In this document: positions 1 through 64,000 of the stretch, piece after piece
How the letters are laid out: each line of letters starts with the position of its first letter
How positions within the stretch are numbered: position 1 is the stretch's first letter
Notes under the pieces: generated by a model
The model's database searches: none
The model's input: the letters and a program-made list of their open reading frames with translations, nothing else
What the model was told of the DNA's origin: nothing
DNA from: Squalus acanthias
Taxonomy: Eukaryota
DNA: 64,000 nt
Assembly (NCBI GenBank): GCA_030390025.1
Contig: CM059427.1
Span: 188,108,001-188,172,000, forward strand
Reading direction: 5' to 3'
Made by a program: the position numbers and the translations under genes

Positions 1-760
1 CTGGGGGTTCCCTGTACGATGGGTTTCAGAATGCCCTCGACGTATCCAGAGAGGTTCTCACACAGGGTTCCATTGCCTGATACGATAGGACGTCTGAGAC
101 AACGTATGAACGAGCACCGCGCAACAATCGCCAGGCAGGATTGTTACCTCCCAGTCGGGGAACACTTCAGCAGTCAAGGACATTCAGCCTCGGATCTGCG
201 GGTAAGCGTTCTCCAAGGCAACCTTAGAAACACACGACAACGCAAAATCATCGAGCAGAAACTGATAGCCAAGTTGCGCACTCATGAAGACGGTCTCAAT
301 CGGGATCTTGGGTTTATGTCACGATACATGACGTGATCCGGACTCGAGTCGTCGTTAGCTTGTTCACAGATGTGATTCCCAGTAAAAAAAGTAAAAATTT
401 TCCCAGTAAAAAAGTAAAAAAATGTTAAAGCTTTTCGTTTTACATACAGACGGCAGCTTTTGACACGTTAGAACCCCTGCGACTACACCTCATTGTCTCA
501 GTTGTATCTTGCTATGTCTTTGATGTGGTACCTTCCTGGCTGACTTAATTAACTTTATCACACCTCGGCAGATAGTCAGGATGATTTAATTTATTGGTCT
601 GCAATTGTAAAGTACACATTCTTTGTTTTCCATCTATATATGCTTTGGAGATTCTGTATCTAATTTACTTCACCTGAGGAAGGAGCAAATCGATAGCTCC
701 GAAAGCTTGTGATTTCAAATAAAACTGTTGGACTATAACCTGGTGTTGTGCGACCTCTCA
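1..760 (+). mobile_element. Penelope-like element 3' part (GIY-YIG end plus pseudo-LTR) with an inverted RT fragment at 1-93
   Basis: ORF 19-336 ends LRQRMNEHR..PVGEHFS..HSASDLRVSVLQ..EQKLIAKLRTHEDGLNRDLGFMS (PLE GIY-YIG C-terminus). 1-93 reads RPIVSGNGTLCENLSGYVEGILKPIVQGTP on the minus strand. Tail ctgttggactataacctggtgttgtgcgac is shared with 10790 and 44115. Confidence 0.9.
670..712 (+). ncRNA. Minimal type I hammerhead ribozyme motif in Penelope pLTR
   Basis: tcac-CTGAGGA-a-ggagc(aaatcgata)gctcc-GAAA-gctt-gtga: core boxes, 5-bp stem II, stem I tcac/gtga, palindromic stem III. Confidence 0.75.
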
Positions 761-1200
761 ATTCTATGAGATAGCCAGTTACTTATCCAATCGGCCAAAT
801 TTCCCTCTATCCCACAACTCCTTACTTTCTTCATGAGCCGACCATGGGGAACCTTATCAAACGCCTTACTAAAATCCATGTATACGACATCAACTGCTCT
901 ACCTTCATCTACACACTTAGTTACCTCCTCAAAGAATTCAATCAAATTTGTTAGGCAAGACTTACCCTTCACGAATCCGTGTTGACTATCCCTGATTAAG
1001 TTGCCCCTTTCCAAATGGTCATAAATCCTATCCCTCAGGACCTTTTCCATTATCTTACCAACCACCGAAGTAAGACTAACCGGCCTATAATTACCAGGGT
1101 CATTCCTATTTCCTTTCTTGAAGAGAGGAACAACATTCGCCACTCTCCAGTCCTCTGGCACCATTCCCGTGGACAGTGAGGACCCAAAGATCAAAGCCAG
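761..1200 (-). mobile_element. CR1 LINE reverse-transcriptase fragment
   Basis: ORF 733-1296: VPEDWRVANVVPLFKKG..NYRPVSLTSVVGK..SQHGFVKGKSCLTNL..YMDFSKAFDKVPH. Confidence 0.95.
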
Positions 1201-1212
1201 ACCCATTGTCAG

Positions 1213-1492
1213 GCAGATATAGATGGAATACATCATTCGAGGTACAATTATGGGGAAGGAGAGAGATGCCCTGACCTGCTCTGTCTCTGATGTCACTGAA
1301 TCAATGACATTTGTTTGGATCAGAAACTAAAGCAACATTGTTGAAGAGAAATCGTTCAATGGATGGAATTGGGAAGGGAAATCATTGAGACTGATTATTC
1401 AGAAAGCTGACAGAGACAGAGGGAACTGGATATGTGTTTTGTTTTATCAAAACAGCCCCAGGTTTTACCCCTGTACTATCTGGAGCCCAGTG
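1213..1492 (+). pseudogene. Disrupted C2-type Ig-domain exon with WxC motif (IgSF receptor copy A)
   Basis: From 1271: LTCSVSDVTESMTFVWIRN*SNIVEEKSFNGWNWEGKSLRLIIQKADRDRGNWICVLFYQNSP. B-strand Cys, C-strand Trp and F-strand W-I-C are present. In-frame TAA at 1328-1330. The expected donor reads agtg/ctaagt instead of gtaagt. The 5' boundary is uncertain. Confidence 0.8.
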
Positions 1493-3166
1493 CTAAGTGA
1501 CTCCGCGTTTGCGCTCAACAGAAAATTCTTGTCACTAATTGTTCTTTTTACCAGAGATGACCCCTCATCCTTTGTGTCCTATTTCTCTCCACTATTGCTC
1601 ACAGCCTCCACATTCATAATTATTCACACCACAGTTTGAAACCACAAGAAATGCCACACAGTGGCTCAGACACATTGGGGGTAATTTTGACTTCGGGCGA
1701 TAGAGTCAAACGAGCGATATCGGATCAGCCGCCCGTTATACATCGCTCCTGATTTTCAGTTCCATTGATTTCAAAGTCAAAATTGTATCGGAAGGTTGGA
1801 AGGAGTGTGCAGTTTCAGATATGGAGGCTGAAGGCATGTGGCCTGATCAGAGAGTAAGGAGAGGGAAGAGTATGGTTCCTGTCTCGCCGCCCATGATTTT
1901 CTGATCAGCACGGGCTGTGTGTGAGGTTCTATCACTGGTGCAGAGCCTCAGAAAATCTACCCTCAGATAACTCAGCACAGCCTGGGATCGAGTTTGGTAC
2001 CTTCCCGGTCCGTATGTCTCAGATACGCATTGAGACAAGGCAAGCATTTATTTTTGAGAGCAAAATGGTACAGAAGCCATTTCCGTTGGTTTTCTGACCC
2101 AAAATCAATCCGAATCTTTAGGCAGAATGTTAAAAAAAAAATCACAGCAAAAAGCAATTCGCAGCTGCAAAAATTGCAATTGAATGTCTCCAAACTTCAG
2201 GCTCAGAGAAACTCTTCTTCTCTGCCTGTCTCAGCTGATCCTGGAAACATCGGAGCCTCATCACTCTCATTCTAACTGAGGGCTCGTGCACTGTGAGCAC
2301 AAGAGCAGGAAACTTGAGGCTCTGGGCGGCCTCCTGAAACAGGCTTTAGGTGTCTTGCACATGTAATTCTGGGTCCTATTGCCAACTGGAGGACCCCGAT
2401 TGAAATTGGTGGACAGATGGGCGGAGTTTATGCCGGGCCAGCTCCAGCTCACTGTACCAGGTTTTGAGTGGATGAACCACTGGTGTTTAACAGGACCATT
2501 GGAGGCCACTCAAGAAATGGCCGGAAAATCTTTTAACAGTTACATTTCTGTGGAGCCAGGGGGAGATGGAGTGCTTCTCCTGGCTCCACAATAATACTGC
2601 GGCCTGGGTTCGACCTCCACACAAGCCCACGGGTTTGGCTCCCCAAAGGACCTACCTGTGGGCTGGTTCAGCATCGAAGCTGGCTGGAATTCATCAGGCC
2701 CCCACTGGGACACAACGATTGGCATCTGCGTATCGTCTGTTTCATTCTAATGAGGGCTGATGGTGAATTTCATCTGGCCCCAGGCCGGCAGGGACCGGCG
2801 CTCAAAGCAATCACTTCGCCAACTCGATGCCCATTTTGGGACAAAGTTCAATTTCTCAGACTTGGAACCTGCAGATTTAAAAGCAGAGGAATGAAAGGGG
2901 ACCTTAAAGAGCTTTATAAGATAATGAATGGAACAGAAAATATTGGTCTGGAGGAAAATCTCTGGACTGGTATAAGAGGCAGTTGGAGACTGTGATGATG
3001 AGACTGTAAGATTACATCGAAGGATTAGCTGGAGGAACCGACTATCTTCCCTCATCCCTTGTCTTTATTTATCCTCATAATAATAAGGTTGAGTCCATGA
3101 GGGTGCTGCCAGAAAATGAAAAGTGAAGGTGTAGTGTTAGGAGATTTAAATCAGTCAGGAAATAAT

Positions 3167-3929
3167 GGCCCAAAAATTCGGCTGAATACGGGAGAGTACG
3201 AACTGTGCACTCTCGCGTATTCAGTCCCGAAGTGCCGGTTTCCTGCATGCACTGCGCATGCGCGGAAAACCGGCACTTCCGGTATGGCGAAGGGGGCGGT
3301 TCCTAAGTGAACCGCGTGTGCACTACAGGCTGTGCGCACGCAGCACACTTAGGTTTTTTTTCAGGTTTCAACACGAAGGTAAGTATGGAAGATTTTACAC
3401 ATGAAGAAAGGAGGCGTAAGACCCCCTTTTAACGAGGTAAGTAGTTAATGAAGTATTGTTTTAAATTTTTTTCAAAAGGTTTATCTTTTTTAGAGACTTT
3501 AAAGAAAGGTAGGTTTATTTTTATAACTTTTAAAAAGAATTTAAATTTTTTCAAAAATTTTAATTTTTGTTTAAAGTGGTTAATTTATTTAACTATAGTT
3601 ATTTTATTAATGTGATGTTTTTTTTTAAATTTATTTGAGGTTTAGCTGTTCTTTTGGGGGCAATTTGTATTCATAGTTTTGACAGTTCTCCTGTCAAAAC
3701 TATGAATGAAAGATGGTGTGCTGCCATTGGCTCTCCATGGCACACGTGATCCCAGAGGTCGCATCGAACTAACTGCGTCTCTGGGACACGCACACACTGC
3801 GCACCGGCACCAGGGAGAGGCCCAGGACCAGAAGTTCGTGTGGGCCCGAAACACAACGGCCGGCGCGGAGTGTGATATCGCGGGGGATCCATACCCCCAC
3901 GGCAAGCCTCCGAGTCAAATTTCTGGGCC
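3167..3929. mobile_element. ~750-bp non-autonomous TIR element (MITE family 1, Harbinger-like)
   Basis: Termini ggcccaaaaattcg / caaatttctgggcc, AT-rich centre, and internal motifs shared with copies at 30556, 36806, 43080, 46614 and 48757. Confidence 0.8.
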
Positions 3930-5037
3930 ATTAAAAGGAGTAAAAAGCATCAATGGTACATGGCTGAAATAAAGAACAGAGGGAAAAGAAACAAAAAGAA
4001 GCATCAGCTACACTGGGTTAAAAAAACCTCACAGGATTGAAGGAATCAAAAGCTTGTTAGACCGTTAAACTTACTGTGAATGCAGCTCTATCACCAACGT
4101 TGTTTGTGCCGGATTCTCACACAGGTCTTGTGATTCACTGAGCAATGGGAATTCCGACAGAGTATCCGTGATAGGCACCAGACAGGAATTCACCACCTCA
4201 ACAGCACTTGTACACGCACTGAGTGTTAATAATAGGCTCAGCAATATTACAAGGCAAGGTTTCACAACCAGCAGCACAGTGCGTGGATCCTGCGTTCGCT
4301 CCCACACTAGAAACCCCGCCAGAGGAACTTGGGGTCGATGTGAACTATCGGGTGTCTGACCGGCGGAGCGGGAGGGCGATGGACGGCCGCCCGATGGTGC
4401 TGACGGCAGGCCCGGTCCATGTTGACGGACGGGCCTCATTCGCATCACGCCGGCAGGCCTTGGGCAGAAATCGATGGGCCTACCGCCTGACTCCGCCCAC
4501 CCAGCGCTAGGCCCGGGAGAAGATCGCCGCGGCAACAGTGACTGCAGGAATGGGGGGAAGGGGGGCTGAGCCATTCCCGGCCATTTTCCGGGACATTACC
4601 ATCCCGATTCCACCAGCCGGGAGGCCTCAAAATTCAACCGCTCACTCCCTGAACAGTGGGATTATAGGTCATTGAATACAATGGCACATTGAGGCTTGCA
4701 AACCAGATATTAGAGAAGACAATGACATTGATATGGAGAGTAAACTAAAGACAAATGATTGGGGATAACATGGAAGATCACATTCAATGTTCTGTTTAAT
4801 AGTTTAAAATGAGGTTTGATAATCTTTACCATGATCAATGCCATGGGAGATGACCCAGTCTAACATAACTATAATGGAAGTCTGTCTACTGATGATATTG
4901 TCCACCTCATCTAGTGTTACAATATTATATTGATTAAGATTTTGAAATAAAATAGTAAATTAAATGTACCATAGATAAACATTACAACAACACACAAAAC
5001 TTTCAAAAACATGCGTGGTAGCACTGTTAAACATTAA

Positions 5038-5880
5038 GGGCTGGATTTTCAATGACCCGTGGAGTCGGGTTTGGAGGCGGGGGGGGGTTGAAGTTGCAGA
5101 TTCGGGGGTCCCGACCCCATCCCGCCTCCAACCCACCTCCATGCCAGTTTCTCTGGCGGCGGGTACCCGACCTGTGCTGAAACCCGACTCCCCGAGGCGG
5201 GAAGGGTTTAGTGACAATTAACTGCCTGTTAACAGGTAGTTAACAGGCAGCTTTTTGCATAATCCCTATTTTAAAAAGAAAAGTGTGGGCTTCCCGACAG
5301 GTGGCAACCACGCCAAGTTATCGGGGCAGGCCGTGGGTCTGCAGGGGTTGGAGGGGTCGATATGTCCAGTGGGCAGGTGAGTGATGGGTGCATGTGTGCA
5401 GAGGTAAGTGTGTAAGGTAAGTGCTAAGTGTTGGAAAAAGTTTTACTTACCTTAACTTCCTCCTGCAGGTGTCAGCCCTTCAGTTCTCGGGAGTTAGAAA
5501 TCTCACCGGCACAGAAAGCAGGAAAGCCGTGGTTCTGTCAAAAACTGCATCCTTCTGTTTTCTGTGCTGGAATGATTTCTAACTCAGCCTGAGAGGAAGC
5601 ACTGAAGTTAGAAATCATATTGTCAGTGTTTGACAGCTTCACAAAGCTGTCAAACGCTGATATTTCATCTGTCAAAAGCTCTTGACAGATAAAATGTCAG
5701 TCTGTGACGTCACCTGTTGCCGGGTGGCCCTTAATTGGCCTGCTGAGCCCACTGGGCAGGTTCAACAAGGTCAATCAAGGGAAAATACAGTGGGTTGGCC
5801 ACATCTCGATGGAGGCGGGTTCACAAGCCAGAATGTATGATTCCCGACCCCAACCCGACCCCAGATACAAAATTCAGCCC
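5038..5880. mobile_element. PIF/Harbinger-type MITE
   Basis: TIRs gggctggatttt / aaaattcagccc, flanked on both sides by TAA (3-bp TSD). Confidence 0.85.
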
Positions 5881-6399
5881 TAATAGTTTCAACAAAATAG
5901 CACTTTGTCAAAATAGGTGTTTTTTAAGTGAATGCCAGTTACAGATCTGTGGCTGTCTCACACCTTGATGGTTAATGTCTCCCCAGACAGCACAGCCGAG
6001 ATTGGGAACTCGCCACCTGGGGAATCTCAGGTGTGAATCTGTATTCTGCCACTCTGGTCAGGACAACACTTTCACATCCAGTTTGACAGTTTAGATAATG
6101 AATGACCCAATTTTGAGTTTATTCACTCCCTTTTCATTCACTCAGAGCTGCTCACTTTAATTCTAAACCATTGCACCCACAAGAATCTGTTGAAAATAGT
6201 CAAATCCAAACACATAAAATGTGACAAAAAGAACACAACGTGGACTTGGTCTTGATGGAAATATTTGGTTCTCTGGCTCCCAGTGTTTAAAGCAAAAATG
6301 TTTTCACTTTCCACATCTTTTATAGAATGACTGGCAGGAGTATTTAAATATTAAACGAGATGGAGAGTGAAACTAAAATATCAACTTTGTCCTTCACAG

Positions 6400-6503
6400 T
6401 GAGACCACTTCCGGAGATTTGGATCATCACAGTTTCGGGCTACTTGTTGGTTATTCTGGGCGTTGCTGTTGGACTAATTTGCTGCTTGAAGAGGATGACC
6501 AGA
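6400..6503 (+). CDS. Transmembrane exon of IgSF receptor copy A
   Basis: Acceptor ttgtccttcacAG, phase 1; encodes RPLPEIWIITVSGYLLVILGVAVGLICCLKRMTR; donor GTAAGA at 6504, phase 0. Confidence 0.85.
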
Positions 6504-7516
6504 GTAAGAATTTCTTTATCTTTCCAGTAAATCAGGAATTAGTGCCGAGCTGTCACTTGACACTGAGAAAACTGATGTTCGTTGAACAGATATTATGTGG
6601 TCACAAACTGTATTTTAAAATTTCATTTAAATATTGTACATTGTATTGAATTTAAAGGAATCATCAGTTAAAGGAAGCAATTGTTCCAAATTGTGTGAAT
6701 TCTTATAGCTTTGAATATTTTTCCTGATTCAAACGGCAATAACTTCCCTGCTCCCACTTTCCATCAGGCTCTGAGGAAGGAATCAGGGAGATCTCGGAGG
6801 GCCATACCTGATTATTAATGAATGGACAATGCTCAAACTAGGAGCCCAAACTTTTAATATGTTTCACTGATTATCACAAATATTCCTCTTGGAAATTAAG
6901 AACTTGATTGTCATCAGAAACCAATAATATGTGAACAGATGTTTGAAAATGAACAACCAGTAAAAATTGCAATAAACTGAACAGTAAGACTGTATTTAGT
7001 GAAAATTAATGATTATGAGAAACTTTACATCAGATCACAGCTCTGGGAGGTAACAAAAGAGACAGAATCAGTAGCTTTAGTAGGAGAGCATTGTTCTGTC
7101 AGAAGCAGAGTTGTAAGTTCAAGGAGGTAACTTTACTGGTGAGGTCAGTCAACCACAGGGAGAACCTCTCAGAAATGTGGTCACACTATGGCCATGAACT
7201 TTGACCTCAATGGTGTGACCTTATTTTACATTCATACATTCATAGTAGGAAAAATCTTCCACAATATCTGCTATCAGTAACTGGAGTTAGTTTATCATTT
7301 TAATCAGGTCTGTTCCTTCCAAATACTGAAGTTTATAATTGTTGAAATTATCTCATTAACACTGAGCCAGTGATGTGTGGGTCATGGTCTGTTCTGTTGC
7401 CCATTCTGTAAAATTACTCCTCTATTCGACTTCCTCTTTATCCATCACTTCCAGTCCAGTGTTTATTATTGAAGGATAAGCTCTTTATTTAAAGCACATT
7501 TCTTGCCTCTTGTCAG

Positions 7517-7624
7517 ATATCGAACAGCGGGAATCCACCCGAGCCGACAGAAAATAAAACGGATGATTCAGAAGAAGCCGTCGCATTACAGACCCTGAAC
7601 TCTGATACTGATCTGAGATCATAG
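7517..7624 (+). CDS. Cytoplasmic (last coding) exon of IgSF receptor copy A
   Basis: Acceptor tcttgcctcttgtcAG; phase 0 matches the TM exon; ISNSGNPPEPTENKTDDSEEAVALQTLNSDTDLRS*. Candidate poly(A) signal AATAAA at 8296. Confidence 0.65.
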   Translation: MSNSGNPPEPTENKTDDSEEAVALQTLNSDTDLRS

Positions 7625-7685
7625 ATTGACTGATACAGCACAGAAGGAGGCCATTCAGCCCATTGTGCCTGTGCCCATCGAGATC
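7621..7685 (-). mobile_element. Very short 5'-truncated CR1-type 3'-end insertion
   Basis: tacagcacagaaggaggccattcagcccat resembles an antisense CR1-type 3' UTR; flanked by the direct repeat GAGATC (7615-7620, 7680-7685). Confidence 0.65.
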
Positions 7686-8489
7686 TGCAGTCTATGGAAA
7701 CTAGATCGACCCAACTTGGGAATCTTTAGAAATAGATTTGTGGTTTTATTCTGGAGTTATTTTGTGGGTTTTTTAATGTATCTAGTTTAGTTTATATCCC
7801 GAAGTGTCCATTTCAATAGTTCCCAGTCTCAGTATCTGTTACTTTACTTCACAAGTCCTAACTTGCCAGGTCGCTGTAAGAAATTCTAATGGTGGAAAAT
7901 CGTGCGGAGATTGGGCTGAATTCCTGATCTCCACTCGTGGCCGGTGAGGCTCCAGGCTGGGGACACAGTTTTATAACTGTAGGGACTGACGGTGACCCAG
8001 TGGTACAGCCGTGTGTGGAGCTTGAAGTGCTGGGATGTGGATTTGTGACTGTGGGTCCCCAGTGAGTGATCTCAGCTGGACTCTCTCTGCAGAGGAGCTG
8101 AATGGAGCTGAGCTGCTACAAATGAGAAGGAATGAAACTCGGCTCAGTAAATATGGGCGTCTCCCCTGCACCTCCCAGCACCTGTTCACACAACGAGATC
8201 GCGGAATCTCCGGAGAAGGTTGTCTCCATGCTCCCACCCAGGGACTTGTTTGCAGCAGAGTGTGACTAAAAGATTAACAGAAAAGAAACAACATGAATAA
8301 AAGTTGTGGAAAAGTAAATCTGCAAATTAAAGTGGGAATGATTGCAGCTTTGGGAATGTTTTATTAATTTATCCTTAACAATCATTTAAAAGCCCTGATA
8401 ATCAATTGTTTGCTGATTTTACTGATAGATTGTGATGAAGAGATTGGTTTGGAATGGAATGGGAAAGTGTTTCCTTTTGTCATTGAATC

Positions 8490-9852
8490 TCTCCTGCCCT
8501 CCACCCTATCACAGACCTTCCCCTTTGTTCTTTCCTCCCCCTCTTTTCCCTGGCTCTCTACTTGCTTAAAAACAGTTAAATCTCTAACATCTGCCAGTTG
8601 TGTTGAAAGGTCATCGAGCTGAAACATTAACTCTCTTTCTCTCTCCACAGATGCTGCCTGTCCTGATGAGTGCTTTCCATGTTAGAAACCAGGGGTGTTC
8701 AAAATGTATATGGTTTTACGGATAAAACTGTGACGCGAGTAATGCTGTATTTACATGATTGTATTTGAACTAGAGACAGAAAGTCTCTCAGACTAGTATT
8801 AGAATAATTAGATAGGTGCGTAGAATCTGCCTATGTTTTGGTTCCCTGCGGATCTTATAGCATTCTGCAGTGTGACGGTCATCAATAATCTTGTTTTCAA
8901 GTCAGGATTTCAACCTTGTTTATATTTCTCTAATTTGACCGACCAAGGCCCAATGTTATATTTCTTCCATTACTGCTAATAACCATATTATAATGCTAAG
9001 GTAGGATTTTGACTTTGTTTAACAAAACTGCTTTAAAATGCGTAAGTTAACCAGTGTATGAGAATAGAATAGAAGATATCTTTGGGAATTTAATGATTCA
9101 TTCCATGGTACAATAGTCTGATAATGAAATAGTTAGTTTTGCATAGCTAAAGCTGCATGAACAGCATGAGCATAAATAACTGATAACAAGCAGTTACAAA
9201 CACCTGATGGCCAAGAATGGCATGTCCGACTCCAAACTAGGGAGGATAGAGACAAGAGAGATAAGACACGAATTCCAAAGGAAGAGCCTTCAGAAAGATT
9301 AAACAATAAGACAAATTGAATGAGGTAATGAGACCCCCTTTTGGGGAGGGCTTTCATCCAAGAACCAAGACAAAGAACTTGAGCTGTCATTGGTTGATGA
9401 GGTTTTCGCGGAACCTCTATAGGTTAATTGGTCTTGTCAATAACTTGGCTTCAGGCCCACCACTAAAAAGAGAATAAAAGTGACACCCTGAGTGCTTGTC
9501 CACACAGTCGGTGGAGGGGAGAGCCAGACAGAAGTTGAGCTGTTCAAACGCTCTTTTGAGAGTGATCCCATGCTCAATAACTCAAAGGCCCTAGAGAGAG
9601 AGAGAGAGAGAGAGGCCGGAAGCCAGAGAACTGTTCACGCACGCCAGCCGTCTGTCCGATCAGGACCGGTACCAGCTTCTTGTCACGGTCGCATGTTTTT
9701 GCTGTGTAACTAGCATGTTATATTCCATCTTAAACTCTGATTAAACAAAACATACCCACCATATTGGTTTGCAGTCGATGCTGATTATTTGAAAGACTGG
9801 AGATAAGCTACTAATTGGCCTAATCTCTACATCCAGCATTTTCTGTTTTTAT
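8490..9852 (+). mobile_element. Decayed Penelope-type pLTR fragment, split by a solo LTR
   Basis: 8597-8675 (gaaaggtcatcgagctgaaacattaactctct..ctctccacagatgctgcctg) matches 39320-39390 and resumes at 9832 (tccagcattttctgttttt). Confidence 0.7.
8680..9831. mobile_element. Solo LTR (Gypsy- or ERV-type)
   Basis: Starts TGTTAG and ends CTACA; 4-bp TSD TCCA at 8676-8679 and 9832-9835; 1152 bp; no coding content. Confidence 0.8.
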
Positions 9853-9955
9853 TCCTCTTCAGCCATGTTGCAATAATGGGGTGAGTACATTTCCCTTTCA
9901 TTTTGACTCCATTCTTTTAACCATTTATGGGAATGCATCTAAGGTAGTGGATCTG

Positions 9956-10552
9956 TGTACCTGATAAACCCCTTCGAATCCAGCACAGCTCCAGTTCTGG
10001 ACATGATAAACCCCTTCGAATCCAGCACAGCTGCAGTTCTGGACAGGATAAACCCCTTCGAATCCAGCACAGCTCCAGTTCTGGACATGATAAACCTCTT
10101 CGAATCCAGCACAGCTCCAGTCCTGTACATGATAAACCCCTTCGAATCCAGCACAGCTCCAGTTCTGGACATGATAAACCCCTTCGAATCCAGCACAGCT
10201 GCAGTTCTGGACAGGATAAACCCCTTCGAATCCAGCACAGCTCCAGTTCTGGACATGATAAACCTCTTCGAATCCAGCACAGCTCCAGTCCTGTACATGA
10301 TAAACCCCTTCGAATCCAGCACAGCTCCAGTTCTGGACATGATAAACCCCTTCGAATCCAGCACAGCTCCAGTTCTGGACATGATAAACCCCTTCGAATC
10401 CAGCACAGCTCCAGTTCTGTACATGATAAACCCCTTCGAATCCAGCACAGCTCCAGTCCTGGACATGATAAACCCCTTCGAATCCAGCACAGCTCCAGTT
10501 CTGGACATGATAAACCCCTTCGAATCCAGCACAGCTCCAGTTCTGGACATGA
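9956..10552. repeat. 42-bp tandem repeat, ~14 copies
   Basis: Unit atgataaaccccttcgaatccagcacagctccagttctggac, contiguous with no spacers. Confidence 0.97.
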
Positions 10553-10636
10553 CAAGACGGCTCAGCAAAAGCCTGAGATTGTTCTGTGTGAAACTTTCAG
10601 GCCTGTGATCTGCTCCTCGCTTTCATAATAAACCTA

Positions 10637-10854
10637 AATGAGAAGTCGCACAACACCAGGTTATAGTCCAACAGATTTATTTAAAATTATAAGCTTTCGA
10701 AGCTGTCGGCCCTTCCTCAGGTATTGTAACTTTACCTGAGGAAGGGGCGACAGCTCCGAAAGCTTGTAATTTTAAATAAATCTGTTGGACTATAACCTGG
10801 TGTTGTGCGACTTCTCATTTTTGTCCACCCCAGTCCAACGCCGGCATCTCCGCA
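10637..10854. mobile_element. Mini Penelope insertion: two inverted pLTR ends, each with a hammerhead motif
   Basis: ~87-bp inverted arms (10637-10724 / 10733-10820) and a 14-bp TSD tcataataaaccta (10623-10636, 10855-10868). Confidence 0.85.
10732..10769 (+). ncRNA. Minimal hammerhead ribozyme motif
   Basis: ttac-CTGAGGA-a-ggggc(gaca)gctcc-GAAA-gctt-gtaa. Confidence 0.7.
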
Positions 10855-11599
10855 TCATAATAAACCTAGACTCACTTCCTCAGATTCTGGGTCACAAATA
10901 GTTTATCAAAATGTACAGAATTATTACAGTGAATAAAAATGAGGCCAAGAGAGATTCCCTCAACTGAAGTGAGGTGTGATCTGGTTGCTGAGTCGTCACC
11001 TCCTAATCCAAGTTCGGAGAGTCCCTTCTCATCCATTGTCTGTTCCAGACTGAGGAGAATCTGTGGGAGATGAGTGACTAAATATCAAACTGTGTGGGAG
11101 AGGGAGGTCATTGGGAGGGGGGACGGCCCATCACCACCTCAGGTGCCAGTGCTGCCCTCATCCTGAGAAGAAATATAAAAAGGATCCTTTTTCAGTCTGT
11201 ATTTTCCAGAAGTTTCCTCCACAGCCTGCATTCTGCAGGGAAATAAAGTTTCTTCTCATCTTAACTCTGTCCTCAGGTTTCATATTTTTACGCAGCTCCT
11301 GTCGTTTGATATTCATGATTCAATTTAAACTACCTAAATTGTCAGACTCTCTCATCATTTTAAAGACTTGGATCATGTCATGTGACCCCTTCAGGCTTCT
11401 TCAGTGAAAAGACCTCCATCTGTCACTCACTAGACTTTGACATAACCAGAAGGGAACATTCCCTGGGTTTAGGATCCTTCCTGTTTTTATGCAGGAGTTA
11501 CCATTTTTAACCAGCTTCCATTGTTACATTCTTACATGGACTATTTTAAAATTAATACAGAAATCTGACTCCATTGAAAATCACACCGATTTGTATAAA

Positions 11600-12622
11600 A
11601 CCCATCTTTAGAAACGATAGGAAAACTGGAAGAAGAGAAGGGGTAGCCTTATTGATTAAAGATACTATTACAAGATTAGTAGATTAGTAAGAGAGGAAAT
11701 AAGTTAGGGAAAGCATTCAGTGGAGACTCTGGGGCAAAAAATTTGGTATCGACCATTTTGGGCGCTAACATCGCCTGGGTGCTAAAGTTAGCGCTCGGCG
11801 AAAAATAGCACTGGCGATCGATAAATTCAGTATTAGCGCCCCAAGAGGGAGGTGGAGCGCTAATTCAAGCACTCCACTTCCGTCTTAGAGCGCTAACCCC
11901 GAATATCGGGGCGGTGCGTTCTGCAGCGATCCGCACTGGGCCACGTAGCGCTGCCGAATGGAAGGGCTCTTCACCTCATTAAAGGGGAGGGCCCAAGCCC
12001 ACAACTCTGCGGGGCCCTACCGGGATCACCGGGGAGCGGGGTTCCGTGCCAGCAGCCCAGCACACAAGAGGAGCGCCGGGCTGCCAGATCACAGCACGGA
12101 TCCTGTGTTCAAAGAGGCAACGGGCCGCGACAAGTAAGTCGGCTGATTTTTTATTGTTCCCTGCTCGCCACCTCTCCTTTACTTAGCGCCCCGCGAGCCT
12201 CCTGCCTCTCCGTTCCCGTCCCCTGAATCAGTCGCTGTCATCGCCCGGCACAGATTCAGGGGGCGCGGGCCAATTTTGCAGGCGGGGCAAAAACGGGGCG
12301 CTGCGCACGGTGATGATGTTGCTACCGGTTACCGCCGCCACTAAATTCCCGCTGAATTTAGCGGGAGTCATTTGCGGCCCCGCGCCCGGGCGAAAAGTCA
12401 CTTGCGCCCCATTAGCGCCCCCCGGAGGCACTAACGAGAGGCGGAAATGCACCGAATTTCTAGCCCAATTGATGATTAGAATTGAGCAATAAGAGAAGAC
12501 TTAAACCTGTTATGGGAGTTGTCTACAGGCCTCCTGGTTGCAGCAATGAAGTGGCAGAATGTATTAATTCAGAGATTAGAGAGGCTTTTAGCATAAGCTG
12601 AGTTGCTTTAATGGGAGACTTT
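11600..12622 (+). mobile_element. Decayed CR1 endonuclease fragment interrupted by a MITE
   Basis: ggggtagccttattgattaaa ... gggagttgtctacaggcctcctgg ... ttaatgggagacttt (GVALLIK / GVVYRPP / LMGDF motifs). Confidence 0.7.
11731..12466. mobile_element. GC-rich MITE (family 2)
   Basis: Termini gggcaaaaaatttggt / accgaatttctagccc; many tagcgc/gcgcta sub-repeats; related to 28540-29299. Confidence 0.75.
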
Positions 12623-15600
12623 GGGCTCAATTTTAATGGGGAAGGAGGGCTGGGTGCGGGAGGGCTCCGAGGTGGTCAGGAAACTCAGGAGAACATTTTC
12701 CCACAGGCCCTGCCAACTTTAGCAGCAGGGCCTGATTAGCATGGGAAGCCTCTGTTTCCCACTCTCAGACAGCCAGATGGAGAGCTTGGCTGGCTGCGGG
12801 CGGGTAGGCCTGCAGCACTAGGCCGCAGAGAGGAGGGAGGGAGGGATCAGGTGGGAGCCGGGGTCAGCCGGAGGAGGATCGGAGATGGGGGTGAGAGAGA
12901 ATCGGGGCCGGAGCATCGGGGGCGGGAGGAAAGGGAAGAATGGATCGGGGCCGGTCTCCTGAGATTGGGGATTCGGGAGGCGGGGGCGGTGGGGGAATGG
13001 ATGAATGAGTCAGGTCCGAACTACTGAGCATCGAGTAGTAGGGAGGGAAGACTGGATCAGGGCTGGAGCTTCGCGGGGGTGGGAGAGTAGATCAGGGCCG
13101 GAGGATCGGGGGATGGGACAGTATATTGAGGCCGGAGGATCGGGGGGGGGGGGGGCGGTGGGACAGTATATTGGGGCCAGTGGATCGGGGGTGGGACAGT
13201 ATATTGGGGTCGGAGGATCGGGGGATGGGACAGTATATTGGGGTCGGAGGATCGGGAGGTGGGACAGTATATTGAGGCCGGAGGATCGGGGGGTGGGACA
13301 GTATATTGGGTCGGAGGATCGGGGGATGGGACAGTATATTGGGGCCGGAGGATCGGGGGATGGGACAGTATATTGGGGCCAGAGGATCGGGGGATGGGAC
13401 AGTATATTGAGGCCGGAGGATCGGGGGATGGGACAGTATATTGAGGTCGGAGGATCGGGGGATGGGACAGTATATTGAGGCCGGAGGATCGGGGGTGGGA
13501 CAGTATATTGGGGTCGGGGGATCGGGGGATGGGACAGTATATTGGGGTCGGAGGATCGGGGGGTGGGACAGTATATTGGGGCCGGAGGATCGGGGGATGG
13601 GACAGTATATTGGGGTCGGAGGATCGGGGGGTGGGACAGTATATTGGGGCCGGAGGATTGGGGGATGGGACAGTATTTTGGGGTCGAGGATCGGGGGATG
13701 GGACAGTATATTGGGGCCGGAGGATCGGGGGATGGGACAGTATTTTGGGGTCGGAGGATCGGGGGATGGGACAGTATATTGGGGCCGGAGGATCGGGGGA
13801 TGGGACAGTATATTGGGGTCGGAGGATCGGGGGATGGGACAGTATTTTGGGGCCAGAGGATCGGGGGATGGGACAGTATATTGGGGCCAGACGATCGGGG
13901 GATGGGACAGTATATTGGGGTCGGAGGATCGGGGGATGGGACAGTATATTGGGGCCAGAGGATCGGGGGATGGGACAGTATATTGGGGTTGGAGGATCGG
14001 GGGATGGGACAGTATATTGGGGTCGGAGGATCGGGGGATGGGAGAGTATATTGGGGTCGGAGGATCGGGGGATGGGACAGTATATTGGGGTCGGAGGATC
14101 GGGGGATGGGACAGTATATTGGGGTTGGAGGATCGGGGGATGGGACAGTATATTCGGGTCGGAGGATCAGGGGATGGGACAGTATATTGGAGCCAGAGGA
14201 TCGGGGGATGGGACAGTATATTGGAGCCAGAGGATCGGGGGATGGGACAGCATATTGGGGTCGGAGGATCGGGGGATGGGACAGTATATTGGGGCCGGAG
14301 TATCGGGGGATGGGACAGTATATTGGGGTCGGAGGCTCGGGGGATGGGACAGTATATTGGAGCCAGAGGATCGGGGGATGGGACAGTATATTGGGGCCAG
14401 AGGATCGGGGGTTGGGACAGTATATTGGGGTCGGAGGATCGGGGGATGGGACAGTATATTGGAGCCAGAGGATCGGGGGATGGGACAGCATATTAGGGTC
14501 GGAGGATCGAGGAAGGGACAGTATATTGGAGCCAGAGGATCGGGGGATGGGACAGCATATTGGGGTCGGAGGATCGGGGGATGGGACAGTATATTGGAGC
14601 CAGAGGATCGGGGGATGGGACAGCATATTAGGGTCGGAGGATCGAGGAAGGGACAGTATATTGGAGCCAGAGGATCGGGGGATGGGACAGCATATTGGGG
14701 TCGGAGGATCGGGGGATGGGACAGTATATTGGGGCCGGAGGATCGGGGGATGGGACAGTATATTGGGGTCGGAGGCTCGGGGGATGGGACAGTATATTGG
14801 AGCCAGAGGATCGGGGGATGGGACAGTATATTGGGGCCAGAGGATCGGGGGTTGGGACAGTATATTGGGGTCGGAGGATCGGGGGATGGGACAGTATATT
14901 GGGGTCGGAGGATCGGGGGATGGGACAGTATATTGGGGTCGGAGGATCGGGGGATGGGACAGTATATTGGGGTCGGAGGATCGGGGGATGGGACAGTATA
15001 TTGGGGCCGGAGGATCGGGGGATGGGACAGTATATTGGGGCCGGAGGATCGGTGGGGTGGGACAGTATATTGGGGCCGGAGGATCGGGGGATGGGACAGT
15101 ATATTGGGATCGGAGGATCGGGGGATGGGACAGTATATTGGGGCCGGAGGATCGGGGGGTGGGACAGTATATTGGGGCCAGAGGATCGGGGGGTGGGACA
15201 GTATTTTGGGGTCGGAGGATCGGGGGATGGGACAGTATATTGGGGCCGGAGGATCGGAGGATGGGACAGTATATTGGGGTCGGAGGATCGGGGGATGGGA
15301 CAGTATATTGGGGTCGGAGGATCGGGGGATGGGACAGTATATTGGGGTCGGAGGATCGGGGGATGGGACAGTATATTGGGGTCGGAGGATCAGGGGATGG
15401 GACAGAATATTGGGGCCAGAGGATCGGGGGATGGGACAGTATATTGAGGCCAGAGGATCGGGGGATGGGACAGTATATTGGGGTCGGCGGATCGGGGGAT
15501 GGGACAGTATATTGGGGTCGGAGGATCGGGGGATGGGACAGTATATTGGGGCCGGAGGATCGGGGGATGGGACAGTATATTGGGGTCGGAGGATCGGGGG

Positions 15601-18347
15601 ATGGGACAGTATATTGGGCCCGGAGGATCGGGGGATGGGACAGTATATTGGGGCCAGACGATCGGGGGATGGGACAGTATATTGGGGTCGGAGGATCGGG
15701 GGATGGGACAGTATATTGGGGCCAGAGGATCGGGGGATGGGACAGTATATTGGGGTTGGAGGATCGGGGGATGGGAGAGTATATTGGGGTCGGAGGATCG
15801 GGGGATGGGACAGTATATTGGGGTCGGAGGATCGGGGGATGGGACAGTATATTGGGGCCGGAGGATCGGGGGATGGGACAGTATATTCGGGTCGGAGGAT
15901 CAGGGGATGGGACAGTATATTGGAGCCAGAGGATCGGGGGATGGGACAGTATATTGGAGCCAGAGGATCGGGGGATGGGACAGCATATTGGGGTCGGAGG
16001 ATCGGGGGATGGGACAGTATATTGGGGCCGGAGTATCGGGGGATGGGACAGTATATTGGGGTCGGAGGCTCGGGGGATGGGACAGTATATTGGAGCCAGA
16101 GGATCGGGGGATGGGACAGTATATTGGGGCCAGAGGATCGGGGGTTGGGACAGTATATTGGGGTCGGAGGATCGGGGGATGGGACAGTATATTGGAGCCA
16201 GAGGATCGGGGGATGGGACAGCATATTGGGGTCGGAGGATCGAGGAAGGGACAGTATATTGGAGCCAGAGGATCGGGGGATGGGACAGCATATTGGGGTC
16301 GGAGGATCGGGGGATGGGACAGTATATTGGGGCCGGAGTATCGGGGGATGGGACAGTATATTGGGGTCGGAGGCTCGGGGGATGGGACAGTATATTGGAG
16401 CCAGAGGATCGGGGGATGGGACAGTATATTGGGGCCAGAGGATCGGGGGTTGGGACAGTATATTGGGGTCGGAGGATCGGGGGATGGGACAGTATATTGG
16501 GGTCGGAGGATCGGGGGAATGGGACAGTATATTGGGGTCGGAGGATCGGGGGATGGGACAGTATATTGGGGTCGGAGGATCGGGGGGTGGGACAGTATAT
16601 TGGGGCCGGAGGATCGGGGGGTGGGACAGTATATTGGGGCCGGATGATCGGTTGGGGGGTGGGACAGTATATTGGGGCCGGAGGATTGGGGGATGGGACA
16701 GTATATTGGGGTCGGAGGATCGGGGGATGGGACAGTATATTGGGGCCGGAGGATCGGGGGGTGGGACAGTATATTGGGGCCAGAGGATCGGGGGGTGGGA
16801 CAGTATTTTGGGGTCGGAGGATCGGGGGATGGGACAGTATATTGGGGCCGGAGGATCGGAGGATGGGACAGTATATTGGGGTCGGAGGATCGGGGGATGG
16901 GACAGTATATTGGGGCCGGAGGATCGGGGGATGGGACAGTATATTGGAGTCGGAGGATCGGGGGATGGGACAGTATATTGGGGTCGGAGGATCGGGGGAT
17001 GGGACAGTATATTGGGGTCGGAGGATCGGGGGATGGGACAGTATATTGGGGCCGGAGGATCGGGGGATGGGACAGTATATTGGGGCCAGAGGATCGGGGG
17101 ATGGGACAGTATATTGGGGTCGGAGGATCAGGGGATGGGACAGTATATTGGGGTCGGAGGATCAGGGGATGGGACAGTATATTGGGGTTGGAGGATCGGG
17201 GGATGGTACAGTATATTGGGGTTGGAGGATCGGGGGATGGGACAGTATATTGGGGCCGGAGGATCGGAGGATGGGACAGTATATTGGGGTCGGAGGATCG
17301 GGGGATGGGACAGTATATTGGGGCCGGAGGATCGGGGGATGGGACAGTATATTGGAGTCGGAGGATCGGGGGATGGGACAGTATATTGGGGTCGGAGGAT
17401 CGGGGGATGGGACAGTATATTGGGGTCGGAGGATCGGGGGATGGGACAGTATATTGGGGTCGGAGGATCGGGGGATGGGACAGTATATTGGGGCCAGAGG
17501 ATCGGGGGATGGGACAGTATATTGGGGTCGGAGGATCAGGGGATGGGACAGTATATTGGGGTCGGAGGATCAGGGGATGGGACAGTATATTGGGGTTGGA
17601 GGATCGGGGGATGGTACAGTATATTGGGGTTGGAGGATCGGGGGATGGGACAGTATATTGGGGCCAGAGGATCGGGGGATGGGACAGTTTATTGGGGCCG
17701 GAGGATTGGGGGATGGGACAGTATATTGGGGCCGGAGGATCGGGGGATGGGACAGTATATTGGGGCCGGAGGATTGGGGGATGGGACAGTATATCGGGAC
17801 CGTATCATCGGAGAGGTGAGGGACGGAACCATCGGAGCCGGAGGATAGGGGCGGTGGGGGGCGAGGGGGTGAAGCATCGGGGTGGGTGGGGTGGGGGTGA
17901 GGGCAGGACTTCATCAGGGTCAGCCTGAGGATCATGATTGGGGTGGGTCGCAGTCTGGAAAGGCGATCGGAGGGCTTGTGAGGGGGGGTCTCTGATCACA
18001 GGGGGTGTGTTAGGCAGGGTCTCTGCATCCAGGAGTTTAGTGTAAAGACAATCCTTGCCTTGCTTTAGCTGCCGAGTTTTATGAAGTGTGCAAAACCCGA
18101 CCAGCTGCAGTAAAACACAAAATGGAGGTTAAAGAAGAGGCTTCCAGCCTCATTATAATATTTAAATAGACAGTCCGCCTTCTGGCAGTGGGTTGGCTGC
18201 CTGCCCCTGTCCCACCTGCTGCCCCACCTCCGTTAAAACCAGAAGTTGGATGGTTGGAGGCGGATTCATGCTGGGATTCCGATTTTTAACAATTTAAATA
18301 CCCCCGCGCCCCCCAACTCACCTGTTTGTATAGGTTAAAATTCCCCC
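12623..18347. mobile_element. MITE (family 3) hosting the 34-bp satellite
   Basis: Termini gggctcaattttaa / ttaaaattccccc. The right end matches, in reverse, the left end of 60485-61346 (gcctccaacc..cttctggttttaacggaggtggg). Confidence 0.7.
13095..17795. repeat. G-rich 34-bp minisatellite, ~138 copies
   Basis: Unit ggatcgggggatgggacagtatattggggtcgga; the 34-aa period in the ORFs equals three units. Confidence 0.98.
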
Positions 18348-18465
18348 CTTTAAATTTCATACAGGCTTTCTATAAATTCTATAAATAAATAGCCCAGATA
18401 TCAGAGTTTTAATAAGGTAAGTTTTAATTACAACCCAGAATAAACAAATGAATATTCAGTAACTC

Positions 18466-18710
18466 ATGTTGGGAACACAGGAAGAGGAGTAGGTCATTCA
18501 GCCCCTCGAGCCTGTTCTGCCGCCATTCAATTCGATCATAACTGATCAGTCCATCAGCTCCATTTCCCCACCTTTGCTCCATATCCCTTGATACCCAACA
18601 AAGATCTTCCATCCTCAGTCAGGAAAATTTCAATTGTCCCAGCAACCACAGACTTTTGGGGGAATGAGTTCCATATTTCCACTACCCTTTGTGTGAAAAA
18701 GTGCTTGCTT
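18466..18710 (-). mobile_element. CR1 3' end fragment
   Basis: aggagtaggtcattcagcccctcgagcctgttc ... cattcaattcgatcataactgatc, the same 3' UTR as 31690-31770. Confidence 0.75.
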
Positions 18711-19579
18711 GCAGTAAAATATGTTTTATAAATGTTGCCTCTTCAGTAGAGGAAGTGCTCCACACTGATTTCAGAGAAAAGCCGGGAGATATGTGGTTGA
18801 GAACTCAGCATTGCCATAAATAGAAGACCACATTAGTTATTTACAAAGATTGTGAAAGTCAGGATTGAAGTACAAGGGAAATGCAAGAGAAAAGTGGATT
18901 CCTTTTACAAATGATTTATTTTCCCCAATTTCCCAACTTGTGATCCCGTCGTCATGAAGTGACTGACCTCCCCGTCCCCCACACCCACACCGCACCCCGA
19001 AATTCCTGGGGATTATTTGGCATTTGCTTCTAAATTAATCCAAATAAAAGGAAATATTTTATGTAGATGAGACAAATTTTGTACTTTTCATTTCATTTTC
19101 ATTTTAACAATAAATGTAATAGGAACAAAATGTCTAAAGACTGAAAATAAGAGATATGGGCAGGGAATTCGGTTAAACTAGTATTTTCTGTCCCTGTCCC
19201 ACACCAGCCATTCTGGACCACAGCCTGGTTACCATGAAGGTGAGAGCTGGGCTCAGGATTCCCTCAGACCCATTCCACTGCCTGTTGGTCCTTCTTCCCC
19301 TTTGTTTTACTTTCTCAATCCCTCCTCTCTCTAGAAATGTATCTGGTCTTCCCTGGTATTTAATTCCATGACTAATATCTTTACAGTGAAAGCATTCTCC
19401 ACGCCCTCCCTTCCTATTCAAATTTAATTGATGCCTCCTGGTATGTGCTCCCCTCATCATACGGAGCAACTTGTACGGATCAATTGTGTCTGCTCTATTC
19501 TGAATTTTGAGAATTTCCAGTGGACGATCTCAAGGTGTGACTTCCTTAACCTTTCCTGAAAAATTAGATTCCTGATCTC

Positions 19580-20385
19580 CTGAATCATCAGTATTTGCAG
19601 GGAAATGGTGTGAGGGAAACTGACGGGATTGAAGGCCGATAAATTCACAGGACCTGATAATCTACATCCTAGGGTACTTAAGGAAGTGGCCCTAGAAATA
19701 GTAGATGCATTGCTGGTCATCTTCCAAAATTCTATAGACTCTGGAACAGTTCCCATGGATTGGAGGGTAGCTAATGTAACCCCACTATTTAAAAAAGGTG
19801 GTAGAGAGAAAACGGGGAATTCTAGACCGGTAAGCCTGACATCGGTAGTGGGGAAAATGCTAGAGTCCATTATAAAAGATGTAATAGCAGAGCACTTGGA
19901 AAACAGTGACAGGATCGAACAAAGTCAATATGGATTTACAAAAGGTAAATCATGCTTGACTAATCTACTGGAATTTTTTGAGGATGTAACTGGTAGAATA
20001 GATAAGGGAGAACCAGTGGATGTGGTGTATTTGGACTTTCAGAAGGCTTTTGATAAGGTCCCTCATAAGAGATTAGCGTGCAAAGTTAAAGAGCATGGGA
20101 TTGGGGGTAAGGTATTAACTTAGATAGAGAACTGGTTGACAGACAGGAAGCAAAGAGTTGGAATAAATGGGTCTTTTTCCGAGTGGCAGGCAGTGACTAG
20201 TGGGGTACCGCAGGGATCGGTGCTTGAACCCCAGTTATTCACAATATATATAAATGATCTAGACGAAGGAACCAGATGTAATATCTCCAAGTTTGCAGAT
20301 GACACAAAGCTGGGTGGGCGTGTGTTCTGTGAGGAGGATGCAGAGAAACTCCTATATGATTTGGACAGGTTGGGTGATTGGGCAG
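19580..20385 (+). mobile_element. CR1 RT fragment
   Basis: ORFs 19629-20123 and 20136-20498: GPDNLHPRVLKE..LDFQKAFDKVPH..SGVPQGSVL..KFADDTKL. Confidence 0.95.
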
Positions 20386-20949
20386 GTTCATTTTTCCAGG
20401 CCTTCACCCCACCCGAACCCAAACCCACGTGCTCCACCCATGTTAAACTTCCCCCCAATGTAACTCTGCCATTGGACCATTCCCCAGACCTGCCTTAGGT
20501 GGTGGTCTACTGGTGGAGTTGCATTGTGTCAACTCCAATTGTACAGGAGAATATAGCAGAGTGCCCCATGATTTATCCATCCCTCATTATCCCATTTCCC
20601 ACCAGAAATAGCTGAGGTGAAAATGGGACAATGAGGGATAGATAAATCATAATTCCATGAATGTGGCGTGAAATTCCTTCTAATTAGCAGGCCATAAAGA
20701 CCTTACCAGGTGTTATCTGGACTGAAAATTCCTGGCGGCTCCTACCCCTGATGGAAGTGCAGCAGGCGGGATTTCCGATTGTCAGCATGGACCAACGTTG
20801 ACCCTGTCCCAAAGTCCTGTGTTATTTACAGCACCTTGTGAGCATCCGCTCCCCAGGGTGGCTGGAAGAATCGGAGGGGTACCTTCCCACTCTCTCGGAT
20901 TGCCGGCCCCTACAGCCAAGCATATATTTTATTCAAAATGGCTGCAAGA

Positions 20950-22696
20950 CAGTCAGGACTGGGAACTAAATATACCAGGTTATAAGGAAAGATAGGGAAA
21001 ATGGCAGAGGGGGAGGAGCAGCCTTAATGATTAAGGATGGAATAACTTCAATGGTAAGAGACGATATAAAGAGAGGCAAGCAGGCAGTGGAGAATTTATG
21101 GGTAGAAATAAGAAAGGTTTTAAGACTGTAGTGGGAGTTGTGTATCGGCCCCCTGGTAGCAGCTGGGAAGTGCTAGATTGTATAAATACAGAGATTAGAC
21201 AAGCGTGTAGTAAAGGCAGAGTGGTTTTAATGGGGGATTTGAACTTTCAAATAGATTGGGATAAGCCGACGAGCACCTGTCAGAAAGGTAATGAATTTCT
21301 TGAGTGTGTCTGGGATAGTTTTCTACAACAATATGTCCTAGAGGCAACCAGGGGCCATGCCATATTAGCTTTAATAATGAGTAATGAGACAGATTTAGTT
21401 AACAGCCTAACTGTGTGTGAATATTTATCCAATAGCAATCATAACATGATCGAGTTCAACGTAAGGTTTGAAAGGGAGAAACGCGAAACAGCTACTAAGA
21501 TTCTAGATTTAGGTAAGGCCAGCTTCGATGGGATGAGGCAGAGACTGTCCACAGTAAACTGGGCAAATCTGTTAATGGGTAAAATGACAGTAGATCAGTG
21601 GGAGATGTTCAAAAAGAATTTAATGTGATACAGACCAGTTTATACCCCTGAGGGGCAAGAGCTCTACTTGCCAAAAAAAACAGCTATGGACAACTAAACA
21701 GGTGAGGGACAGCATAAAACAAAAAGAAAAGGCATACAAAAATACAAAAAATTAGCACAAATCCTGGCGAATGGGAAAGATACAAAGAACGGAAGATCAA
21801 GATGTTGAATCAGTTTGGGTGGAGATAAATATAATAAAGGGAACAAGTCTCTGGTGGGGGTATGTCTACAGGCCCCCGAATAGTAGCAATACTGTTGGAC
21901 AGAGTATAAATCAACAAATAATGGAGGCCTGTAAAAAAGGTATGGTAATAATCATGGGTGATTTTAATTTCCATATTGATTGGACAAATCAAATTGGCCA
22001 TGGTAGCCTTGAGGAGGAGTTCATAGAGTGCATCCGGGATGGTTTCCTGGAACAGTATGTAATGGAACCGACCAGGCTATCTTGGATCTGGTACGATGTA
22101 ATGAGACAGAATTAATAAATGATCTCATAGTAAAGGATCCTCTAGGAAAGAGTGATCATAGCATGGTTGAATTTCAAATTCAATGGGAGGGTGAGAAAGT
22201 TGCATCTCAAACCAGTGTCTTGATCTTAAACAAAGGCAATTACAGTGGCATGAGGGCAGAACTGGCTAAAGTGGACTGGAAAAATAAATTAAAGGGTAAG
22301 ACAGTTGAAATGCAGTGGCGGACAGTTAAGGAGATAATTCATAACTCTCAACAAAAATATATTCCAGCGAGAAAGAAAGATTTTAAGAGAAGGGTGCACC
22401 ATCCGTGGCTAACTAAGGAAGTAAAGAATGGTATCAAATTGAAAACGCAGGCATACAATGTTTCCAAGATTGGTGGGAGACCAGAGGATTGGGAAATTTT
22501 TAAAAACCAGCAAAGGATGTTTAAAAAAATAATAAAGAGAGGGAAGATGAATTATGAGAGTAAACATGACAAGAAACATTAAAACAGATAGTAAGAGCTT
22601 CTACAGGTATATAAAAAGGAATAGGGTAGCTAAAGTAAACGTTGGTCCCTTAGAGGATGAGACTGGGGAATTAATAATGGGGAACGGGGAAATGGG
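20950..22696 (+). mobile_element. Two successive CR1 ORF2 endonuclease/linker fragments
   Basis: GVVYRPP..LMGDLNF..SNHNMIEF (21098-21628), then a second copy YRPPNS..IMGDFNF..SDHSMVEF..PWLTKEVK (21790-22696). Confidence 0.9.
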
Positions 22697-24901
22697 TGTC
22701 TCAGCTCCTGCACTGCTGCAGGATGAGCAGACGTTTGGCGAGCCCTCACAGGCTCGGAAACCCAGAGGACACCCACCAAAGGTGTCGAAGCAGGAGCAGC
22801 ATGAAAGTGAGCAAGAGGCCTCCATTTCTGCTGAAGCCACAGGGGGAGCACCATGTAGGAGCACGCGTAAGAGAAAAATAAACACAATTAGTCACACGGG
22901 TAGGCACTTGGGGGATTGTTTCTGTTTATTGATGAAATGCCATCCCTGTGTGAATTTATTATAATGAGGTGATGGCAAACTGTTGGTGTGATGGCATCTG
23001 TTATTTCGGCTCAGGCAGCTCCATATTGCGGGCTCGGCGACACTTGCATGATCAGGTTGGTGGTCAGAGTAAAAGGAGGCCAGAGAGTCATGTCCATTGT
23101 CTAGCGTGTGTTAAGAAGGAGCCAAGCACATGTGCCACAATAGGCAACCTATGCAAATCTGGCCAGGATTAGTGCTTCCCTTGCATCATGTCCAGCAATG
23201 TGCTCGTGTGCTGCCGCTGCTGCTGGTGGATGCGCCACCGCTCGGCCCTCCTCCTCCTGCTCCTCATCCTCCTCCTCATCCTCCTCCTCCTCCTCATCCT
23301 CATCTGAGGAGGCTATGTACTGAGCCATTTGCTCATCAGGAAGCTGCAAGCCACGACGCTATGCGATGTTGTGCAGTGCACAGCAGACCACGACCACTCT
23401 AGAGACCCTGGCTGCTGAGTACTGCAGGGCTCCACCTGATCTGTCAAGGCGTCAGAATCGCATCTTCAGCAAGCCAATGGTTTGTTCGATGATGGATCTT
23501 GTCAAAATGTGGCTGGCGTTATAGCGCTCCTCAGCCTTGTTCGCTGGCCTCTGATCGGCGTCATTAGCCACTTCTTCAGGGGGTAGTTTTTGTCACCAAG
23601 GAGCAATCCATTAAGTTGGTTTGGCAGATTGAAGAGTGGATGAAGACTAGAGTTCCACAGGATGAACGAGTCAAGGCAACTACAATAGAACTTGGCACTA
23701 ACATGCAAAATCGCCTTCTTGTGGTTACACACCAGCTGTACATTGAGGGAATGGAAGCCCTTGCGGTTGACAAAGGTCGCTGGGTTGTGATGGGGTGCCT
23801 TAAGGGCCACATGTGTGCAGTCTATGACGCCCTGAACCATTGGCAAGGCTGTCATATTTATAAAAGCCAACTGAACGCACGATTACACTTGCTTAATCCC
23901 TTGAGAAGTGGATGTAATAGTGCGCCTTTGCGAAAAGGGCATTGGTAACCTGCGTGATGCAACTGTGGGTGACCGACTGGGAGATGCCGCTGATGTCTGC
24001 TGATGATCCCTGGAAGGAGCCTGAGGCAAAAAAGTTGAGTGTGGTGGTGACTTTGACAGCCTTCGGTAAGGGGTGTCCACCCGCTCCTCTGGGCTCCAGG
24101 TTTGGTTGCAGCAGTGCGCAGATGTCTCCGACAACCTCTCGCAAAACTCTCAGCCTCCTTTGGCACTGCTGCTCACTCATGTTGACGTAGCTCATCCTCT
24201 GTCAGTAAACCCTGAGAGGGGGTTATCTCCTGCGGCAAAGTGCTTCCATGCGCTGGCGCCTTCTGTCCTGTGCACCATCAGGTGGGTGAGCAGGAGGTTG
24301 GCACTCCTGCTGCTGTTGCTGCTGAGCTGCCTGGTTCTGCTGCTGCCGTAGCTGCTCCTCATCCGAATCTGAGGTTCATGATGAATGGAAATAAATGGTT
24401 CCCATGCTGCTGGCAGATACCTCCGCTGGGGAGAGGGTTTTCCAAGGAGGTCCCACAGTTGAGAGATAGAAGCTGCAGCACCTCCGACTTCGGTAGGCCT
24501 GCTAAAAGTGCTGAAAGACCTGTGTAACAAAAGTTCTGCCACCTGCAACTGATCCCTGTTGAAAGCTCCGATTTAATGGTGGAGCTGCAGCTCTGAGGAG
24601 GCCACCCACTAGTCAACTCGCCAGGATTAGCTGACGTGGTTCAGGAGGGCCGTGCAATACGCTGAAAATGTGGTAAAATAACCAAGGCCTGGCAAAATAG
24701 GATTATAGAGGCCCTTAACCACTATTTAAAGGTCTTAACTACCTCTCCCGACTGATGGAGGCGGGACCGAATCGCACCCACGAAACCCGACTCTGGCAAA
24801 ATTGTGCGGAGGCAGGCTCTGAACCCGCCCTCAATTTTTTATGATTTTCCCAACTGTCCCGCCTCCAATCCCGCCTCCTCGGGGCGGGGAAAATCTCCCC
24901 C
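22697..24901 (-). mobile_element. PIF/Harbinger DNA transposon remnant with a frameshifted HARBI1-like DDE transposase
   Basis: Minus-strand pieces CQRRLR..LNFFASGSFQ..DISGISQS (HTH), VQGVIDCTHV..NRKGFHSLNVQLVC..LLGDKNYPL, and an acidic C-terminal run. TIR-like end ggggaaaatctccccc at ~24901. Confidence 0.9.
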
Positions 24902-24924
24902 TAAGATTCTAGATTTAGGCAAGG

Positions 24925-25210
24925 CCAAAAACTGGAGCCAGACCTTTCAGGAGTGAAATTCGGAAACACTTCTACACACAAAGGGTGGTCGAAGTTTGGA
25001 ACTCTCTTTCACAAATGCCAATTGATGCTAGAAGAATTGTTAATTTTAAATCGGAGATTGATAGCTTTTTTTTAACCAAAGATATTAAGGGATAGGGGCA
25101 AAGGCAGGCATATGGAGTTAGGTCACAGATCAGCCGTGATCTCATTGAATGGCGGAACAGACTCGAGGGGCTGAATGGTCGACTCCTGTTCCTATGTTCC
25201 TATGTTCCTA
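24925..25210 (+). mobile_element. CR1 3' end with (ttcctatg)n tail
   Basis: FYTQRVVEVWNSL-like coding end, 3' UTR and 8-bp tail gttcctatgttcctatgttcct. Confidence 0.85.
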
Positions 25211-25969
25211 AGATGATCCTCAGATTTCTCCATTTTTAGATGTAAAACAAAATCAATGCCCATTTTTATGCTTATATCTAAATAGTTTTAAAATGCAGCA
25301 AAAAAGGTTCCGAAAAATCAAACCTTGTGCCTTCTAAAGTTGTACCTCTCCTAAAACTTTCAGAAACTTCTGCTTTGTCTCCTTCAAGATGAGTAATAAT
25401 TTTGGGTGCACATTGCAACATAAATTACAAGTGTTCGCACATTGCAAACTCACATTCAGGGTGGTTTTGGAGTTGTCGGTCTTTCTGATGAGGAGACAAC
25501 TTTCTTTTGAAGCTGTTGGTCAGTTTTTCATCAGTTGCAATGTATTTATGTCTTGACTTCAACACATTGAGGATGTGGGTAAGAGGTAGAATGAGTCAGA
25601 TGGCAAATTTGTACCTTAGGAGGAACAAGAGAGAAAAGCTCAGAGAAGCATTAAACTTAACAATATGAATAATATAGAAAGACAAGACAGGTCACAAAGG
25701 GGAATGAGGAAGATTCAAAGTTCTGGCCCATCATCTTCCACCACTCCTTTCATTATAACACAACAGATTCTCTGATTTACCATGAGTTCTGCCATTTGAG
25801 ATCCTCCAGTAACATTTACAATAACAGATCCCAATATTGGCCCCTTTGCTACCCATCCTGAAATGTTTGTGTGGTTGAATTTGAGCTACCATCTGTTTCC
25901 TTTTTGGAGCCAATTTTCTGTCTCAGCTCAAACGTCCACAACACCAATGATGTCTGAACCCTGCGCTGA

Positions 25970-26002
25970 AAGGGAAGAGGAAGCTCGCCAGCCCTGTGGT
26001 TT
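25970..26002 (+). promoter_or_regulatory. Putative promoter core, tandem ETS (GGAA) plus RUNX (TGTGGT) sites, copy B
   Basis: gggaagaggaag..ccctgtggttt, conserved at 47841-47871, about 125 bp upstream of a conserved splice donor. Confidence 0.5.
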
Positions 26003-26127
26003 CACAAGAGTCAATGCTATTTACTTTGTGCAGAGCAACGACTGAGAGCCTCAGTGTGTTGTGTGTCGCTGTGCTGGGAGCTTTGCTGCTCAGTCTCTGG
26101 ACTTCTTCACTAGTCTCTTCCCACAAG
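26003..26127 (+). other. Putative non-coding exon 1, copy B (start approximate)
   Basis: Donor CAAG/GTAGGC at 26127/26128, conserved in copy C, lying upstream of the ATG-bearing leader exon. Confidence 0.55.
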
Positions 26128-26949
26128 GTAGGCAATCTTACTGCAATCATTCTTTTTAAAGGATTGATTCAAATGTGGTTTGAATAACTGATCACATTTC
26201 TTAAAGATGTTGCACCCTTTAGACTAAACAAGGGCATTAAGTGCTTATTTATTTTGTTTCCTCTTCTATTTCACAAACTCCTATAAGAGGGTTTCTTACA
26301 ACTCAATGACTGCCGTCTGCTATTTTACACATTTTAAGCTTTCCTGCTTGTTGCCTGGTTGATATAAAATTTTAGTCTTTAACTGAATTTGTTTTTTCTG
26401 GTTTCCCAAGTGATGCTCTGGTTCTGTTTGAGGTTTTCATTGTCCTTCAAAGTTCTGCTGGCGATTCAGTTCTTTGACTAATCAGTGATGCCCAATTTAG
26501 TTGAAAACGTCTCCCAGAGAAATAGGAAGTAAAAGAGTGAAAAACTAAAATGTGAGAGAAGAGATGAACCATTACGGGCAAACTTGATTGGCAGCCCTTA
26601 GTGTGGGCTTGACGACTGCCCCTACTTTTAGTTCAGCTCCTCCAGTGAATATGATACAGGGAAAAGCAGAAGCTCTAATTGACCTAAGGATCTGCCTGAA
26701 ACCCGTTACCTTGTAATTGAGCTCGGAAAGCACAGCAATTACACCTTGCAGTCTGAAATCGTCACATTGAGTTATCATAGTTTCCCTTTATCGGCACAGT
26801 AATACAGTGTGTGTGAGATGGTCCAATGCTCCTGCCCTTATAAACCAGCCTCTGACCTACTGTGAGCAGCACCATAGCAGATACACTACCGTTAAAGAAT
26901 TCTGTTTGGAAATCTATAAACAGAAAGATTACAGCCTATTTACAGTCAT

Positions 26950-27237
26950 TTGGATCTTTAAAATATCGGACAATAATAAAATCATCATGGGCTAGCCTAA
27001 CTGGTCCTGACTTAGGCCATGTAAGTAACACAAAGCAGTAGATGGTTCTCTTAGTGTCACAGTTTTAGATGAAGCACGTTTGTGCCTTGGGCAGGTCGAT
27101 GAATGATGTCGATGTGGTTAATCTAAAACTGTGACACTAAGATAACCATCCACTGCTTTGGGTCATCTGATCTAACTGAGGACCATTTAGACAAGCCCAT
27201 GGCCATTTCATTAATGTCCGACATTTTAAAGATCCAT
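26950..27237. repeat. Imperfect inverted repeat, ~120-bp arms with a 50-bp loop
   Basis: ttagtgtcacagttttagat / atctaaaactgtgacactaa, and tggatctttaaaat / attttaaagatcca. Confidence 0.8.
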
Positions 27238-27347
27238 AAAAAAATGTTTTCATATGTTTCAGACTTGATATGATATGTTTTATTTCCAAATATAAAAATT
27301 ATTAGTTTCACATAACTTTCAGACAAAACATTCCAAATATAAGGTAT

Positions 27348-27750
27348 CAGCTGTGGCTCAGTGGTTGCACTCTCGCATCTGAGTCAGAAGATTGTGGGTT
27401 ACAGTCCCACTCCCACTGAGCACATAATCTAGGCTGATACTTCAGTGCAGTATTGAGGGAGTGCTGCACTGTTGGAGGTGTCGTCTTTTGATTCCCTACC
27501 TGCCCTATCAGGTAAATCTTAATGATCCCAGGGCACTGTTTCAAGAAGAGCAGGGCTGTTCTCGTGTTGTCCTGGTCAACATTTGTTCCTTACCAAACAT
27601 CTAAAACAGGTGTTCTGGTGATATACTTCATTATTGTTTGTGGAACTTGCCGTGCACAGATTCGTTGCCGTGTTTACTACGTTAAAAATGTACTTTATTG
27701 GAAAGTGTTTTAGGATGTCCTGAGGTTGTGAAAGGCTCGATATAAATGCT
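27348..27750 (+). mobile_element. tRNA-derived DeuSINE (SacSINE1-like)
   Basis: A box tggctcagtgg, B-box-like ggttacagtccc, central gaagagcaggg..gtcctggtcaacattt, and L2-type tail gtcctgaggttgtgaaaggc..tataaatgc. Confidence 0.75.
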
Positions 27751-28102
27751 ACAGGTATGTTTGAGGCAGAGACAATTGCATCTTTAATGTGAAATTGGAT
27801 AAACTTTTGAAGCATGAGATAAGATTTAGGGCTATGAGAGAGAGTGGGGCAGTGGGATTAGTTTATGAATTGTTCTAGCAAAGTGCTGGCACAGACACAA
27901 CGGGACAAATTCTTCTGTGACGTAATCTTCAATGTCTCTATAGAAAGGGGAGATGGCACTGAAGATTATAGTGAACAATTATCATTGTATCCATCAGAAA
28001 GAGCCTAATCTTGGGGGTAGTCATTTACTTGCTCGACCTTGGCACCAGCTACGGACACGACAACGGCACACCCAGCCCAGTCGACCCTCCAAAGTCCGGT
28101 AA

Positions 28103-28400
28103 CTCCTGCACTACCTGCCTGGTCCTCCTCTTCTGTCTGGCGGTCACCCATTCCCTCTCTGCCTGCATACTCTTAAGCTGCGGGGTGATCACCTCTAGAA
28201 ACGTGCAATCCATGTAACTCTCAGTCTCGCGGATGCACCGCAGTGACTCCAGCTGCCGCTTAAGCTCCGAAACCCGGAGCTCGAGTTGCTGTAGCTGGTG
28301 ACACTTCCCGCACATGTGGTCATCCAGGCTACGCGAAGCGTCCAGGACTTCCCACATGGCACAGGATGTGCACTCCACGGGACTGAGCTGTCCTGCCATG
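28103..28400 (-). mobile_element. CR1 ORF1 N-terminal fragment (zinc finger plus leucine zipper)
   Basis: MAGQLSPVECTSCAMWEV..HMCGKCHQLQQLELRVSELKRQLESLR. Confidence 0.85.
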
Positions 28401-28539
28401 CCTCTATTTAATAGACTAAGAACTAACCTAGCAGAAATAAACTTAAAACTTAACAAAAAACAGTCCCCAGCTACTCACCAATCAGCTCTTTCCCTCTATT
28501 TAATAGGCTATTAACTAACTTAGCAGAAATAAACTTATT

Positions 28540-29299
28540 GGGGTAAAAATCCGGTTACTTTGCGCCTCCTGTTAGCGCCCTTAGAGGGCGCTAACTGGCG
28601 CTAACTGGGCGCTAATGGGGCGCAAAGCAACTAGCATCCAGGCGCGGTGTCGCCAACGCCTCTCGCGAAATTCAGCGAGAGGTTAGCTGCGGCTGTAACC
28701 GTTAGCGCCCCACAGCGCTGTTCCGCCGGCGATGACGTCATCGTCATGCGCAGCTCCCTGCCCGCGCCGCGGCCACTATCTTCGGTAATGCCCCCTGAAT
28801 TATCGCCGGACGGTATGTCCGACGGGATCAAGGGGCCCTAACTGCAGCCGGGGCGACGATATTTAAAGGCGAGGTGCTGGGTGGCCATTTTTGTTGCTGG
28901 CCACCTGCCAGCACCGACCTCCGCTGCCATCCCCGGCCTCCTGACCTGCCTCCCCACGGACTGCCGGCTGCGTTCCTTGAGCCTGGCACTTCTCTTGAGT
29001 GCCGGGCTCTTTTGCCGGCACTCCAATCCCCGGTGGCCCAGTTGGGACCTGGGTCGCGCTGCTTAAGGCCATTCCTCTTTAAGAAGGGGAGGAAGGCCTG
29101 CAGTACCGCGGCACGTAGCACCGCGATATTCCCTCGCAGCGCCCAAGAGGGAGGTGGAGCGCTTCCAGTAGCGCCCCGCTTCCCTCTGGGGGCGCTACCA
29201 CTCAATTTCGGCCGTGGGGATGCTAATTTTTCCGGGGTGCTAAAAGAAGCGTTCCGGTGAAGTTAACGCCCCAAAGGGGGCGTGACTCAATTTTTCCCC
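28540..29299. mobile_element. GC-rich MITE (family 2)
   Basis: Termini ggggtaaaaat / atttttcccc; tagcgcc sub-repeats as in 11731-12466. Confidence 0.75.
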
Positions 29300-29489
29300 A
29301 TAAACTTAAAAAATATATAGTCACCAACTAATCACCAATCAGCTCCTTCAATTGTGCCGATGTCACTTTTTTTTACTCTGACGTCACTTTTTCAAAACAG
29401 CCTCTGTTGAGTTGCTGCTGCTCGTTTAACTGCTCCGCTCTCGCTGTGCTCCCTCCAGCTCCACTCCCTCCAGTCTCTCTAGGTCCGCT

Positions 29490-30022
29490 CTTTCCTGATC
29501 TAATAAGATCATTGAAACGTTTGCGGCACTGTACCCAGGCCCTCCTGACCACATCCCTGCTGGTGACCTCCTCTGCAATCTCTAACCAGGCTGTTTTGGT
29601 GTCCTGGGGAGGTCTCTTTCACCCATTGGTAGGGAAGAGGACCTTCCTGCGAGCTCTGACTCCCTCCATAATCATATGGAGAGAGGCATCGGAGAACCTG
29701 AGTGCGGCCCTCTGCCTCTTGTGCAGTCATTGTCAAAGTGTTTGCAGCTCTCCAATGCTATAGTGCACTGACAGCACTATGTTAGATTAACCTCAAATGT
29801 AATGTGGTCACGGCCCCTTTAAAGATCCCGGCTGAAAACACGTCATGAATGACGTCACCAGACCCGCACCATTTAATTGGTCCGGGTAACGCGCAGTGCG
29901 GGCTTAATAGGCCCTATTAACATGAAGTCATTTTGTGGAGCGGGATGGAGTCAGCAACGGGGTCGTGACCCATCATGGCCACCGCCCACGCCGGACCCGC
30001 CCAGGTAGGGAAAACTCTGGCC
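29490..30022 (-). mobile_element. Harbinger remnant encoding the Myb/SANT-like DNA-binding ORF
   Basis: A minus frame absent from the ORF track reads RFSDASLHMIMEGVRARRKVLFPTNG*KRPPQDTKTAWLEIAEEVTSRDVVRRAWVQCRKRFNDLIRSG. Terminus gggaaaactctggcc; homology to copy C (52878) resumes right after it. Confidence 0.85.
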
Positions 30023-30313
30023 TATGTGGCTGGTGGATAAGAGGTGCATTATTCATGGTCCATCGTATATTAGGATGAGTAACTTTTGTTACACTTCTCA
30101 CAGGAAGAGGTGGTGTACTTTACTGAAGAAGGTTATTGTACATTTTACAGTTCCAAATTAGAATGGGGAAATAATTTGGAAAGCTGTTTTACCACATTTT
30201 TTTTCTTCACAGTCTGAAGTGTTAAACATATTCAGGAAATGTGCCTCGGTTTTACTTCTGGTGGTTTTCTGGAGCTATATATATTTCTATATCTATTTGT
30301 ATATTTCTTACAG

Positions 30314-30423
30314 GCAAAGAGATGGAATCTGTGAAATGAGGCTATGATTTTGCTGCAGCAAAATGCCAGCTGGTTTGATGTTCAGTTTCTTTGTGTTTCT
30401 ACTTCCGTCTGTTTTCACACAAA
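30314..30423 (+). CDS. Signal-peptide exon, copy B (ATG at 30363); no Ig exons found downstream in its own copy
   Basis: ttcttacAG acceptor; MPAGLMFSFFVFLLPSVFTQ plus 1 nt; donor GTACGT. Confidence 0.75.
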
Positions 30424-30555
30424 GTACGTGCCTTTTTTCCACCAATCACAATCATATTTTTTTACTTCATCTTAGTGTTTAACGAATTCACACACCTAGT
30501 ATTCAACAAGTAAGTAAGGTCTTTATTTTCCTGTCCCTGCTCCTTTAAACAGGGT

Positions 30556-31313
30556 GGCCCGTATTTTCCGATCACAGGCCTCCCGCGGGCGGTGGACTGC
30601 AATCAGGAAAAATCTGCGCCCTTACCTGAAGGCTCCCGGGAGGCGCACAGTTCCGATGCTGGGCCTCTCCAAACTGCCGGTGCGCAGGGCCCACGTATCC
30701 CAGAGGCGCAGGTCGTTCGCAGCGTCCCTGGGATTACGTGGGCCATGGGGAGCCAATAAGAGAAGGGAATCTCCCTTCATACATTTGACAGGAAGACCTG
30801 TCAAATATATGAAAGGAGATCACCCCCAAAACATCGTAAAACTTGAAATAAATTTAGAAAAAAAAAATCACATTTTTAAAATGACTTGAAAGTACAATAA
30901 ATTAACTATTTTAAACAAAACTTTAAATTTTTCAAAAAAATAATTAAAGTTTTTAACTGGGATAAAAATAAACTTACCTTTTTTCAAAGTATTTTTAAAT
31001 GATAAATCAGTGGAAATTTTAAAAAAACTTTTTTCAACTCTTATCCTGGTAAAAGCCAGCCTTACACCTGCTTTTACCAGGCGCAAGAATTGTAAGGGTT
31101 TTCTGCGGGCGGAGGGTCGGCAGAAAGCGGAAATCTCCCCCCGCAGAGGCCCTGCTCCAGGGCAGCCAGAGGATCTGTCAAGAGCTTTCTTCACAGATCG
31201 GAAATGCCGGTTTCCCACGCATGTGTAGTGCATGCCTGAAACCGGCATTTCCGATGTCCCTACGGGTGAGTACACAGCGCGGACACACCCGTAGGGATCG
31301 GAATATCCGGCCC
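30556..31313. mobile_element. MITE family 1 (mirror copy at 36806-37563)
   Basis: Termini ggcccgtattttccgatc / gatcggaatatccggccc. Confidence 0.85.
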
Positions 31314-31667
31314 ACGTGATTTCACTTTTGAGATTCAAGCAATGGAATAAAATGAAAAATGTTCGTATACTTCTCATTGCTCTTCAACTCCATTTCCCGA
31401 TCCATCTATTAATCTTTCTATCTGTCTGTACATCGACTCTTGCATACAGCAAACGTCCATCACACAGCTCGATGTCACATTTCAAAGTGTCACACTCACT
31501 CTGTGGAGCACTCTCTGTATTCCACGATATTTCAGATTTCAAGAGCCTAACAGATTGAATGTGGTAAAGAATGGTTTCAAAATTAATAACAATATTAAAA
31601 TGTTAGTAAATGTTTATAAAATTAGGAATTATTGAGAACCCTTTGTTGCTCAAGCCTGTGCGACTTA

Positions 31668-32525
31668 TAAGAACATAAGAACATAAGACGTAGGAGCAGG
31701 AGTAGGTCATTTGGCCCCTCGAGTCTGCTCCGCCATTCAATAAGATCATGGCTGATCTGATCTTGGCCTCAACTCCACTTCCCTGCCCACTCCCATAACC
31801 CTTGACTCCCTTATCATTCAAAAATCTGTCTATCTCCTCCTTAAATATATTCAATGACCCAGCCTCCACAGCTCTCTGGGGAAGAGAATTCCAAAGATTC
31901 ACGACCCTCTGAGAGAAGAAATTCCTCCTCATTTCTGATTTAAAAGGGTGCCCACTTATTCTGAAATTATGCCCCCTAGTTCCAGATTCCCTCATGAGGG
32001 GAAACATCCTCTCTGCATCTACCCTGTCAAGCCCCTTCAGAATCTTATATGTTTCAATAAGATCCCCTCTCATTCTTCTAAACTCCAATGAGTATAGGCA
32101 CAACTTGCTCAACCTTTCTTCATAAGATAATCCCTTTATCTCCGGAATCTTCTCAGAACTGCCTCCAACGCAAGTATATCCTTCCTTAAATAAGGAGACC
32201 AAAACTGTACGCAGTACTCCAGGTGTGGTCTCACCAACGCCCTGTACAGTTGTAACAGGACTTCCCTACTTTTATACTCCATTCCCTTTGCAATAAAGGC
32301 CAACACTCCATTTGCCTTCCTAATTACTTGCTTTACCTGCATGCTAACTTTTTGTGATTCATGTACAAGGACCCCCAGATCCCTCTTTACCTCAGCATTT
32401 TGTAATCTCTCCCCATTTAAATAATAATTTGCTTTTTTATTTTTCCTACCAATGTGGAATCCGATAATCTCGCATTTTCCCAAATTAAACTCCATCTGCC
32501 AGATTTTTGCCCACTCACTTAGCCT
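31668..32525 (-). mobile_element. CR1 3' RT end and 3' UTR (mirror copy at ~35580-36445)
   Basis: LYRALVRPHLEYCVQFWSP..RRMRGDLIETYKIL..FFSQRVVNLWNSLP; (ataagaac)n tail. Confidence 0.95.
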
Positions 32526-33620
32526 ATCTTTTTTTTTATTCGCTTATGGGATCTGGGCGTCGCTGGCAAGGCCAGCATTTATTGCCCATCCCTAGTTGCC
32601 CTTGAGAAGGTGGTGGTGAGCCCCCTTCTTGAACCGCTGCAGTCCGTGTGGTGAAGGTACTCTCACAGTGCTGTTAGGTAGGGAGTTCCTGGACTTTGAC
32701 CCAGCGACGATGAAGGAACGGTGATATACTTCTAAGTCAGGGTGGTGTATGACTTGGAGGGGAACCTTTAGGTGCTGGTGTTCCCATGCGCCTGCTGCCT
32801 TTGTCCTTCTAGGTGGAAAAGGTCACGGGTTTGGGAGGTGCTGCCGAAGAAGCCTTTGTGGTTCTGCTTTTTAATTTAGCCCCTAGCTGCTCATACTCTC
32901 TCAGAAGAACCTTTTTCTTTGTCCTACCTATGTCGTTGTTACCTACATGGACCACGACAACTGGATCTTTCCCCTCCCACTCTAAGTTCCTCTCCAGCCC
33001 AGAGGAAATGTCTTTTACCCTGGCACCGGGCAGGCAACACAGCCTTCGGAACTCACGCTTTCGGCTGCAGAGAACAGTATCTATCCCCCTAAATATACTG
33101 TCCCCTACCACTACCACATTTCTCTTTGCTCCCTCCACTTGAAAGGCTCCCTGTACCATGGTGCTTTGGTCAGTTTGCTCATCATCGCTGCAGTCCCTGC
33201 TCTCGCCCACACAAAGATTAAAAACCTCATAACTGTTGTACAAGAGCAAGGGCTGAGGATGATGGTACACACTGCAGCCACGGTACGCCGGTGCTGGAGG
33301 GAGTGAATGTTTAAAGTGGTGGATGGGGTACCAAGCAAACGGGTTGCTTTGTCCTGGATGCTGTCGAGTTTCTTGAGTATTGTTGGAGCTGCACTCATCC
33401 AGGCAAGTGGAGAGTATTCCATCACACTCCTTACTTGTGCCTTGTAGATGATGAAAGGCTTTGGGAAGTCAGGAGGTGAGACACTCGCCGCAGAATACCT
33501 ATCCTCTGACCTGCTCTTGTTGCCACATTATTTATGTGGCTAGTCCAGTTAAGTTTCTGGTCAATGGTGACCCCCAGGATGTTGATGGTGGGGGATTCGG
33601 CGATGGTAATGCTGTTGAAT
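32526..33620 (-). mobile_element. L2/CR1-group LINE 3' fragment interrupted by a CR1 ORF1 esterase fragment (~32857-33255)
   Basis: MEYSPLAWMSAAPT..LDSIQDKA; the insert reads VVVVGDSIFRG..CCLPGARVKD..VHVGNND (SGNH/GDSL-like). Confidence 0.85.
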
Positions 33621-34397
33621 ATCTATATCCCTTTGGAGATTCTTTGCGTCCACCACACAGTTTGCTTTCCCACCTATCTTTGTATCATCATCAAATTTGG
33701 CTACATTACACTCAGTCCCTTCATCCAAGTCATTAATATAGATTGTAATTAGTTGAGGCCCCAGCACTCATCCCTGCAGCACCCCACTAGTTACAGTCTG
33801 CCAACCTGAAAATGACCTATTTATCCCGACTCTCTGTTTGCTGTTAGTTAGCCAATCCTCTATCCATGCTAATATAATACCCCCAACCCCGTGAGCTCTT
33901 ATCTTTTATGTGGCACCTTATCGGATGTCTTCTGCAAATCTAAATACACAGCATCTACTGGTTCCCCTTCATCTACCCTACTCGTTACATCCTTAAAGAA
34001 CTCCAGCAAATTTGTCAAACATGATTTCCCTTTCATAAAACCATGCTGACTCTGCTTGACTATATTATAATTTTCTAAATGTCCTGCTATCACTTCCTTA
34101 ATGATGGACTCCAGCATTTTCCCAATGACAGATGTTAGGCTAACTGGTCGATAGTTGCCTGCTTTCTGTCTCCCTCCTTTCTTAAATAGGGGCGTTACAT
34201 TCTCAGTTTTCCAGTCCGCATGGACCTCTCCAGAATCCAAGGAATTTTGGTAGATTACAACCAATGCATCCAGTATCTCTGCAGCCACCTCTTTTAAGAC
34301 TCTAGGATGCATGCCATTTGGTCCAGGGGATTTGTGCACCTTTAGTCCCATTAGTTTGCCTAGTACTTTCTCTCTAGTGATAGTGATTGTTTTAAGT
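33620..34397 (-). mobile_element. CR1 RT fragment in the palindrome spacer
   Basis: ORFs 33899-34351 and 33561-33767 carry CR1 RT motifs. Confidence 0.9.
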
Positions 34398-37300
34398 TGC
34401 CCCCCCCCCCACCCCTGAAGGGATAATTACAAGTCCTAGCCCTTTCGGACTATCCCAGATCAGGCCTATTCCCCAGACGTTTACTCTCAACTAAAGTTAG
34501 CGGTAGCCGGATCCCAAAAGACGCTTAATTGGGTCTAAAGGTCAGACTACCTCTCCCTAAAGGAAAGAAACAGTCTAAAGATGTTACCATCCTCCAGATA
34601 GTACTTTCAATAAGTTTAACTAGACTGTCTCACCTCCTGACTTCCCAAAGCCTTTCATCATCTACAAGGCACAAGTAAGGAGTGTGATGGAATACTCTCC
34701 ACTTGCCTGGATGAGTGCAGCTCCAACAATACTCAAGAAACTCGACAGCATCCAGGACAAAGCAACCCGTTTGCTTGGTACCCCATCCACCACTTTAAAC
34801 ATTCACTCCCTCCAGCACTGGCATACCGTGGCTGCAGTGTGTACCATCATCCTCAGCCCTTGCTCTTGTACAACAGTTATGAGGTTTTTAATCTTTGTGT
34901 GGGCGAGAGCAGGGACTGCAGCGATGATGAGCAAACTGACCACAGCACCATGGTACAGGGAGCCTTTCAAGTGGAGGGAGCAAAGAGAAATGTGGTAGTG
35001 GTAGGGGACAGTATATTTAGGGGGATAGATACTGTTCTCTGCAGCTGAAAGCGTGAGTTCCGAAGGCTGTGTTGCCTGCCCGGTGCCAGGGTAAAAGACA
35101 TTTCCTCTGGGCTGGAGAGGAACTTAGAGTGGGAGGGGAAAGATCCAGTTGTCGTGGTCCATGTAGGTAACAACGACATAGGTAGGACAAAGAAAAAGGT
35201 TCTTCTGAGAGAGTATGAGCAGCTAGGGGCTAAATTAAAAAGCAGAACCACAAAGGCTTCTTCGGCAGCACCTCCCAAACCCGTGACCTTTTCCACCTAG
35301 AAGGACAAAGGCAGCAGGCGCATGGGAACACCAGCACCTAAAGGTTCCCCTCCAAGTCATACACCACCCTGACTTAGAAGTATATCGCCGTTCCTTCATC
35401 GTCGCTGGGTCAAAATCCAGGAACTCCCTACCTAACAGCACTGTGGGAGTACCTTCACCACACGGACTGCAGCGGTTCAAGAAGGGGGCTCACCACCACC
35501 TTCTCAAGGGCAACTAGGGATGGGCAATAAATGCTGGCCTTGCCAGCGACGCCCAGATCCCATAAGCGAATAAAAAAAAAAGACAGGCTAAGTGAGTGGG
35601 CAAAAATCTGGCAGATGGAGTTTAATTTTGGAAAATGCGAGATTATCGGATTCCACATTGGTAGGAAAAATAAAAAAGCAAATTATTATTTAAATGGGGA
35701 GAGATTACAAAATGCTGAGGTACAGAGGGATCTGGGGGTCCTTGTACATGAATCACAAAAAGTTAGCATGCAGGTAAAGCAAGTAATTAGGAAGGCAAAT
35801 GGAGTGTTGGCCTTTATTGCAAAGGGAATGGAGTATAAAAGTAGGGAAGTCCTGTTACAACTGTACAGGGCGTTGGTGAGACCACACCTGGAGTACTGCG
35901 TACAGTTTTGGTCTCCTTATTTAAGGAAGGATATACTTGCATTGGAGGCAGTTCTGAGAAGATTCCGGAGATAAAGGGATTATCTTATGAAGAAAGGTTG
36001 AGCAATTTGGGCCTATACTCATTGGAGTTTAGAAGAATGAGAGGGGATCTTATTGAAACATATAAGATTCTGAAGGGGCTTGACAGGGTAGATGCAGAGA
36101 GGATGTTTCCCCTCATGAGGGAATCTGGAACTAGGGGGCATAATTTCAGAATAAGTGGGCACCCTTTTAAATCGGAAATGAGGAGGAATTTCTTTTCTCA
36201 GAGGGTCGTGAATCTTTGGAATTCTCTTCCCCAGAGAGCTGTGGAGGCTGGGTCATTGAATGTATTTAAGGTGGAGATAGACAGATTTTTGAATGATAAG
36301 GGAGTCAAGGGTTATGGGGAGCGGGCAGGGAAGTGGAGTTGAGGCCAAGATCAGATCAGCCATGATCTTACTGAATGGCGGAGCAGGCTCGAGGGGCCAA
36401 ATGACCTACTCCTGCTCCTACATCTTATGTTCTTATGTTCTTATAAGTCGCACAGGCTTGAACAACAAAGGGTTCTCAATAATTCCTAATTTTATAAACA
36501 TTTACTAACATTTTAATATTGTGATTACTTTTGAAACCATTCTGTACCACGTTCAATCTGTTAGGCTGTTGAAATCTGAAATATCGTGGAATTCAGAGAG
36601 TGTTCCACAGAGTGAGTGTGACACTTTGAAATGTGACATCGAGCTGTGTGAAGGACGTTTGCTGTATGCAAGACTAGATGTATAGACAGATAGAGAGATT
36701 AATAGATGGATCGGGAAATGGAGTTGAAGAGCAATGAGAAGTATACGAACATTTTTCATTTTATTAAGTTGTTCCATTGCTTGAATCTCAAAAGTGAAAT
36801 CACGTGGGCCGGATATTCCGATCCCTATGGGTGTGTACGCGCTGTGTACCCACCCGTAGGGACATCGGAAATGCCGGTTTCAGGCATGCACTACACATGC
36901 GCTGGAAACCGGCATTTCCGATTTGTGAAGAAAGCTCTTGACAGATCCTCCGGCTGCCCGGGAGAAGGGCCTCTGCGGGGGGAGATTTCCGCTTTCTGGC
37001 GACCCTCCGGCTGCAGAAAACTCTTACAATTTTTGCGCCTGGTAAGAGCAGGTGTAAGGCCTGCTTTTACCAGGATAAGAGTTGAAAAAAGTTTTCAAAA
37101 AAATTTCCACTGATTTATCATTTAAAAATACTTTGAAAAAAGGTAAGTTTATTTTTAGCCCCGTTAAAAACTTTAATTATTCTTTTGAAAAATTTAAAGT
37201 TTTGTTTAAAATAGTAAATTTATTGTACTTTCAAGTCATTTTAAAAATGTGATTTTTTTTTCTAAATTTATTTCAAGTTTTACTATGTTTTGGGGGTGAT

Positions 37301-37695
37301 CTCCATTCATATATTTGACAGGTCTTCCTGTCAAATGTATGAAGGGAGATTCCCTTCTCTTATTGGCTCCCCATGGCCCACGTGATCCCAGGGACGCTGC
37401 GAACTACCTGCGCCTCTGGGATATGTGGGCCCTGCACACCGGCAGTTTGGAGAGGCCCAGCATCGGAATTGTGCGCCTCCTGGGAGCCCTCAGGTAAGGG
37501 CACAGATTTTTCCTGATTGCAGTCCACCGCCCACGGGAGGCCTACGATCGGAAAATACGGGCCACCCTGTTTAAAGGAGCAGGGACATGAAAATAAAGAC
37601 CTTACTTACTTGTTGAATACTCGGTGTGTGAATTTGTTAAACACTAAGATGAAGTAAAAAAATATGATTGTGATTGGTGGAAAAAAGGCACTTAC

Positions 37696-37805
37696 TTTGT
37701 GTGAAAACAGACGGAAGTAGAAACACAAAGAAACTGAACATCAAACCAGCTGGCATTTTGCTGCAGAAAAATCATAGCCTCATTTCACAGATTCCGTCTC
37801 TCTGC
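37696..37805 (-). CDS. Inverted copy of the signal-peptide exon (ATG at 37756)
   Basis: Identical 61-nt coding part, intact AG acceptor and GTAAGT donor on the minus strand. Confidence 0.7.
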
Positions 37806-38473
37806 CTGTAAGAAATATACAAATAGATCTAGAAATATATATAGCTCCAGAAAACCAACAGAAGTAAAACTGAGGCACATTTCCTGAATATGTTTAACAC
37901 TTCAGACTGTGAAGAAAAGAAATGAGGTAAAACAGCTTTCCAAATTATTTCCTCATTCTAATTTGGAACTGTAAAATGTACAATAACCTTCTTCAGTAAA
38001 GTACGCCACCTCTTCCTGTGAGAAGTGTAATAAAAGTTACTCATCCTAATATACGATGGACCATGAATAATGCACCTCTTATCCACCAGCCACATAGGCC
38101 AGAGTTTTCCCTACCTGGGCGGGTCCGGTGTGGGCGGTGGCCATGGTGGGTCATGACCCCGTTGCTGACTCCATCCCGCTCCACAAAATGACTTCATGTT
38201 AATAGGGCCTATTAAGCCCGCACTGCGCGTTACCCGGACCAATTAAATGGTGCGGGTCTGGTGACGTCATTCATGACGTGTTTTCAGCCGGGATCTTTAA
38301 AGGGGCCGTGACCACATTACATTTGAGGTTAATCTAACATAGTGCTGTCAGTGCATTACAGCATTGGAGAGCTGCAAACACTTTGACAATGACTGCACAG
38401 AGGCAGAGGGCCACACTCAGGTTCTCCGATGCCTCTCTCCATATGCTTATGGAGGGAGTCAGAGCTCGCAGGA

Positions 38474-39450
38474 GGGTGGTGGTGGATGGGGACTGGTTGG
38501 GCCTCTGTTCAAGGAAGAAGCGGAGCGCCCTCAGGCCATCCTGGTGGGGAATGGAGGTGTAGAGGGATTGTACGTCCATAGTGAAGAGGAGACGGTTGGG
38601 GCCGGGAAACTGGAAACTGTTAAAATGGCGGAGGGCATCGGAAAAGTCGCGGATGTAGGTGGGAAGAGACTGGACAAGGGGAGAAAAAATAGAGTCGAGA
38701 TAGGAAGAGATAAGTTCTATTTACTTGTACTTCCTGCAATTTAGTATACTGTATTCGCTGCTCACGATGTGGACTCCTCTACATTGGGGAGACCAAACGC
38801 AGATTGGGTGACCGCTTTGCGGAACACCTCCGTTCAGTCCGTAAGGGGAACCCCGAGCTCCCGGTGGCCTGTCACTTTAATTCACCGCTTCACTCCCACT
38901 CTGACCTCACCGTCCTCGGCCTATTACACTGTTCCACGGAAGCTCAGCGTAAGCTCGAGGAACCGCACCTCATCTTTCGTTTAGGCACGCTACAGCCCTC
39001 TGGACTCAATATCGAGTTCAACAATTTTAGATCATAACCTCAGCTCCAATCACATTTATATTTTATTTTATCCACCCTTTTATTTGTCCCCCCCCACCTT
39101 TTTTTTTCCTCCTAGAAGCTGGCAGCTGTCCTTCATTCTGCCAGTGGATTTCACACTTCATTCAGCCTTAATCTGTCACAGTAACACCACCTCGAGCCTT
39201 GCATATCTCTTAATGTCTCTTAATGTCTCTTCATCTCCCCCTTTGTTCCTTTATCCCCTCCCCCTTTTCCCAGCTTTACCCTGGCCTTAAATCTATTTGA
39301 TTTCCGGCTCTTCCCAGTTCTGATGAAAGGTCATCGACCTGAAACGTTAACTCTCTTTCTCTCTCCACGGATGCTGCCTGGCCTGCTGAGTTTTTCCAGC
39401 GTTTTCTGTTGTTATTTTGGATTTCCAGCATCCGCAGTATTTTGCTATTG
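38474..39450 (+). mobile_element. Penelope-like element: inverted RT fragment (38474-~38715, minus), GIY-YIG end and pLTR (plus)
   Basis: MDVQSLYTSIPHQDGLRAL on minus; DRFAEHLRSV..PVACHFNS..EEPHLIFRLGTLQPSGLNIEFNNF on plus. Confidence 0.9.
39316..39352 (+). ncRNA. Minimal hammerhead ribozyme motif
   Basis: agtt-CTGATGA-a-aggtc(atc)gacct-GAAA-cgtt-aact. Confidence 0.8.
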
Positions 39451-40417
39451 TATCAAGTCATTCTTTGGTGACTTTGTTCTATTCTTTATTGATATTTCAT
39501 CTGTCAGCTTTTAGACTTGTGTCCTGTTTAGGTGTTTCCAAAACCATCATAAACACAATGACAGCAATGGTTTCTGTTTGATGCAATTCTTAGGAAGTCT
39601 TTCTATTGAATTTCTAATACTACTTTAACTGTTTTTTTTCAGAAGTTGTGACTCCGTGGTATTCCAAGTTCAATACAAGAACAATGTGATTGCTTGGTGT
39701 ATCCATTGAAGTAATATTTTCAAAGTCGTCTGTTTGTGTACCTTTTACAACTTGTAAATTAAAAACACTTCTCTAGTATCTTTATGCATTTCTAATTTAC
39801 TTCAATTGATTTTTATCAGACCTTGGGACTCCATCTTTCAAGCTTAACATTAAAACTATTTGTTCAGCAGGCATTTCTTTTACTTGATGTCATTTCTTCA
39901 AAGCCTTCTGTTGCTTTCATATTTACAATATGTAAATTGAAAACGCTTCTCTCAGTGTTTACTTGTTTTCTAGCTATCTCTATTGGTTGCATATTTAATC
40001 GTGTTTCCTGTCTTTAAGTTTAACATAAAACTATTTTACGACAGGTATTTCTTACTTGATGTCATTCTTTCAAAGGCACTTGTTTTTTTTAATGTTCTGT
40101 GCATCTGTTCAACGTGTTAGCTTATAACACTTTACTTGGGTCATTCCATTGTTTTGATTCCAATGTCCAGATGCTCTGGAAGCAAACCTTTGCTTTATCA
40201 ATAGGGCTTGTTTCTTGGTCAATAACCCATTCCCATTTCAAAGCCTGTGTTCACAGCTTTGTGTTAACAACTAATCTTATCTCATAAGCCTGTATTCTGC
40301 CTTCAGCCTGTGTCGCCGAGGCTTTCAAACTTTTAAACCCAGTATGTCATTTATTAATAATTTCAGAAATCTGTTTTTAGTATCGTGTATTTCTCTGAAT
40401 CCTGGCTATTCCTTCAC

Positions 40418-41270
40418 ACCCCAATAGCCCTTGATTATCCATAATTGGGATGCTTTTAATATCTTCTACCGTGAAGACTGATACAAAATATTTGTTCAAT
40501 GCCTCCGCCATTTCCCTGTTTCCCATTATTAATTCCCCAGACTCATCCTCTAGGGGACCAACGTTTACTTTAGCTACTCTCTTCATTTTTATATATCTGT
40601 AGAAGCTCTTACTGTCTGTTTTTATATTTCTCGCTAGCTTACTCTCATAAGCTATCTTCTCTGCTTTATCATCTTTTTAGTCGTCCTTTGCTGGTTTTTA
40701 AAAAATGTCCAATCCTCTGGCCTTTCACTATTCTTCGCAACATTGTATGCTTTTGTTTTCAATTTGATACCTTCCTTTACTTCCTTAGTTAGCCAGGGAT
40801 GGTTCATCCTTCTCTTAGAGCCTTTCTTTCTCACTGGAATATATCTTTGCTGAGAGTTATGAAATATCTCCTTAAATGTTTGCCACTGCTTTTCTACAGT
40901 CTTACCCTGCAATATATTTTCACAGTCCACTTTAACCAAGTCTGCCTTCATAACTTTGTAATTACCTTTGTTTAAGTTCAGGACACTAGTTTGAGACCTA
41001 GCTTTCTTACCCTCAAACTGAATTTGAAATTCTACCACGCTATGATCACTCTTCCCAAGAGGATCCTTCACTTCGAGACCATTAATTAATCCAGCCTCGT
41101 TACACATCACCAGATCTAAAATAGTCTGCTCCCTGGTTGGTTCCACAACATATTGCTTCAAGAAAACATCCCGTATACACTCTAAAAACTCTTCCTCAAG
41201 TTTACCTTTGCCAATTTGCTTTGTCCAATCAATATGAAGATTAAAATCTCTCATGAATATTGTAGCACTT
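40418..41270 (-). mobile_element. CR1 endonuclease/linker fragment
   Basis: ORF 40652-41254: DFNLHIDW..ILDLVMCN..SDHSVVEF..PWLTKEVK. Confidence 0.92.
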
Positions 41271-41281
41271 TCTCTTACTAC

Positions 41282-42422
41282 TGTTCGGACCTCGAGAATT
41301 ATGAATTAGCTTAACAATGACAGACAAGGATGTGATCAATAAAATTGGTCTTTTAATCAGACTATAGTTCAAAATTCAAGTGTACATAGAAGCACCTTTG
41401 TCAATAAATTCAAAGAACTCCCGGCAATAAATATTCCTGCAACTTATCAATTCAAAGTATATAAAAGTGCCCCTTTAATGATTCAAATGTACATAAAAGT
41501 ATCCCCTTTAACAATATCTAAGCCTATGTCCGACTTCATACATACTCCTTCATTTCTGGGTGATCGGTCAAGGGAAACTAAGTCGAAACATAAACTGGCC
41601 AGTTTTCTCATTTCAATCTTCCTCCTGCTTTGTCTTCTCTGTCCTTCTTCTTATCTCTGAAAACTCCCACCACTGGGTTATAAGGCTTTGTTGATCGTAA
41701 ATTACTCTCTGCCTCCCTTGGATAGCTCTGTTCCACTCCAAACCTTCCCTGATTGGAGTTCCATCTACATGACACCTTCCTGTTCCTGTGGGATGTATGT
41801 TCTCCGCTTCTTGTCCAGGTGGCCTCTCAAACAAAGAACACAAACTGACCACCATTGTGTGTCGTCACAAACAAAGAACATAAACTGACCACCATTCTGT
41901 GTCGTCACAAACAAAGAACATAAACTGACCACCATTCTGTGTCTTCACAAACAAAGAACATAAACTGACCACCATTCTGTGTCGTCACAAACAAAGAACA
42001 TAAACTGACCACCATTCTGTGTCTTCACAAACAAAGAACATAAACTGACCACCATTCTGTGTCTTCACAAACAAAGAACATAAACTGACCACCATTCTGT
42101 GTCGTCACAAACAAAGAACATAAACTGACCACCATTCTGTGTCTTCACAAACAAAGAACACCTGCTGATTTCTTACATTTTAAATCCGTGCATTATCATC
42201 TTACAATTCGTTCACAATTTCGATCTCCACACGGTAGCAGCGGTTTTATTACACTTTTCAGAATCTTACAGTCCTCCCTCAAATGTCTCTCATGTTTATT
42301 CATGTGCAGACATTTCACCAGAGTTGGAGCAGTATGTATTCCAATCGGATATAGTCCCCTTTTATCCCCTGTAATACGATATCTATACCCCATTTCACAT
42401 TATTAAAGCTAATTCTGTAACA
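41282..42422 (-). mobile_element. Putative 3' LTR of an env-bearing LTR element
   Basis: On minus it runs TGTTACAG...GTCCGAACA, preceded by a purine tract (gaggggac) and the end of a TM-protein frame. Confidence 0.65.
41828..42160. repeat. 40-bp tandem repeat (~8 copies) inside the LTR
   Basis: Unit acaaacaaagaacataaactgaccaccattctgtgtc(g/t)tc. Confidence 0.97.
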
Positions 42423-43079
42423 GTCCCCTCGTATGCCTAAATGGGCTTCCCTTGTTCTTTCTTTGGTTACGTCTTGCCCGCATTCCCCACTCCCACATCA
42501 GCACGATCACACACATTAGCTGTAACTATAACAGAGCTTGTGAGCACAGTCGTACCCATGGAGCTAAATCTATACGATTAAATCCCAAATCCCACCAAGA
42601 AGTCGCCTCGTTCATTAACGAGGTTATTATTCTGGTATGAGCATCATTCCTCCCTTTTAATACTGAGAATGTCCTTCCCACTTCTCCAATCCGTTTCACA
42701 AACTCAGTGAGATTTTCATTCATCCAAGGTAACCCATATCCAAAAATGGACACGTATTTCCCCAAATCCTCTATCTTGGTTGATACCTTAACATGCATTG
42801 GATTCTGATCCATTAAAGGCAGAATAGTCCTGTTCCCCATTTTTACCATCCTTTTAGATTTAATATACTGTTAGATACCAGACGTATTGACAATAACCTC
42901 CCTTGCATCTAATACAACATCATGTAACATTGACAACTCACTGGGAACCAACACCAATCCGTTAATCGGAGCAGGGAATGGGGTGGGAAACTCTTCACTC
43001 CCTTCATCGGGTGGCACTGGTGTCTCTTTCGCCTTTAATTGAATGGCTTCTGATCAGGACCATTGAATATTATCATAAT

Positions 43080-43837
43080 GGGCCGGATATTCCGATCCCT
43101 ACGGGTGTGTACGCGCTGTGGACCCACCCGTGGGGCTAACGGAAATTCCGGTTTTAGGCATGCACTGTGCATGCGCTGGAAACCGGCATTTCCGATCTGT
43201 CAAGAAAGCTCTTGACAGATCCGCCGCCTGCCCGGGAGAAGGGCCTCTGCGGGCGGATAGTTCCGCTTTTTGGAGACCCTCCACCCGCAGAAAAAACTTA
43301 CAATTCTTGAGCCTGGTAAAAGCAGGCGTAAGGCTGGCTATTACCAGGATAAGGGTTGAAAAAAGTTTTAAAAAAAAATTTCCACTGATTTATCATTTAA
43401 AAATACTTTTAAAAAAAGGTAAGTTTATTTTTAGCCCCGTTAAAAACTTTAATTACTTTTTTCAAGAATTAAAATTTTAGTTTAAAATAGTTAATTTATG
43501 TAATTTCAAGTCATTTTAAAAATGTGATATTTAAAAAATATTAATTTGAAGTTTTATGATTTTTTGGGGGTGATTTCCATTCATATAATTGACAGGTCTT
43601 CCTGTCAAATGTATGAAGGGAGATTCCCTTCCCTGATTGGCTCCCCATGGCCCACATAATCCTAGGGACGCTGCGAACTACCTGCGCCTCTGGGATCCGT
43701 GGGCCCAGCGCACCGGCAGTTTGGAGAGGCCCAGCAGTGGAACTGTGCACCTCCCGGGAGCCGTCAGGTAAGGGTGCAGATTTTTCCAGATCGCAGCCCT
43801 CCGCCCGCGGGAGGTCTGCGATCGGAATATCTGGGCC
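43080..43837. mobile_element. MITE family 1
   Basis: Termini gggccggatattccgatc / gatcggaatatctgggcc; close relative of 36806-37563. Confidence 0.88.
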
Positions 43838-44113
43838 ATTGATTTTATAATTTGAGGATCATCGTGGGAGAAATTTCTGACTACACACATATATACTCCT
43901 ATGTGATTACTTGACCAGAAATTTGTCCAACAGTAACTTGCCCCATCAATTAACGGGGTAGCTACAATCTCAGGTTATTTGTGGTCTCACCCGATGTAAA
44001 CCGGAGTCCTAGGATCGTACCGTTCGGAGTTGTCTCATTTGAGCATTTTAAACAAATCCTTTGCCCCTCATGCACCCTCTGCTCCGTTACCCTCACTGTC
44101 CAATTATAACATG

Positions 44114-45802
44114 AGAAGTCGCACAACACCAGGTTATAGTCCAACAGTTTTATTTAAAATTACGAGCTTTCGGAGCTCCGCTCCTTCTTCAGGTACAGTG
44201 AGGGAACACAAATCGATTACACCGTATATAAACACAGAGAACAATGTGTCTGCAGAGATACAATCTGTTAGGGAGGCATTACATCAAAGACACATCAGAG
44301 TACAGCTAAGACAATGAGGTGGGTCACAGGGGGTCCAACGTGTCAAATGCGGCCGTCTGCAGTTAAGCTTTCAACTTTTTTTTTAAAACTGGAAAAACAG
44401 ACAACGATGTCGAGTCACGTTCTGTAGCATGACATAAACCCGAGATCCCTGTTGAGTCCATCCTCATGGGTGCGGAAACCACTTATCAGTTTCTGCTCGA
44501 TGATTTTGCGTTGTCGTGTGTCTCGAAGGCCGACTTGGAGAACGCTAACCCGCAGATCCGAGGCTGAATGTCCTTGACTGCTGAAGTGTTCCCCGACTGG
44601 GAGGTAACAATCCTGCCTGGCGATTGTTGTGCGGTGTCCGTTCATACGTTGTCTCAGTGTCTGCATGGTCTCGCCGATGTACCATGCCGCGGTGCATTCT
44701 TTCCTGCAACGTATGAGGTAGACAACGTTGGCCGAGTCACATGAGTAAATACCATGTACCTGGTGGGTAGTGTCCTCAAATGTGATGATGGTATCTGTGT
44801 TCATAATCTGGCATGTCTTGCAGAGGTTGCCGTGGCAGGGTTGTGTGCTGTCATGGTCGCTGTTCTCCTGACAGCTGGGTAATTTGCTGCGAACGATGAT
44901 ACTTTTGAGGTTAGGCGGCTGCTTGAAGGCGAGTAGTGGAGGCGTGGGGATGGCCTTAGCAAGGTGTTCGTCGTCATCGATGACATGTTGAAGGCTGCGA
45001 AGAACATGGCGTAGTTTCTCCGCTCCGGGGAAGTACTGGACGACGTAGGGTACTCTGTTGGTTGTGTCCCGTGTTCGCCTTCTGAGGAGCTCTATGCGAT
45101 TTTTCGCTGTGGCCCGTCGGAACTGTTGATCGACGAGTCGAGCATCATATCCCGTTCTTACGAGGGCATCTTTCAGCATCCGTAAGTGTCCATCGCGTTC
45201 CTCCTCGTCTGAGCAGATCCTGTGTATTCGCAGGGCTTGTCCATAGGGGATGGCTTCTTTAACGTGGTTAGGGTGGAAGCTGGAGAAGTGGAGCATCGTG
45301 AGGTTGTCCATGGGCTTGCGGTAGAGTGAAGTGCTGAGGTGTCCGTCTTTGATGGAGATTTGTGTGTCCAGGAATGAAACCAATTCTGAGGAGCAGTCCA
45401 TGGTGAGTTTGATGGTGGGATGGAACCTGTTGATGTTATCGTGTAGTCCTTTCAGTGATCCTTAGCCATGGGTCCAAAGGAAGAAGATGTCGTCGATGTA
45501 TCTGGTGTATTGCGTTGGTTGGAGGTCCTGTGCAGCGAAGAAGTCTTGCTCGAACTTGTGCATGAAGATGTTGGCGTATTGGGGTGCGAATTTGGTCCCC
45601 ATGGCTGTTCCGTGTGTTTGGGTAAAAAACTGGTTGTCGAAGGTGAAGACATTGTGGTCAAGGATGAAGCGGATGAGTTGTAGGATGGCGTCTGGAGATT
45701 GGCTGTTGTTGGTGTTGAGTACTGAGGCTGTCGCAGCGATGCCGTCATCGTGGGGGATACTGATGTAGAGTGCCGATACGTCCATCGTGGCGAGGAGTGT
45801 AT
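44114..45802 (-). mobile_element. 5'-truncated Penelope-like element (RT plus GIY-YIG plus pLTR)
   Basis: MDVSALY..GTAMGTKFAPQYANIFM..RYIDDIF; FLDT..LYRKP; NVVYLIRC..YIGET..EHF. 11-bp TSD attataacatg (44103-44113, 45803-45813). Confidence 0.95.
44161..44195 (-). ncRNA. Minimal hammerhead ribozyme motif
   Basis: Minus strand tac-CTGAAGA-a-ggagc(gga)gctcc-GAAA-gctc-gta. Confidence 0.75.
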
Positions 45803-46191
45803 ATTATAACATGTTATAGTTTGATTTTTAATTGGTACATTCATCTCATTTACAGCAGAAACCCGGTATCCAGTGAGGTTATGGTTCCATTGGTGCTGTT
45901 TCTGAGCTGCCGTGATTCCCGATATAGTTCAATCACATCCACTACGAGCATCAAAGCGCTCAATGCGTATATAGGAGTTGCCCCATCATGGAGCTGGTAA
46001 TCTTGCACCATCAACACTCATCCGGCCCCCTGCTTAAAAGAAAAAACAGACAATCCATTGCGGCTTTCCTAAGAGCCAATTGGGTTCATTCGTCAATTTC
46101 CGACCCCCCCTCTCTCAATTTGGGGAAACATCCACTCAAATTTAAAACTTAAACATTTAACAAAGCCCAAAATGTTTACAAAACCCCACAT

Positions 46192-46324
46192 CTGCTTGTG
46201 GAGTTCAAAACAGAGTTCACAGCTGCTTGTGGAGTTCAAAACAGAGTTCACAGCTGCTTGTGGAGTTCAAAACAGAGTTCACAGCTGCTTGTGGAGTTCA
46301 AAACAGAGTTCACAGCTGCTTGTG
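46192..46324. repeat. 31-bp tandem repeat, ~4.3 copies
   Basis: Unit ctgcttgtggagttcaaaacagagttcacag. Confidence 0.95.
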
Positions 46325-46613
46325 AAAAGAGTTAACTTCTTTCTTTTGCATTTCAAAAGAAGACAAACACAGACATCAATCACTGTCAGGTTTGGTCACA
46401 CAACTTCGCAGCTTTCAAGTAAATCTTTACTTTTGCAAAGTCTTGCCCCTTTAAAATCTTTGTTAAGATCCTGATCAATTCACTTCAGCAGGTTAAAAAA
46501 AACATGAGATATCCTAAACATTCTGTGAAGAAACTCCACACAATAGCATTTCCTCCTTTTTTTCCTGGTCACCCATACTTGCAATTAGTCAAACATTTCC
46601 AAACATTGTTGAT

Positions 46614-47385
46614 GGGCCAGAAATTCAGCTTTCCGGCTTCCTGCGGGTGCAAGCATCGCGCGCGTACTTGCCTACCGCGCCTGCAGTTGTGCTTTGGGCC
46701 CTGCCTACCGCGCCTGCAGTTGTCCTGAGCCTCCTCCAGCTGCCGGTGTGCAGTGCTTGTGTATCCCAGGGGCGCAGTTAGTTCGAAGCGTCCCCTGGGA
46801 TCACGTGGGCCATGGAGAGCCAATCCTAGCAGGGCATTTTCATTCATAGATTTGACAGGAAGACCTGTCAAATCTATGAATAGAGATCGGCCCCAAAACT
46901 ACACTTAAACTTCAAATAATTTTTTTTAAAAACATCACATTTTTAAAATAACTCTAAGTTAAATAAATTAACTACTTTAAACAAAAATTTAAATTTTTGA
47001 AAAAATTAATTATACTTTGTAACGGTGCTAAAAATAAATTTACCTTTCTTTAAGGTATCTAAAAAAGATAAACCTGTTAAAAAAAAATTTAAATTGTAAT
47101 TAATTAACCACTTACCTTGTTAAAAACAGGCCTTGCGCCTCCTTTTTAAAAGTGCAGCTTCTTCATACTTACCTTCCCGGAGAAACCTGAAAAAAAAATT
47201 GAAGTTCGCTGCCTGCGCGCAGCCTCTCCCGCGCACGCGTTCGACTTCTGAACCCCTCCCTTCAGGGGAACGGAAGTTCCGGTTTCCCGCGCATGCGCAG
47301 TGCATGCAGGAAACCGGCACTTCAGATGGCCTTACGGGTGAGTACACAGCGCGTACTCACCCGACAAAAGCCGAATTTCTGGCCC
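46614..47385. mobile_element. MITE family 1
   Basis: Termini gggccagaaattcagc / gccgaatttctggccc. Confidence 0.85.
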
Positions 47386-47840
47386 ATGTGTTTTTGCCAC
47401 ATATCCGGAACTAGCAGCTTCCACACAAATTTACACCAACCTGAATTTCACCGTGGCCACAATAAAAGTCTGGTTTTAATACGTTAATTAACCTCACAAC
47501 TCCAATTCAATTCAAACCAATATTTTAAAACTACCCAGTATCACTTGCAAAACAAAGGAAGAAGCCACACTAACAATGAAACATTCACACATGCTTTGTA
47601 AATGTTTAAATTCATTTTATTCCAGGCACATTAACTTCAAAGATGAAGCTTATCTTTTGTAAAACAATGAACAAACTTAAATAATAGATCACAAGACTGA
47701 CCCCTTTGCTACCCAGACCGAAATGATTTTGAACATGATAGTTCCCATTTTGAGCTACCCTCTGTTTCCTATTTTGAGCCAATTTTCGATCTCAGCTCAA
47801 CCGGGCACAACACCAATGATGTCTGAACCCTGAGCTGAAA

Positions 47841-47996
47841 TGGAAGAGGAAGCTCGCCTTCCCTGTGGTTTCACAAGAGACAGCGTCAATTACTTTGTGC
47901 AGAGCAACGACTGAGAACCTCAGTGTGTTGTGTGTCGCTGTGCTGGGAGCTTTGCTGCTCAGTCTCTGGACTTCTTCACTAGTCTCTTCCCACAAG
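47841..47996 (+). promoter_or_regulatory. Putative ETS/RUNX promoter and non-coding exon 1, copy C
   Basis: ggaagaggaag..ccctgtggttt; donor CAAG/GTAGGC at 47996/47997; no ATG in the exon. Confidence 0.55.
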
Positions 47997-48756
47997 GTAG
48001 GCAATCTTACTGCAAACATTCTTTTTAAAGCATTGATTTAAATGTGGTTTGAATAACTGATTGCATTTCTCAAAGATGTTGCACCCTTTAGACTAAACAA
48101 GGGCATCAAGTGCTTATTTATATGGTTTCATCTCCTTTTTCATAAAATGACACTAAGGGGGTTTCTTACAACTCAATGACTGCCATCTGCTATTTTACAC
48201 ATTTTAATGTTTCCTGCTTGTTACCTGGTCGATATAAAATTTTGTTTTTAACTGGATTTGTATTTTCTGGTTTCCCAAGTGATGCTCTGGTTCTGTTTTA
48301 GGTTTTCATTGTTCTTCAAAGTTCTGCTGGCGATTCAGTTCTTTGACTATTCAGTGATGCCCAATTTAGTTGAAAACATCTCGCAGAGAAATAGGAAGTA
48401 AAAGAGTGAAAAACTAAAATGTGAGAGAAGAGATGAACCATTACGGGCAAACTTGATTGGCAGCCCTTAGTGTGGGCTTGACGACTGCCCCTACTTTTAG
48501 TTCAGCTCCTCCAGTGAATATGATACAGGGAAAGGCAGAAGCTCTAATTGACCTAAGGATCTGCCTGAAACCCGTTACCTTCTAATTGAGCTCGGAAAGC
48601 ACAGCAATTACACCTTGCAGTCTGAAATCGTCACATTGAGTTATCACAGTTTCTCTTTATCAGCACAGTAATACAGTGTGTGTGAGATGGTACAATGCTC
48701 CTGCCCTTATAAACCAGCCTCTGTCCTACTGTGAGCAGCACCATAGCAGATACACT

Positions 48757-49499
48757 GGCCCAGAAATTGATCTCGCTCTGTTCCCGCGGGGGTAAGCCTT
48801 CCCCGCGATGTCTCACCTCGCTTATGCTTTTTCAGATCCAGCTCGCACGAACTTGATGTTCCAGACATCAGCTGTGCTGGGCTTGCGTATCCCAGCGGCG
48901 TAGTGAATTCGTGCGAGCTGTGGGATCACGTGACTCAGTTAGAGCCAATGGCAGCACACCATCTTCCATTCATAAGTCTCACAGCATGGCTGTGAAATCA
49001 ATGAATCTTACACCCCCCCAAAATAACAGCTAAACCTCAATTAAATTTAAAAAAAACCATCACATTAATAAAATAAGTATAGTTAATTAAATTAACCATT
49101 TTAAATAAAAAATTAAATTTTTTGAAAAAATTTAAAATCTTTTAAAAAGTTATAAAAATAAACTTACCTGTCTTTAAAGTCTATAAAAAAGATATACCTG
49201 TAAAAAAAAATTCAAAAAAATACTTAATTCACTACTTACCTTCTTAAAAGCGGGTCTTACTCCTCCTTTTTACATTTCCAAAATCTTCCCTACTTACCTG
49301 CGCGTCCAAAGCATGAAGTGCACAGCGTGCGCGCAGCCTGTAGCGCGCACGCGATGCACCCAGGCCACGCCCCCTTTTCAGAAGAGCAATTGCCGGTTTT
49401 CAGCGCATGCGCAGGGCATGCAGAAAACCGGCAATTGGAGTGGGAATACGCGAGAGTACGCAGTGCGTACTCTCGCGTCCCGGGATCAATTTTCGGCCC
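48757..49499. mobile_element. MITE family 1 with a demonstrable empty site
   Basis: Termini ggcccagaaattgatc / gatcaattttcggccc; TSD ACT; empty site atacACTacc at 26881-26890. Confidence 0.92.
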
Positions 49500-50578
49500 A
49501 CTACATTTAAAGAATTCTGTTTGGAAATCTATAAACAGAAGGATCACTGTCTATTTACGGTCATTTGGGTCTTTAAAATGTCTGACCATAATGAAATTGT
49601 CATGAGCTTGTGCAACTGGTACTGACTCAGGCCAAGTGAATAACTCAAAGCAGTAGACGGTTATTTTAGTGTCAACATTTGTTTCTTACCCAAAATCTAA
49701 AACAAATGTTCTGGTCATAAATGTAATTACTATTTGTGGAACTTGCTGTGCGCAAATTGACTGCCGCATTTACTACATTAAAAATGTACTTTATTGATTG
49801 TAAAGATTTTTGCGATGACCTGAGGTTGTGAAAGGCACTATAACTACATGCTACAGGTATCATTGAGGCAGAGACAATTGCATCTTTAAGGGAAAATTGG
49901 TAAATCTTTGAAGTAGGGTAAGATTTAGGGCTATGAGAGAGAGTGGGGCAGTGGGATTAGTTTTGGATTGTTCTAGCAAAGTGCTGGCACAGACACAACA
50001 GGACAAATTCTTCTGTGACGTAATCTGCAATGTCTCTATAGAAAGGAGGGATGGCATTGAAGATTATATTGAGCAATTATCTTTGTATCCATCAGAAAGA
50101 ACCTTATCCTGGAGGTAGTCATTTACTTGTTAAGGTTCTGTCTGAGAATGTACACATGTATGTGTGTGCACATAGAGAGAAAAAACATGTATTTATATAC
50201 TGCGCTTGACATCGAGGCAGCATTTAACCATGTGTGGCACCAAGGAACCCCAGTAAAACTGAAGTCAATGGGGATCAGGGGGAATACTCTCCAGTGTTGG
50301 AGTCAAACCTGGCACAAAGGAAAAAGATTGTGGTCGTTGGAGGCCAATCATCCCAAGATGAGGCCATCACTGCCCATATTTTGGTAGCTCAGGATGGTAT
50401 TTTGTGCCCTAAAAATGGAGGCTGCGCGTTGGAATTTTTTGGACTTTCAGTCCCAGCCTCAAGATAGACTGCTGCCACCTCTAGGCTGCTGATTTGAATC
50501 ATATGCAATCTCAATACAAGGAATTTCTTTGCTTAATACAGAGTGCACCAACCTGAGGGAAGATTATCAAACAGCTCA

Positions 50579-50970
50579 CAACAACAACAACTTGTATTTA
50601 TATAGCGCCTTTAACGTAGTAAAATGTCCCAAGGCGCTGCACAGGAGTATTTTAAGACAAAAAATTTGACACCGAGCCACATAAGGATAAATTAGGGCAG
50701 GTGACCAAAAGCTTGGTCAAAGAGGTAGCTTTTAAGAAGTGTCTTAAAGGAGGAAAGAGAGGTAGTGAGGTGGCGAGGTTTAGGCAGGGAATTCCAGAGC
50801 TTAGGGCCTAGGCAACAGAAGGCACGGCCACCAAAGGTTGAGCGATTATAATCAGAAATGCTCAAGAGGGCAGAATTAGAGGAGCGCAGATATCTCGGGG
50901 GGTTGTGGGGCTGAAGGAGGTTACAGAGATAGGGAGAGGTGAGGCCATGGAGGGATTTGAAAACAAGGAT
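50579..50970 (-). mobile_element. L2-type LINE 3' end
   Basis: (aac)n tail followed by ttgtatttatatagcgcctttaacgtagtaaaatgtcccaaggcgct. Confidence 0.75.
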
Positions 50971-51464
50971 GAGTTGTCACACAACTGACAAGCAAAGTAT
51001 ATTGGTGCACAGGTGTTATGGAATTAAGTTGACTCTGATTTGGCTCAGTGTTAGTGATGAACAAACCAAGACTTTCCTTTTGGTAACTACTTCTTTTAAC
51101 CCTAATCTTGACCAGTCATTTATATTATTTTATATCAGGTTTTTAAAAAATGTTTAAATTTATTCATTTACAGGATGTGGGCATCGCTGGCAAGGCCAGC
51201 ATTTATTTCCCATCCCTAAGTGCCCTTGTGAAGGTGGTGTCCTGTAATATCCTTTCACTGAGATGCAAAACAGCCATGTAAAGGTTTTAAAAAAATGCAC
51301 AACAAAGATTTTTTTTAATAAATTATTCCCGAGGTATTGGCATCGCTGGTAATGCTGGCATTTTTTGCCCATCATCAATTGCCTTTGAGAAGGTGTTGGT
51401 GGGCCTTCTTCTTGAACCTCTGCAGTCCTTGTGGTGAAGGCAGTCCCACAATTCTTTTAGGTTG

Positions 51465-52103
51465 CATGTTGGCCGTTATTGCAAGGAGGTTGGAGTACAA
51501 GAGTAAGGAAGTCTTGCTACAATTGTACAGGGCTTTGGTGAGACCACACCTGGAGTACTGTGAACAGTTTTGTCTCCTTATCTAAGGAAGGATGTACTTG
51601 TCTTAGAGGCAGTGCAACAAAGGTTCACTGGATTGATTCCTGGGATGAGAGGGTTGTCCTATGAGGAGAGATTGAGTAGATTGGTCCTATACTCTTTGGA
51701 GTTCAGAAGAATGAGAGGTGATCTCATTGAAACATATAAGATTTTGAGGGGGTTTGACAGGTTAGATGCTGAGAGGTTGTTTCCCCTGGCTGGAGAGTCT
51801 AGAACTAGGGGACATAGTCTCAGGATAAGGGGTCGGCTTTATAAGACAGATGAGGAGCAATTTCTTCACTCAGAGTGTTGTGAATCTTTGGAATTCTCTA
51901 CCCCAAAGGGCTGTGTATGCTGAGTTGTTGATTATATGCAAGGTTGAGATAGATAGATTTTTGGACTCTAGGGGAATCAAGGGATATGGAGATTGGACTT
52001 TAAAATGCAGTTGAGGTCAAAGATCAGCCATGATCTTATTGAATGACGGAACAGACTCGAGTGGCCATATGGTCTATTCCTGCTCCTAATTCTTAAGTTC
52101 TTA
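51465..52103 (+). mobile_element. CR1 3' RT end and 3' UTR
   Basis: LYRALVRPHLEYC..RRMRGDLIETYKIL..TRGHSLRI. Confidence 0.9.
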
Positions 52104-52630
52104 AGTAGGTAGGAAGTTCCAGGATTTTGACGCAGCGACAATGAAGGAACAGCAATATATGTCCAGTTAGGATGGTGTGTGACTTGGAGGGGTACTTGGA
52201 GGTGATGGTGTTCCCATGCACCTGCTGTACTTGTCCTTCTAGGTGGTGGAGGTCGCAGGGTTTGGAGGTGCTGCCGAAAATGCCTGGCAAGTTGTGCAGT
52301 GCATCCTGGAGATAGGACACACTGCAGCCACGGTGCGCAAGTGGTGGAAGGCGGGAATGTTTATGGTATTGGATATGTTGCCAATCAAGTGGACCGCTTG
52401 TCCTGGATAGTGTCGGGCTTCTTGCAAGTGGAGAGTATTCCATCACATCCTGACTGGTGCCTTGCAGGTGGTGGAGAGGTTTTGGGGAGTCACTTGATAC
52501 AGCAAACCCAGCATCTGACCTGTGCTAGTAGCCACGGCATTTATATGGCAGGTACAGTTGAGTTTCTGGTCAATGGCGATCTCATGGAAGTTGCTGGTGG
52601 TGGATTTGCCGATAATAATGCCATTGAAAG
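52104..52630 (-). mobile_element. Decayed L2/CR1-group LINE fragment
   Basis: MMEYSPLA.. and HHLRTVAAVC motifs. Confidence 0.8.
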
Positions 52631-53182
52631 CATGTTATTATACAAATATTATCAATAAATGGAGCAGCAGTGAATAAGAAAATGCTAATTGCTGTTAATT
52701 CATATCCTCAGTTATATAAAATTCATAGGTTATCTGATCAGTTCTATTTAACTATGTGGAAGTGAAAATGACATTGTAGAAACCTTTGCAAGTGCACTTT
52801 TTGTCCATATATAATAGGTAATTACATTTCTCTTTTTTATTTCTACTTCAATGACTTTATTGTCAGTTGGAAAGTCTATGTGGCTGGTGGATAAGAGGTG
52901 GATTTTGCATGGTCCATCATTTATTCGGATGAGTAACTTTTATTACACTTCTCACAGGAAGAGGTGGAGAAGAAGTTTATGAAGAAATTTACTGAAGAAG
53001 TTTATTGTACATTTTACAGTTCCAAGTTAGAATGGGGAAATAATTTGGAAAGCTCTTTTATCTCATTTATTTTCTTCACAGTCTGAAGTGTTAAACATAT
53101 TTAGGAAATGTGCCTGGGTTTTACTTCTGGTGGTTTTCTGGTGCTATATATATATCTATATCTATTTGTATATTTCTTACAG

Positions 53183-53291
53183 GCAAAGAGACGGAATCTG
53201 TGAAATGAGGCTATGATTTTCTGCAACAAAATGCCAGCTGGTTTGATGTTCAGTTTCTTTGTGTTTCTACTTCCGTCTGTTTTCACACAAA
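53183..53291 (+). CDS. Signal-peptide exon of IgSF receptor copy C (ATG at 53231)
   Basis: AG acceptor; MPAGLMFSFFVFLLPSVFTQ; phase-1 donor A/GTAAGT splices in frame to 59623. Confidence 0.85.
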
Positions 53292-53894
53292 GTAAGTGCC
53301 TTACTTCCACCAATCACATTCATATTGTTTTACTTTATCAGAGTGTTGACTGAATTCACACACCTCAGCAAGCAAGGAAGGTCTTTATTTTCCTGTCCCT
53401 GCTCTTTTAACAGGGGTAGAGGTTCTGCTTTGGGCACAATCGGCGATTCCGGCGCAAATTTTTTCTCTAGTTTCCGTTCAAACTCATTTGCATATCGGCG
53501 AAAGCAAAATCTGCCCTGAAGCAGCGCAATTGGCCAACGTTTTAAAACGTCATTTTTTTTTAAGTTGCTTTAAAAAGTATTCCTTGATATATTTAAGAGT
53601 GGTAACTTGGTGCAGTTTGCTTAATACAGCTGGAAATGGGTTTAACAAAAAATAAGCATTTTAAATCAGTGTCAATCCACCACCTGTGAGTAATCCAATC
53701 AGGGAAATTGTGCCGAGAAAACCAGCGTGATTGAGCGGAAACGCCAGGCCGCTGTGTAAGTTCACTTTTCAGAGTCCAACAGTGGAACAACTTAATAAAA
53801 TGAAAAATATTAGCAGATTTCTCATTGCTCTTCAATTCCTTTTCCCGATCTATCTATTAATCTCTCTATCTGTCGATACATCTACTCTTGCATG

Positions 53895-56800
53895 TTTTTT
53901 TGTACTTGTCTTTTATGGGAAGTGGGCATTGCTGGCAAGGCTAGCATATACTGCCCATCACTAATTGCCCTTGAGAAGGTTGCAGTGAGCTTCCTTCTTG
54001 AACTGCTGCAGTCCGTGTGGTGAAGGTACTCCCACAGTGCTGTTAGGTAGGGAGTTCCAGGATTTTGACCCAGTGACGATGAAGGATCGGCGATATACTA
54101 CTAAGTCAGGATGGTGTGTGACTTGGAGGGGAACTTGGAGGTGGTGGTGTTCCCATGCATCTGCTGCCCTTGTCCTTCTAGGTGGAAGAGGTCGTGGGTT
54201 TGGGAGGTGCTGCCGAAGAAGCCTTGGCGAGTTGCTGCAGTGCATCATGTAGATGGTACACACTGCAGCTACAGTATGCTGGTGGTGGAGGGAGTGAATG
54301 TTTAATGTGGTAGATGGGATGCCAATCAAGCGGGCTGCTTTGTCCTGGATGGTGTCGAGCTTCTTGAGTGCTGTTGGAGCTGCACTCATCCAGGCAAGTG
54401 GAGACTATTCCATCACACTCCTTACTTGTGCCTTGTAGATGGTAGAAAGGCTTTGGGGAGAGAGGAGGTGAGACACTTGCCACAGAATACCTAGCCTCTG
54501 ACCTGCTCTTGTTGCCACAATATTTATGTGGCTGGTCCAGTTAAGCTTCTGGTCAATGGTGACCCCTAGGATGTTGATGGTGGGGCATTCGGCAATGGTA
54601 ATGCCATTGAATGTCGAGGGGCGGTGGTTAGACTCTCGCTTGTTGGAGATAGTCATTGCCTGGCACTTGTGTGGCGTGAATGTTATCTGCCACTTATCAG
54701 CCCAAGCCTGAACGTTGTCCAGGTCTTGTTGCATGCGGGCATGGACTGCTTCATTAACTGAGGAGTTGTGAATGGCACTGAACACTGTGCAGTCATCAGC
54801 GAACATCCCCATTTCTGACCTTATGTTGGAGGGAAGGTCATTGATGAAGCAGCTGAAGATGGTTGGGCCTAGGACACTGCACTGAGGAACTCCTGCAGTG
54901 ATGTCCTGGGGCTGTGATGATTAACCTTCAATCACCACAACCATCTTCCTTTGTGCTAGGTATGACTCCAGCCAGTGGAGAGTTTTCCCCCCGATTCCCA
55001 TTGACTTCAGTTTTACTAGGGCTCCTTGATGCCACACTCGGTCAAATGCTGCCTTGATGTCAAGGGCAGTCACTCTCTCTTCTCCTCTGGAATTCAGCTC
55101 CTTTGTCCATGTTTGGACCAAGGCTGTAATGAGGTCCGGAGCCGAGTGGTCTTGGTGGAACCCAAACTGATCATCGGTGTACAGGTTATTGATGAGTAAG
55201 TGCCGCTTGATAACACATTCGATGACACCTTCCATCACTTTGCTGATGATTGAGAGTAGACTGATGGGGCGGTAATTGGCCGGATTGGATTTGTCCTGCT
55301 TTTTGTGGACAGGACATACCTGGGCAGTTTTCCACATTGTCGGATAGATGCCAGTGTTGTAGCTGTACTGGAACAGCTTGGCTAGAGGTGGGGCTAGTTC
55401 TGGAGCACAAGTCTTCAGCACGATAGCCGATTTGTCGTCAGGGCCCATTGCCGCTATTGTATCCAGTGCGCTCGGCCGTTTCTTGATATCACGTGGAGTG
55501 AATCGAATTGGCTGAAGACTGGTTTCTGTGATGGTGGGGACCTCAGGAGGAGGCCAATATGGATCATCCACTCGGCACTTCTGGCTGAAGATGGTTGCAA
55601 CACTTCAGCCTTGTCTTTTGCACTCACATGCTGGGCTCCGCCATCATTGAGGATGGGGATATTCATGGAGCCTCCACCTCCCATTAGTTGTTTAATGGCC
55701 CACCACCATTCACGACTGGATGTGGCAGGACTGCACATCCTGACCTAGTCATACTCATAGAATCATACTTTCAGCCAATGTCCCAAACTACACCATCATC
55801 ATCCCTGGGTATTTCCTGTCCCACCGGAAGGACAGACCCACCAGGGGTGGCGGCACAGTGGTATACAGTCGGGAAGGAGTGGCCCTGGATGTCCTCAACA
55901 TTGAATCCGGACCCCATGAAGTCTCATGGCTTCAGGTCAAGCATGGGTAAGGAAACCTCCTGCTGAATACCACCTACCGCCCTCCCTCAGCTGATGACTC
56001 AGTACTCCGCCATGTGATCCGTTGATTGTGGGATTGCTTAGCTCTGTCTATAGAATGCTGCTTCTGCTTTTTAGCATGCATGTAGTCCTGTGTTGCAGCT
56101 TCCCCAGGTTGGCACCTCATTTTTAGGTACGACTGGTGCTGCTCCTGGCAAGCTTTTCTACACTCCTTATTATTCCCCTGGCTTGATGGTAATGGTAGAG
56201 TGAGGGATATGCAAGGCCATGAGGTTACAGATTGTGGTGGAATACAATCCAATTCTGCTGCTGCTGATGGCTCACAGCGCCTCATCGATGCCCAGTTTTG
56301 ATCTCCTAGATCTGTTCTGAATCTTTTCCATTTAGCATGGTGCTCATGCCACACAACACGATGGAGGGTGTCCTCAGTGTGAAGACGGGACTTTGTCTCC
56401 CCAATGACTGTGCGATGGTTACTGTTACCAATACTGTCATGGACAGATGCATCTGTGACAGGTAGTTTGGTGAGGAAGAGCTCAAGTAGGTTTTTCCCTC
56501 GTGTTGGTTCTCTCACCACCTGTCACTCTTGGTGATGGACATTGAAGTCCCCCACCCAGAGTACATTCTGTGCCCTTGCTACTCTCAGTGTTTCTTCCAA
56601 GTGGTGTTCAACATGGCGGAGTACTGATTCATCAGCTGAGGGAGGGCGGTAGTTGGTATTCAGCAGGAGGTTTCCTTACCCATGCTTGACCTGAATCCAT
56701 GAGACTTCATGGGGTCCGGATTCAATGTGGAGGACTCCCAGGGCCACTCCTTCCCGACTGTATACCACTGTGCCACCACCTCTGGTGGGTCTGTCCTACC

Positions 56801-57050
56801 CGTGGGACAGGACATACCCAGGGGTGGTGATGGTGTAGTTTGGGACATTGGCTGAAAGTATGATTCTGTGAGTATGACTATGTCAGGCTGTTGCTTGACT
56901 AGTCTGTGGGACAGCTCTCCCAATTTTGGCACAAGTCCCCAGATGTTGGTGAGGAGGACTTTGCAGAGTTGAGTGGGCTGGGTGTGCCATTGCTGTGTCC
57001 ATTGCCGGTGCTGAGGTCAATGCCGGGTGGTCCGTCCAGTTTCATTTTTA
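53895..57050 (-). mobile_element. L2/CR1-group LINE ORF2 remnant (endonuclease plus RT) with an internal inverted segment
   Basis: QQPDIVILTES; NPANYRPISLLSIISKVME..QFGF..LDIKAAFDRVWH; MFADDC; LDTIQDKAARLIG. Confidence 0.92.
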
Positions 57051-57064
57051 TTATTTTGTTTCGG

Positions 57065-57388
57065 AGCGGTTTGTTACAACTGAGTGGTTTGCTAGTCCAT
57101 TTCAGAGAGAAATTAAGAGTCAACCACTTTACTGTGGGTCTGGAGTCACATATAGGCCAGACCAGGTAAGGACGGCAGATTTTCTTCCCTAAAGGACATT
57201 AGTGAACCAGAAGACTTTTTACGACAATCCGGTAGTTTCATGGTCACCATTACTGATACTAGCTTTTTATTCCAGATTTATTTAATGAACTGAAATTAAA
57301 TTCCCCAGCTGCTGTCGTGGAATTTGAACTCACGTCTACTTGGATCATTAGTCCAGGCCGACTGGATTACCACTATGCTACCGTTCCC
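57065..57388 (-). mobile_element. tRNA-derived SINE
   Basis: Minus strand ggtagcatagtggtaa (A box) ... gagttcaaattcc (B box), followed by a SINE body. Confidence 0.65.
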
Positions 57389-59622
57389 TACAATAGCAAA
57401 CTTACATCAGAGCATTTTCTCTATTCTATGTTGTGTTATATTTGATCAATCAACAGTTTAACAGATTGCATGTGGTATAGAATGGGTCAAAAGTAATAAC
57501 AATATTGAAATGTTAATAAATGTTAAAATTCAGAATTATTGAGAATAATTTTTTGTGTTCGAGGCTGTGCGACATATAAAAGTTACAGTTGGGTAAAACA
57601 TCATTTGAAAAGGTTTGAAGGTTTGTCGCTGATCCTCACTTCGGGTCACATCTTGGTTTAGTGTCCAAAGGTGTTTAAACATCACTGTGAATACAGTGTG
57701 CACAGAGCCATTGTTTTTTTGGTAATTGTGATGTGAGCTGGTATTTAATCAAGACTTACAGACACATGGGATTTACTGCTTTAGATCACTTCCCTTGTGA
57801 AAATGTAAATAAAATAATAGTTACAAATAAGGATTAGTTTACTGTTACTCTTGAAATGAAGGAAGATAATGATTCAAAGGTGGAAATGTAGTCTAGGGAA
57901 ATATAGCGATGAACTATTGACTGAATGATGTGACCACTGTCACCAGAGGTCACCTGGAAGTATTCAAATGCATTAACGTTAAATGTCACCGTCACAGCCA
58001 CAGTTGTCACCTTTCACAGATAAGGCAAAGCACCTGGTGGAAAGAGACTGCAAGTCAGGTTCCAAGAGCTGGTTTATCTCTGTCACGGTGTCTAATCAGA
58101 CAAGGCGAGAGGATGCAGGAACTGGCTGATCGCTGCCCACCTCAGGAAACCCCATCACAGGACAAACGGGATGGAGACCCGACGTAACCGTATCCTGCAC
58201 CAATTTCACTCCCCGAGCTCCACCTTGATAATTCTCCCTGCAGACCAGGAGTCGGGAGGAGATTTCCTTTATTTTCAGTAACAAGAAATGTAGCCATGAC
58301 CTCTCTTTTTATTTTGATTACTTTTTGTAATAATAATGTATGTTACATAGAATTACAAAGTATTTTACAGCACAGAAACATCTCTCTCATGTACCTATCT
58401 ATGTTCAGAAAGCTCTGGTAATAGATACACAGAATATCTACTGGAAGTGTTCTGTTTTTCCCTGTAACAGTGCCTGCAGTGAAGGTGACATGATACAGCG
58501 CTTTCTCCTCATGTATTAGTGCTTCATTGTAACCATCTCTGGACTGAACTCCTCAATGAAGGAGCTTTGCCATCTTCTTGGGATTGTAATGGGAGAGGAT
58601 TTCACTCTCCCTTCTTGCCCAATTTTGGATAGATTGTTGTCGGCAGGGGCAGAAAGTGGGGATGGGGATCCGGCGGGCTGCTCCCTGCAGATTGTCGTCA
58701 CTTTACTGAATATATGGACCCAAATATGGAGAGATTTATTCAAATTGCGTGGAGAGGCCAAGTGTTATCAGATGTTACATTCACCGTCATTACTGCCATA
58801 ACAATGCTGGAACACAAGGGACAGCAGCATGTTCCCGGCATCTAGCGTTGCGTTGGCTTGCGGGAGGGGATTTCAATTTCAAACATCTATCTGAAGCAAA
58901 GCAATTGATCATGATCAAAGCAATTTGATCCCTCCCTCTCCCAGGTGGGTCCCTCGGATCAAAGCACGAGTCCTACTGGGAGCCCACAATAATTATCAAA
59001 ATTATGCTGATCTCAGGAAATTCCCCAGGGATCAGCGTTTGGGAAGACAGGCGGGCCTACGGGCAGATTATGGCCAAGTGGAAAATCCTGCCTCCCTTTG
59101 TTGTTGGTGCTCCTGTGGGTAGCCTGGTCACTAGTGGTCCAGGAGAACCAACAACGTACTGGGCATTGCACAAGAGGAGGGGAGATCACTTGTAGAGATC
59201 ACTGACCTGATTTATGAGCCTGAAGTGATATGACTGCACCAGTACTGTATTCAGTTTTAGGAGAATACTGATTATTGTGACGGTATTTCAGATTTCTTAA
59301 CAATATGGGAGTAACGATTCCCCTTCCACACTCCCAGTAAATGCTGGAAATACGGATTGTGAAATTGGACACTGCAGGCCCACGAGGTCAGAGTGCAGTG
59401 GCAGAAATTCACCCTCTAATGTCCTAAAGTATCACTGGATTAGGCCAGATTATTCCAGACAGTCAGCTCTTCACCGGGGTGTGTATGTGTCATTGCTGAA
59501 TCCATTGTATATAAAAAATATGACTGTAAATAAATGAAGTCCAATATTAATCATTACAAACATGGGATTAAGTAGTTGTGATTTAAATATTTAAATATTT
59601 ACATTGTTCCTCTTTCTAACAG

Positions 59623-59964
59623 GAAAACCAAATCATATTTATTTTTTGGATAAGCGAGATGACTTTCAATTAAACGGACCGGACAATCCTGGGAATGGCC
59701 CTGTTGTCTGGGAATGGAAACCACACTCAGGGCAAGAAATCCAGCGGCTGGTTACTTTTCCCAAAGGGAGTTCGAGCTGGTGGGACGCACAATGGAACTA
59801 TCACTTTAGAAATGACGACTTGTACCAGATGATAGAACAGGATCCTGGTACCATTAACCTGAGAATTAGAAAACCCACATTTAATTTTGCGGGATCGTTC
59901 ATCTTGACTCAAACACAGCCGAGTAATAAAATCCTGAAACAGTATGAAATATTTGGGATCAAAG
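59623..59964 (+). CDS. First Ig (V-like, cysteine-less) domain exon of IgSF receptor copy C
   Basis: tctttctaacAG ... AAAG/GTGAGT, phase 1-1, 342 bp open. KPNHIYF..FQLNGP..VVWEWKP..LVTF..INLRIRKPTFNFAGSFILT..YEIFGIK. Confidence 0.88.
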
Positions 59965-60484
59965 GTGAGTGGGACAAAGTCTAGCAAAGGAACAATAAAA
60001 TGATTCTCCGTAAATAATTTCATGTGTAATGATGAGAGATTGCCAGGATCACGTGAGATTTATATCACCCAGTGCAGAGAGCATCTCTCATTAAAACAAC
60101 CAGGGGAAAGATTTTGTTCATTGTTTCTCCTGAAATGGTCAACATGAGTAAAAACATTTCGACAATTTCACCAGAAATAGCAAACCGAGTAATCTACCCC
60201 ACAGAGAGTATTATGGTCTGTACACTGGCACACTCTCTGTCAGATGTACTGAATTTTGTTACCAAACCAATAGATCCCTTGTAGTAATGGGCCTCAGCGC
60301 GATGGGACAGGAATAAGATTGGCCAGAGTCAGTGCTCCTGATTGCTGTCCAGTGAACCTGTTAGATGTGTCACTTGGTTGAGGTCCCAGAGGATGTCAAG
60401 TGTCCCTGGAACTCGTACTATGACAAGGAGTTAACACCTTCAGGAAAGCAAGAAGAACATGGCAGAGAAAAAGAGATACATTGA

Positions 60485-61346
60485 GGGTAATTTTAACCCC
60501 AAAAAATGGTTGGCTTGGGGTCGGGTGGGAGGTTACAGAGTTAAAAAGCTGAATCCTGGCCCCAACTCGCCTCCAACCCGCCCACTTCTGGTTTTAACGG
60601 AGGTGGGACGGGGGTGGGCGGGGGCAGCTAACCTGCTCGCAGGAGGTGAGTTCGCACTTTTAATATTCTAATGGTGTTGGGTGCCTCATAGTGATCCACC
60701 ATTTTAAATTTAACTGTGGGCTCGTGGAACCTGCCAGCGAAAGGGTGACGAGGACTGCTGGATCCAGGGTTTCTGCCTCGCCACCCGCCCGCGATCGGAC
60801 CCCTCCCCCCGACCCTACCGATCTCCAACCCAACCTCACCCTGGGGCCTCCGACAACCCCCCCCCACGAGACCACTGATCTCTGATCGTGCCTCCTACCT
60901 TCTGACCTCCCCTTCGGCCTTCCGACCTCCCCCCTCCAGCCTTCCGATCTCTCTCTGATCTCCAATTCCCCCTACGGCCTTCCGACCTCCCCCCTCCAGC
61001 CTTCCGATCTCTCTCTGATCTCCAATTCCCTCTCCGGCCTTCCGACCTCCCCCCTCCAGCCTTCCGATCTCTCTCTGATCTCCAATTCCCTCTCCGGCCT
61101 TCCGAACTCCCCCCTGCAGCTTTCCAACTGTCCTCTGATCTCCGATACTCCCTCTGGCCTTCCAACCTCCCAACTCTGGCCTTCCGACCTCCCCACTCCG
61201 GCGTTCCGACAACCCCACCATTCCCTCCCTCCTCTCTGTGGTCTGGTGCATCAGGCCTTTACATTCGAGCCTTTCCTTCTGGCTGGCTGCGGGCGGGAAA
61301 CAGAGATTTTAAATGTTGATCAGGCCCTGTCGCTAAATTCAGTCCC
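60485..61346. mobile_element. MITE family 3 with internal 60-bp tandem repeat (~4 copies, ~60916-61155)
   Basis: Left terminus gggtaattttaac; unit ggccttccgacctccccctccagccttccgatctctctctgatctccaattccc.. Confidence 0.7.
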
Positions 61347-61359
61347 GCCACTCCCTATC

Positions 61360-61925
61360 TGCCTCCCAAGTCTTTCCACCATCTACAAGGCACAAGTAAG
61401 GAGTGTGATGGAATACTCTCCACTTGCCTGGATGAGTGCAGCTCCAACAACACTCAAGAAGCTCGACACCATCCAGGACAAAGCAGCCCATTTGATTGAC
61501 ACCCCATCCACCACCTTAAACATTCACTCCCTGCACCACCAGCGTACCGTGGCTGCAGTGTGTACCATCTACAAGATGCACTGCAGCAACTCGCCAAGGC
61601 TTCTTCGGCAGCACCTCCCAAACCCGCGACCTCTTCCACCTAGAAGGACAAGGGCAGCAGGCGCATGGGAACACCACCACCTCCAAGTTCCCCTCCAAGT
61701 CACACACCATCCTGACTTAGAAGTATATCGCCGATCCTTCATCGTCGCTGGGTCAAAATCCTGGAACTCCCTCTCTAACAGCACTGTGGGAGTACCTTCA
61801 CCACTCAGACTACAGCGGTTCAAGGAGACGGCTCACCACCACCTTCTCAAGGGCAAATAGGGATGGACAATAAATGCTGGACTTGCCAGCAACGCCCAGA
61901 TCCCATAAGTAAATAAAAAAAAATT
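61360..61925 (+). mobile_element. L2/CR1-group LINE 3' fragment with A tail
   Basis: STIYKAQVRSVMEYSPLAW..SKSWNSL..HHHLLKG; aataaa and poly(A). Confidence 0.9.
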
Positions 61926-63019
61926 AAAATTCCGGCCATTGTATCTACTCAAAAATATTTGAAAACATTTAGTATAAATAAATCAAAATCTTTAGTACCT
62001 GCCAACCAAGGATGCTGCTCAACAGCTGCACTTTCTGGTTGGTTAATGTGTGTAACATCTGAATGAGGCTGAGGTCACTGTCTTATGTACTTGGTACAAA
62101 ATATAATCCAATCCTGAAATGTCGAAGTGGCCAAAATATGATCGTGACTTTACTGGGCCTGGACCATTGCTCCTGAGGTGTTGGCCCAAACTACACCAGA
62201 ATGAGGTGACCATAACAGAAAGTCAACTCATTTACATTTGTTAGTGACACTCATGGTACATAGTGCCTGGTACACGGGGAATGTCACACGGGTCGGGCAC
62301 CAGAGTGTTGGGCGCCAGCAGCTAATGGATGCCACCATTATTTTGGCCTGACATTGGAATTAAAGTCCCTGTTGAAGATTTGATTCTTACTTGTCATGTT
62401 GTAGGTGGGACTGAAAGTCAGGGGGGGCATTTTTAGAACAAGCCTCTCCTGAAGTGCCATTCCTCATGGACGATCAATGATTGGAGCCCTGCTCAGGAGC
62501 ATTTTGGGAGCCCACTCATTTAAATAACGTAATGACTTTTGATGTGGATTTTGTGCACAGGCTCCCAGTGCGTGTGTTGGGTGGTCTTACTGAAGTGTGC
62601 GAGGCACATTGAGAACAGAGTGGGACTGGAGCCTTCTCCATGTCTGATAATATGGGCACTACATTTCCATCACACCCTCCTCTGGTGAGATTCCATCACC
62701 TGTCCATTGTGGTGTCGGCTTCCCCAAATGTCATTCAAACCATGTAACCTTAACCTGACCCCGGATACTCCAGCAGGGTCAGGGGTAAAGGTCATCGGCC
62801 GCACTCTGGCTCACTTACGCTGGCAGAGCTGGACTGAGAATTTTCAGGCTCGCTGTGTTATTCTACTGATAAAATGCACTTGTGTGTAATCTGGCCTGAC
62901 TCTTTAATGCAGCAGGTACAAGTGCTGATGATGGGCACATCCTACGGTCAGTTAGAACCTAATCATTGGATTGTACATGTCACTACTTACACTAAATCTT
63001 ATTGATCTGTTTTTCACAG

Positions 63020-63289
63020 TTGAGTCGAGTCCACAGAGTGCTGTGGTGGGCAGTGACGTTACACTCAGCTGTACCATCTCCAAACTCTCAGATACAGTCA
63101 GTCTTCAATGGAAACAGAGAGACTCATCTCAGCAGAACAGGAGCAACACTGATCAGATCCGACTAAATAACACAGTCTATCTGATCGTCAAACATGTTGC
63201 AGTAGAGGATAAGAAGTTGTACGCGTGTGAAGTGCAGGAAAATGGATCCATTATTCTCACAGGAAAAGCAGATTTTTCTGTGGCCCAGG
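63020..63289 (+). CDS. Second Ig (C2-type) domain exon of IgSF receptor copy C
   Basis: ttttcacAG ... CAGG/GTAAGT, phase 1-1. VESSPQSAVVGSDVTLSCTIS..LQWKQ..YLIVKHVAVEDKKLYACEV. Confidence 0.93.
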
Positions 63290-64000
63290 GTAAGTGCAGT
63301 TACCTCACAGTAGATATTAAAGAGTTACTAATATAAAACTGTTACATCTAAAGTGGAGTCATACATGTCAACCATCAGCACTTCATGCTTACAGTCAGCA
63401 TGTGGGGGCCTGGTGCACATATCAGCATTGAACAAAAAACTGGCCTCTCGCCCCTCAATGCCACTTCTAACCGAGTTCTGCTGCTATTTGAAGTGATTCC
63501 AGCTGCTGCATACTCAAGGCTTCAAATAAGCATTCAGCTGGGAGCAGGACTGAGGGAAGAGGGAAGGGCAGGGAATCAATGGCCATGAATGGAGAGGGAA
63601 GGATGGAAATGATGGCAATGTAGAGGAGAGATGGTGGGCAGAGGGAAATGACAGAGGCTGGGAGTGGGGCTTTGGGGGAGGAAGAGGGAAAAGCTGAGAG
63701 TGGAACTTTGGAGTAAAAGATAAGAATTTGCATTTGTGTGAAGTGTAGAAAAAAGACTCTGTTATTAAAATAGCATCAAAACTATTGGTGTGGATCAGGG
63801 TAAGGCCAGAACTACCTTACAGTAGATAACAAATAGTTACTGAAATAACACTGTTACACACAAAGTACAGGGTGCACAGAGACAGCATATGCTTTTACTA
63901 CAGACTGGGACCTTATTTTCTCTTTGGAACATTGGTGTAAATATAACATTGCAATACAGTGGGCAAATATCAACAACCAGGTCTTGATGGATCTGACAAT

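Follow-up and report, generated by a model that had tools for sequence, protein, structure and literature searches.

A dead exon of the D4 type lies within an intron. The remaining exons of its gene are open over 504 codons, and the gene is part of a cluster of some 3 Mb encoding unnamed surface receptors of V-C2-V-C2 layout. Taken as a whole, we hold it to be fairly probable that these receptors are likely relatives of CD4 and LAG-3, and that they form predicted pairs, some with ITIM tails and others with a lysine in the transmembrane (TM) segment. The flagged exon is junk in itself, and is of use as the marker of a probable recombination event. A literature search, with most subscription papers outside its coverage, retrieved no description of the family, and a CD4/LAG-3-related paired receptor family of this kind is likely undescribed. 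Part of it may have been noticed already, since Venkatesh 2014 reportedly found several CD4/LAG3-like molecules without CxC (according to the accessible parts of PMC6238376 and PMC6795676), and since a nurse shark member has been deposited as ‘obscurin-like’.

The dead exon

The window – the whole stretch of 64,000 nucleotides that was analysed – corresponds to C3:188108001-188172000, and the cluster spans C3:186.4-189.5 Mb. At the window's start the sequence-only reading had seen a C2-type exon with DRGNWICV as its F strand, a TAA stop and an altered splice donor. All three are found as described (Table 1): frame +2 of 1214-1492 encodes the motif, with the tryptophan codon at 1427-1429. A further lesion, the 1-nt deletion at 1455, had escaped that reading. 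An exon start at 1213 is rejected, as homology to D4 starts around 1255. The pattern D.G.W.C occurs a single time in the six frames of the 64-kb window, and it also turns up in 8 of 100 base-shuffled windows, so that the motif alone is weak evidence. The exon is judged real because it is homologous to intact D4 exons of neighbouring genes (about 81% nucleotide identity), not because of its motif. A Pfam search detected neither half of the broken exon, nor D1, nor the TM exon. The filler that takes the place of the D4 acceptor has an in-frame TAG at 1220-1222 and is the same in all ten copies of the dead exon found in the genome.

The same reading had a CR1 element abutting the 5′ side. An element with a reverse transcriptase is indeed present upstream, but it ends at 1197, about 57 nt ahead of the Ig part of the exon. 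It is carried by two of the ten copies, and must therefore have been inserted after the exon died; as killer of the exon it is rejected, eight dead copies being free of it.

Table 1. Features of the window (positions in the window)
Feature	Position	Strand	Basis or remark
Retroelement insertion, 3′ end of a 4.3-kb composite that begins some 3,080 bases ahead of the window	1..1197		Junction from insertion-free paralogues
Reverse-transcriptase fragment within the retroelement	736-1197	-	RVT_1 E=7e-19
Non-Ig filler replacing D4 acceptor and first codons	1198..1254	+	Alignment to intact D4 starts at 1255
Dead D4-type C2 exon (pseudo-exon)	1255..1492	+	Alignment; groups inside the family D4 clade
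In-frame TAA	1328..1330	+	Common to 10/10 copies
F strand DRGNWICV (WxC)	1415..1438	+	Sequence
1-nt deletion, frameshift of the last codons	1455..1455	+	Common to 10/10 copies
Dead splice donor, CT for GT	1493..1494	+	Common to 10/10 copies
TM exon, short-tailed (activating-type) class	6400..6503	+	
Short cytoplasmic-tail exon with stop	7517..7624	+	No Tyr motif, no CxC/CxH
Orphan family leader exon, one arm of the 3.9-kb inverted duplication	30336..30423	+	
Orphan family leader exon, other arm of the inverted duplication	37696..37783	-	
Copy C leader exon, from second ATG	53231..53291	+	
Copy C D1 exon (V-like domain lacking the cysteine pair; C'-C''-D region variable)	59623..59964	+	
Copy C D2 exon, C2, YAC	63020..63289	+	

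An open gene around it

To call this copy pseudogenised, as the sequence-only reading did, goes too far: it is the exon that is dead. The gene begins before the window, with a leader and four open Ig exons (at window positions -20424, -17107, -13880, -5061 and -3553), and continues with the TM and tail exons of Table 1. These seven remaining exons are open, have in-phase AG/GT ends and make a 504-aa frame without the dead exon, which requires D8 to be spliced at an AG lying 6 nt further downstream than the usual acceptor. D3 to D6 are missing, D2 being joined to a D7-type exon. The TM exon has isoleucine at 6453-6455, where the 17 close copies of this short class in the genome divide into 14 with Lys and 3 with Ile. 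Six divergent short-class TM exons (L139-L144) have glutamine there. With an activating-type tail and no lysine, the gene would be either a decoy or decaying; if expressed, its product, with Lys changed to Ile and no tyrosine motif, is predicted to be a non-signalling decoy.

Four of eight sequence runs were aligned (X1-X4), all of them contigs presumed to be RNA, and only their splice joints were used. A D8-to-TM joint that passes over the dead exon, with GT..AG ends, is present in contigs of runs X1 and X3, and a TM-to-tail joint (6503 to 7517, again GT..AG) in all four runs. The tail variants of the contigs match paralogues that bear the same scar, at C3:186.86, 187.57 and 189.41 Mb: spliced contigs of scar-bearing paralogues skip the dead exon. 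The D8 part of the X3 contig and its tail fit two different paralogues, so that the contig may be an assembly mosaic. One joint of X4 runs from the end of the dead exon to the TM exon; intact D4 paralogues aligning at 88% would explain it, use of the exon being the other possibility. As for the gene's own Ile codon, no spliced contig has it, positions 6454-6455 reading AA at all depth of X1-X3; missing cover of this allele among contigs that are presumed RNA is no evidence of silence.

It might be, though we lean against it, that this particular gene is a decaying pseudogene, the dead exon, the retroelement insertions, the shifted D8 acceptor and the lost TM lysine representing as many stages. 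The missing Ile codon in the spliced contigs would fit, as would the changed acceptor and the loss of D3-D6; against this, the 504 codons of the seven remaining exons form an open, in-phase frame, and paralogues with the same scar do yield spliced contigs. The gene is probably live, and only the flagged exon dead.

A probable recombination scar

All ten copies of the dead exon are near-identical and have stop, deletion and dead donor in common, and each stands between a D8-type exon before it and a short-class TM exon after it. In a copy that lacks the insertion, D8 together with some 180 nt of intron agrees with ITIM-tailed genes at 92-93%; past the dead exon, intron and TM exon agree at 89-99% with a D4-TM(Lys) gene. 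In other sharks and rays, too, a D8-type end is joined to a Lys TM in annotated proteins (P0014, P0053, P0064 and P0096). We infer from these alignments that the dead exon marks the junction between a D7-D8 ectodomain of ITIM-gene type and a TM/tail module of the activating type. One old unequal crossover would have brought together the D7-D8 end of an ITIM-type gene and, from an activating gene, the D4-TM-tail end, breaking the D4 acceptor and leaving the scar inside an intron; the scar-bearing block would have multiplied afterwards. If so, one sees here how recombination made an activating receptor, ten genes having preserved the breakpoint. The copy at C3:188592869 lies 483 kb from that of the window and does not differ from it over dead exon, D8 and tail; either the duplication is very recent or the assembly contains the region twice.

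The cluster and its surroundings

Nearly all D4 matches of the genome (66 of 68) fall within C3:186.44-189.51 Mb. Family exons also occur outside the cluster, at C26:26269291 and on C1512. Flanks of 200 kb were searched on each side (1,166 open frames ranked, the top 110 read, eight scanned). The cluster is bordered by a P4HA gene (P4HA2 108 bits, P4HA1 105) at C3:186.24-186.25 Mb and by an ARAP gene (ARAP3 98 bits) at C3:189.53-189.66 Mb. In human, P4HA2 and ARAP3 both lie on 5q31. Broken pol fragments of LTR-type retroelements (RT, RNase H, integrase zinc finger) are found at the cluster edges (L097:996-7236, minus strand; L104:378-2411, plus strand).

The window also holds the beginning of a second gene, copy C, which runs on beyond it: six further Ig exons follow, then a TM exon with Lys and a short tail. 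Copy C had been described as having D1 in one exon and YAC in D2, which is what we find. The gene, with eight domains, extends from window position 53231 to about 88,300 (C3:188161231-188196300); the last Ig exon is of the D4 type, and copy C is another domain mosaic. The window further contains an inverted duplication of 3.9 kb at 97% identity (29641-33486 and 34623-38477), tandem arrays (34 bp x 139 at 13074-17798, 42 bp x 14 at 9962-10552 and 40 bp x 8 at 41828-42160) and a DDE_Tnp_4 transposase fragment on the minus strand (23505-23882).

Architecture, tails and distribution of the family

Members of the family have the V-C2-V-C2 unit once, twice or more. From 132 candidates, 101 are homologous to the D2 exon of copy C, all from sharks, rays and skates, the best at 87-90%, which places the host among the cartilaginous fishes. 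The tryptophan of the dead exon is no peculiarity of that copy: intact paralogues have it as well, with WxC in 141 of 143 D4-type domains of shark and ray proteins and in none of 149 D2-type domains, isoforms included. D2-type domains use YxC, and the F-strand cysteine is kept in 7 of 138 D1 domains (again counting isoforms).

Tails come in two main kinds. Among the 101 shark and ray proteins, many of them partial, 46 have two ITIM-like motifs, 8 have one, 18 have a TM lysine and 29 have neither. The genome contains 16 TM exons of the ITIM class, 15 of them in the cluster. ITIM-class forms and short-tailed forms with a charged TM coexist there with near-identical ectodomains. In paired receptors, ITIM tails recruit SHP phosphatases, and a lysine in mid-membrane pairs with adaptors of the DAP12 type. 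The same rules for ITIM and charged TM segments are given for DICP and NITR in the accessible part of bioRxiv 10.1101/2021.06.11.448072. The cluster is thus a predicted paired-receptor system, inhibitory (ITIM) versus activating (TM lysine): its ITIM forms are predicted to recruit SHP-1/2, and its Lys forms to pair with a DAP12-type adaptor.

The distal domain is the variable one. Amino-acid identity is 0.78 among five D1 exons and 0.93 among five D2 exons, and the variation of D1 peaks in C'-C''-D (pN 0.24, pS 0.18, a small sample of five exons). This variable, cysteine-free D1 is the likely ligand face, predicted to bind a changing ligand, most likely one derived from pathogens or a polymorphic one of the host itself.

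Of 1.84 billion proteins searched with a profile, 957 matched; the best 150 of these were listed and 31 of them named. The named fish members are from chimaera, sevengill shark, sturgeon, bichir, bowfin, eels, tarpon, a mormyrid, cyprinids, loach, characin, catfish and denticle herring; coelacanth and two frogs complete the set. Every named family member is annotated as uncharacterized, hypothetical or under a generic name. Both this occurrence outside sharks and the pairing of ITIM with TM-lysine forms had escaped the sequence-only reading. The other named matches are five CD4/LAG-3 proteins, one lamprey protein with a close relative, and one unnamed; no amniote is among the 31 named in these best 150. 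The sturgeon (P0124) and bichir (P0130) proteins are single-type members, with tails that end in YxN (VENIYEN) and have neither ITIM nor TM lysine.

Kinship with CD4 and LAG-3

Several lines of evidence point to CD4 and LAG-3 as relatives. Profile searches of the PDB put LAG-3 on top (43 bits, against 39 for CEA, and in a second search 54 against 43 for a Fab). A predicted model of four domains (pLDDT 80.6) displays continuous V-to-C2 beta strands, at 123-138 and 328-344, a rare trait of CD4 and LAG-3 according to the accessible part of PMC10768021. Foldseek with the predicted structure ranks LAG-3 and CD4 first, and a structural search of 48,161 chains puts CD4 first and second (Z 14.3 and 13.3, the next being 12.9), the top match being CD4 D3-D4 with rmsd 2.6 over 170 aligned residues. 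Superposed on D3-D4 of rat CD4, the predicted D3-D4 gives Z 16.3, rmsd 2.4 over 171 residues. Sequence identity to CD4/LAG-3 in these structure comparisons is 11-27%.

The affinity does not depend on the tryptophan. With W masked, HHalign scores for family D3-D4 are 123 and 120 with LAG-3 units, 111 and 98 with CD4 units, and 120 with lamprey-type units. Two controls, which we label Siglec-like and HepaCAM-like, reach 58 and 31; for scale, LAG-3 against CD4 gives 132. In a tree of domains, family D4 – the window exon included – makes its own clade (95/92), as does family D3-D4 in a tree of V-C2 units (98/95). The phylogenetic check proposed earlier is answered in part: family D4 joins all seven CD4/LAG-3 D4 domains at 76/91, a weak deep node, but in the unit tree family D1-D2 groups with D3-D4 at 80/53, where deep nodes are weak and disagree with the D4 tree. 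A single clade of all WxC C2 domains has p-AU 0.35. WxC had been taken as characteristic of CD4 and LAG-3; it does occur in their D2 and D4, but it is shared with lamprey V-C2 proteins.

That WxC and the V-C2-V-C2 layout are convergent, and the family without special kinship to CD4/LAG-3, seems to us quite improbable. Such an origin would account for a WxC confined to D4, for the low identity noted above, for the lack of common neighbour genes in the flanks searched and for the unsettled deep nodes. It would leave aside that the affinity persists in profiles and trees with W masked, that the predicted D3-D4 superposes on that of CD4 as a rigid pair of domains, and that the model has the continuous V-to-C2 strands that PMC10768021, in its accessible part, makes a CD4 trait. 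The family is likely related to CD4/LAG-3. As the CD4/LAG-3 rows were mostly picked by the family profile, and outgroups and controls were few, the kinship rests on converging moderate evidence, short of a sister relation in the strict sense.

Neither CD4 nor LAG-3

A family related to CD4/LAG-3, rather than CD4 itself, is what the sequence-only reading proposed, and the masked profiles, PDB searches and trees support it, as do the LAG-3- and CD4-like exons found elsewhere. We speak of a sister family because the genome has its own LAG-3 and CD4-like genes, on contig C3283. The LAG-3-like gene (C3283:182366-195913, minus strand) has four Ig exons, WxC in D2 and D4, and a D3 that is apparently interrupted; the CD4-like exons (C3283:83182-88413, plus strand) lie in opposite orientation, about 94 kb away. 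The idea that the cluster on C3 is the CD4 locus is therefore rejected. Matches to the USP5/13, COPS7 and TPI families are on C5, C2155 and C2106, and none is on C3 (small contigs being unplaced); those to MHC class II alpha are on other, unplaced contigs, away from the cluster. A PF05790 profile found nothing in the genome, nor in controls, and a query with coelacanth CD4, which returned five unrelated C2 exons, was discarded.

Two arguments advanced earlier against identity with CD4 or LAG-3 need revision. The single-exon D1 of copy C does not separate it from them, since a D1 intron is absent from CD4 and LAG-3 of sharks; and the tail of copy A does have neither CxC nor CxH, but shark CD4 itself uses CxH in place of CxC (both in the accessible part of PMC10768021). 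The sister-family conclusion is unaffected by the loss of the intron argument. Among the 101 tails, one matches C.[CH], in an aberrant isoform, and three match (F/Y)xxL(D/E), two of these juxtamembrane and one in an aberrant isoform. ITIM-class tails span several exons; that of the gene with the dead exon is one short exon.

Fish receptors as possible alternative relatives

The family might instead be closer to G6f-like/G6F, or to DICP, and work as paired receptors of thrombocytes or myeloid cells, its likeness to CD4 reflecting shared ancestry of V-C2 proteins with WxC. We regard this as unlikely, noting that G6f-like and DICP were compared by description only. The ESM Atlas does rank g6f-like clusters above CD4 (2-3 with the shark protein, 1-2 with the sturgeon protein), and teleost G6fL, as the accessible part of PMC3528668 describes it, has four Ig domains, YxN and an ITAM; VENIYEN in the tails of P0124 and P0130 matches, in a hand reading, the context of the Y499F primer there, which makes a link to G6f-like possible. 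Yet no ITAM-tailed four-Ig fish protein was seen in the best 150 of the 957 matches, against five CD4/LAG-3, and no cytoplasmic ITAM was found in the family tails examined by eye and motif scan, which have ITIM-like motifs or are short. A homolog search with a mixed alignment returned three proteins, none of them G6fL or DICP. For DICP, the accessible part of bioRxiv 10.1101/2021.06.11.448072 includes four-domain, ITIM and charged-TM forms in bowfin, which would favour the alternative; but it places these genes in the MHC and has their D1 keep C23/C104, mostly with extra cysteines. Family D1 is without these defining cysteines, and the cluster lies between P4HA and ARAP on a 209-Mb contig, with MHC class II alpha on other contigs. 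We keep CD4 and LAG-3 as the likely relatives.

Meaning, and comparison with known systems

The CD4/LAG-3 family is counted as two genes, with few relatives. A large and variable sister family of paired receptors, if true, would change how the origin of the CD4 scaffold is seen, and would make its members candidate innate or NK-type receptors of cartilaginous fish. A broader proposal, to be held tentatively, would make it a third CD4/LAG-3 branch of jawed-vertebrate age, present from sharks to frogs, a paired system like KIR/LILR, with dozens of genes on the CD4 scaffold, whose activating members would arise by grafting inhibitory ectodomains onto Lys tails; if it read MHC class II, it would be the class II counterpart of the missing-self receptors of NK cells.

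KIR, LILR, CD300 and NITR offer the general precedent, with ITIM against TM-charged forms, tail swapping by recombination, a variable distal domain and birth-and-death evolution. The family differs from them by its CD4-like ectodomain, and they are absent from the best matches. Lamprey V-C2 repeat proteins (P0146 from Lethenteron, and the similar P0135) and lamprey CD4-like proteins share V-C2(WxC) units, with a masked HHalign score equal to that of LAG-3; they form their own clade in both trees, with several WxC C2 domains per protein and a tyrosine-rich tail of another type. G6f-like, compared by description, shares four Ig domains, YxN and the top rank as ESM Atlas look-alike, and differs by its ITAM (PMC3528668, accessible part), none being noted in family tails. 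DICPs, as far as their source is accessible, likewise form clusters of Ig receptors in fish, where inhibitory, activating and ambiguous forms occur and some members have four domains; they differ in retaining both D1 cysteines and in locus. With respect to CD4 and LAG-3 themselves, the family stands apart by YxC in D2, by a D1 in which cysteines are mostly missing, by a domain number of four, eight or more, and by dozens of tandem genes at a different locus where these have one each; its tails have two ITIM-like motifs or a TM lysine in place of Cx(C/H) or (F/Y)xxL(D/E). What it shares with them is a type I membrane protein of V-C2-V-C2 layout, one exon per domain as in their shark forms, WxC in D4, the continuous V-C2 strand in its model, and the best matches in both sequence and structure.

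What the first reader, a model, noticed from the sequence alone, without database searches (positions are those of the whole stretch)
29641..38477. 3.85-kb-arm palindrome that traps the leader exon in sense and antisense
Seen: near-identical inverted arms around a 1.14-kb spacer. They contain the signal-peptide exon in both orientations (30314-30423 plus, 37696-37805 minus), downstream of an intact-looking promoter and exon 1. The arms carry scattered substitutions, which argues against a simple read-foldback assembly artefact. Inference: transcription from promoter B would form a multi-kb dsRNA stem including leader sequence identical to copy C. That makes it a potential hairpin-RNA or ADAR substrate regulating the family, and a rearrangement hotspot.
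Basis: partly seen in the sequence, partly recalled or inferred. Interest (0 to 1): 0.7.

Follow-up and report, generated by a model that had tools for sequence, protein, structure and literature searches.

The report
Penelope-seeded palindrome trapping an orphan exon
The mirror-image stretch is real and sits inside the footprint of a young jumping gene in a shark-like genome, where a DNA-copying slip most likely duplicated 5.5 kb of neighbouring DNA backwards and caught a leftover exon of a broken gene copy by chance, so it is probably an accident and not a gene-regulating hairpin.

Summary
The palindrome is real: arms 29641-33486 and 34623-38477, 97.2% identical, with the leader exon in both orientations. 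Two paralogous blocks on the same chromosome explain it. P3 lacks it (empty site). P2 has it with longer arms (5.6 kb) and an intact centre. The whole inverted copy lies between the two copies of a 16-bp target-site duplication, among pieces of a young Penelope-like retroelement. The pieces fit an ordinary head-to-head Penelope insertion followed by three microhomology template switches that copied 5.5 kb of flank backwards. The window's copy later lost 3.26 kb of the centre, which made the 'spacer'. At least 77% of the arm is dispersed repeat; only 110 bp is exon. The trapped leader belongs to a truncated copy (no Ig exons) of a multi-Ig receptor family with at least 40 leader copies. The arms show no sign of selection for pairing. 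The family's spliced RNA contigs carry other paralogs' alleles. A regulatory hairpin is unsupported but was not testable with stranded reads. The scan has noted Penelope-seeded flank duplications before on other DNA. Verdict: a mechanistic by-product with a well-preserved three-state history.

The parts
25820..26887 (+). Promoter / non-coding exon 1 block of truncated gene copy B (donor GTAGGC at 26128)
   Evidence: 92.5% to the block of copy C; a family RNA contig joins this donor position to a leader acceptor, with alleles of another paralog
29641..33486 (+). Left arm: the original DNA (also present, single, in empty-site paralog P3); at least 77% dispersed repeats
30314..30423 (+). Orphan signal-peptide exon of copy B, sense; weakened donor GTACGT and an extra upstream ATG; no Ig exon follows before promoter C
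33487..34622 (.). 'Spacer': the part of the original left arm whose mirror copy was deleted; 1133 of the 1142 bases from 33487 to 34628 are dispersed repeat
   Evidence: matches both arms of P2
34416..34628 (+). First part of a 1.65-kb high-copy element with TG...CA ends and 4-bp flanking duplication (solo-LTR-like), which was the Penelope target; the rest resumes at 39447
34623..34628 (.). Window-specific deletion junction: about 3.26 kb of the palindrome centre lost, 3-bp perfect microhomology TGT within a 5-of-6 match
   Evidence: alignment to P2
34623..38473 (-). Right arm: inverted copy of the flank (5485 bp long in P2 before the deletion)
37696..37805 (-). Antisense copy of the leader exon
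38470..38473 (.). Return junction: 4-bp microhomology AGGA (9 of 11 with its neighbours) between the flank and Penelope position ~1540
   Evidence: full match only in window and P2
38474..38717 (-). Remnant of the inverted Penelope copy (RT region, element positions ~1290-1535)
   Evidence: 98.8% to the full-length unit
38719..39446 (+). Direct 5'-truncated Penelope copy: GIY-YIG end, 3' UTR with a hammerhead-like core at 39320-39345, 30-nt tail
   Evidence: 99.3% to the full-length unit; Pfam GIY-YIG above cut-off; core read by eye
39447..39462 (+). Right copy of the 16-bp target-site duplication (its first 7 bp also match the element's tail); the left copy lay in the deleted centre and survives in P2
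   Evidence: single in P3, doubled in P2
47680..63289 (+). Complete-looking paralog C: promoter block 47680-48756, leader 53183-53291, Ig exons 59623-59964 and 63020-63289; further Ig exons beyond the window

Best explanation
The palindrome is a 5.5-kb inverted duplication of host DNA lying between the target-site duplications of a young Penelope-like retroelement insertion; it most likely formed when replication or repair switched templates at that insertion's head-to-head repeat, and it likely has no selected RNA function. Step 1 (inferred from the surviving pieces): the element inserted in its usual form into a solo-LTR-like repeat in the intron of an already truncated gene copy: target duplication, inverted tail-less copy (element positions 3171 to 1290), head-to-head joint, direct copy (2474 to tail), target duplication. 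This left a 700-bp inverted repeat. Step 2 (junctions shown, mechanism inferred): a nascent strand stopped 260 bp into the inverted copy, copied 215 bp of nearby DNA (microhomology GAA), jumped to the opposite strand at element position 2508 (AT), ran back through the target junction and 5.5 kb of flank, and returned at position ~1540 (AGGA), losing about 970 bp of the element. Step 3 (shown by paralogs): the block was duplicated; P2 kept the centre and its inner 4.17 kb are 99.9% alike, likely by arm-to-arm conversion; the window's copy lost 3.26 kb of the centre, and its outer left arm was likely replaced from a non-palindromic paralog or allele. The leader exon is a passenger.
For: Empty site in P3 with the 16-bp target once. 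In P2 the order is: target, inverted Penelope 260 bp, 215 bp local copy (100% to DNA 210-430 bp upstream), Penelope 664 bp ending at the same tail-less base, inverted flank 5485 bp, inverted Penelope 241 bp, direct Penelope 728 bp with tail, target. The element is young and abundant: 1162 candidates, the 40 scored 98-100% identical; a 3201-bp unit encodes a 929-aa ORF with RT and GIY-YIG hits. Head-to-head inverted tail-less copies with 14-16-bp duplications occur in 6 of 20 other insertions (a seventh, L097, proved to be two neighbouring insertions), and inverted copies of 1.29 kb (L121) and at least 0.94 kb (L073) exist. All three new junctions carry 2-4-bp microhomology. The 664-bp and 260-bp pieces have 0 differences from the family majority and the 664-bp piece lacks 2 derived bases shared by both direct copies, as expected if it was copied from the inverted copy (weak). 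The inner arm divergence (9 of 1082, 0.83%) is of the size expected from the element's own drift (5 and 3 of 728). The P2 homogenised tract stops at a 100-bp deletion in one arm.
Against: The intermediate (insertion without the flank duplication) was not found; the 1.9-kb inverted copy is reconstructed from three pieces and is longer than any seen in the other loci. Insertion and duplication cannot be separated in time by divergence, so a one-step event during integration remains open. 0 of 20 other young insertions show such a duplication within 18 kb, so the process is inferred from one event. The near-identity of the P2 arms could partly be a consensus-polishing effect, and the window and P2 could be two haplotypes placed in tandem (99.0-99.6% alike over much of the right flank).
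Confidence: 0.62

Rival explanations
1. One-step event during integration: the two element-extended DNA ends failed to join, and replication of the unjoined end (or self-priming of the new strand on its own inverted copy, with the element's reverse transcriptase taking part) produced the fold-back and the 5.5-kb inverted copy before the site was sealed. Same by-product, different timing and enzyme.
For: Both target-duplication copies are intact and bracket everything; all element pieces are within 0-0.7% of the family majority, so the events are close in time; the anole element cleaves and extends both strands in vitro (PMC11167929, parts 1-2 of 4 read); L1 gives fold-backs, local templated insertions and inversions at the reciprocal end (PMC11702581, passages).
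Against: The joint at 38718 is the ordinary head-to-head joint seen in 6 of 20 other insertions, so a finished normal insertion explains it with no extra priming event; internal priming at position 1540 is not one of the two start sites reported for the anole element; the 664-bp piece does not share the direct copy's 2 derived bases.
Confidence: 0.27
2. One reading: promoter B is transcribed through both arms, and the multi-kb stem is edited by ADAR or diced into small RNAs that act on the leader exons of the family.
For: Geometry allows it: promoter, exon 1 and both arms lie on one strand within 12.5 kb, with perfect runs up to 340 bp between the window's arms and 3011 bp in P2; the family is spliced in RNA-type contigs; the coding part of the leader is identical to copy C; in mouse a long hairpin mRNA gives RNAi in oocytes (PMC3245926, abstract).
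Against: No excess pairing at the exon (p=0.75) or wobble bias (p=0.18); only 110 of 3846 arm bases match mRNA and at least 77% are repeats; present in 2 of 3 B-type blocks and young; the window's copy lost a third of its right arm and its outer left arm has drifted to 2-5% mismatch; the spliced exon1-leader and leader-Ig junctions seen carry other paralogs' alleles, not those of B; the same mouse paper reports poor siRNA production and little editing in somatic cells (abstract).
Confidence: 0.06
3. Copy B works as an alternative promoter and leader for gene C (leader B spliced in frame to the first Ig exon at 59623), and the palindrome is a neutral or mildly disruptive passenger in that 29-kb intron. 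Compatible with the best explanation.
For: Leader B ends in phase 1 like leader C and no Ig exon lies between; the orphan B arrangement is kept in all three paralogous blocks, including P3 without the palindrome.
Against: The window's sense leader has a weakened donor and an extra upstream ATG; the junction contigs seen are not B-type.
Confidence: 0.12
4. Assembly artefact (fold-back read or mis-joined haplotypes).
For: Long inverted repeats in repeat-rich clusters are error-prone; the public runs are short contigs, and none listed spans a junction.
Against: 95 arm differences; derived bases shared by the right arms of two separately placed copies; target-site duplication and an empty paralog; each junction present twice; a deletion with microhomology specific to one copy.
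Confidence: 0.02

Closest known systems
Endonuclease-bearing Penelope-like element insertions with inverted 5'-truncated copy, one-sided 30-40-bp tail and target-site duplication (PMC3846280 and PMC8557442, passages read; PMC11167929, parts 1-2 of 4 read)
   Same: RT plus C-terminal GIY-YIG ORF, 5' truncation, inverted tail-less copy joined head to head, 30-nt tail on one side, 14-16-bp target duplication.
   Different: 5.5 kb of target-flanking DNA is copied in inverted orientation inside the duplication. The Adineta passages describe capture of host DNA between direct repeats, not an inverted copy of the flank.
Replication-based complex rearrangements: MMBIR/FoSTeS, fold-back and ODIRA-type inverted duplications (PMC2621351, PMC3907307, PMC10766186; search listing and start of abstract only, details recalled)
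   Same: Serial template switches with 2-4-bp microhomology, a short templated insertion from nearby DNA, an inverted duplication starting in an inverted repeat, a small deletion at the return.
   Different: The seeding repeat is a fresh retroelement footprint of about 700 bp; the product is a germline-inherited 11.9-kb palindrome, later duplicated and centre-deleted.
L1-associated local rearrangements at insertion sites (PMC11702581, passages read; supplementary figures S9-S10 not seen)
   Same: Insertions flanked by target duplications that also carry inversions, inverted duplications or templated copies of DNA near the site; fold-back junctions holding reverse-transcribed sequence.
   Different: A different retroelement class; seen there in cultured human cells, here inherited in a vertebrate germline.
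Hairpin-derived endogenous siRNAs from inverted-repeat pseudogenes, and ADAR editing of inverted repeats (PMC3245926, abstract; the endogenous mouse-oocyte examples are recalled)
   Same: Inverted repeat downstream of a promoter, containing sequence shared with expressed paralogs.
   Different: Here the repeat is intronic, mostly transposon, with 110 bp of exon, and no transcript from this copy is shown.
Arm-to-arm gene conversion and spacer loss in large palindromes (PMC3723533, PMC8327919; search listing only)
   Same: One copy has near-identical inner arms; another has lost its centre.
   Different: Much smaller, young, made mainly of repeats, and holding no complete gene.

Membership tests
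Endonuclease-bearing Penelope-like element insertion | Single ORF with reverse transcriptase and C-terminal GIY-YIG endonuclease | tested here: met
   929-aa ORF in the full-length unit; RVT_1 E=1.6e-5 and GIY-YIG E=5.7e-4 (both below curated cut-offs); the window's piece passes the GIY-YIG cut-off, 25.1 against 22.6 bits
Endonuclease-bearing Penelope-like element insertion | Inverted 5'-truncated copy lacking the 30-40-bp tail; tail on one side only | tested here: met
   Inverted piece starts at element position 3171, direct copy runs to 3201 and on
Endonuclease-bearing Penelope-like element insertion | Target-site duplication against an empty site | tested here: met
   16 bp, single in P3, double in P2; first 7 bp shared with the tail
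Endonuclease-bearing Penelope-like element insertion | Hammerhead ribozyme in the terminal repeat | tested here: inconclusive
   Rfam gave no hammerhead at E<=1 in 25500-48500; a minimal core with a 5-bp stem II is visible by eye at 39320-39345 (the consensus is recalled)
Endonuclease-bearing Penelope-like element insertion | Clade (Penelope/Poseidon, Neptune, Nematis) | not tested
   No phylogeny built
Template-switch (MMBIR/FoSTeS-type) inverted duplication | Several junctions with short microhomology and a templated insertion from nearby DNA | tested here: met
   GAA, AT, AGGA; 215 bp copied from 210-430 bp upstream
Template-switch (MMBIR/FoSTeS-type) inverted duplication | Made by host replication or repair enzymes on finished DNA | not testable with these tools
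   Timing against integration unresolved; no intermediate allele found
Hairpin-RNA (endo-siRNA) locus or ADAR substrate | One transcript reads through both arms | not testable with these tools
   Only unstranded contigs; junction contigs seen belong to other paralogs
Hairpin-RNA (endo-siRNA) locus or ADAR substrate | 21-23-nt RNAs or A-to-I clusters on the paired arms | not testable with these tools
   No small-RNA or matched RNA/DNA runs listed
Hairpin-RNA (endo-siRNA) locus or ADAR substrate | Selection to keep pairing, above all over the target-matching part | tested here: not met
   3/110 against 92/3734, p=0.75; wobble 34 against 23, p=0.18; low power
G6f-like / G6b Ig receptors (for the host gene family) | Orthology or alignment to G6f/G6b, with cytoplasmic ITAM or ITIM | tested here: inconclusive
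   Only a language-model similarity for a homologue (0.95-0.96); no alignment made; copy A's tail shows no tyrosine motif, some homologues end in tyrosine motifs

The most novel reading that the evidence does not exclude
Penelope integration itself copies kilobases of target-flanking DNA backwards, and here it turned a truncated receptor-gene copy into a promoter-driven hairpin whose small RNAs hit the shared leader exon of a 40-gene immune-type receptor cluster in the germline or in blood cells.
Probability: 0.04. Interest if true: 0.75.

Novelty: new variant of a known kind. Interest (0 to 1): 0.3.

Why it matters
It gives a rare three-state record (empty site, full palindrome with homogenised arms, centre-deleted palindrome) of how the head-to-head footprint of a Penelope element can seed a multi-kilobase inverted duplication in a vertebrate germline. 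With more than a thousand young copies in this genome, such footprints are a plausible source of structural change in fast-evolving gene clusters, though 0 of 20 other insertions showed it. One search (Penelope-like, inverted duplication, host DNA, insertion site, palindrome; 4 of 5 terms) returned only the Adineta paper, whose passages describe host-DNA capture of another kind; closed journals were not searched. It does not at present point to a new regulatory RNA.

Tried and rejected
Read evidence: no RNA holder listed; the runs guessed to be RNA held 4-10% of the words. Laying contigs on 33490-39800 (4 runs) and 25800-30560 (4 runs) was swamped by repeats; no listed piece bridged a junction, and the gaps in cover over the unique intron parts are not counted as evidence. 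A>G differences listed there also stand in DNA runs, so they are paralog or allele differences, not editing. Rfam on 25500-48500 gave one weak mir-8 match (E=0.032, far below its cut-off) on an imperfect inverted repeat, taken as chance. PDB search with the first Ig exon: nothing at E<0.27; Pfam: no hit for that exon. An ectopic Penelope copy as template for the return junction was considered: the one other place resembling the 38718 joint (C3327) is an unrelated 92% copy. L115 and L097 first looked like host-DNA capture but are separate neighbouring insertions with their own duplications. My first model (self-primed fold-back with re-priming on RNA at position 1540) was demoted to a rival. 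Literature searches for the host family found no description ('obscurin-like' with shark: 0 papers; G6f-like/G6b with shark: 1 paper on teleost thrombocytes). PMC9977147 (passages) had no bearing. No date in years is given: no substitution rate was looked up.
Full report
Observation. Self-BLAST confirms inverted arms at 29641-33486 and 34623-38477 (3857 columns, 97.2%, 95 mismatches, 6 gap openings) around 1136 bp. The leader exon stands at 30314-30423 (+), 37696-37805 (-) and, in copy C, 53183-53291; all three encode the same 20 residues. The window is G000:C3:188108001-188172000 in a 3.7-Gb genome.

Host genes. A 301-bp query over the leader gave 40 scored matches of 55 candidates, 38 of them between 186.4 and 189.5 Mb of C3. 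Copy C continues with Ig exons at 59623-59964 and 63020-63289 and more beyond the window. A search with the first Ig exon among proteins of 199-2000 aa gave 44 hits; every source name is from a shark, ray or skate, most read 'uncharacterized'. The four I read are type I membrane proteins with repeated Ig modules. A language-model search with one homologue ranked G6b- and G6f-like clusters first, a lead only. Copy B has promoter, exon 1 and leader but no Ig exon before promoter C, in the window and in both paralogous blocks (exon scan; tblastn with 3 homologues). B was therefore truncated before the palindrome arose.

Two paralogs give the history. P2 (C3:188.58-188.71 Mb) matches the window over at least 85 kb and has the same palindrome with longer arms (P2 18641-24285 and 24900-30644, counted from 188,610,001) around 614 bp. 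P3 (C3:187.57-187.63 Mb, minus strand) has the left arm once and runs straight on into window position 39447. A query over the inner arm end matched in full at 4 places among 40 scored: the window, both P2 arms and P3. The junctions at 38470, 38718 and 39446 each matched in full at 2 places among 40 scored, the window and P2 (candidate lists of 43, 1217 and 280, so these are lower bounds). The window lacks about 3.26 kb of the P2 centre, joined at a 5-of-6 microhomology. Its 'spacer' is simply left-arm DNA whose mirror copy was deleted.

What lies between the target duplications. Against P3, the insert in P2 is bracketed by a 16-bp duplication and reads: inverted element end (positions 3171-2912), 215 bp identical to DNA 210-430 bp upstream, element 2508-3171 forward, 5485 bp of flank inverted starting exactly at the target, element ~1540-1290 inverted, element 2474-3201 forward with its 30-nt tail. 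The element is a Penelope-like retroelement: 3201-bp tandem unit, 929-aa ORF with RT and GIY-YIG hits, 1162 candidates, the 40 scored 98-100% identical. The target is a 1.65-kb repeat with TG...CA ends and 4-bp flanking duplications in 2 of 2 other copies examined, which looks like a solo LTR.

Comparison with other insertions. I took 20 of the 29 other loci fetched, in list order with one locus counted once, each with 18 kb upstream. They are the best-scoring, tailed copies of at least 728 bp, so the sample leans to young and long insertions. 6 of 20 have an inverted tail-less copy fused head to head, with 14-16-bp duplications; 1 more is two neighbouring insertions; 0 of 20 have an inverted copy of the flank at the target junction. 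Inverted copies can be long: 1.29 kb in L121, at least 0.94 kb in L073. This matches the published pattern of inverted copy, one-sided tail and duplication (PMC3846280 and PMC8557442, passages) and the two RT start sites of the anole element (PMC11167929, parts 1-2 of 4).

Mechanism. All pieces follow from one ordinary insertion (inverted 3171-1290 joined head to head to direct 2474-tail) plus three template switches with microhomologies GAA, AT and AGGA. The stretch 'element 2508-3171 plus inverted flank' is the reverse complement of 'flank plus inverted copy', so that junction is a copy and not a new joint. The 664-bp piece has 0 differences from the family majority and lacks 2 derived bases found in both direct copies, which fits copying from the inverted copy, but 2 sites are weak evidence. 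Notes from this scan on other DNA prompted me to test this two-step order; I reached the Penelope link before seeing them. Whether the switch happened during integration or later cannot be told: the inner arms differ by 9 of 1082 sites and the direct copies by 5 and 3 of 728 from the majority, both young. L1 produces comparable local inversions, templated insertions and fold-backs (PMC11702581, passages; its supplementary figures were not seen and may hold closer parallels).

Later history. Substitution rates: window right arm against P2 right arm 36/3853 (0.93%); window arms 95/3844 (2.47%); P2 arms 30/5383 (0.56%); all four against P3 1.8-2.6%. In P2 the inner 4174 bp are 99.88% alike and the tract ends at a 100-bp deletion in the left arm, as conversion spreading from the centre would; polishing error is not excluded. 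In the window the arm mismatch is 0.83% in the inner 1.08 kb and 1.6-4.9% further out, and the outer left arm keeps ancestral or family bases where the other three arms share derived ones. Much of the 'scattered substitution' therefore likely reflects exchange with a non-palindromic paralog or allele, not age.

The hairpin idea. For: the geometry permits a long stem, and the family is spliced in contigs of runs guessed to be RNA (exon1-leader joint in 1 of 3 such runs, leader-Ig loose end in 2 of 3). Against: those junctions begin with alleles of other paralogs; at least 2961 of 3846 arm bases match repeats found in 420 kb of unrelated loci; the exon is not better paired than the rest (p=0.75) and there is no wobble bias (p=0.18), though both tests are weak; the sense leader shows decay; 13 AATAAA sites lie on the sense strand between 25950 and 38477 (untested as signals). 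In mouse a long hairpin mRNA is poorly diced and little edited in somatic cells but silences in oocytes (PMC3245926, abstract), so a germline effect is the version still open. If nascent B RNA reads through, some editing would be expected as for any inverted repeat (general knowledge), without implying function.

Verdict. Real structure, ordinary cause, good record of its own origin. New variant of a known kind; interest 0.3.

Noticed in passing
G000:C3:186.4-189.5 Mb; also C26:26.28 Mb and C1512: A cluster of at least 40 leader copies of an uncharacterised multi-Ig membrane-protein family whose named homologues are all from sharks, rays and skates; cysteine-free first domain, repeated Ig modules, tails with or without tyrosine motifs; nearest language-model clusters are G6b/G6f-like. 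No paper found in two searches. May deserve its own study as a receptor family.
   Followed up: partly
window 47680-64000 and L048-L050: Gene C carries the Ig module twice in tandem (second cysteine-free domain at window-equivalent 72150-72494), and paralogs differ in module number.
   Followed up: partly
window 13074-17798: 34-bp G-rich minisatellite, about 139 copies, GC skew 0.64, with GGGGG/GGG runs on one strand (G-quadruplex-like); also present in the P2 and P3 blocks.
   Followed up: no
window 94-763 and L047 (upstream): A second Penelope-like family forms a head-to-head insertion with 670-bp arms that are 100% identical, in the window block and in P2; another copy of that family lies at 44415-45800.
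   Followed up: no
L097/L098 (C3:30.86 Mb): Two young copies of the element inserted about 380 bp apart in opposite orientation, each apparently with its own target duplication, one tail-less and one tailed; could be a concerted double insertion.
   Followed up: partly
L045 (C3:188.082-188.087 Mb): Intron 1 of gene A holds two further tail-less Penelope pieces, one interrupted by other DNA, the longer ending about 130 bp before the leader exon.
   Followed up: partly
window 28674-31666: The window differs from P2 by 3-4% here but by under 1% over most of the right flank, and by 0.4% over 22 kb further left: mosaic exchange between paralogs.
   Followed up: partly
window 55735-56015 and 56611-56891: 281-bp inverted repeat at 94% inside a LINE-like fragment in gene C's intron.
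   Followed up: no
window 26951-27236: Imperfect palindrome (74%) in intron 1 of copy B with a weak Rfam mir-8 match, E=0.032; half of it is present in copy C.
   Followed up: no
window 1253-1462: A partial extra copy of the last Ig exon of gene A, found by tblastn but not called as an intact exon; also present in P2 and P3.
   Followed up: no

What the first reader, a model, noticed from the sequence alone, without database searches (positions are those of the whole stretch)
47841..63289. Intact 5' half of an unusual shark IgSF receptor gene: leader, cysteine-less V domain, C2 domain
Seen: four exons splice in compatible phases (exon 1 to 47996; 53183-53291; 59623-59964; 63020-63289) to give MPAGLMFSFFVFLLPSVFTQ-RKPNHIYF...GIK-VESSPQ...SVAQ with no stops, in DNA where almost every other ORF is decayed. 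Seen: the upstream copy supplies a membrane-proximal C2 exon, a TM exon and a short tail. Inference: these are tandem members of one multi-Ig type-I receptor family under birth-and-death evolution. I cannot assign it to a named gene, so it may be a chondrichthyan-specific immune receptor family. Paralogy of copy A with copy C is inferred from orientation and architecture, because no exon type is shared inside the window.
Basis: partly seen in the sequence, partly recalled or inferred. Interest (0 to 1): 0.85.

Follow-up and report, generated by a model that had tools for sequence, protein, structure and literature searches.

The report
Shark paired Ig receptor gene start
These are the real first coding exons of a shark cell-surface receptor gene from a large, unnamed family of switch-on and switch-off immune-type receptors that cartilaginous fishes share with sturgeons, bichirs and eels.

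Summary
The three coding exons are real. They are the leader (53183-53291), the cysteine-free D1 (59623-59964) and D2 (63020-63289). All are open, joined in phase 1 and flanked by AG/GT. Contigs of three RNA-like runs cover the D1 and D2 exons and barely touch the introns. One contig carries the D1-to-D2 splice.

With a 48-row alignment, D1 folds as an Ig V domain (pLDDT 92). It cannot form the usual disulfide.

D1 and D2 are 76% and 89% identical to an "uncharacterized protein" of the sawshark Pristiophorus japonicus. That protein reads leader, V, C2, V, C2, membrane helix with a lysine, short tail.

Of 122 relatives fetched, 27 have the membrane lysine and no ITIM, 35 have ITIM tails, none has both, and 60 have neither. 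This is a paired activating/inhibitory receptor family.

It is not shark-specific: sturgeon, paddlefish, bichir and eel carry it (30% identity over 506 residues, E 6e-61).

It fails defining features of CD4/LAG-3, CD2/SLAM and DICP. G6F-like could not be tested.

The upstream copy is a broken pseudogene. Exon 1 is untested.

Other first-stage notes of this scan flagged sister genes of this family elsewhere in the same genome. My paper searches found no description of the family.

The parts
47841..47996 (+). Proposed non-coding exon 1 (5' UTR); unverified
   Evidence: GT donor at 47997-98. The region 47677-48756 is 92.6% identical to 25816-26887. No reads were laid here. It lies upstream of the ATG, so phase is not informative.
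53183..53291 (+). Leader exon: ATG at 53231 (alternative in-frame ATG at 53213), 20-residue hydrophobic signal peptide, ends in phase 1
   Evidence: tblastn of seven homologues matches 53219-53290 at 83-95%.
59623..59964 (+). D1 exon: 113-residue V-set Ig domain with no cysteine; phase 1 at both ends
   Evidence: No Pfam hit. 35 homologues by phmmer. AlphaFold2 pLDDT 92. IgV fold by Foldseek and VIA-align. Exon-shaped contig depth in X2, X8 and X12.
63020..63289 (+). D2 exon: 89-residue C2/I-type Ig domain with one Cys pair and a YxC F strand; phase 1 at both ends
   Evidence: 89% identical to P0059. Exon-shaped depth, a spliced D1-to-D2 contig end, and a contig running on into a D3-like exon.
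1242..1497 (+). Copy A: D4-type C2 pseudo-exon with the WxC F strand, an in-frame TAA at 1328-1330 and a frameshift near 1456-1462
   Evidence: 58.9-70.3% identity to D4 of the seven homologues.
6400..6503 (+). Copy A: transmembrane exon of the activating type, but with Ile where homologues have the membrane Lys
7517..7624 (+). Copy A: short cytoplasmic tail exon with its stop codon
   Evidence: 71% identity to the tail of P0059.
30363..30422 (+). Copy B: orphan leader exon, identical in protein to the leader of copy C
   Evidence: Its flanks 30022-30554 are 89.2% identical to 52876-53415. No D1 or D2 exon follows.
37697..37756 (-). Inverted second copy of the orphan leader exon (other arm of a palindrome)
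   Evidence: 38097-37565 is 88.7% identical to 52876-53415.
25816..26887 (+). Copy B: duplicate of the region holding the proposed exon 1
   Evidence: 92.6% identity over 1084 bases to 47677-48756.

Best explanation
Window 53183-63289 holds the first three coding exons of a transcribed gene for a type-I membrane receptor. The exons encode a signal peptide, a membrane-distal V-set domain (D1) that lacks the Ig disulfide, and a C2-type domain (D2).

By homology, the rest of the protein lies beyond the window's end. It should be a second V domain with the disulfide (D3), a second C2 domain with a WxC F strand (D4), one membrane helix and a tail.

The gene belongs to a multigene family that comes in two forms. 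One form has a lysine inside the membrane helix and a short tail without motifs. I infer that it signals through a DAP12- or FcR-gamma-type adaptor. The other form has an uncharged helix and a long tail with two ITIMs and often a YxN motif. I infer that it recruits SH2 phosphatases.

D1 is the most divergent domain, so I infer that it contacts the ligand.

Shown: the exons, their splicing, the V fold of D1, family membership, and the two tail types in homologues.

Inferred: which tail this gene has (more likely the lysine type), adaptor use, ligand binding by D1, and an immune role.
For: - Open phase-1 exons with AG/GT borders.
- Contig depth in three RNA-like runs from two studies is high on the exons and near zero beside them. 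D1 bins read 641/656, 59/63 and 2504/1582 against 0-17 in the flanks. D2 bins read 397/551, 21/67 and 859/2732 against 0-46.
- A contig of X12 that lies on the D2 exon carries 13 loose letters before 63014. They equal window 59946-58, the end of the D1 exon. The next six letters fit the last six D1 bases with one mismatch to the intron.
- Another X12 contig runs on behind 63287 in frame into a D3-like start.
- D1 finds 35 proteins. The best matches in the fetched set are P0059 of Pristiophorus japonicus (76% in D1, 89% in D2) and P0087 of Heptranchias perlo (70.5%).
- D1 modelled with 48 aligned rows gives pLDDT 92 and pTM 0.85. It matches IgV domains: Foldseek best is 2B4 at E 1.3e-6; VIA best Z is 14.0.
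- At the inferred canonical Cys positions, 0 of 48 rows have Cys in strand B and 5 of 48 in strand F.
- Of 122 family proteins, 27 have the TM lysine and no ITIM, 35 have ITIM tails, 0 have both and 60 have neither.
- Mean pairwise identity on 26 common rows is D1 43%, D2 61%, D3 49%, D4 53%.
- hhalign: D1D2 against D3D4 scores 97.9%.
Against: - The runs are only guessed to be RNA, and they are contigs, not reads.
- The laid contigs differ from the window by 2-9%. Examples: 2 of 130 and 4 of 165 letters in X8 on D2; 6 of 122 in X8 and 19 of 218 in X12 on D1. The transcripts may therefore come from an allele, a close paralogue or a sister species.
- The splice rests on one contig end in X12. 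A second likely spliced contig (X8 record 31) could not be read in full.
- The 3' half of the gene is outside the window and I could not fetch it. Its neighbours, copies A and B, are dead.
- No function has been tested for any family member.
- 60 of 122 relatives show neither signalling feature; many of these are partial models.
Confidence: 0.75

Rival explanations
1. The exons are the still-open 5' remnant of a dying gene copy. The transcripts seen come from a close paralogue, and this copy makes no receptor.
For: - Copy A carries a stop and a frameshift.
- Copy B is only exon 1 and leader duplicates.
- The laid contigs are 91-98% identical to the window, not 100%.
- The best DNA holder has only 0.61 of the sampled words.
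Against: - There is no stop or frameshift in 222 codons.
- All splice sites are intact.
- The nearly invariant family residues W29, W31, L79, G90, Q96 and L104 are all kept.
- A contig continues from D2 into a D3-like exon.
- A first-stage note places D3 2168 bases beyond the window's end and a lysine TM exon 22 kb beyond it. I did not check either note.
Confidence: 0.15
2. It is a CD2/SLAM-family receptor: a disulfide-less V domain plus a C2 domain that engages other SLAM or CD2 family members.
For: - The V domain lacks the disulfide.
- The Foldseek best match of D1 is 2B4/CD244. NTB-A and CD84 also rank high.
- NTB-A is second by VIA with Z 13.3.
Against: - V domains of many families score within Z 11-14.
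- 37 of 44 D2 rows have two cysteines, not four.
- 0 of 80 tails carry an ITSM.
- D3 has the disulfide.
- No SLAM or CD2 chain is among the nine hits at E <= 1e-7 with profile A2, among the 38 hits with A4, or among the best 60 with A1.
Confidence: 0.04
3. It is a diverged member of the CD4/LAG-3/G6F-like group, or the cartilaginous-fish counterpart of bony-fish DICPs. That would make it a known lineage under another name.
For: - V-C2-V-C2 architecture arising from an internal V-C2 duplication.
- WxC in D4 in 34 of 36 rows.
- LAG-3 is the best solved relative of two family profiles, at E 3e-12 and 1.7e-12.
- The ESM Atlas lists g6f-like, CD4 and CD4-1 clusters among the nearest (leads only).
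- YxN is present in 31 of 80 tails, as described for G6f-like (PMC3528668, passages).
- DICPs have D1-D2 or D1a-D2a-D1b-D2b ectodomains with inhibitory, activating and secreted forms (bioRxiv 10.1101/2021.06.11.448072, passages and section 13).
Against: - WxC is absent from D2 (0 of 44 rows). Tails have neither Cx(C/H) nor (F/Y)xxL(D/E) (0 of 80 each). No ITAM was found (0 of 80).
- With profile A2, CEA scores almost as well as LAG-3 (6e-12). With the D3-D4 profile A4, CD276 is best (1.5e-8) and LAG-3 drops to 7.8e-4.
- DICP D1 domains keep C23 and C104 (section 13 of the preprint). This D1 has neither.
- No Pfam CD4-specific model hits.
- No G6F-like or DICP sequence could be fetched for a direct test.
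Confidence: 0.3

Closest known systems
CD4/LAG-3 family (Takizawa et al. 2023, PMC10768021; abstract, sections 3.2 and 3.6, and passages read)
   Same: - Type-I receptor with a V-C2-V-C2 ectodomain that looks like a duplicated V-C2 unit.
- WxC in strand F of D4.
- One V domain without the disulfide.
- D1 on a single exon, as in shark CD4 and LAG-3.
- LAG-3 is the best solved sequence match for two family profiles.
   Different: - A multigene family, not a single gene.
- D2 has YxC, not WxC.
- The tails have no Cx(C/H) or (F/Y)xxL(D/E) motif.
- Members carry either a membrane lysine or classical ITIMs.
- The LAG-3 match is not robust to the choice of profile.
Teleost G6f-like / mammalian G6F (Hughes et al. 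2012, PMC3528668, passages read; Ohashi et al. 2010 is not held, and what I say of it is recalled)
   Same: - Four extracellular Ig domains, one TM helix and a tail with YxN.
- The ESM Atlas puts g6f-like clusters nearest to shark P0005 and paddlefish P0117 (leads only).
   Different: - No ITAM in 0 of 80 tails.
- Paired lysine and ITIM forms.
- Expanded gene clusters.
- No sequence-level test was possible.
DICPs of bony fishes (Dornburg et al. 2021 preprint, 10.1101/2021.06.11.448072; passages and section 13 read)
   Same: - Clustered multigene family.
- Two alternating Ig domain types, in two- or four-domain forms.
- Inhibitory (ITIM), activating (charged TM residue), secreted and ambiguous members.
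   Different: - DICP D1 keeps C23 and C104, and usually two more cysteines. This D1 has none.
- The bowfin activating forms use arginine; here it is lysine.
- That preprint reports DICPs from teleosts, holosteans and coelacanth, not from cartilaginous fishes.
- Not tested by sequence.
CD2/SLAM family
   Same: An N-terminal V domain without the disulfide, followed by C2. 2B4, NTB-A and CD84 are among the best structural matches of D1.
   Different: No ITSM, a single disulfide in D2, and D3 with a normal disulfide. The structural match is no better than to V domains of other families.
Mammalian paired receptor families (KIR, LILR, SIRP, Siglec, CD200R, CEACAM); compared by working principle only, partly from general knowledge
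   Same: Near-identical ectodomains joined either to a TM lysine with a short tail or to ITIM tails. For example, Pristiophorus P0005 and P0053 are 97% identical over 85% of the length but have different TM segments and tails.
   Different: Different domain types and order. There is no detectable specific sequence relationship: only generic Ig Pfam models hit, and CEA reaches E 6e-12 with one profile.

Membership tests
Ig superfamily, V-set domain (D1) | Nine-strand V-type beta sandwich | tested here: met
   AlphaFold2 with 48 rows gives pLDDT 92. Foldseek TM is 0.6-0.72 to V domains. VIA Z is 11-14 to V domains over 95-105 of 113 residues.
Ig superfamily, V-set domain (D1) | Canonical B-F disulfide (C23-C104) | tested here: not met
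   The 113 residues contain no cysteine. At the positions I inferred from the I.L.G and G.F.L motifs, 0 of 48 and 5 of 48 rows have Cys.
CD4/LAG-3 | V-C2-V-C2 ectodomain derived from a V-C2 duplication | tested here: met
   Seen in homologues. hhalign gives D1~D3 91.8%, D2~D4 94.5% and D1D2~D3D4 97.9%. For this gene, only D1 and D2 lie in the window.
CD4/LAG-3 | WxC in strand F of both D2 and D4 | tested here: not met
   D4: 34 of 36 rows have W.C. D2: 0 of 44 have W.C and 40 of 44 have [YF].C. The window's D2 has Y.C.
CD4/LAG-3 | Tail motif Cx(C/H) (CD4) or (F/Y)xxL(D/E) (LAG-3) | tested here: not met
   0 of 80 and 0 of 80 tails of family members with a TM segment. This gene's own tail is outside the window.
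CD2/SLAM | Disulfide-less V domain, C2 domain with two disulfides, ITSM TxYxx(V/I) in the tail (feature list recalled) | tested here: not met
   The V domain lacks the disulfide, so that part is met. D2 has two cysteines in 37 of 44 rows. ITSM is found in 0 of 80 tails.
DICP | D1 and D2 domains with C23 and C104, usually plus two DICP-specific cysteines | tested here: not met
   The feature comes from section 13 of 10.1101/2021.06.11.448072. The window's D1 has no cysteine. 29 of 44 family D1 rows have none.
DICP | Sequence or phylogenetic grouping with DICP D1/D2 domains | not testable with these tools
   No DICP sequence could be fetched.
G6F-like | Four Ig domains, with YxN and an ITAM in the tail | tested here: inconclusive
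   Homologues have four Ig domains. YxN is in 31 of 80 tails and an ITAM in 0 of 80. The nearest Atlas clusters are named g6f-like. No sequence comparison was possible.
Paired activating/inhibitory receptor family (functional class) | Related ectodomains joined either to a charged TM residue with a short tail or to ITIM tails | tested here: met
   27 lysine-type, 35 ITIM-type, 0 both and 60 neither, of 122. For this gene itself the tail lies outside the window.

The most novel reading that the evidence does not exclude
This unnamed V-C2-V-C2 family could be the main germline-encoded paired (NK-type or myeloid-type) receptor system of cartilaginous fishes. It would be an ancient jawed-vertebrate lineage, sister to CD4/LAG-3/G6F-like, that most bony vertebrates lost or replaced. 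Its fast-evolving, disulfide-less D1 would read a polymorphic or pathogen-derived ligand.
Probability: 0.2. Interest if true: 0.75.

Novelty: new variant of a known kind. Interest (0 to 1): 0.5.

Why it matters
Which germline receptors control NK-like and myeloid cells in sharks is largely unknown. One survey found no FcR, FcRL, FcR-gamma or C2-only LRC homologues in shark genomes (Akula et al. 2014, PMC4016189, passages read).

This family has clear lysine-type and ITIM-type members in every chondrichthyan genome sampled, plus relatives in early-branching ray-finned fishes. It is a concrete candidate for that role.

It also bears on the origin of the V-C2-V-C2 design shared by CD4, LAG-3 and G6F-like.

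The finding itself is one gene's 5' half. Its value is as an entry point to the family, not as a surprise in itself.

Tried and rejected
- A single-sequence AlphaFold2 model of D1 was useless (pLDDT 40). It was replaced by the alignment-based model.
- D1 alone against PDB sequences gave one chance hit, an oxidoreductase at E 0.27.
- NCBIfam gave nothing relevant.
- The LAG-3 link looked promising with profiles A1 and A2. I do not rely on it. CEA scores nearly as well with A2. With the D3-D4 profile A4, built from four natural two-domain skate and ray proteins, CD276 is best and LAG-3 is weak.
- Structure searches could not single out a family for D1.
- The third homology search, with profile A3 and E up to 10, returned only family members plus weak arthropod and FcRL5 hits. 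It returned no CD4, LAG-3, G6F or DICP.
- Pfam at E up to 10 gave only generic Ig models and no hit on D1 of any homologue.
- Paper searches for a description of the family found nothing. I searched locus and accession names, shark, IgSF, ITIM and multigene terms, paired receptors with cartilaginous fish, MDIR, G6F-like and DICP. MDIRs are described as CD300/TREM/pIgR-like (PMC3031540, passages), which does not fit. I did not compare MDIR sequences.
- Supplementary files of PMC10768021 and of the DICP preprint are closed. They may hold sequences or gene lists that bear on whether this family was seen before.
- The joined (spliced) protein of the window was not made or searched. All searches were exon by exon.
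- The window has no N.

Full report
**Observation.**
- The leader exon follows an AG at 53181-82. It has an ATG at 53231, reads 20 hydrophobic codons plus one base, and ends before GT at 53292.
- The D1 exon, 59623-59964, follows an AG and ends before GT. It gives 113 codons with no stop and no cysteine.
- The D2 exon, 63020-63289, gives 89 codons with one cysteine pair.
- All junctions are phase 1.
- An in-frame ATG at 53213 may be the real start, because homologue models begin upstream of the leader core.
- Exon 1 (47841-47996) is non-coding. It has a GT donor and lies in a stretch that is duplicated at 92.6% identity. Nothing else tests it.

**Transcription and splicing.** No listed run is on record as RNA. 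Several small runs are guessed to be RNA. I laid contigs of X2, X8 and X12 (guessed RNA; two organisms, two studies) and X1 (DNA) on 58500-64000.
- In the three guessed-RNA runs, depth is high on the two bins of each exon and near zero beside them.
  - D1: 641/656, 59/63 and 2504/1582 against 0-17 in the flanks.
  - D2: 397/551, 21/67 and 859/2732 against 0-46 in the flanks.
- The DNA run covers all 30 bins.
- One X12 contig on D2 has 13 loose letters before 63014. They equal 59946-59958, the end of D1. The six letters that follow fit D1's last six bases. This is the 59964/63020 splice.
- Another X12 contig leaves the window at 63287 and continues in frame into a D3-like start.
- X8 record 31 has 60 letters that lie off the D2 exon. 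I could not see where they lie.
- Caveats:
  - These are contigs, and their RNA nature is a guess.
  - The pieces differ from the window by 2-9%, so an allele, a close paralogue or a sister species may be the source.
  - A very high-copy repeat at 61260-61995 fills the joint and loose-end tables.

**D1 is a V domain without a disulfide.** Pfam has no hit on D1.
- A single-sequence model failed.
- With 48 aligned rows the model reaches pLDDT 92 and pTM 0.85.
- Foldseek and VIA-align match it to V domains of many families:
  - 2B4 at E 1.3e-6;
  - NITR11 at Z 14.0;
  - NTB-A at Z 13.3;
  - Nav beta-4 at Z 13.0;
  - rat CD4 D3-D4 at Z 11.0, with the highest identity of the 50 rows listed, 18%.
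- No family stands out.
- At the positions I equate with the canonical cysteines, 0 of 48 rows have Cys in strand B and 5 of 48 in strand F.
- D2 passes the cut-offs of six generic Ig models.

**The family.** phmmer with D1 against 1.84 billion representatives gave 35 hits. A word-indexed search with P0005 gave 78.
- The named hits come from sharks, rays, skates and chimaeras. They are called 'uncharacterized protein', with stray automatic names such as VCAM1-like and CD276 homolog.
- In the fetched set, the best matches are P0059 of Pristiophorus japonicus (D1 76%, D2 89%) and Heptranchias perlo proteins. The window is therefore probably from a squalomorph shark.
- Full-length members read leader, D1, D2, D3 (V with disulfide), D4 (C2 with WxC), TM, tail. 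Longer forms repeat the four-domain unit.
- hhalign on column slices of alignment A2 gives D1~D3 91.8%, D2~D4 94.5% and D1D2~D3D4 97.9%. Cross-type pairs score far lower: D1~D2 6.5%, D1~D4 0.2%, D3~D4 2.7% and D3~D2 70.6%. The unit is therefore an internal V-C2 duplication.

**Paired receptors.** I took as family the 122 of 132 fetched proteins that match P0059 at E < 1e-15. The ten left out are listed.
- 27 have a conserved lysine in the TM helix and no ITIM.
- 35 have tails with ITIM motifs of two recurring types.
- None has both.
- 60 have neither, and many of these are partial models.
- Of the 80 with a TM-like segment, 34 have an ITIM and 31 have YxN. None has an ITSM, an ITAM, Cx(C/H) or (F/Y)xxL(D/E).
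- Pristiophorus P0005 (lysine type) and P0053 (ITIM type) are 97% identical over 85% of the length.
- D1 is the most divergent domain: 43% mean pairwise identity against 61%, 49% and 53% for D2-D4 on 26 common rows.
- From these facts I infer activating and inhibitory signalling and ligand contact by D1. None of this is tested.

**Range.** The family is not chondrichthyan-specific.
- Sturgeon, paddlefish and bichir proteins are colinear homologues. P0059 against sterlet P0119 gives 30% identity over 506 residues, E 6e-61.
- These fishes also show lysine, ITIM and YxN forms.
- A 2139-residue eel protein has six D1-like stretches.

**The window's other copies.** tblastn of seven homologues finds:
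- copy A's D4, TM and tail exons at 1244-7618;
- three leader copies;
- one D1 and one D2.

Copy A's D4 exon has a TAA at 1328-30 and a frameshift near 1456-62. Its TM exon has Ile where homologues have Lys.

Copy B duplicates the exon-1 region and the leader region. The leader is repeated again in inverse orientation.

**Comparison with known families.**
- LAG-3 is the best solved relative of profiles A1 and A2.
  - CEA ties with it in A2.
  - CD276 wins with the D3-D4 profile A4.
- The WxC hallmark of CD4/LAG-3 (PMC10768021, sections 3.1 passage and 3.6) is present in D4 only.
- The ESM Atlas names g6f-like and CD4 clusters as nearest. These are leads only.
- G6f-like has four Ig domains, YxN and an ITAM (PMC3528668, passages).
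- DICPs share the alternating two-domain design and the inhibitory, activating and secreted forms, but keep the D1 cysteines (preprint 10.1101/2021.06.11.448072, section 13).
- I could fetch neither G6F-like nor DICP sequences, so both remain untested.
- A first-stage note of this scan gave me the DICP lead.

**Verdict.** This is a real, spliced 5' half of a gene from an annotated but undescribed paired-receptor family. It is moderately interesting as an entry point to that family. The family's place among V-C2-V-C2 receptors is open.

Noticed in passing
window 61260-61995 (related copies at 53913-54465, 52106-52424 and inside 32.5-35.6 kb): A very high-copy repeat in the D1-D2 intron. Summed contig depth reaches tens of thousands to millions in all four runs, including the RNA-like ones. 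Copies elsewhere in the window are 84-92% identical.
   Followed up: partly
window about 13000-17950: A 5-kb G+C-rich stretch (GC 0.59, GC skew up to 0.64). It is open in several frames on both strands and reads as a proline-rich tandem repeat on the minus strand. It is probably a minisatellite.
   Followed up: no
window 29641-38477: A palindrome whose arms each hold a copy of the leader exon. The copies are identical in protein to the live one. No D1 or D2 exon follows either copy.
   Followed up: partly
window 6400-6503: Copy A's TM exon has isoleucine at the place where 27 activating-type homologues have the membrane lysine. This fits loss of function in a copy that also carries a stop and a frameshift.
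   Followed up: partly
window 1484-1497: At the end of copy A's D4 exon, the expected GT donor after the last codon's first base reads CT. A GT three bases upstream would keep the frame (my reading of the sequence).
   Followed up: no
proteins P0005 and P0053 (Pristiophorus japonicus): The ectodomains are 97% identical but the TM segments and tails differ: one is lysine type, the other ITIM type. This could be recent gene conversion between paired genes, or one gene with alternative 3' exons.
   Followed up: no
protein P0020 (Anguilla rostrata, 2139 aa): The only teleost hit. It has six D1-like stretches and six W.C motifs. The family may survive in eels as a very long multi-unit form.
   Followed up: no
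window 47840-47914: The proposed exon 1 opens with an ATG and a short open frame of about 24 codons that ends in TGA (my reading). If the exon is real, this is an upstream ORF.
   Followed up: no

Follow-up and report, generated by a model that had tools for sequence, protein, structure and literature searches.

The exon at positions 59623-59964 of the window (the whole stretch of 64,000 nucleotides of Squalus acanthias DNA analysed here) encodes an immunoglobulin (Ig)-type domain without a single cysteine. It raises the question of which protein it belongs to, and whether its tryptophan-rich middle segment is a diversified binding surface. As a whole, the analysis indicates that the exon probably encodes the first domain, free of cysteine, of a receptor with eight Ig domains and an intact frame, likely an activating one, which belongs to a paired family with a predicted CD4/LAG-3-like scaffold.

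Domain 1 and its missing disulfide

59623-59964 (+): domain 1 exon, a disulfide-free V-type Ig domain (translation, AlphaFold2 model, fold searches, profile alignment)
59676-59678 (+): G18, B-strand cysteine position, invariant in 48 alignment rows (profile alignment)
59904-59906 (+): L94, F-strand cysteine position, at which divergent paralogues keep a cysteine (profile alignment)

Preceded by ...ctaacag and followed by gtgagt, the exon runs from phase 1 to phase 1. Read from 59625, it gives 113 residues with no cysteine and five tryptophans (W29, W31, W52, W53 and W57). Domain 1 was modelled by AlphaFold2, from a 48-row alignment, as a beta-sandwich with a mean pLDDT of 88.6; the predicted model shows the V-set frame, with strands A', B, C, C', D, E, F and G and the C-strand Trp. 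The leading Foldseek matches are V-type Ig domains (2B4, MPZL1 and P0), while VIA gave Z scores of 14.0 for the NITR11 V domain (rmsd 2.3, 104 aligned), 13.4 for NTB-A and 13.0 for Nav beta4. Identities to the best structural matches are 5-15% and the V-type scores are closely tied. As for the ESM Atlas, V-set clusters were retrieved at 0.91-0.92, with a CD200R1-like protein as the top name, which is a lead only. The earlier note on this DNA, made from the letters alone, had described a V-set frame, the lack of cysteine with LNGP and FIL at the B- and F-strand cysteine positions, and five tryptophans. All the motifs that it quoted are present, and the AlphaFold and Foldseek check that it proposed returned an Ig sandwich with V-type domains as best matches.

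In a profile alignment with CD4/LAG-3, the two cysteines fall on G18 (of LNGP) in the B strand and on L94 (of FIL) in the F strand. This register is confirmed by divergent paralogues of the same genome, which retain a lone F-strand cysteine at the L94 position. None of the 25 distinct domain-1 copies has a cysteine at either position. In a shark-to-teleost alignment of 46 rows (two further rows lack this part), a cysteine is found at the B position in none and at the F position in six, including the chimaera protein. The B-F disulfide of the Ig V-set is absent from domain 1 and its loss is family-wide; from these counts, we infer that it may have been lost stepwise, the B-strand cysteine first. 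Pfam recognised no family in domain 1 at E ≤ 1. The disulfide-free domain is a signature of the family, so Pfam misses it and the proteins are annotated as uncharacterized or obscurin-like.

Concerning the tryptophans, five represent a mild excess (Poisson p 0.017, with an assumed background of 1.3%). Across the family, domain 1 holds four to seven, and all 16 domain-5 copies hold six. In the 48-row alignment, every row has W29 and W31, at least 90% of the rows have W53 and W57, and W52, also a selected site, is the sole variable one. Since four of the five are conserved, the tryptophans of domain 1 are likely mostly scaffold, W52 excepted, with diversity around them. Together with F-strand Phe/Leu, the conserved ones would putatively fill the core in place of the disulfide. 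The proposal that tryptophan richness marks diversification was ruled out, domain 5 being richer in Trp yet conserved.

The receptor gene and splicing in its family

53213-53291 (+): coding part of the leader (signal peptide) (tblastn with named homologues, gene model, spliced joint 53291-59623)
63020-63289 (+): domain 2 exon, coding for a C2-type Ig domain that has two Cys and YxC in place of WxC (sequence, gene model)
C3:188174168-188196317 (+), 2-24 kb past the window end on the same contig: domains 3-8, lysine membrane exon and tail exon (gene model)

The gene model comprises 11 exons, all with GT/AG ends, and an open frame of 907 residues, laid out as a leader, domains 1-8, a membrane exon and a tail exon. 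The leader has in-frame ATGs at 53213 and 53231 and a donor GT after 53291. The Ig domains follow a repeat unit, present twice, which consists of a Cys-free V domain, a C2 domain with YxC, a V domain with two Cys and a C2 domain with WxC. Domains 2, 3 and 4 have two Cys each, and the F-strand motifs read WxC in domains 4 and 8, YAC in domain 2 and YTW in domain 6. Domain 2 is nearly invariant across paralogues. The membrane segment, GYLLVKLG, has a central lysine and the 36-codon tail exon has no tyrosine, which makes the protein a likely activating member. A twin of the gene matches it at 99% identity along 10.5 kb, and such copies may be haplotypes or assembly duplicates.

Two further observations were made on the gene. 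In domain 6 (locus L012:593-865), a Trp replaces the F-strand Cys, which amounts to a second disulfide loss in the same protein. At 53205-53216, the upstream ATG of the homologues opens a frame of three codons in the window, and the related contigs have one additional base at 53216.

The joint from 53291 to 59623 (GT..AG) was found in contigs of all four runs, from two studies, at 88% likeness. The lysine membrane exon was joined to the tail exon in the four runs as well, with zero mismatches in two of them. No run listed is on record as RNA; these four are guessed to be, and contain at most 0.48 of the words of the domain-1 exon. They show that the family, lysine form included, is spliced. 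At 88% likeness and with this fraction of words, the window copy is not singled out, so that transcription, on which the earlier reading depended, is supported for family members.

Genomic cluster and tail types

A search of the 3.7-Gb genome with domain 1 gave 66 matches (75 candidates scored), nearly all on C3, the window's contig, between 186.4 and 189.5 Mb. They include 31 full-length first domains (30 on C3 and one on C26) and 17 close domain-5 copies, the rest being divergent or broken. The cluster holds about 33 genes in 3.1 Mb. Frameshifts or stops were found at at least eight domain-1-type and domain-5-type places. An ARAP3-like gene (E 3.7e-27) lies on the right flank, and no marker gene was recognised in 100 kb of the left flank.

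The membrane exon of the window gene's type has 24 matches, of which 23 were translated: 14 carry Lys, six Gln and three Ile/Leu. The downstream neighbour gene has a neutral membrane segment and the ITIM-type motifs EYATV, IHYGSI and VIYAQI; the exon with IHYGSI has 20 matches in the genome, counted at the DNA level. Tail types were assigned by position rather than from full gene models, each of 33 domain-1 exons being paired with the closest tail exon on its strand, up to 60 kb away. By this rule, the next tail exon was Lys-type for 12, ITIM-type for 11, Gln for three, without Lys for three, and none for four. The genes are clustered, their ectodomains are similar, and some have ITIM tails where others combine a short tail with a charged residue in the membrane segment, which are the features of paired receptors. 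On a tree of the first domains of eight Lys-type and nine ITIM-type genes, the two types are intermixed and a single clade is rejected (p-AU 3.7e-6). Domain-1 identity is 83-84% within as between tail types. The membrane exons L114-L119 form a class of their own, with Gln replacing Lys.

Selection and recombination

Out of 30 domain-1 exons, three frameshifted ones were dropped and two identical pairs merged, which left 25. Seventeen domain-5 exons gave 16 after removal of one with a stop, and for domain 3 all 25 loci of domain-3 type, among 30 found by search, were used. The pairwise dN/dS is 1.07 for domain 1 vs. 0.23 for domain 5, its internal copy, on which selection is purifying. With codon models, the likelihood ratio tests (LRT) for domain 1 reached 77.7 (M2a vs. 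M1a) and 77.6 (M8 vs. M8a), with about 25% of the sites at an omega of 4.2; the corresponding values for domain 5 are 0.9 and 1.4. Domain 3, which recombines, gave an LRT of 72.1 (M2a vs. M1a) on a single tree. The parts under selection there are the FG loop and a BC loop that is rich in tyrosine and varies in length.

A PHI-type test detected recombination in domains 1 and 3 (p 0.001), not in domain 5 (p 0.38). Since recombination inflates the single-tree test, nominal p-values are far too small and the posteriors overstate the certainty of individual sites. The single-tree test was therefore dropped as sole evidence after simulations of recombining null data, which gave a mean LRT of 26.6 and a maximum of 60.2 (21 simulations) vs. 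the 77.7 observed in domain 1. With separate trees for four segments of domain 1, the LRT is 35.3. The tree-free pairwise ratio of 1.07 was reached in 0/300 simulations under each of two recombining nearly-neutral models. Under an all-neutral model it was reached in 12/300, never jointly with the 47 invariant columns (out of 113) of domain 1. Domain 1 is under positive selection, which survives the recombination controls.

These results also bear on the alternative of a decaying tandem array, where relaxed constraint and gene conversion would account for the variation and the window copy would have no specific role. We regard it as very improbable. Several copies are indeed broken, recombination inflates the selection test, and dS is also higher in residues 45-79 (0.17 vs. 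0.05-0.07). However, the frame is intact, 47 of 113 columns are invariant, domain 5 of the same genes has a low dN/dS, and spliced contigs come from two studies. The joint pattern occurred in 0/300 simulations under each of the three non-selective models, by which decay is largely refuted.

The site-wise dN/dS across paralogues that had been proposed as a check identified fifteen sites at a posterior above 0.95 (residues 11, 15, 48, 51, 52, 54, 59, 61, 68, 69, 72, 74, 76, 83 and 106). Eleven of them lie in residues 45-78 (Fisher p 0.0003).

59766-59852 (+): hypervariable segment, residues 48-76, with 11 of the 15 selected sites; W52 variable, W53 and W57 conserved

In the predicted secondary structure, this segment takes in the C'C'' loop, a pair of short helices that precede D, strand D itself and the DE loop. 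By the same mapping, strands C, C' and F are free of selected sites, and G holds one of the 15. The aromatic patch had been put forward by the earlier note as a site of diversification among paralogues. The middle segment does diversify, but its tryptophans, W52 apart, mostly do not.

An N-glycosylation sequon has been gained at residues 83-85 (59871-59879) in five of the 25 copies, the window copy not being one of them. This dimorphism includes the selected position 83.

Comparison with CD4 and LAG-3

The four-domain homologue P0028 was modelled with a pLDDT of 83.3 and a pTM of 0.75. LAG-3 and CD4 occupy ranks 1-7 of its Foldseek search, and VIA placed CD4 first (Z 17.9). One half of P0028 superposes on rat CD4 D3D4 (Z 16.4, rmsd 2.4, 171 aligned) and its domains 1-2 on CD4 D1D2 (Z 12.7, rmsd 3.6, 170 aligned). 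The fit of the whole ectodomain on CD4/LAG-3 is loose (rmsd 12-22 A), and only two-domain halves superpose well. At the profile level, the family and CD4/LAG-3 are colinear over 401 columns (probability 99.9, E 1.3e-36). Against the family profile, ten single CD4/LAG-3-type sequences score 85-147. This range overlaps with the 61-103 of other multi-Ig proteins, and two tandem V-C2(WxC) proteins reach 142-158. With per-domain profiles, domains 3-4 match the CD4 V-C2 module, and no sequence match was obtained between domain 1 and CD4 D1. Taken together, LAG-3 and CD4 are the best matches of the four-domain unit, rather than SLAM or, as far as the listed rows of the fold searches go, CEACAM, and a CD4/LAG-3-like build is predicted.

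The family shares with CD4/LAG-3 the V-C2-V-C2 ectodomain, the F-strand WxC of domain 4, the top structural matches and a continuous V-to-C2 strand, predicted in P0028 at E123-138 and E328-344. Tails carry Cx(C/H) in CD4 and (F/Y)xxL(D/E) in LAG-3, and in sharks each of the two is described as a single gene. Another defining feature is a WxC on the F strand of D2 as well as of D4 (available part of PMC10768021). In contrast, domain 2 of the family has YxC instead of WxC, domain 1 lacks both Cys, the tail of the window gene has neither Cx(C/H) nor (F/Y)xxL(D/E), and there are about 30 genes, with the unit repeated one to four times. The family thus falls outside CD4/LAG-3 on the domain-2 WxC and on the tail motifs. 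The ARAP3-like gene at the flank of the cluster is a possible further difference. TPI1, a marker of the CD4 region, is on the small contig C2106 and the family cluster on C3.

Comparison with other receptor families

In CD2/SLAM, the N-terminal V domain is disulfide-free, as it is in the family. Their C2 domain has two disulfides and their tails carry ITSM motifs (TxYxxV/I), whereas domains 2 and 4 of the family have two Cys each and its tail motifs lack Thr at -2. The CEACAM N domain is also without a disulfide and is followed by C2 domains, unlike the alternating V-C2-V-C2 layout of the family with its second selected V domain (domain 3). CEACAM was not among the listed rows of the fold searches, and such lists cannot exclude a family. 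The parallel with CD2/SLAM and CEACAM that had been drawn at first is kept as an analogy for the missing disulfide; for the whole ectodomain, LAG-3 and CD4 are the best matches.

Another candidate, G6f-like, was reportedly related to CD4/LAG-3 by Ohashi and colleagues in 2010. Teleost G6f-like is a fish membrane receptor with four extracellular Ig domains, but it signals through an ITAM and a YxN of its own (available part of PMC3528668) and the tail of the window gene has no Tyr; the two are set apart by description. As for the CEACAM pairs of Xenopus and human, the available part of PMC5112662 reports an N-terminal V domain that is positively selected and that gene conversion swaps among inhibitory and activating genes, much as in the family. 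The same part gives activating CEACAMs an ITAM-like tail and places selection on the CC'C''FG face. The family has a membrane lysine, with no ITAM among the matches listed, and selection mostly in the C'C''-D-DE region.

DICPs of ray-finned fish are, in the available part of bioRxiv 2021.06.11.448072, clustered paired receptors with ITIM and charged-membrane forms and with two- or four-domain V-C2 layouts, all of which resembles the family. C23 and C104 are retained in DICP domains, those of four-domain forms included, and most have extra, DICP-specific Cys; by comparison with this published description, domain 1 is without C23 and C104. The same text gives DICPs as MHC-linked. In the dogfish genome, an MHC II beta family search gave no match, its control being equally silent, and the homologue identifiers are absent from one supplement file of the MHC paper PMC10751288, a search without positive control. 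DICP, SLAM, CEACAM and G6f-like each differ from the family in defining features.

An adhesion molecule or co-receptor of SLAM/CEACAM type, homophilic or heterophilic, would bind a sibling or a fixed self ligand through strands C, C' and F, with the variation elsewhere reflecting microbial escape. The resemblance of domain 1 alone to 2B4, NTB-A, CD48 and CD84, among tied V domains, and the conservation of the face formed by the strands almost free of selected sites would suit such a role. Set against the match of the whole unit to CD4/LAG-3, ITIM tails without the Thr of an ITSM and the membrane lysine of the activating members, this role appears quite unlikely.

Relatives in other vertebrates

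The closest proteins to domain 1 are all from elasmobranchs (44 of 65 candidates), with identities of 49-77%. They belong to the same family under automatic or misleading names, namely RefSeq 'uncharacterized' proteins and the nurse shark 'obscurin-like protein' AGQ17915.1. A profile search against 1.84 billion representatives gave 468 matches, of which 150 were listed, 20 of them named. Among the matches listed, four-domain relatives with a Cys-free first domain occur in chimaera, sturgeons, bowfin, eel, tarpon, sucker and pike. They are called uncharacterized, hypothetical or Ig-like, with one CEACAM5-like isoform, and bear no family name. Also among the matches listed, three-domain forms without domain 1 were found in characiforms, carps and, more weakly, a frog. 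P0164, P0185 and P0206 are such C2-V-C2 relatives with ITIM tails, and P0164, which is from the frog, suggests that the family may have survived in amphibians without domain 1.

The GYLxVK membrane motif is found again in the bowfin and sturgeon relatives, and ITIM tails in the teleost ones; the tails of the matches listed showed no ITAM. The next profile matches include coelacanth CD4 and caecilian LAG-3, via domains 3-4. Six homologue identifiers had no mention in the open papers searched. The family was not found described in the open PMC or bioRxiv literature, and subscription papers may describe it.

Putative signalling and ligands

In KIR2DS, TREM and CD300, a central membrane lysine with a short tail couples to DAP12-type adaptors, and ITIMs are inhibitory. 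NITR and DICP have the same lysine/adaptor and ITIM pattern (available part of bioRxiv 2021.06.11.448072). By analogy with these five, the lysine of the window receptor would couple to a DAP12-type adaptor, and its ITIM siblings would recruit SHP-1/2 as known paired receptors do. A DAP10 family search (best E 0.75) is uninformative about adaptors. The recognition surface would be formed by domain 1 (C'C'' loop, helical insert and DE loop) and by the tyrosine-rich BC loop of domain 3. The ligand may be a fast-changing one, most likely a microbial protein exploiting the inhibitory siblings, to which the activating copies would stay matched through gene conversion. In the Xenopus CEACAM pairs, first-domain exchange between activating and inhibitory genes is linked to pathogen decoys (available part of PMC5112662).

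The main rival ligand is MHC, because the variable edge of domain 1 corresponds to the MHC II contact region of CD4. The same type of receptor would then recognise polymorphic self MHC in a KIR/Ly49-like role, its diversity following MHC alleles and not microbes. The nearest solved relatives of the scaffold bind MHC II, and paired tails with copy expansion are known from KIR, in which first-domain exchange also occurs. More precisely, the variable segment covers the C'C''-D edge, where CD4 makes its MHC II contacts F43, K46 and R59 (available part of PMC10768021). Yet CD4 D1 is not matched in sequence by domain 1, the match to the CD4 V-C2 module being through domains 3-4, and first-domain exchange is the pattern of pathogen decoys in the available part of PMC5112662, the KIR case notwithstanding. 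An MHC ligand is thus considered unlikely.

Paired receptors as a kind are already known, and V domains without a disulfide are not rare. What was unexpected is a large, positively selected paired cluster on a predicted CD4/LAG-3-like scaffold, with relatives from chimaera to teleosts. Its members are candidates for recognition receptors of shark innate cells, and the family offers a new outgroup for tracing how CD4 and LAG-3 arose. A wider reading, which we hold as doubtful, is that the CD4/LAG-3 superfamily has a third, so far unrecognised branch, which would be of the same age as the jawed vertebrates and would have been lost, or have shrunk, in tetrapods. Sharks would have expanded it into a polymorphic, KIR/Ly49-like set of activating and inhibitory receptors whose two diversified V domains read MHC or its microbial mimics. 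If this were true, CD4 and LAG-3 would be what is left, now fixed, of an innate receptor family that was formerly variable.

Other family copies and features of the locus

1268-1462, 6390-6506 and 7514-7621 (+): 3' end of an upstream family gene, with a domain-4-type exon containing a stop, an Ile-for-Lys membrane exon and a short tail exon, respectively
30336-30470 (+) and 37649-37783 (-): orphan leader-exon copies, no domain 1 being found adjacent

Outside the cluster, a lone divergent family gene, similar to a Heptranchias protein, is located 13 Mb away (C3:173779657-173813271); its domain 1 has YxC in the F strand and its tail an ITIM-type motif. Other outside copies (C26:26259599-26275594, C1512 and C9:7336213) mostly have stops or are truncated. 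On the left flank of the cluster, interrupted retrovirus-like protease and reverse transcriptase frames are found at L157:4971-7236 (-). Finally, the window contains two minisatellites, at 13074-17798 (34 bp, about 139 copies) and 9962-10552 (42 bp, 14 copies), which give rise to long spurious open frames.
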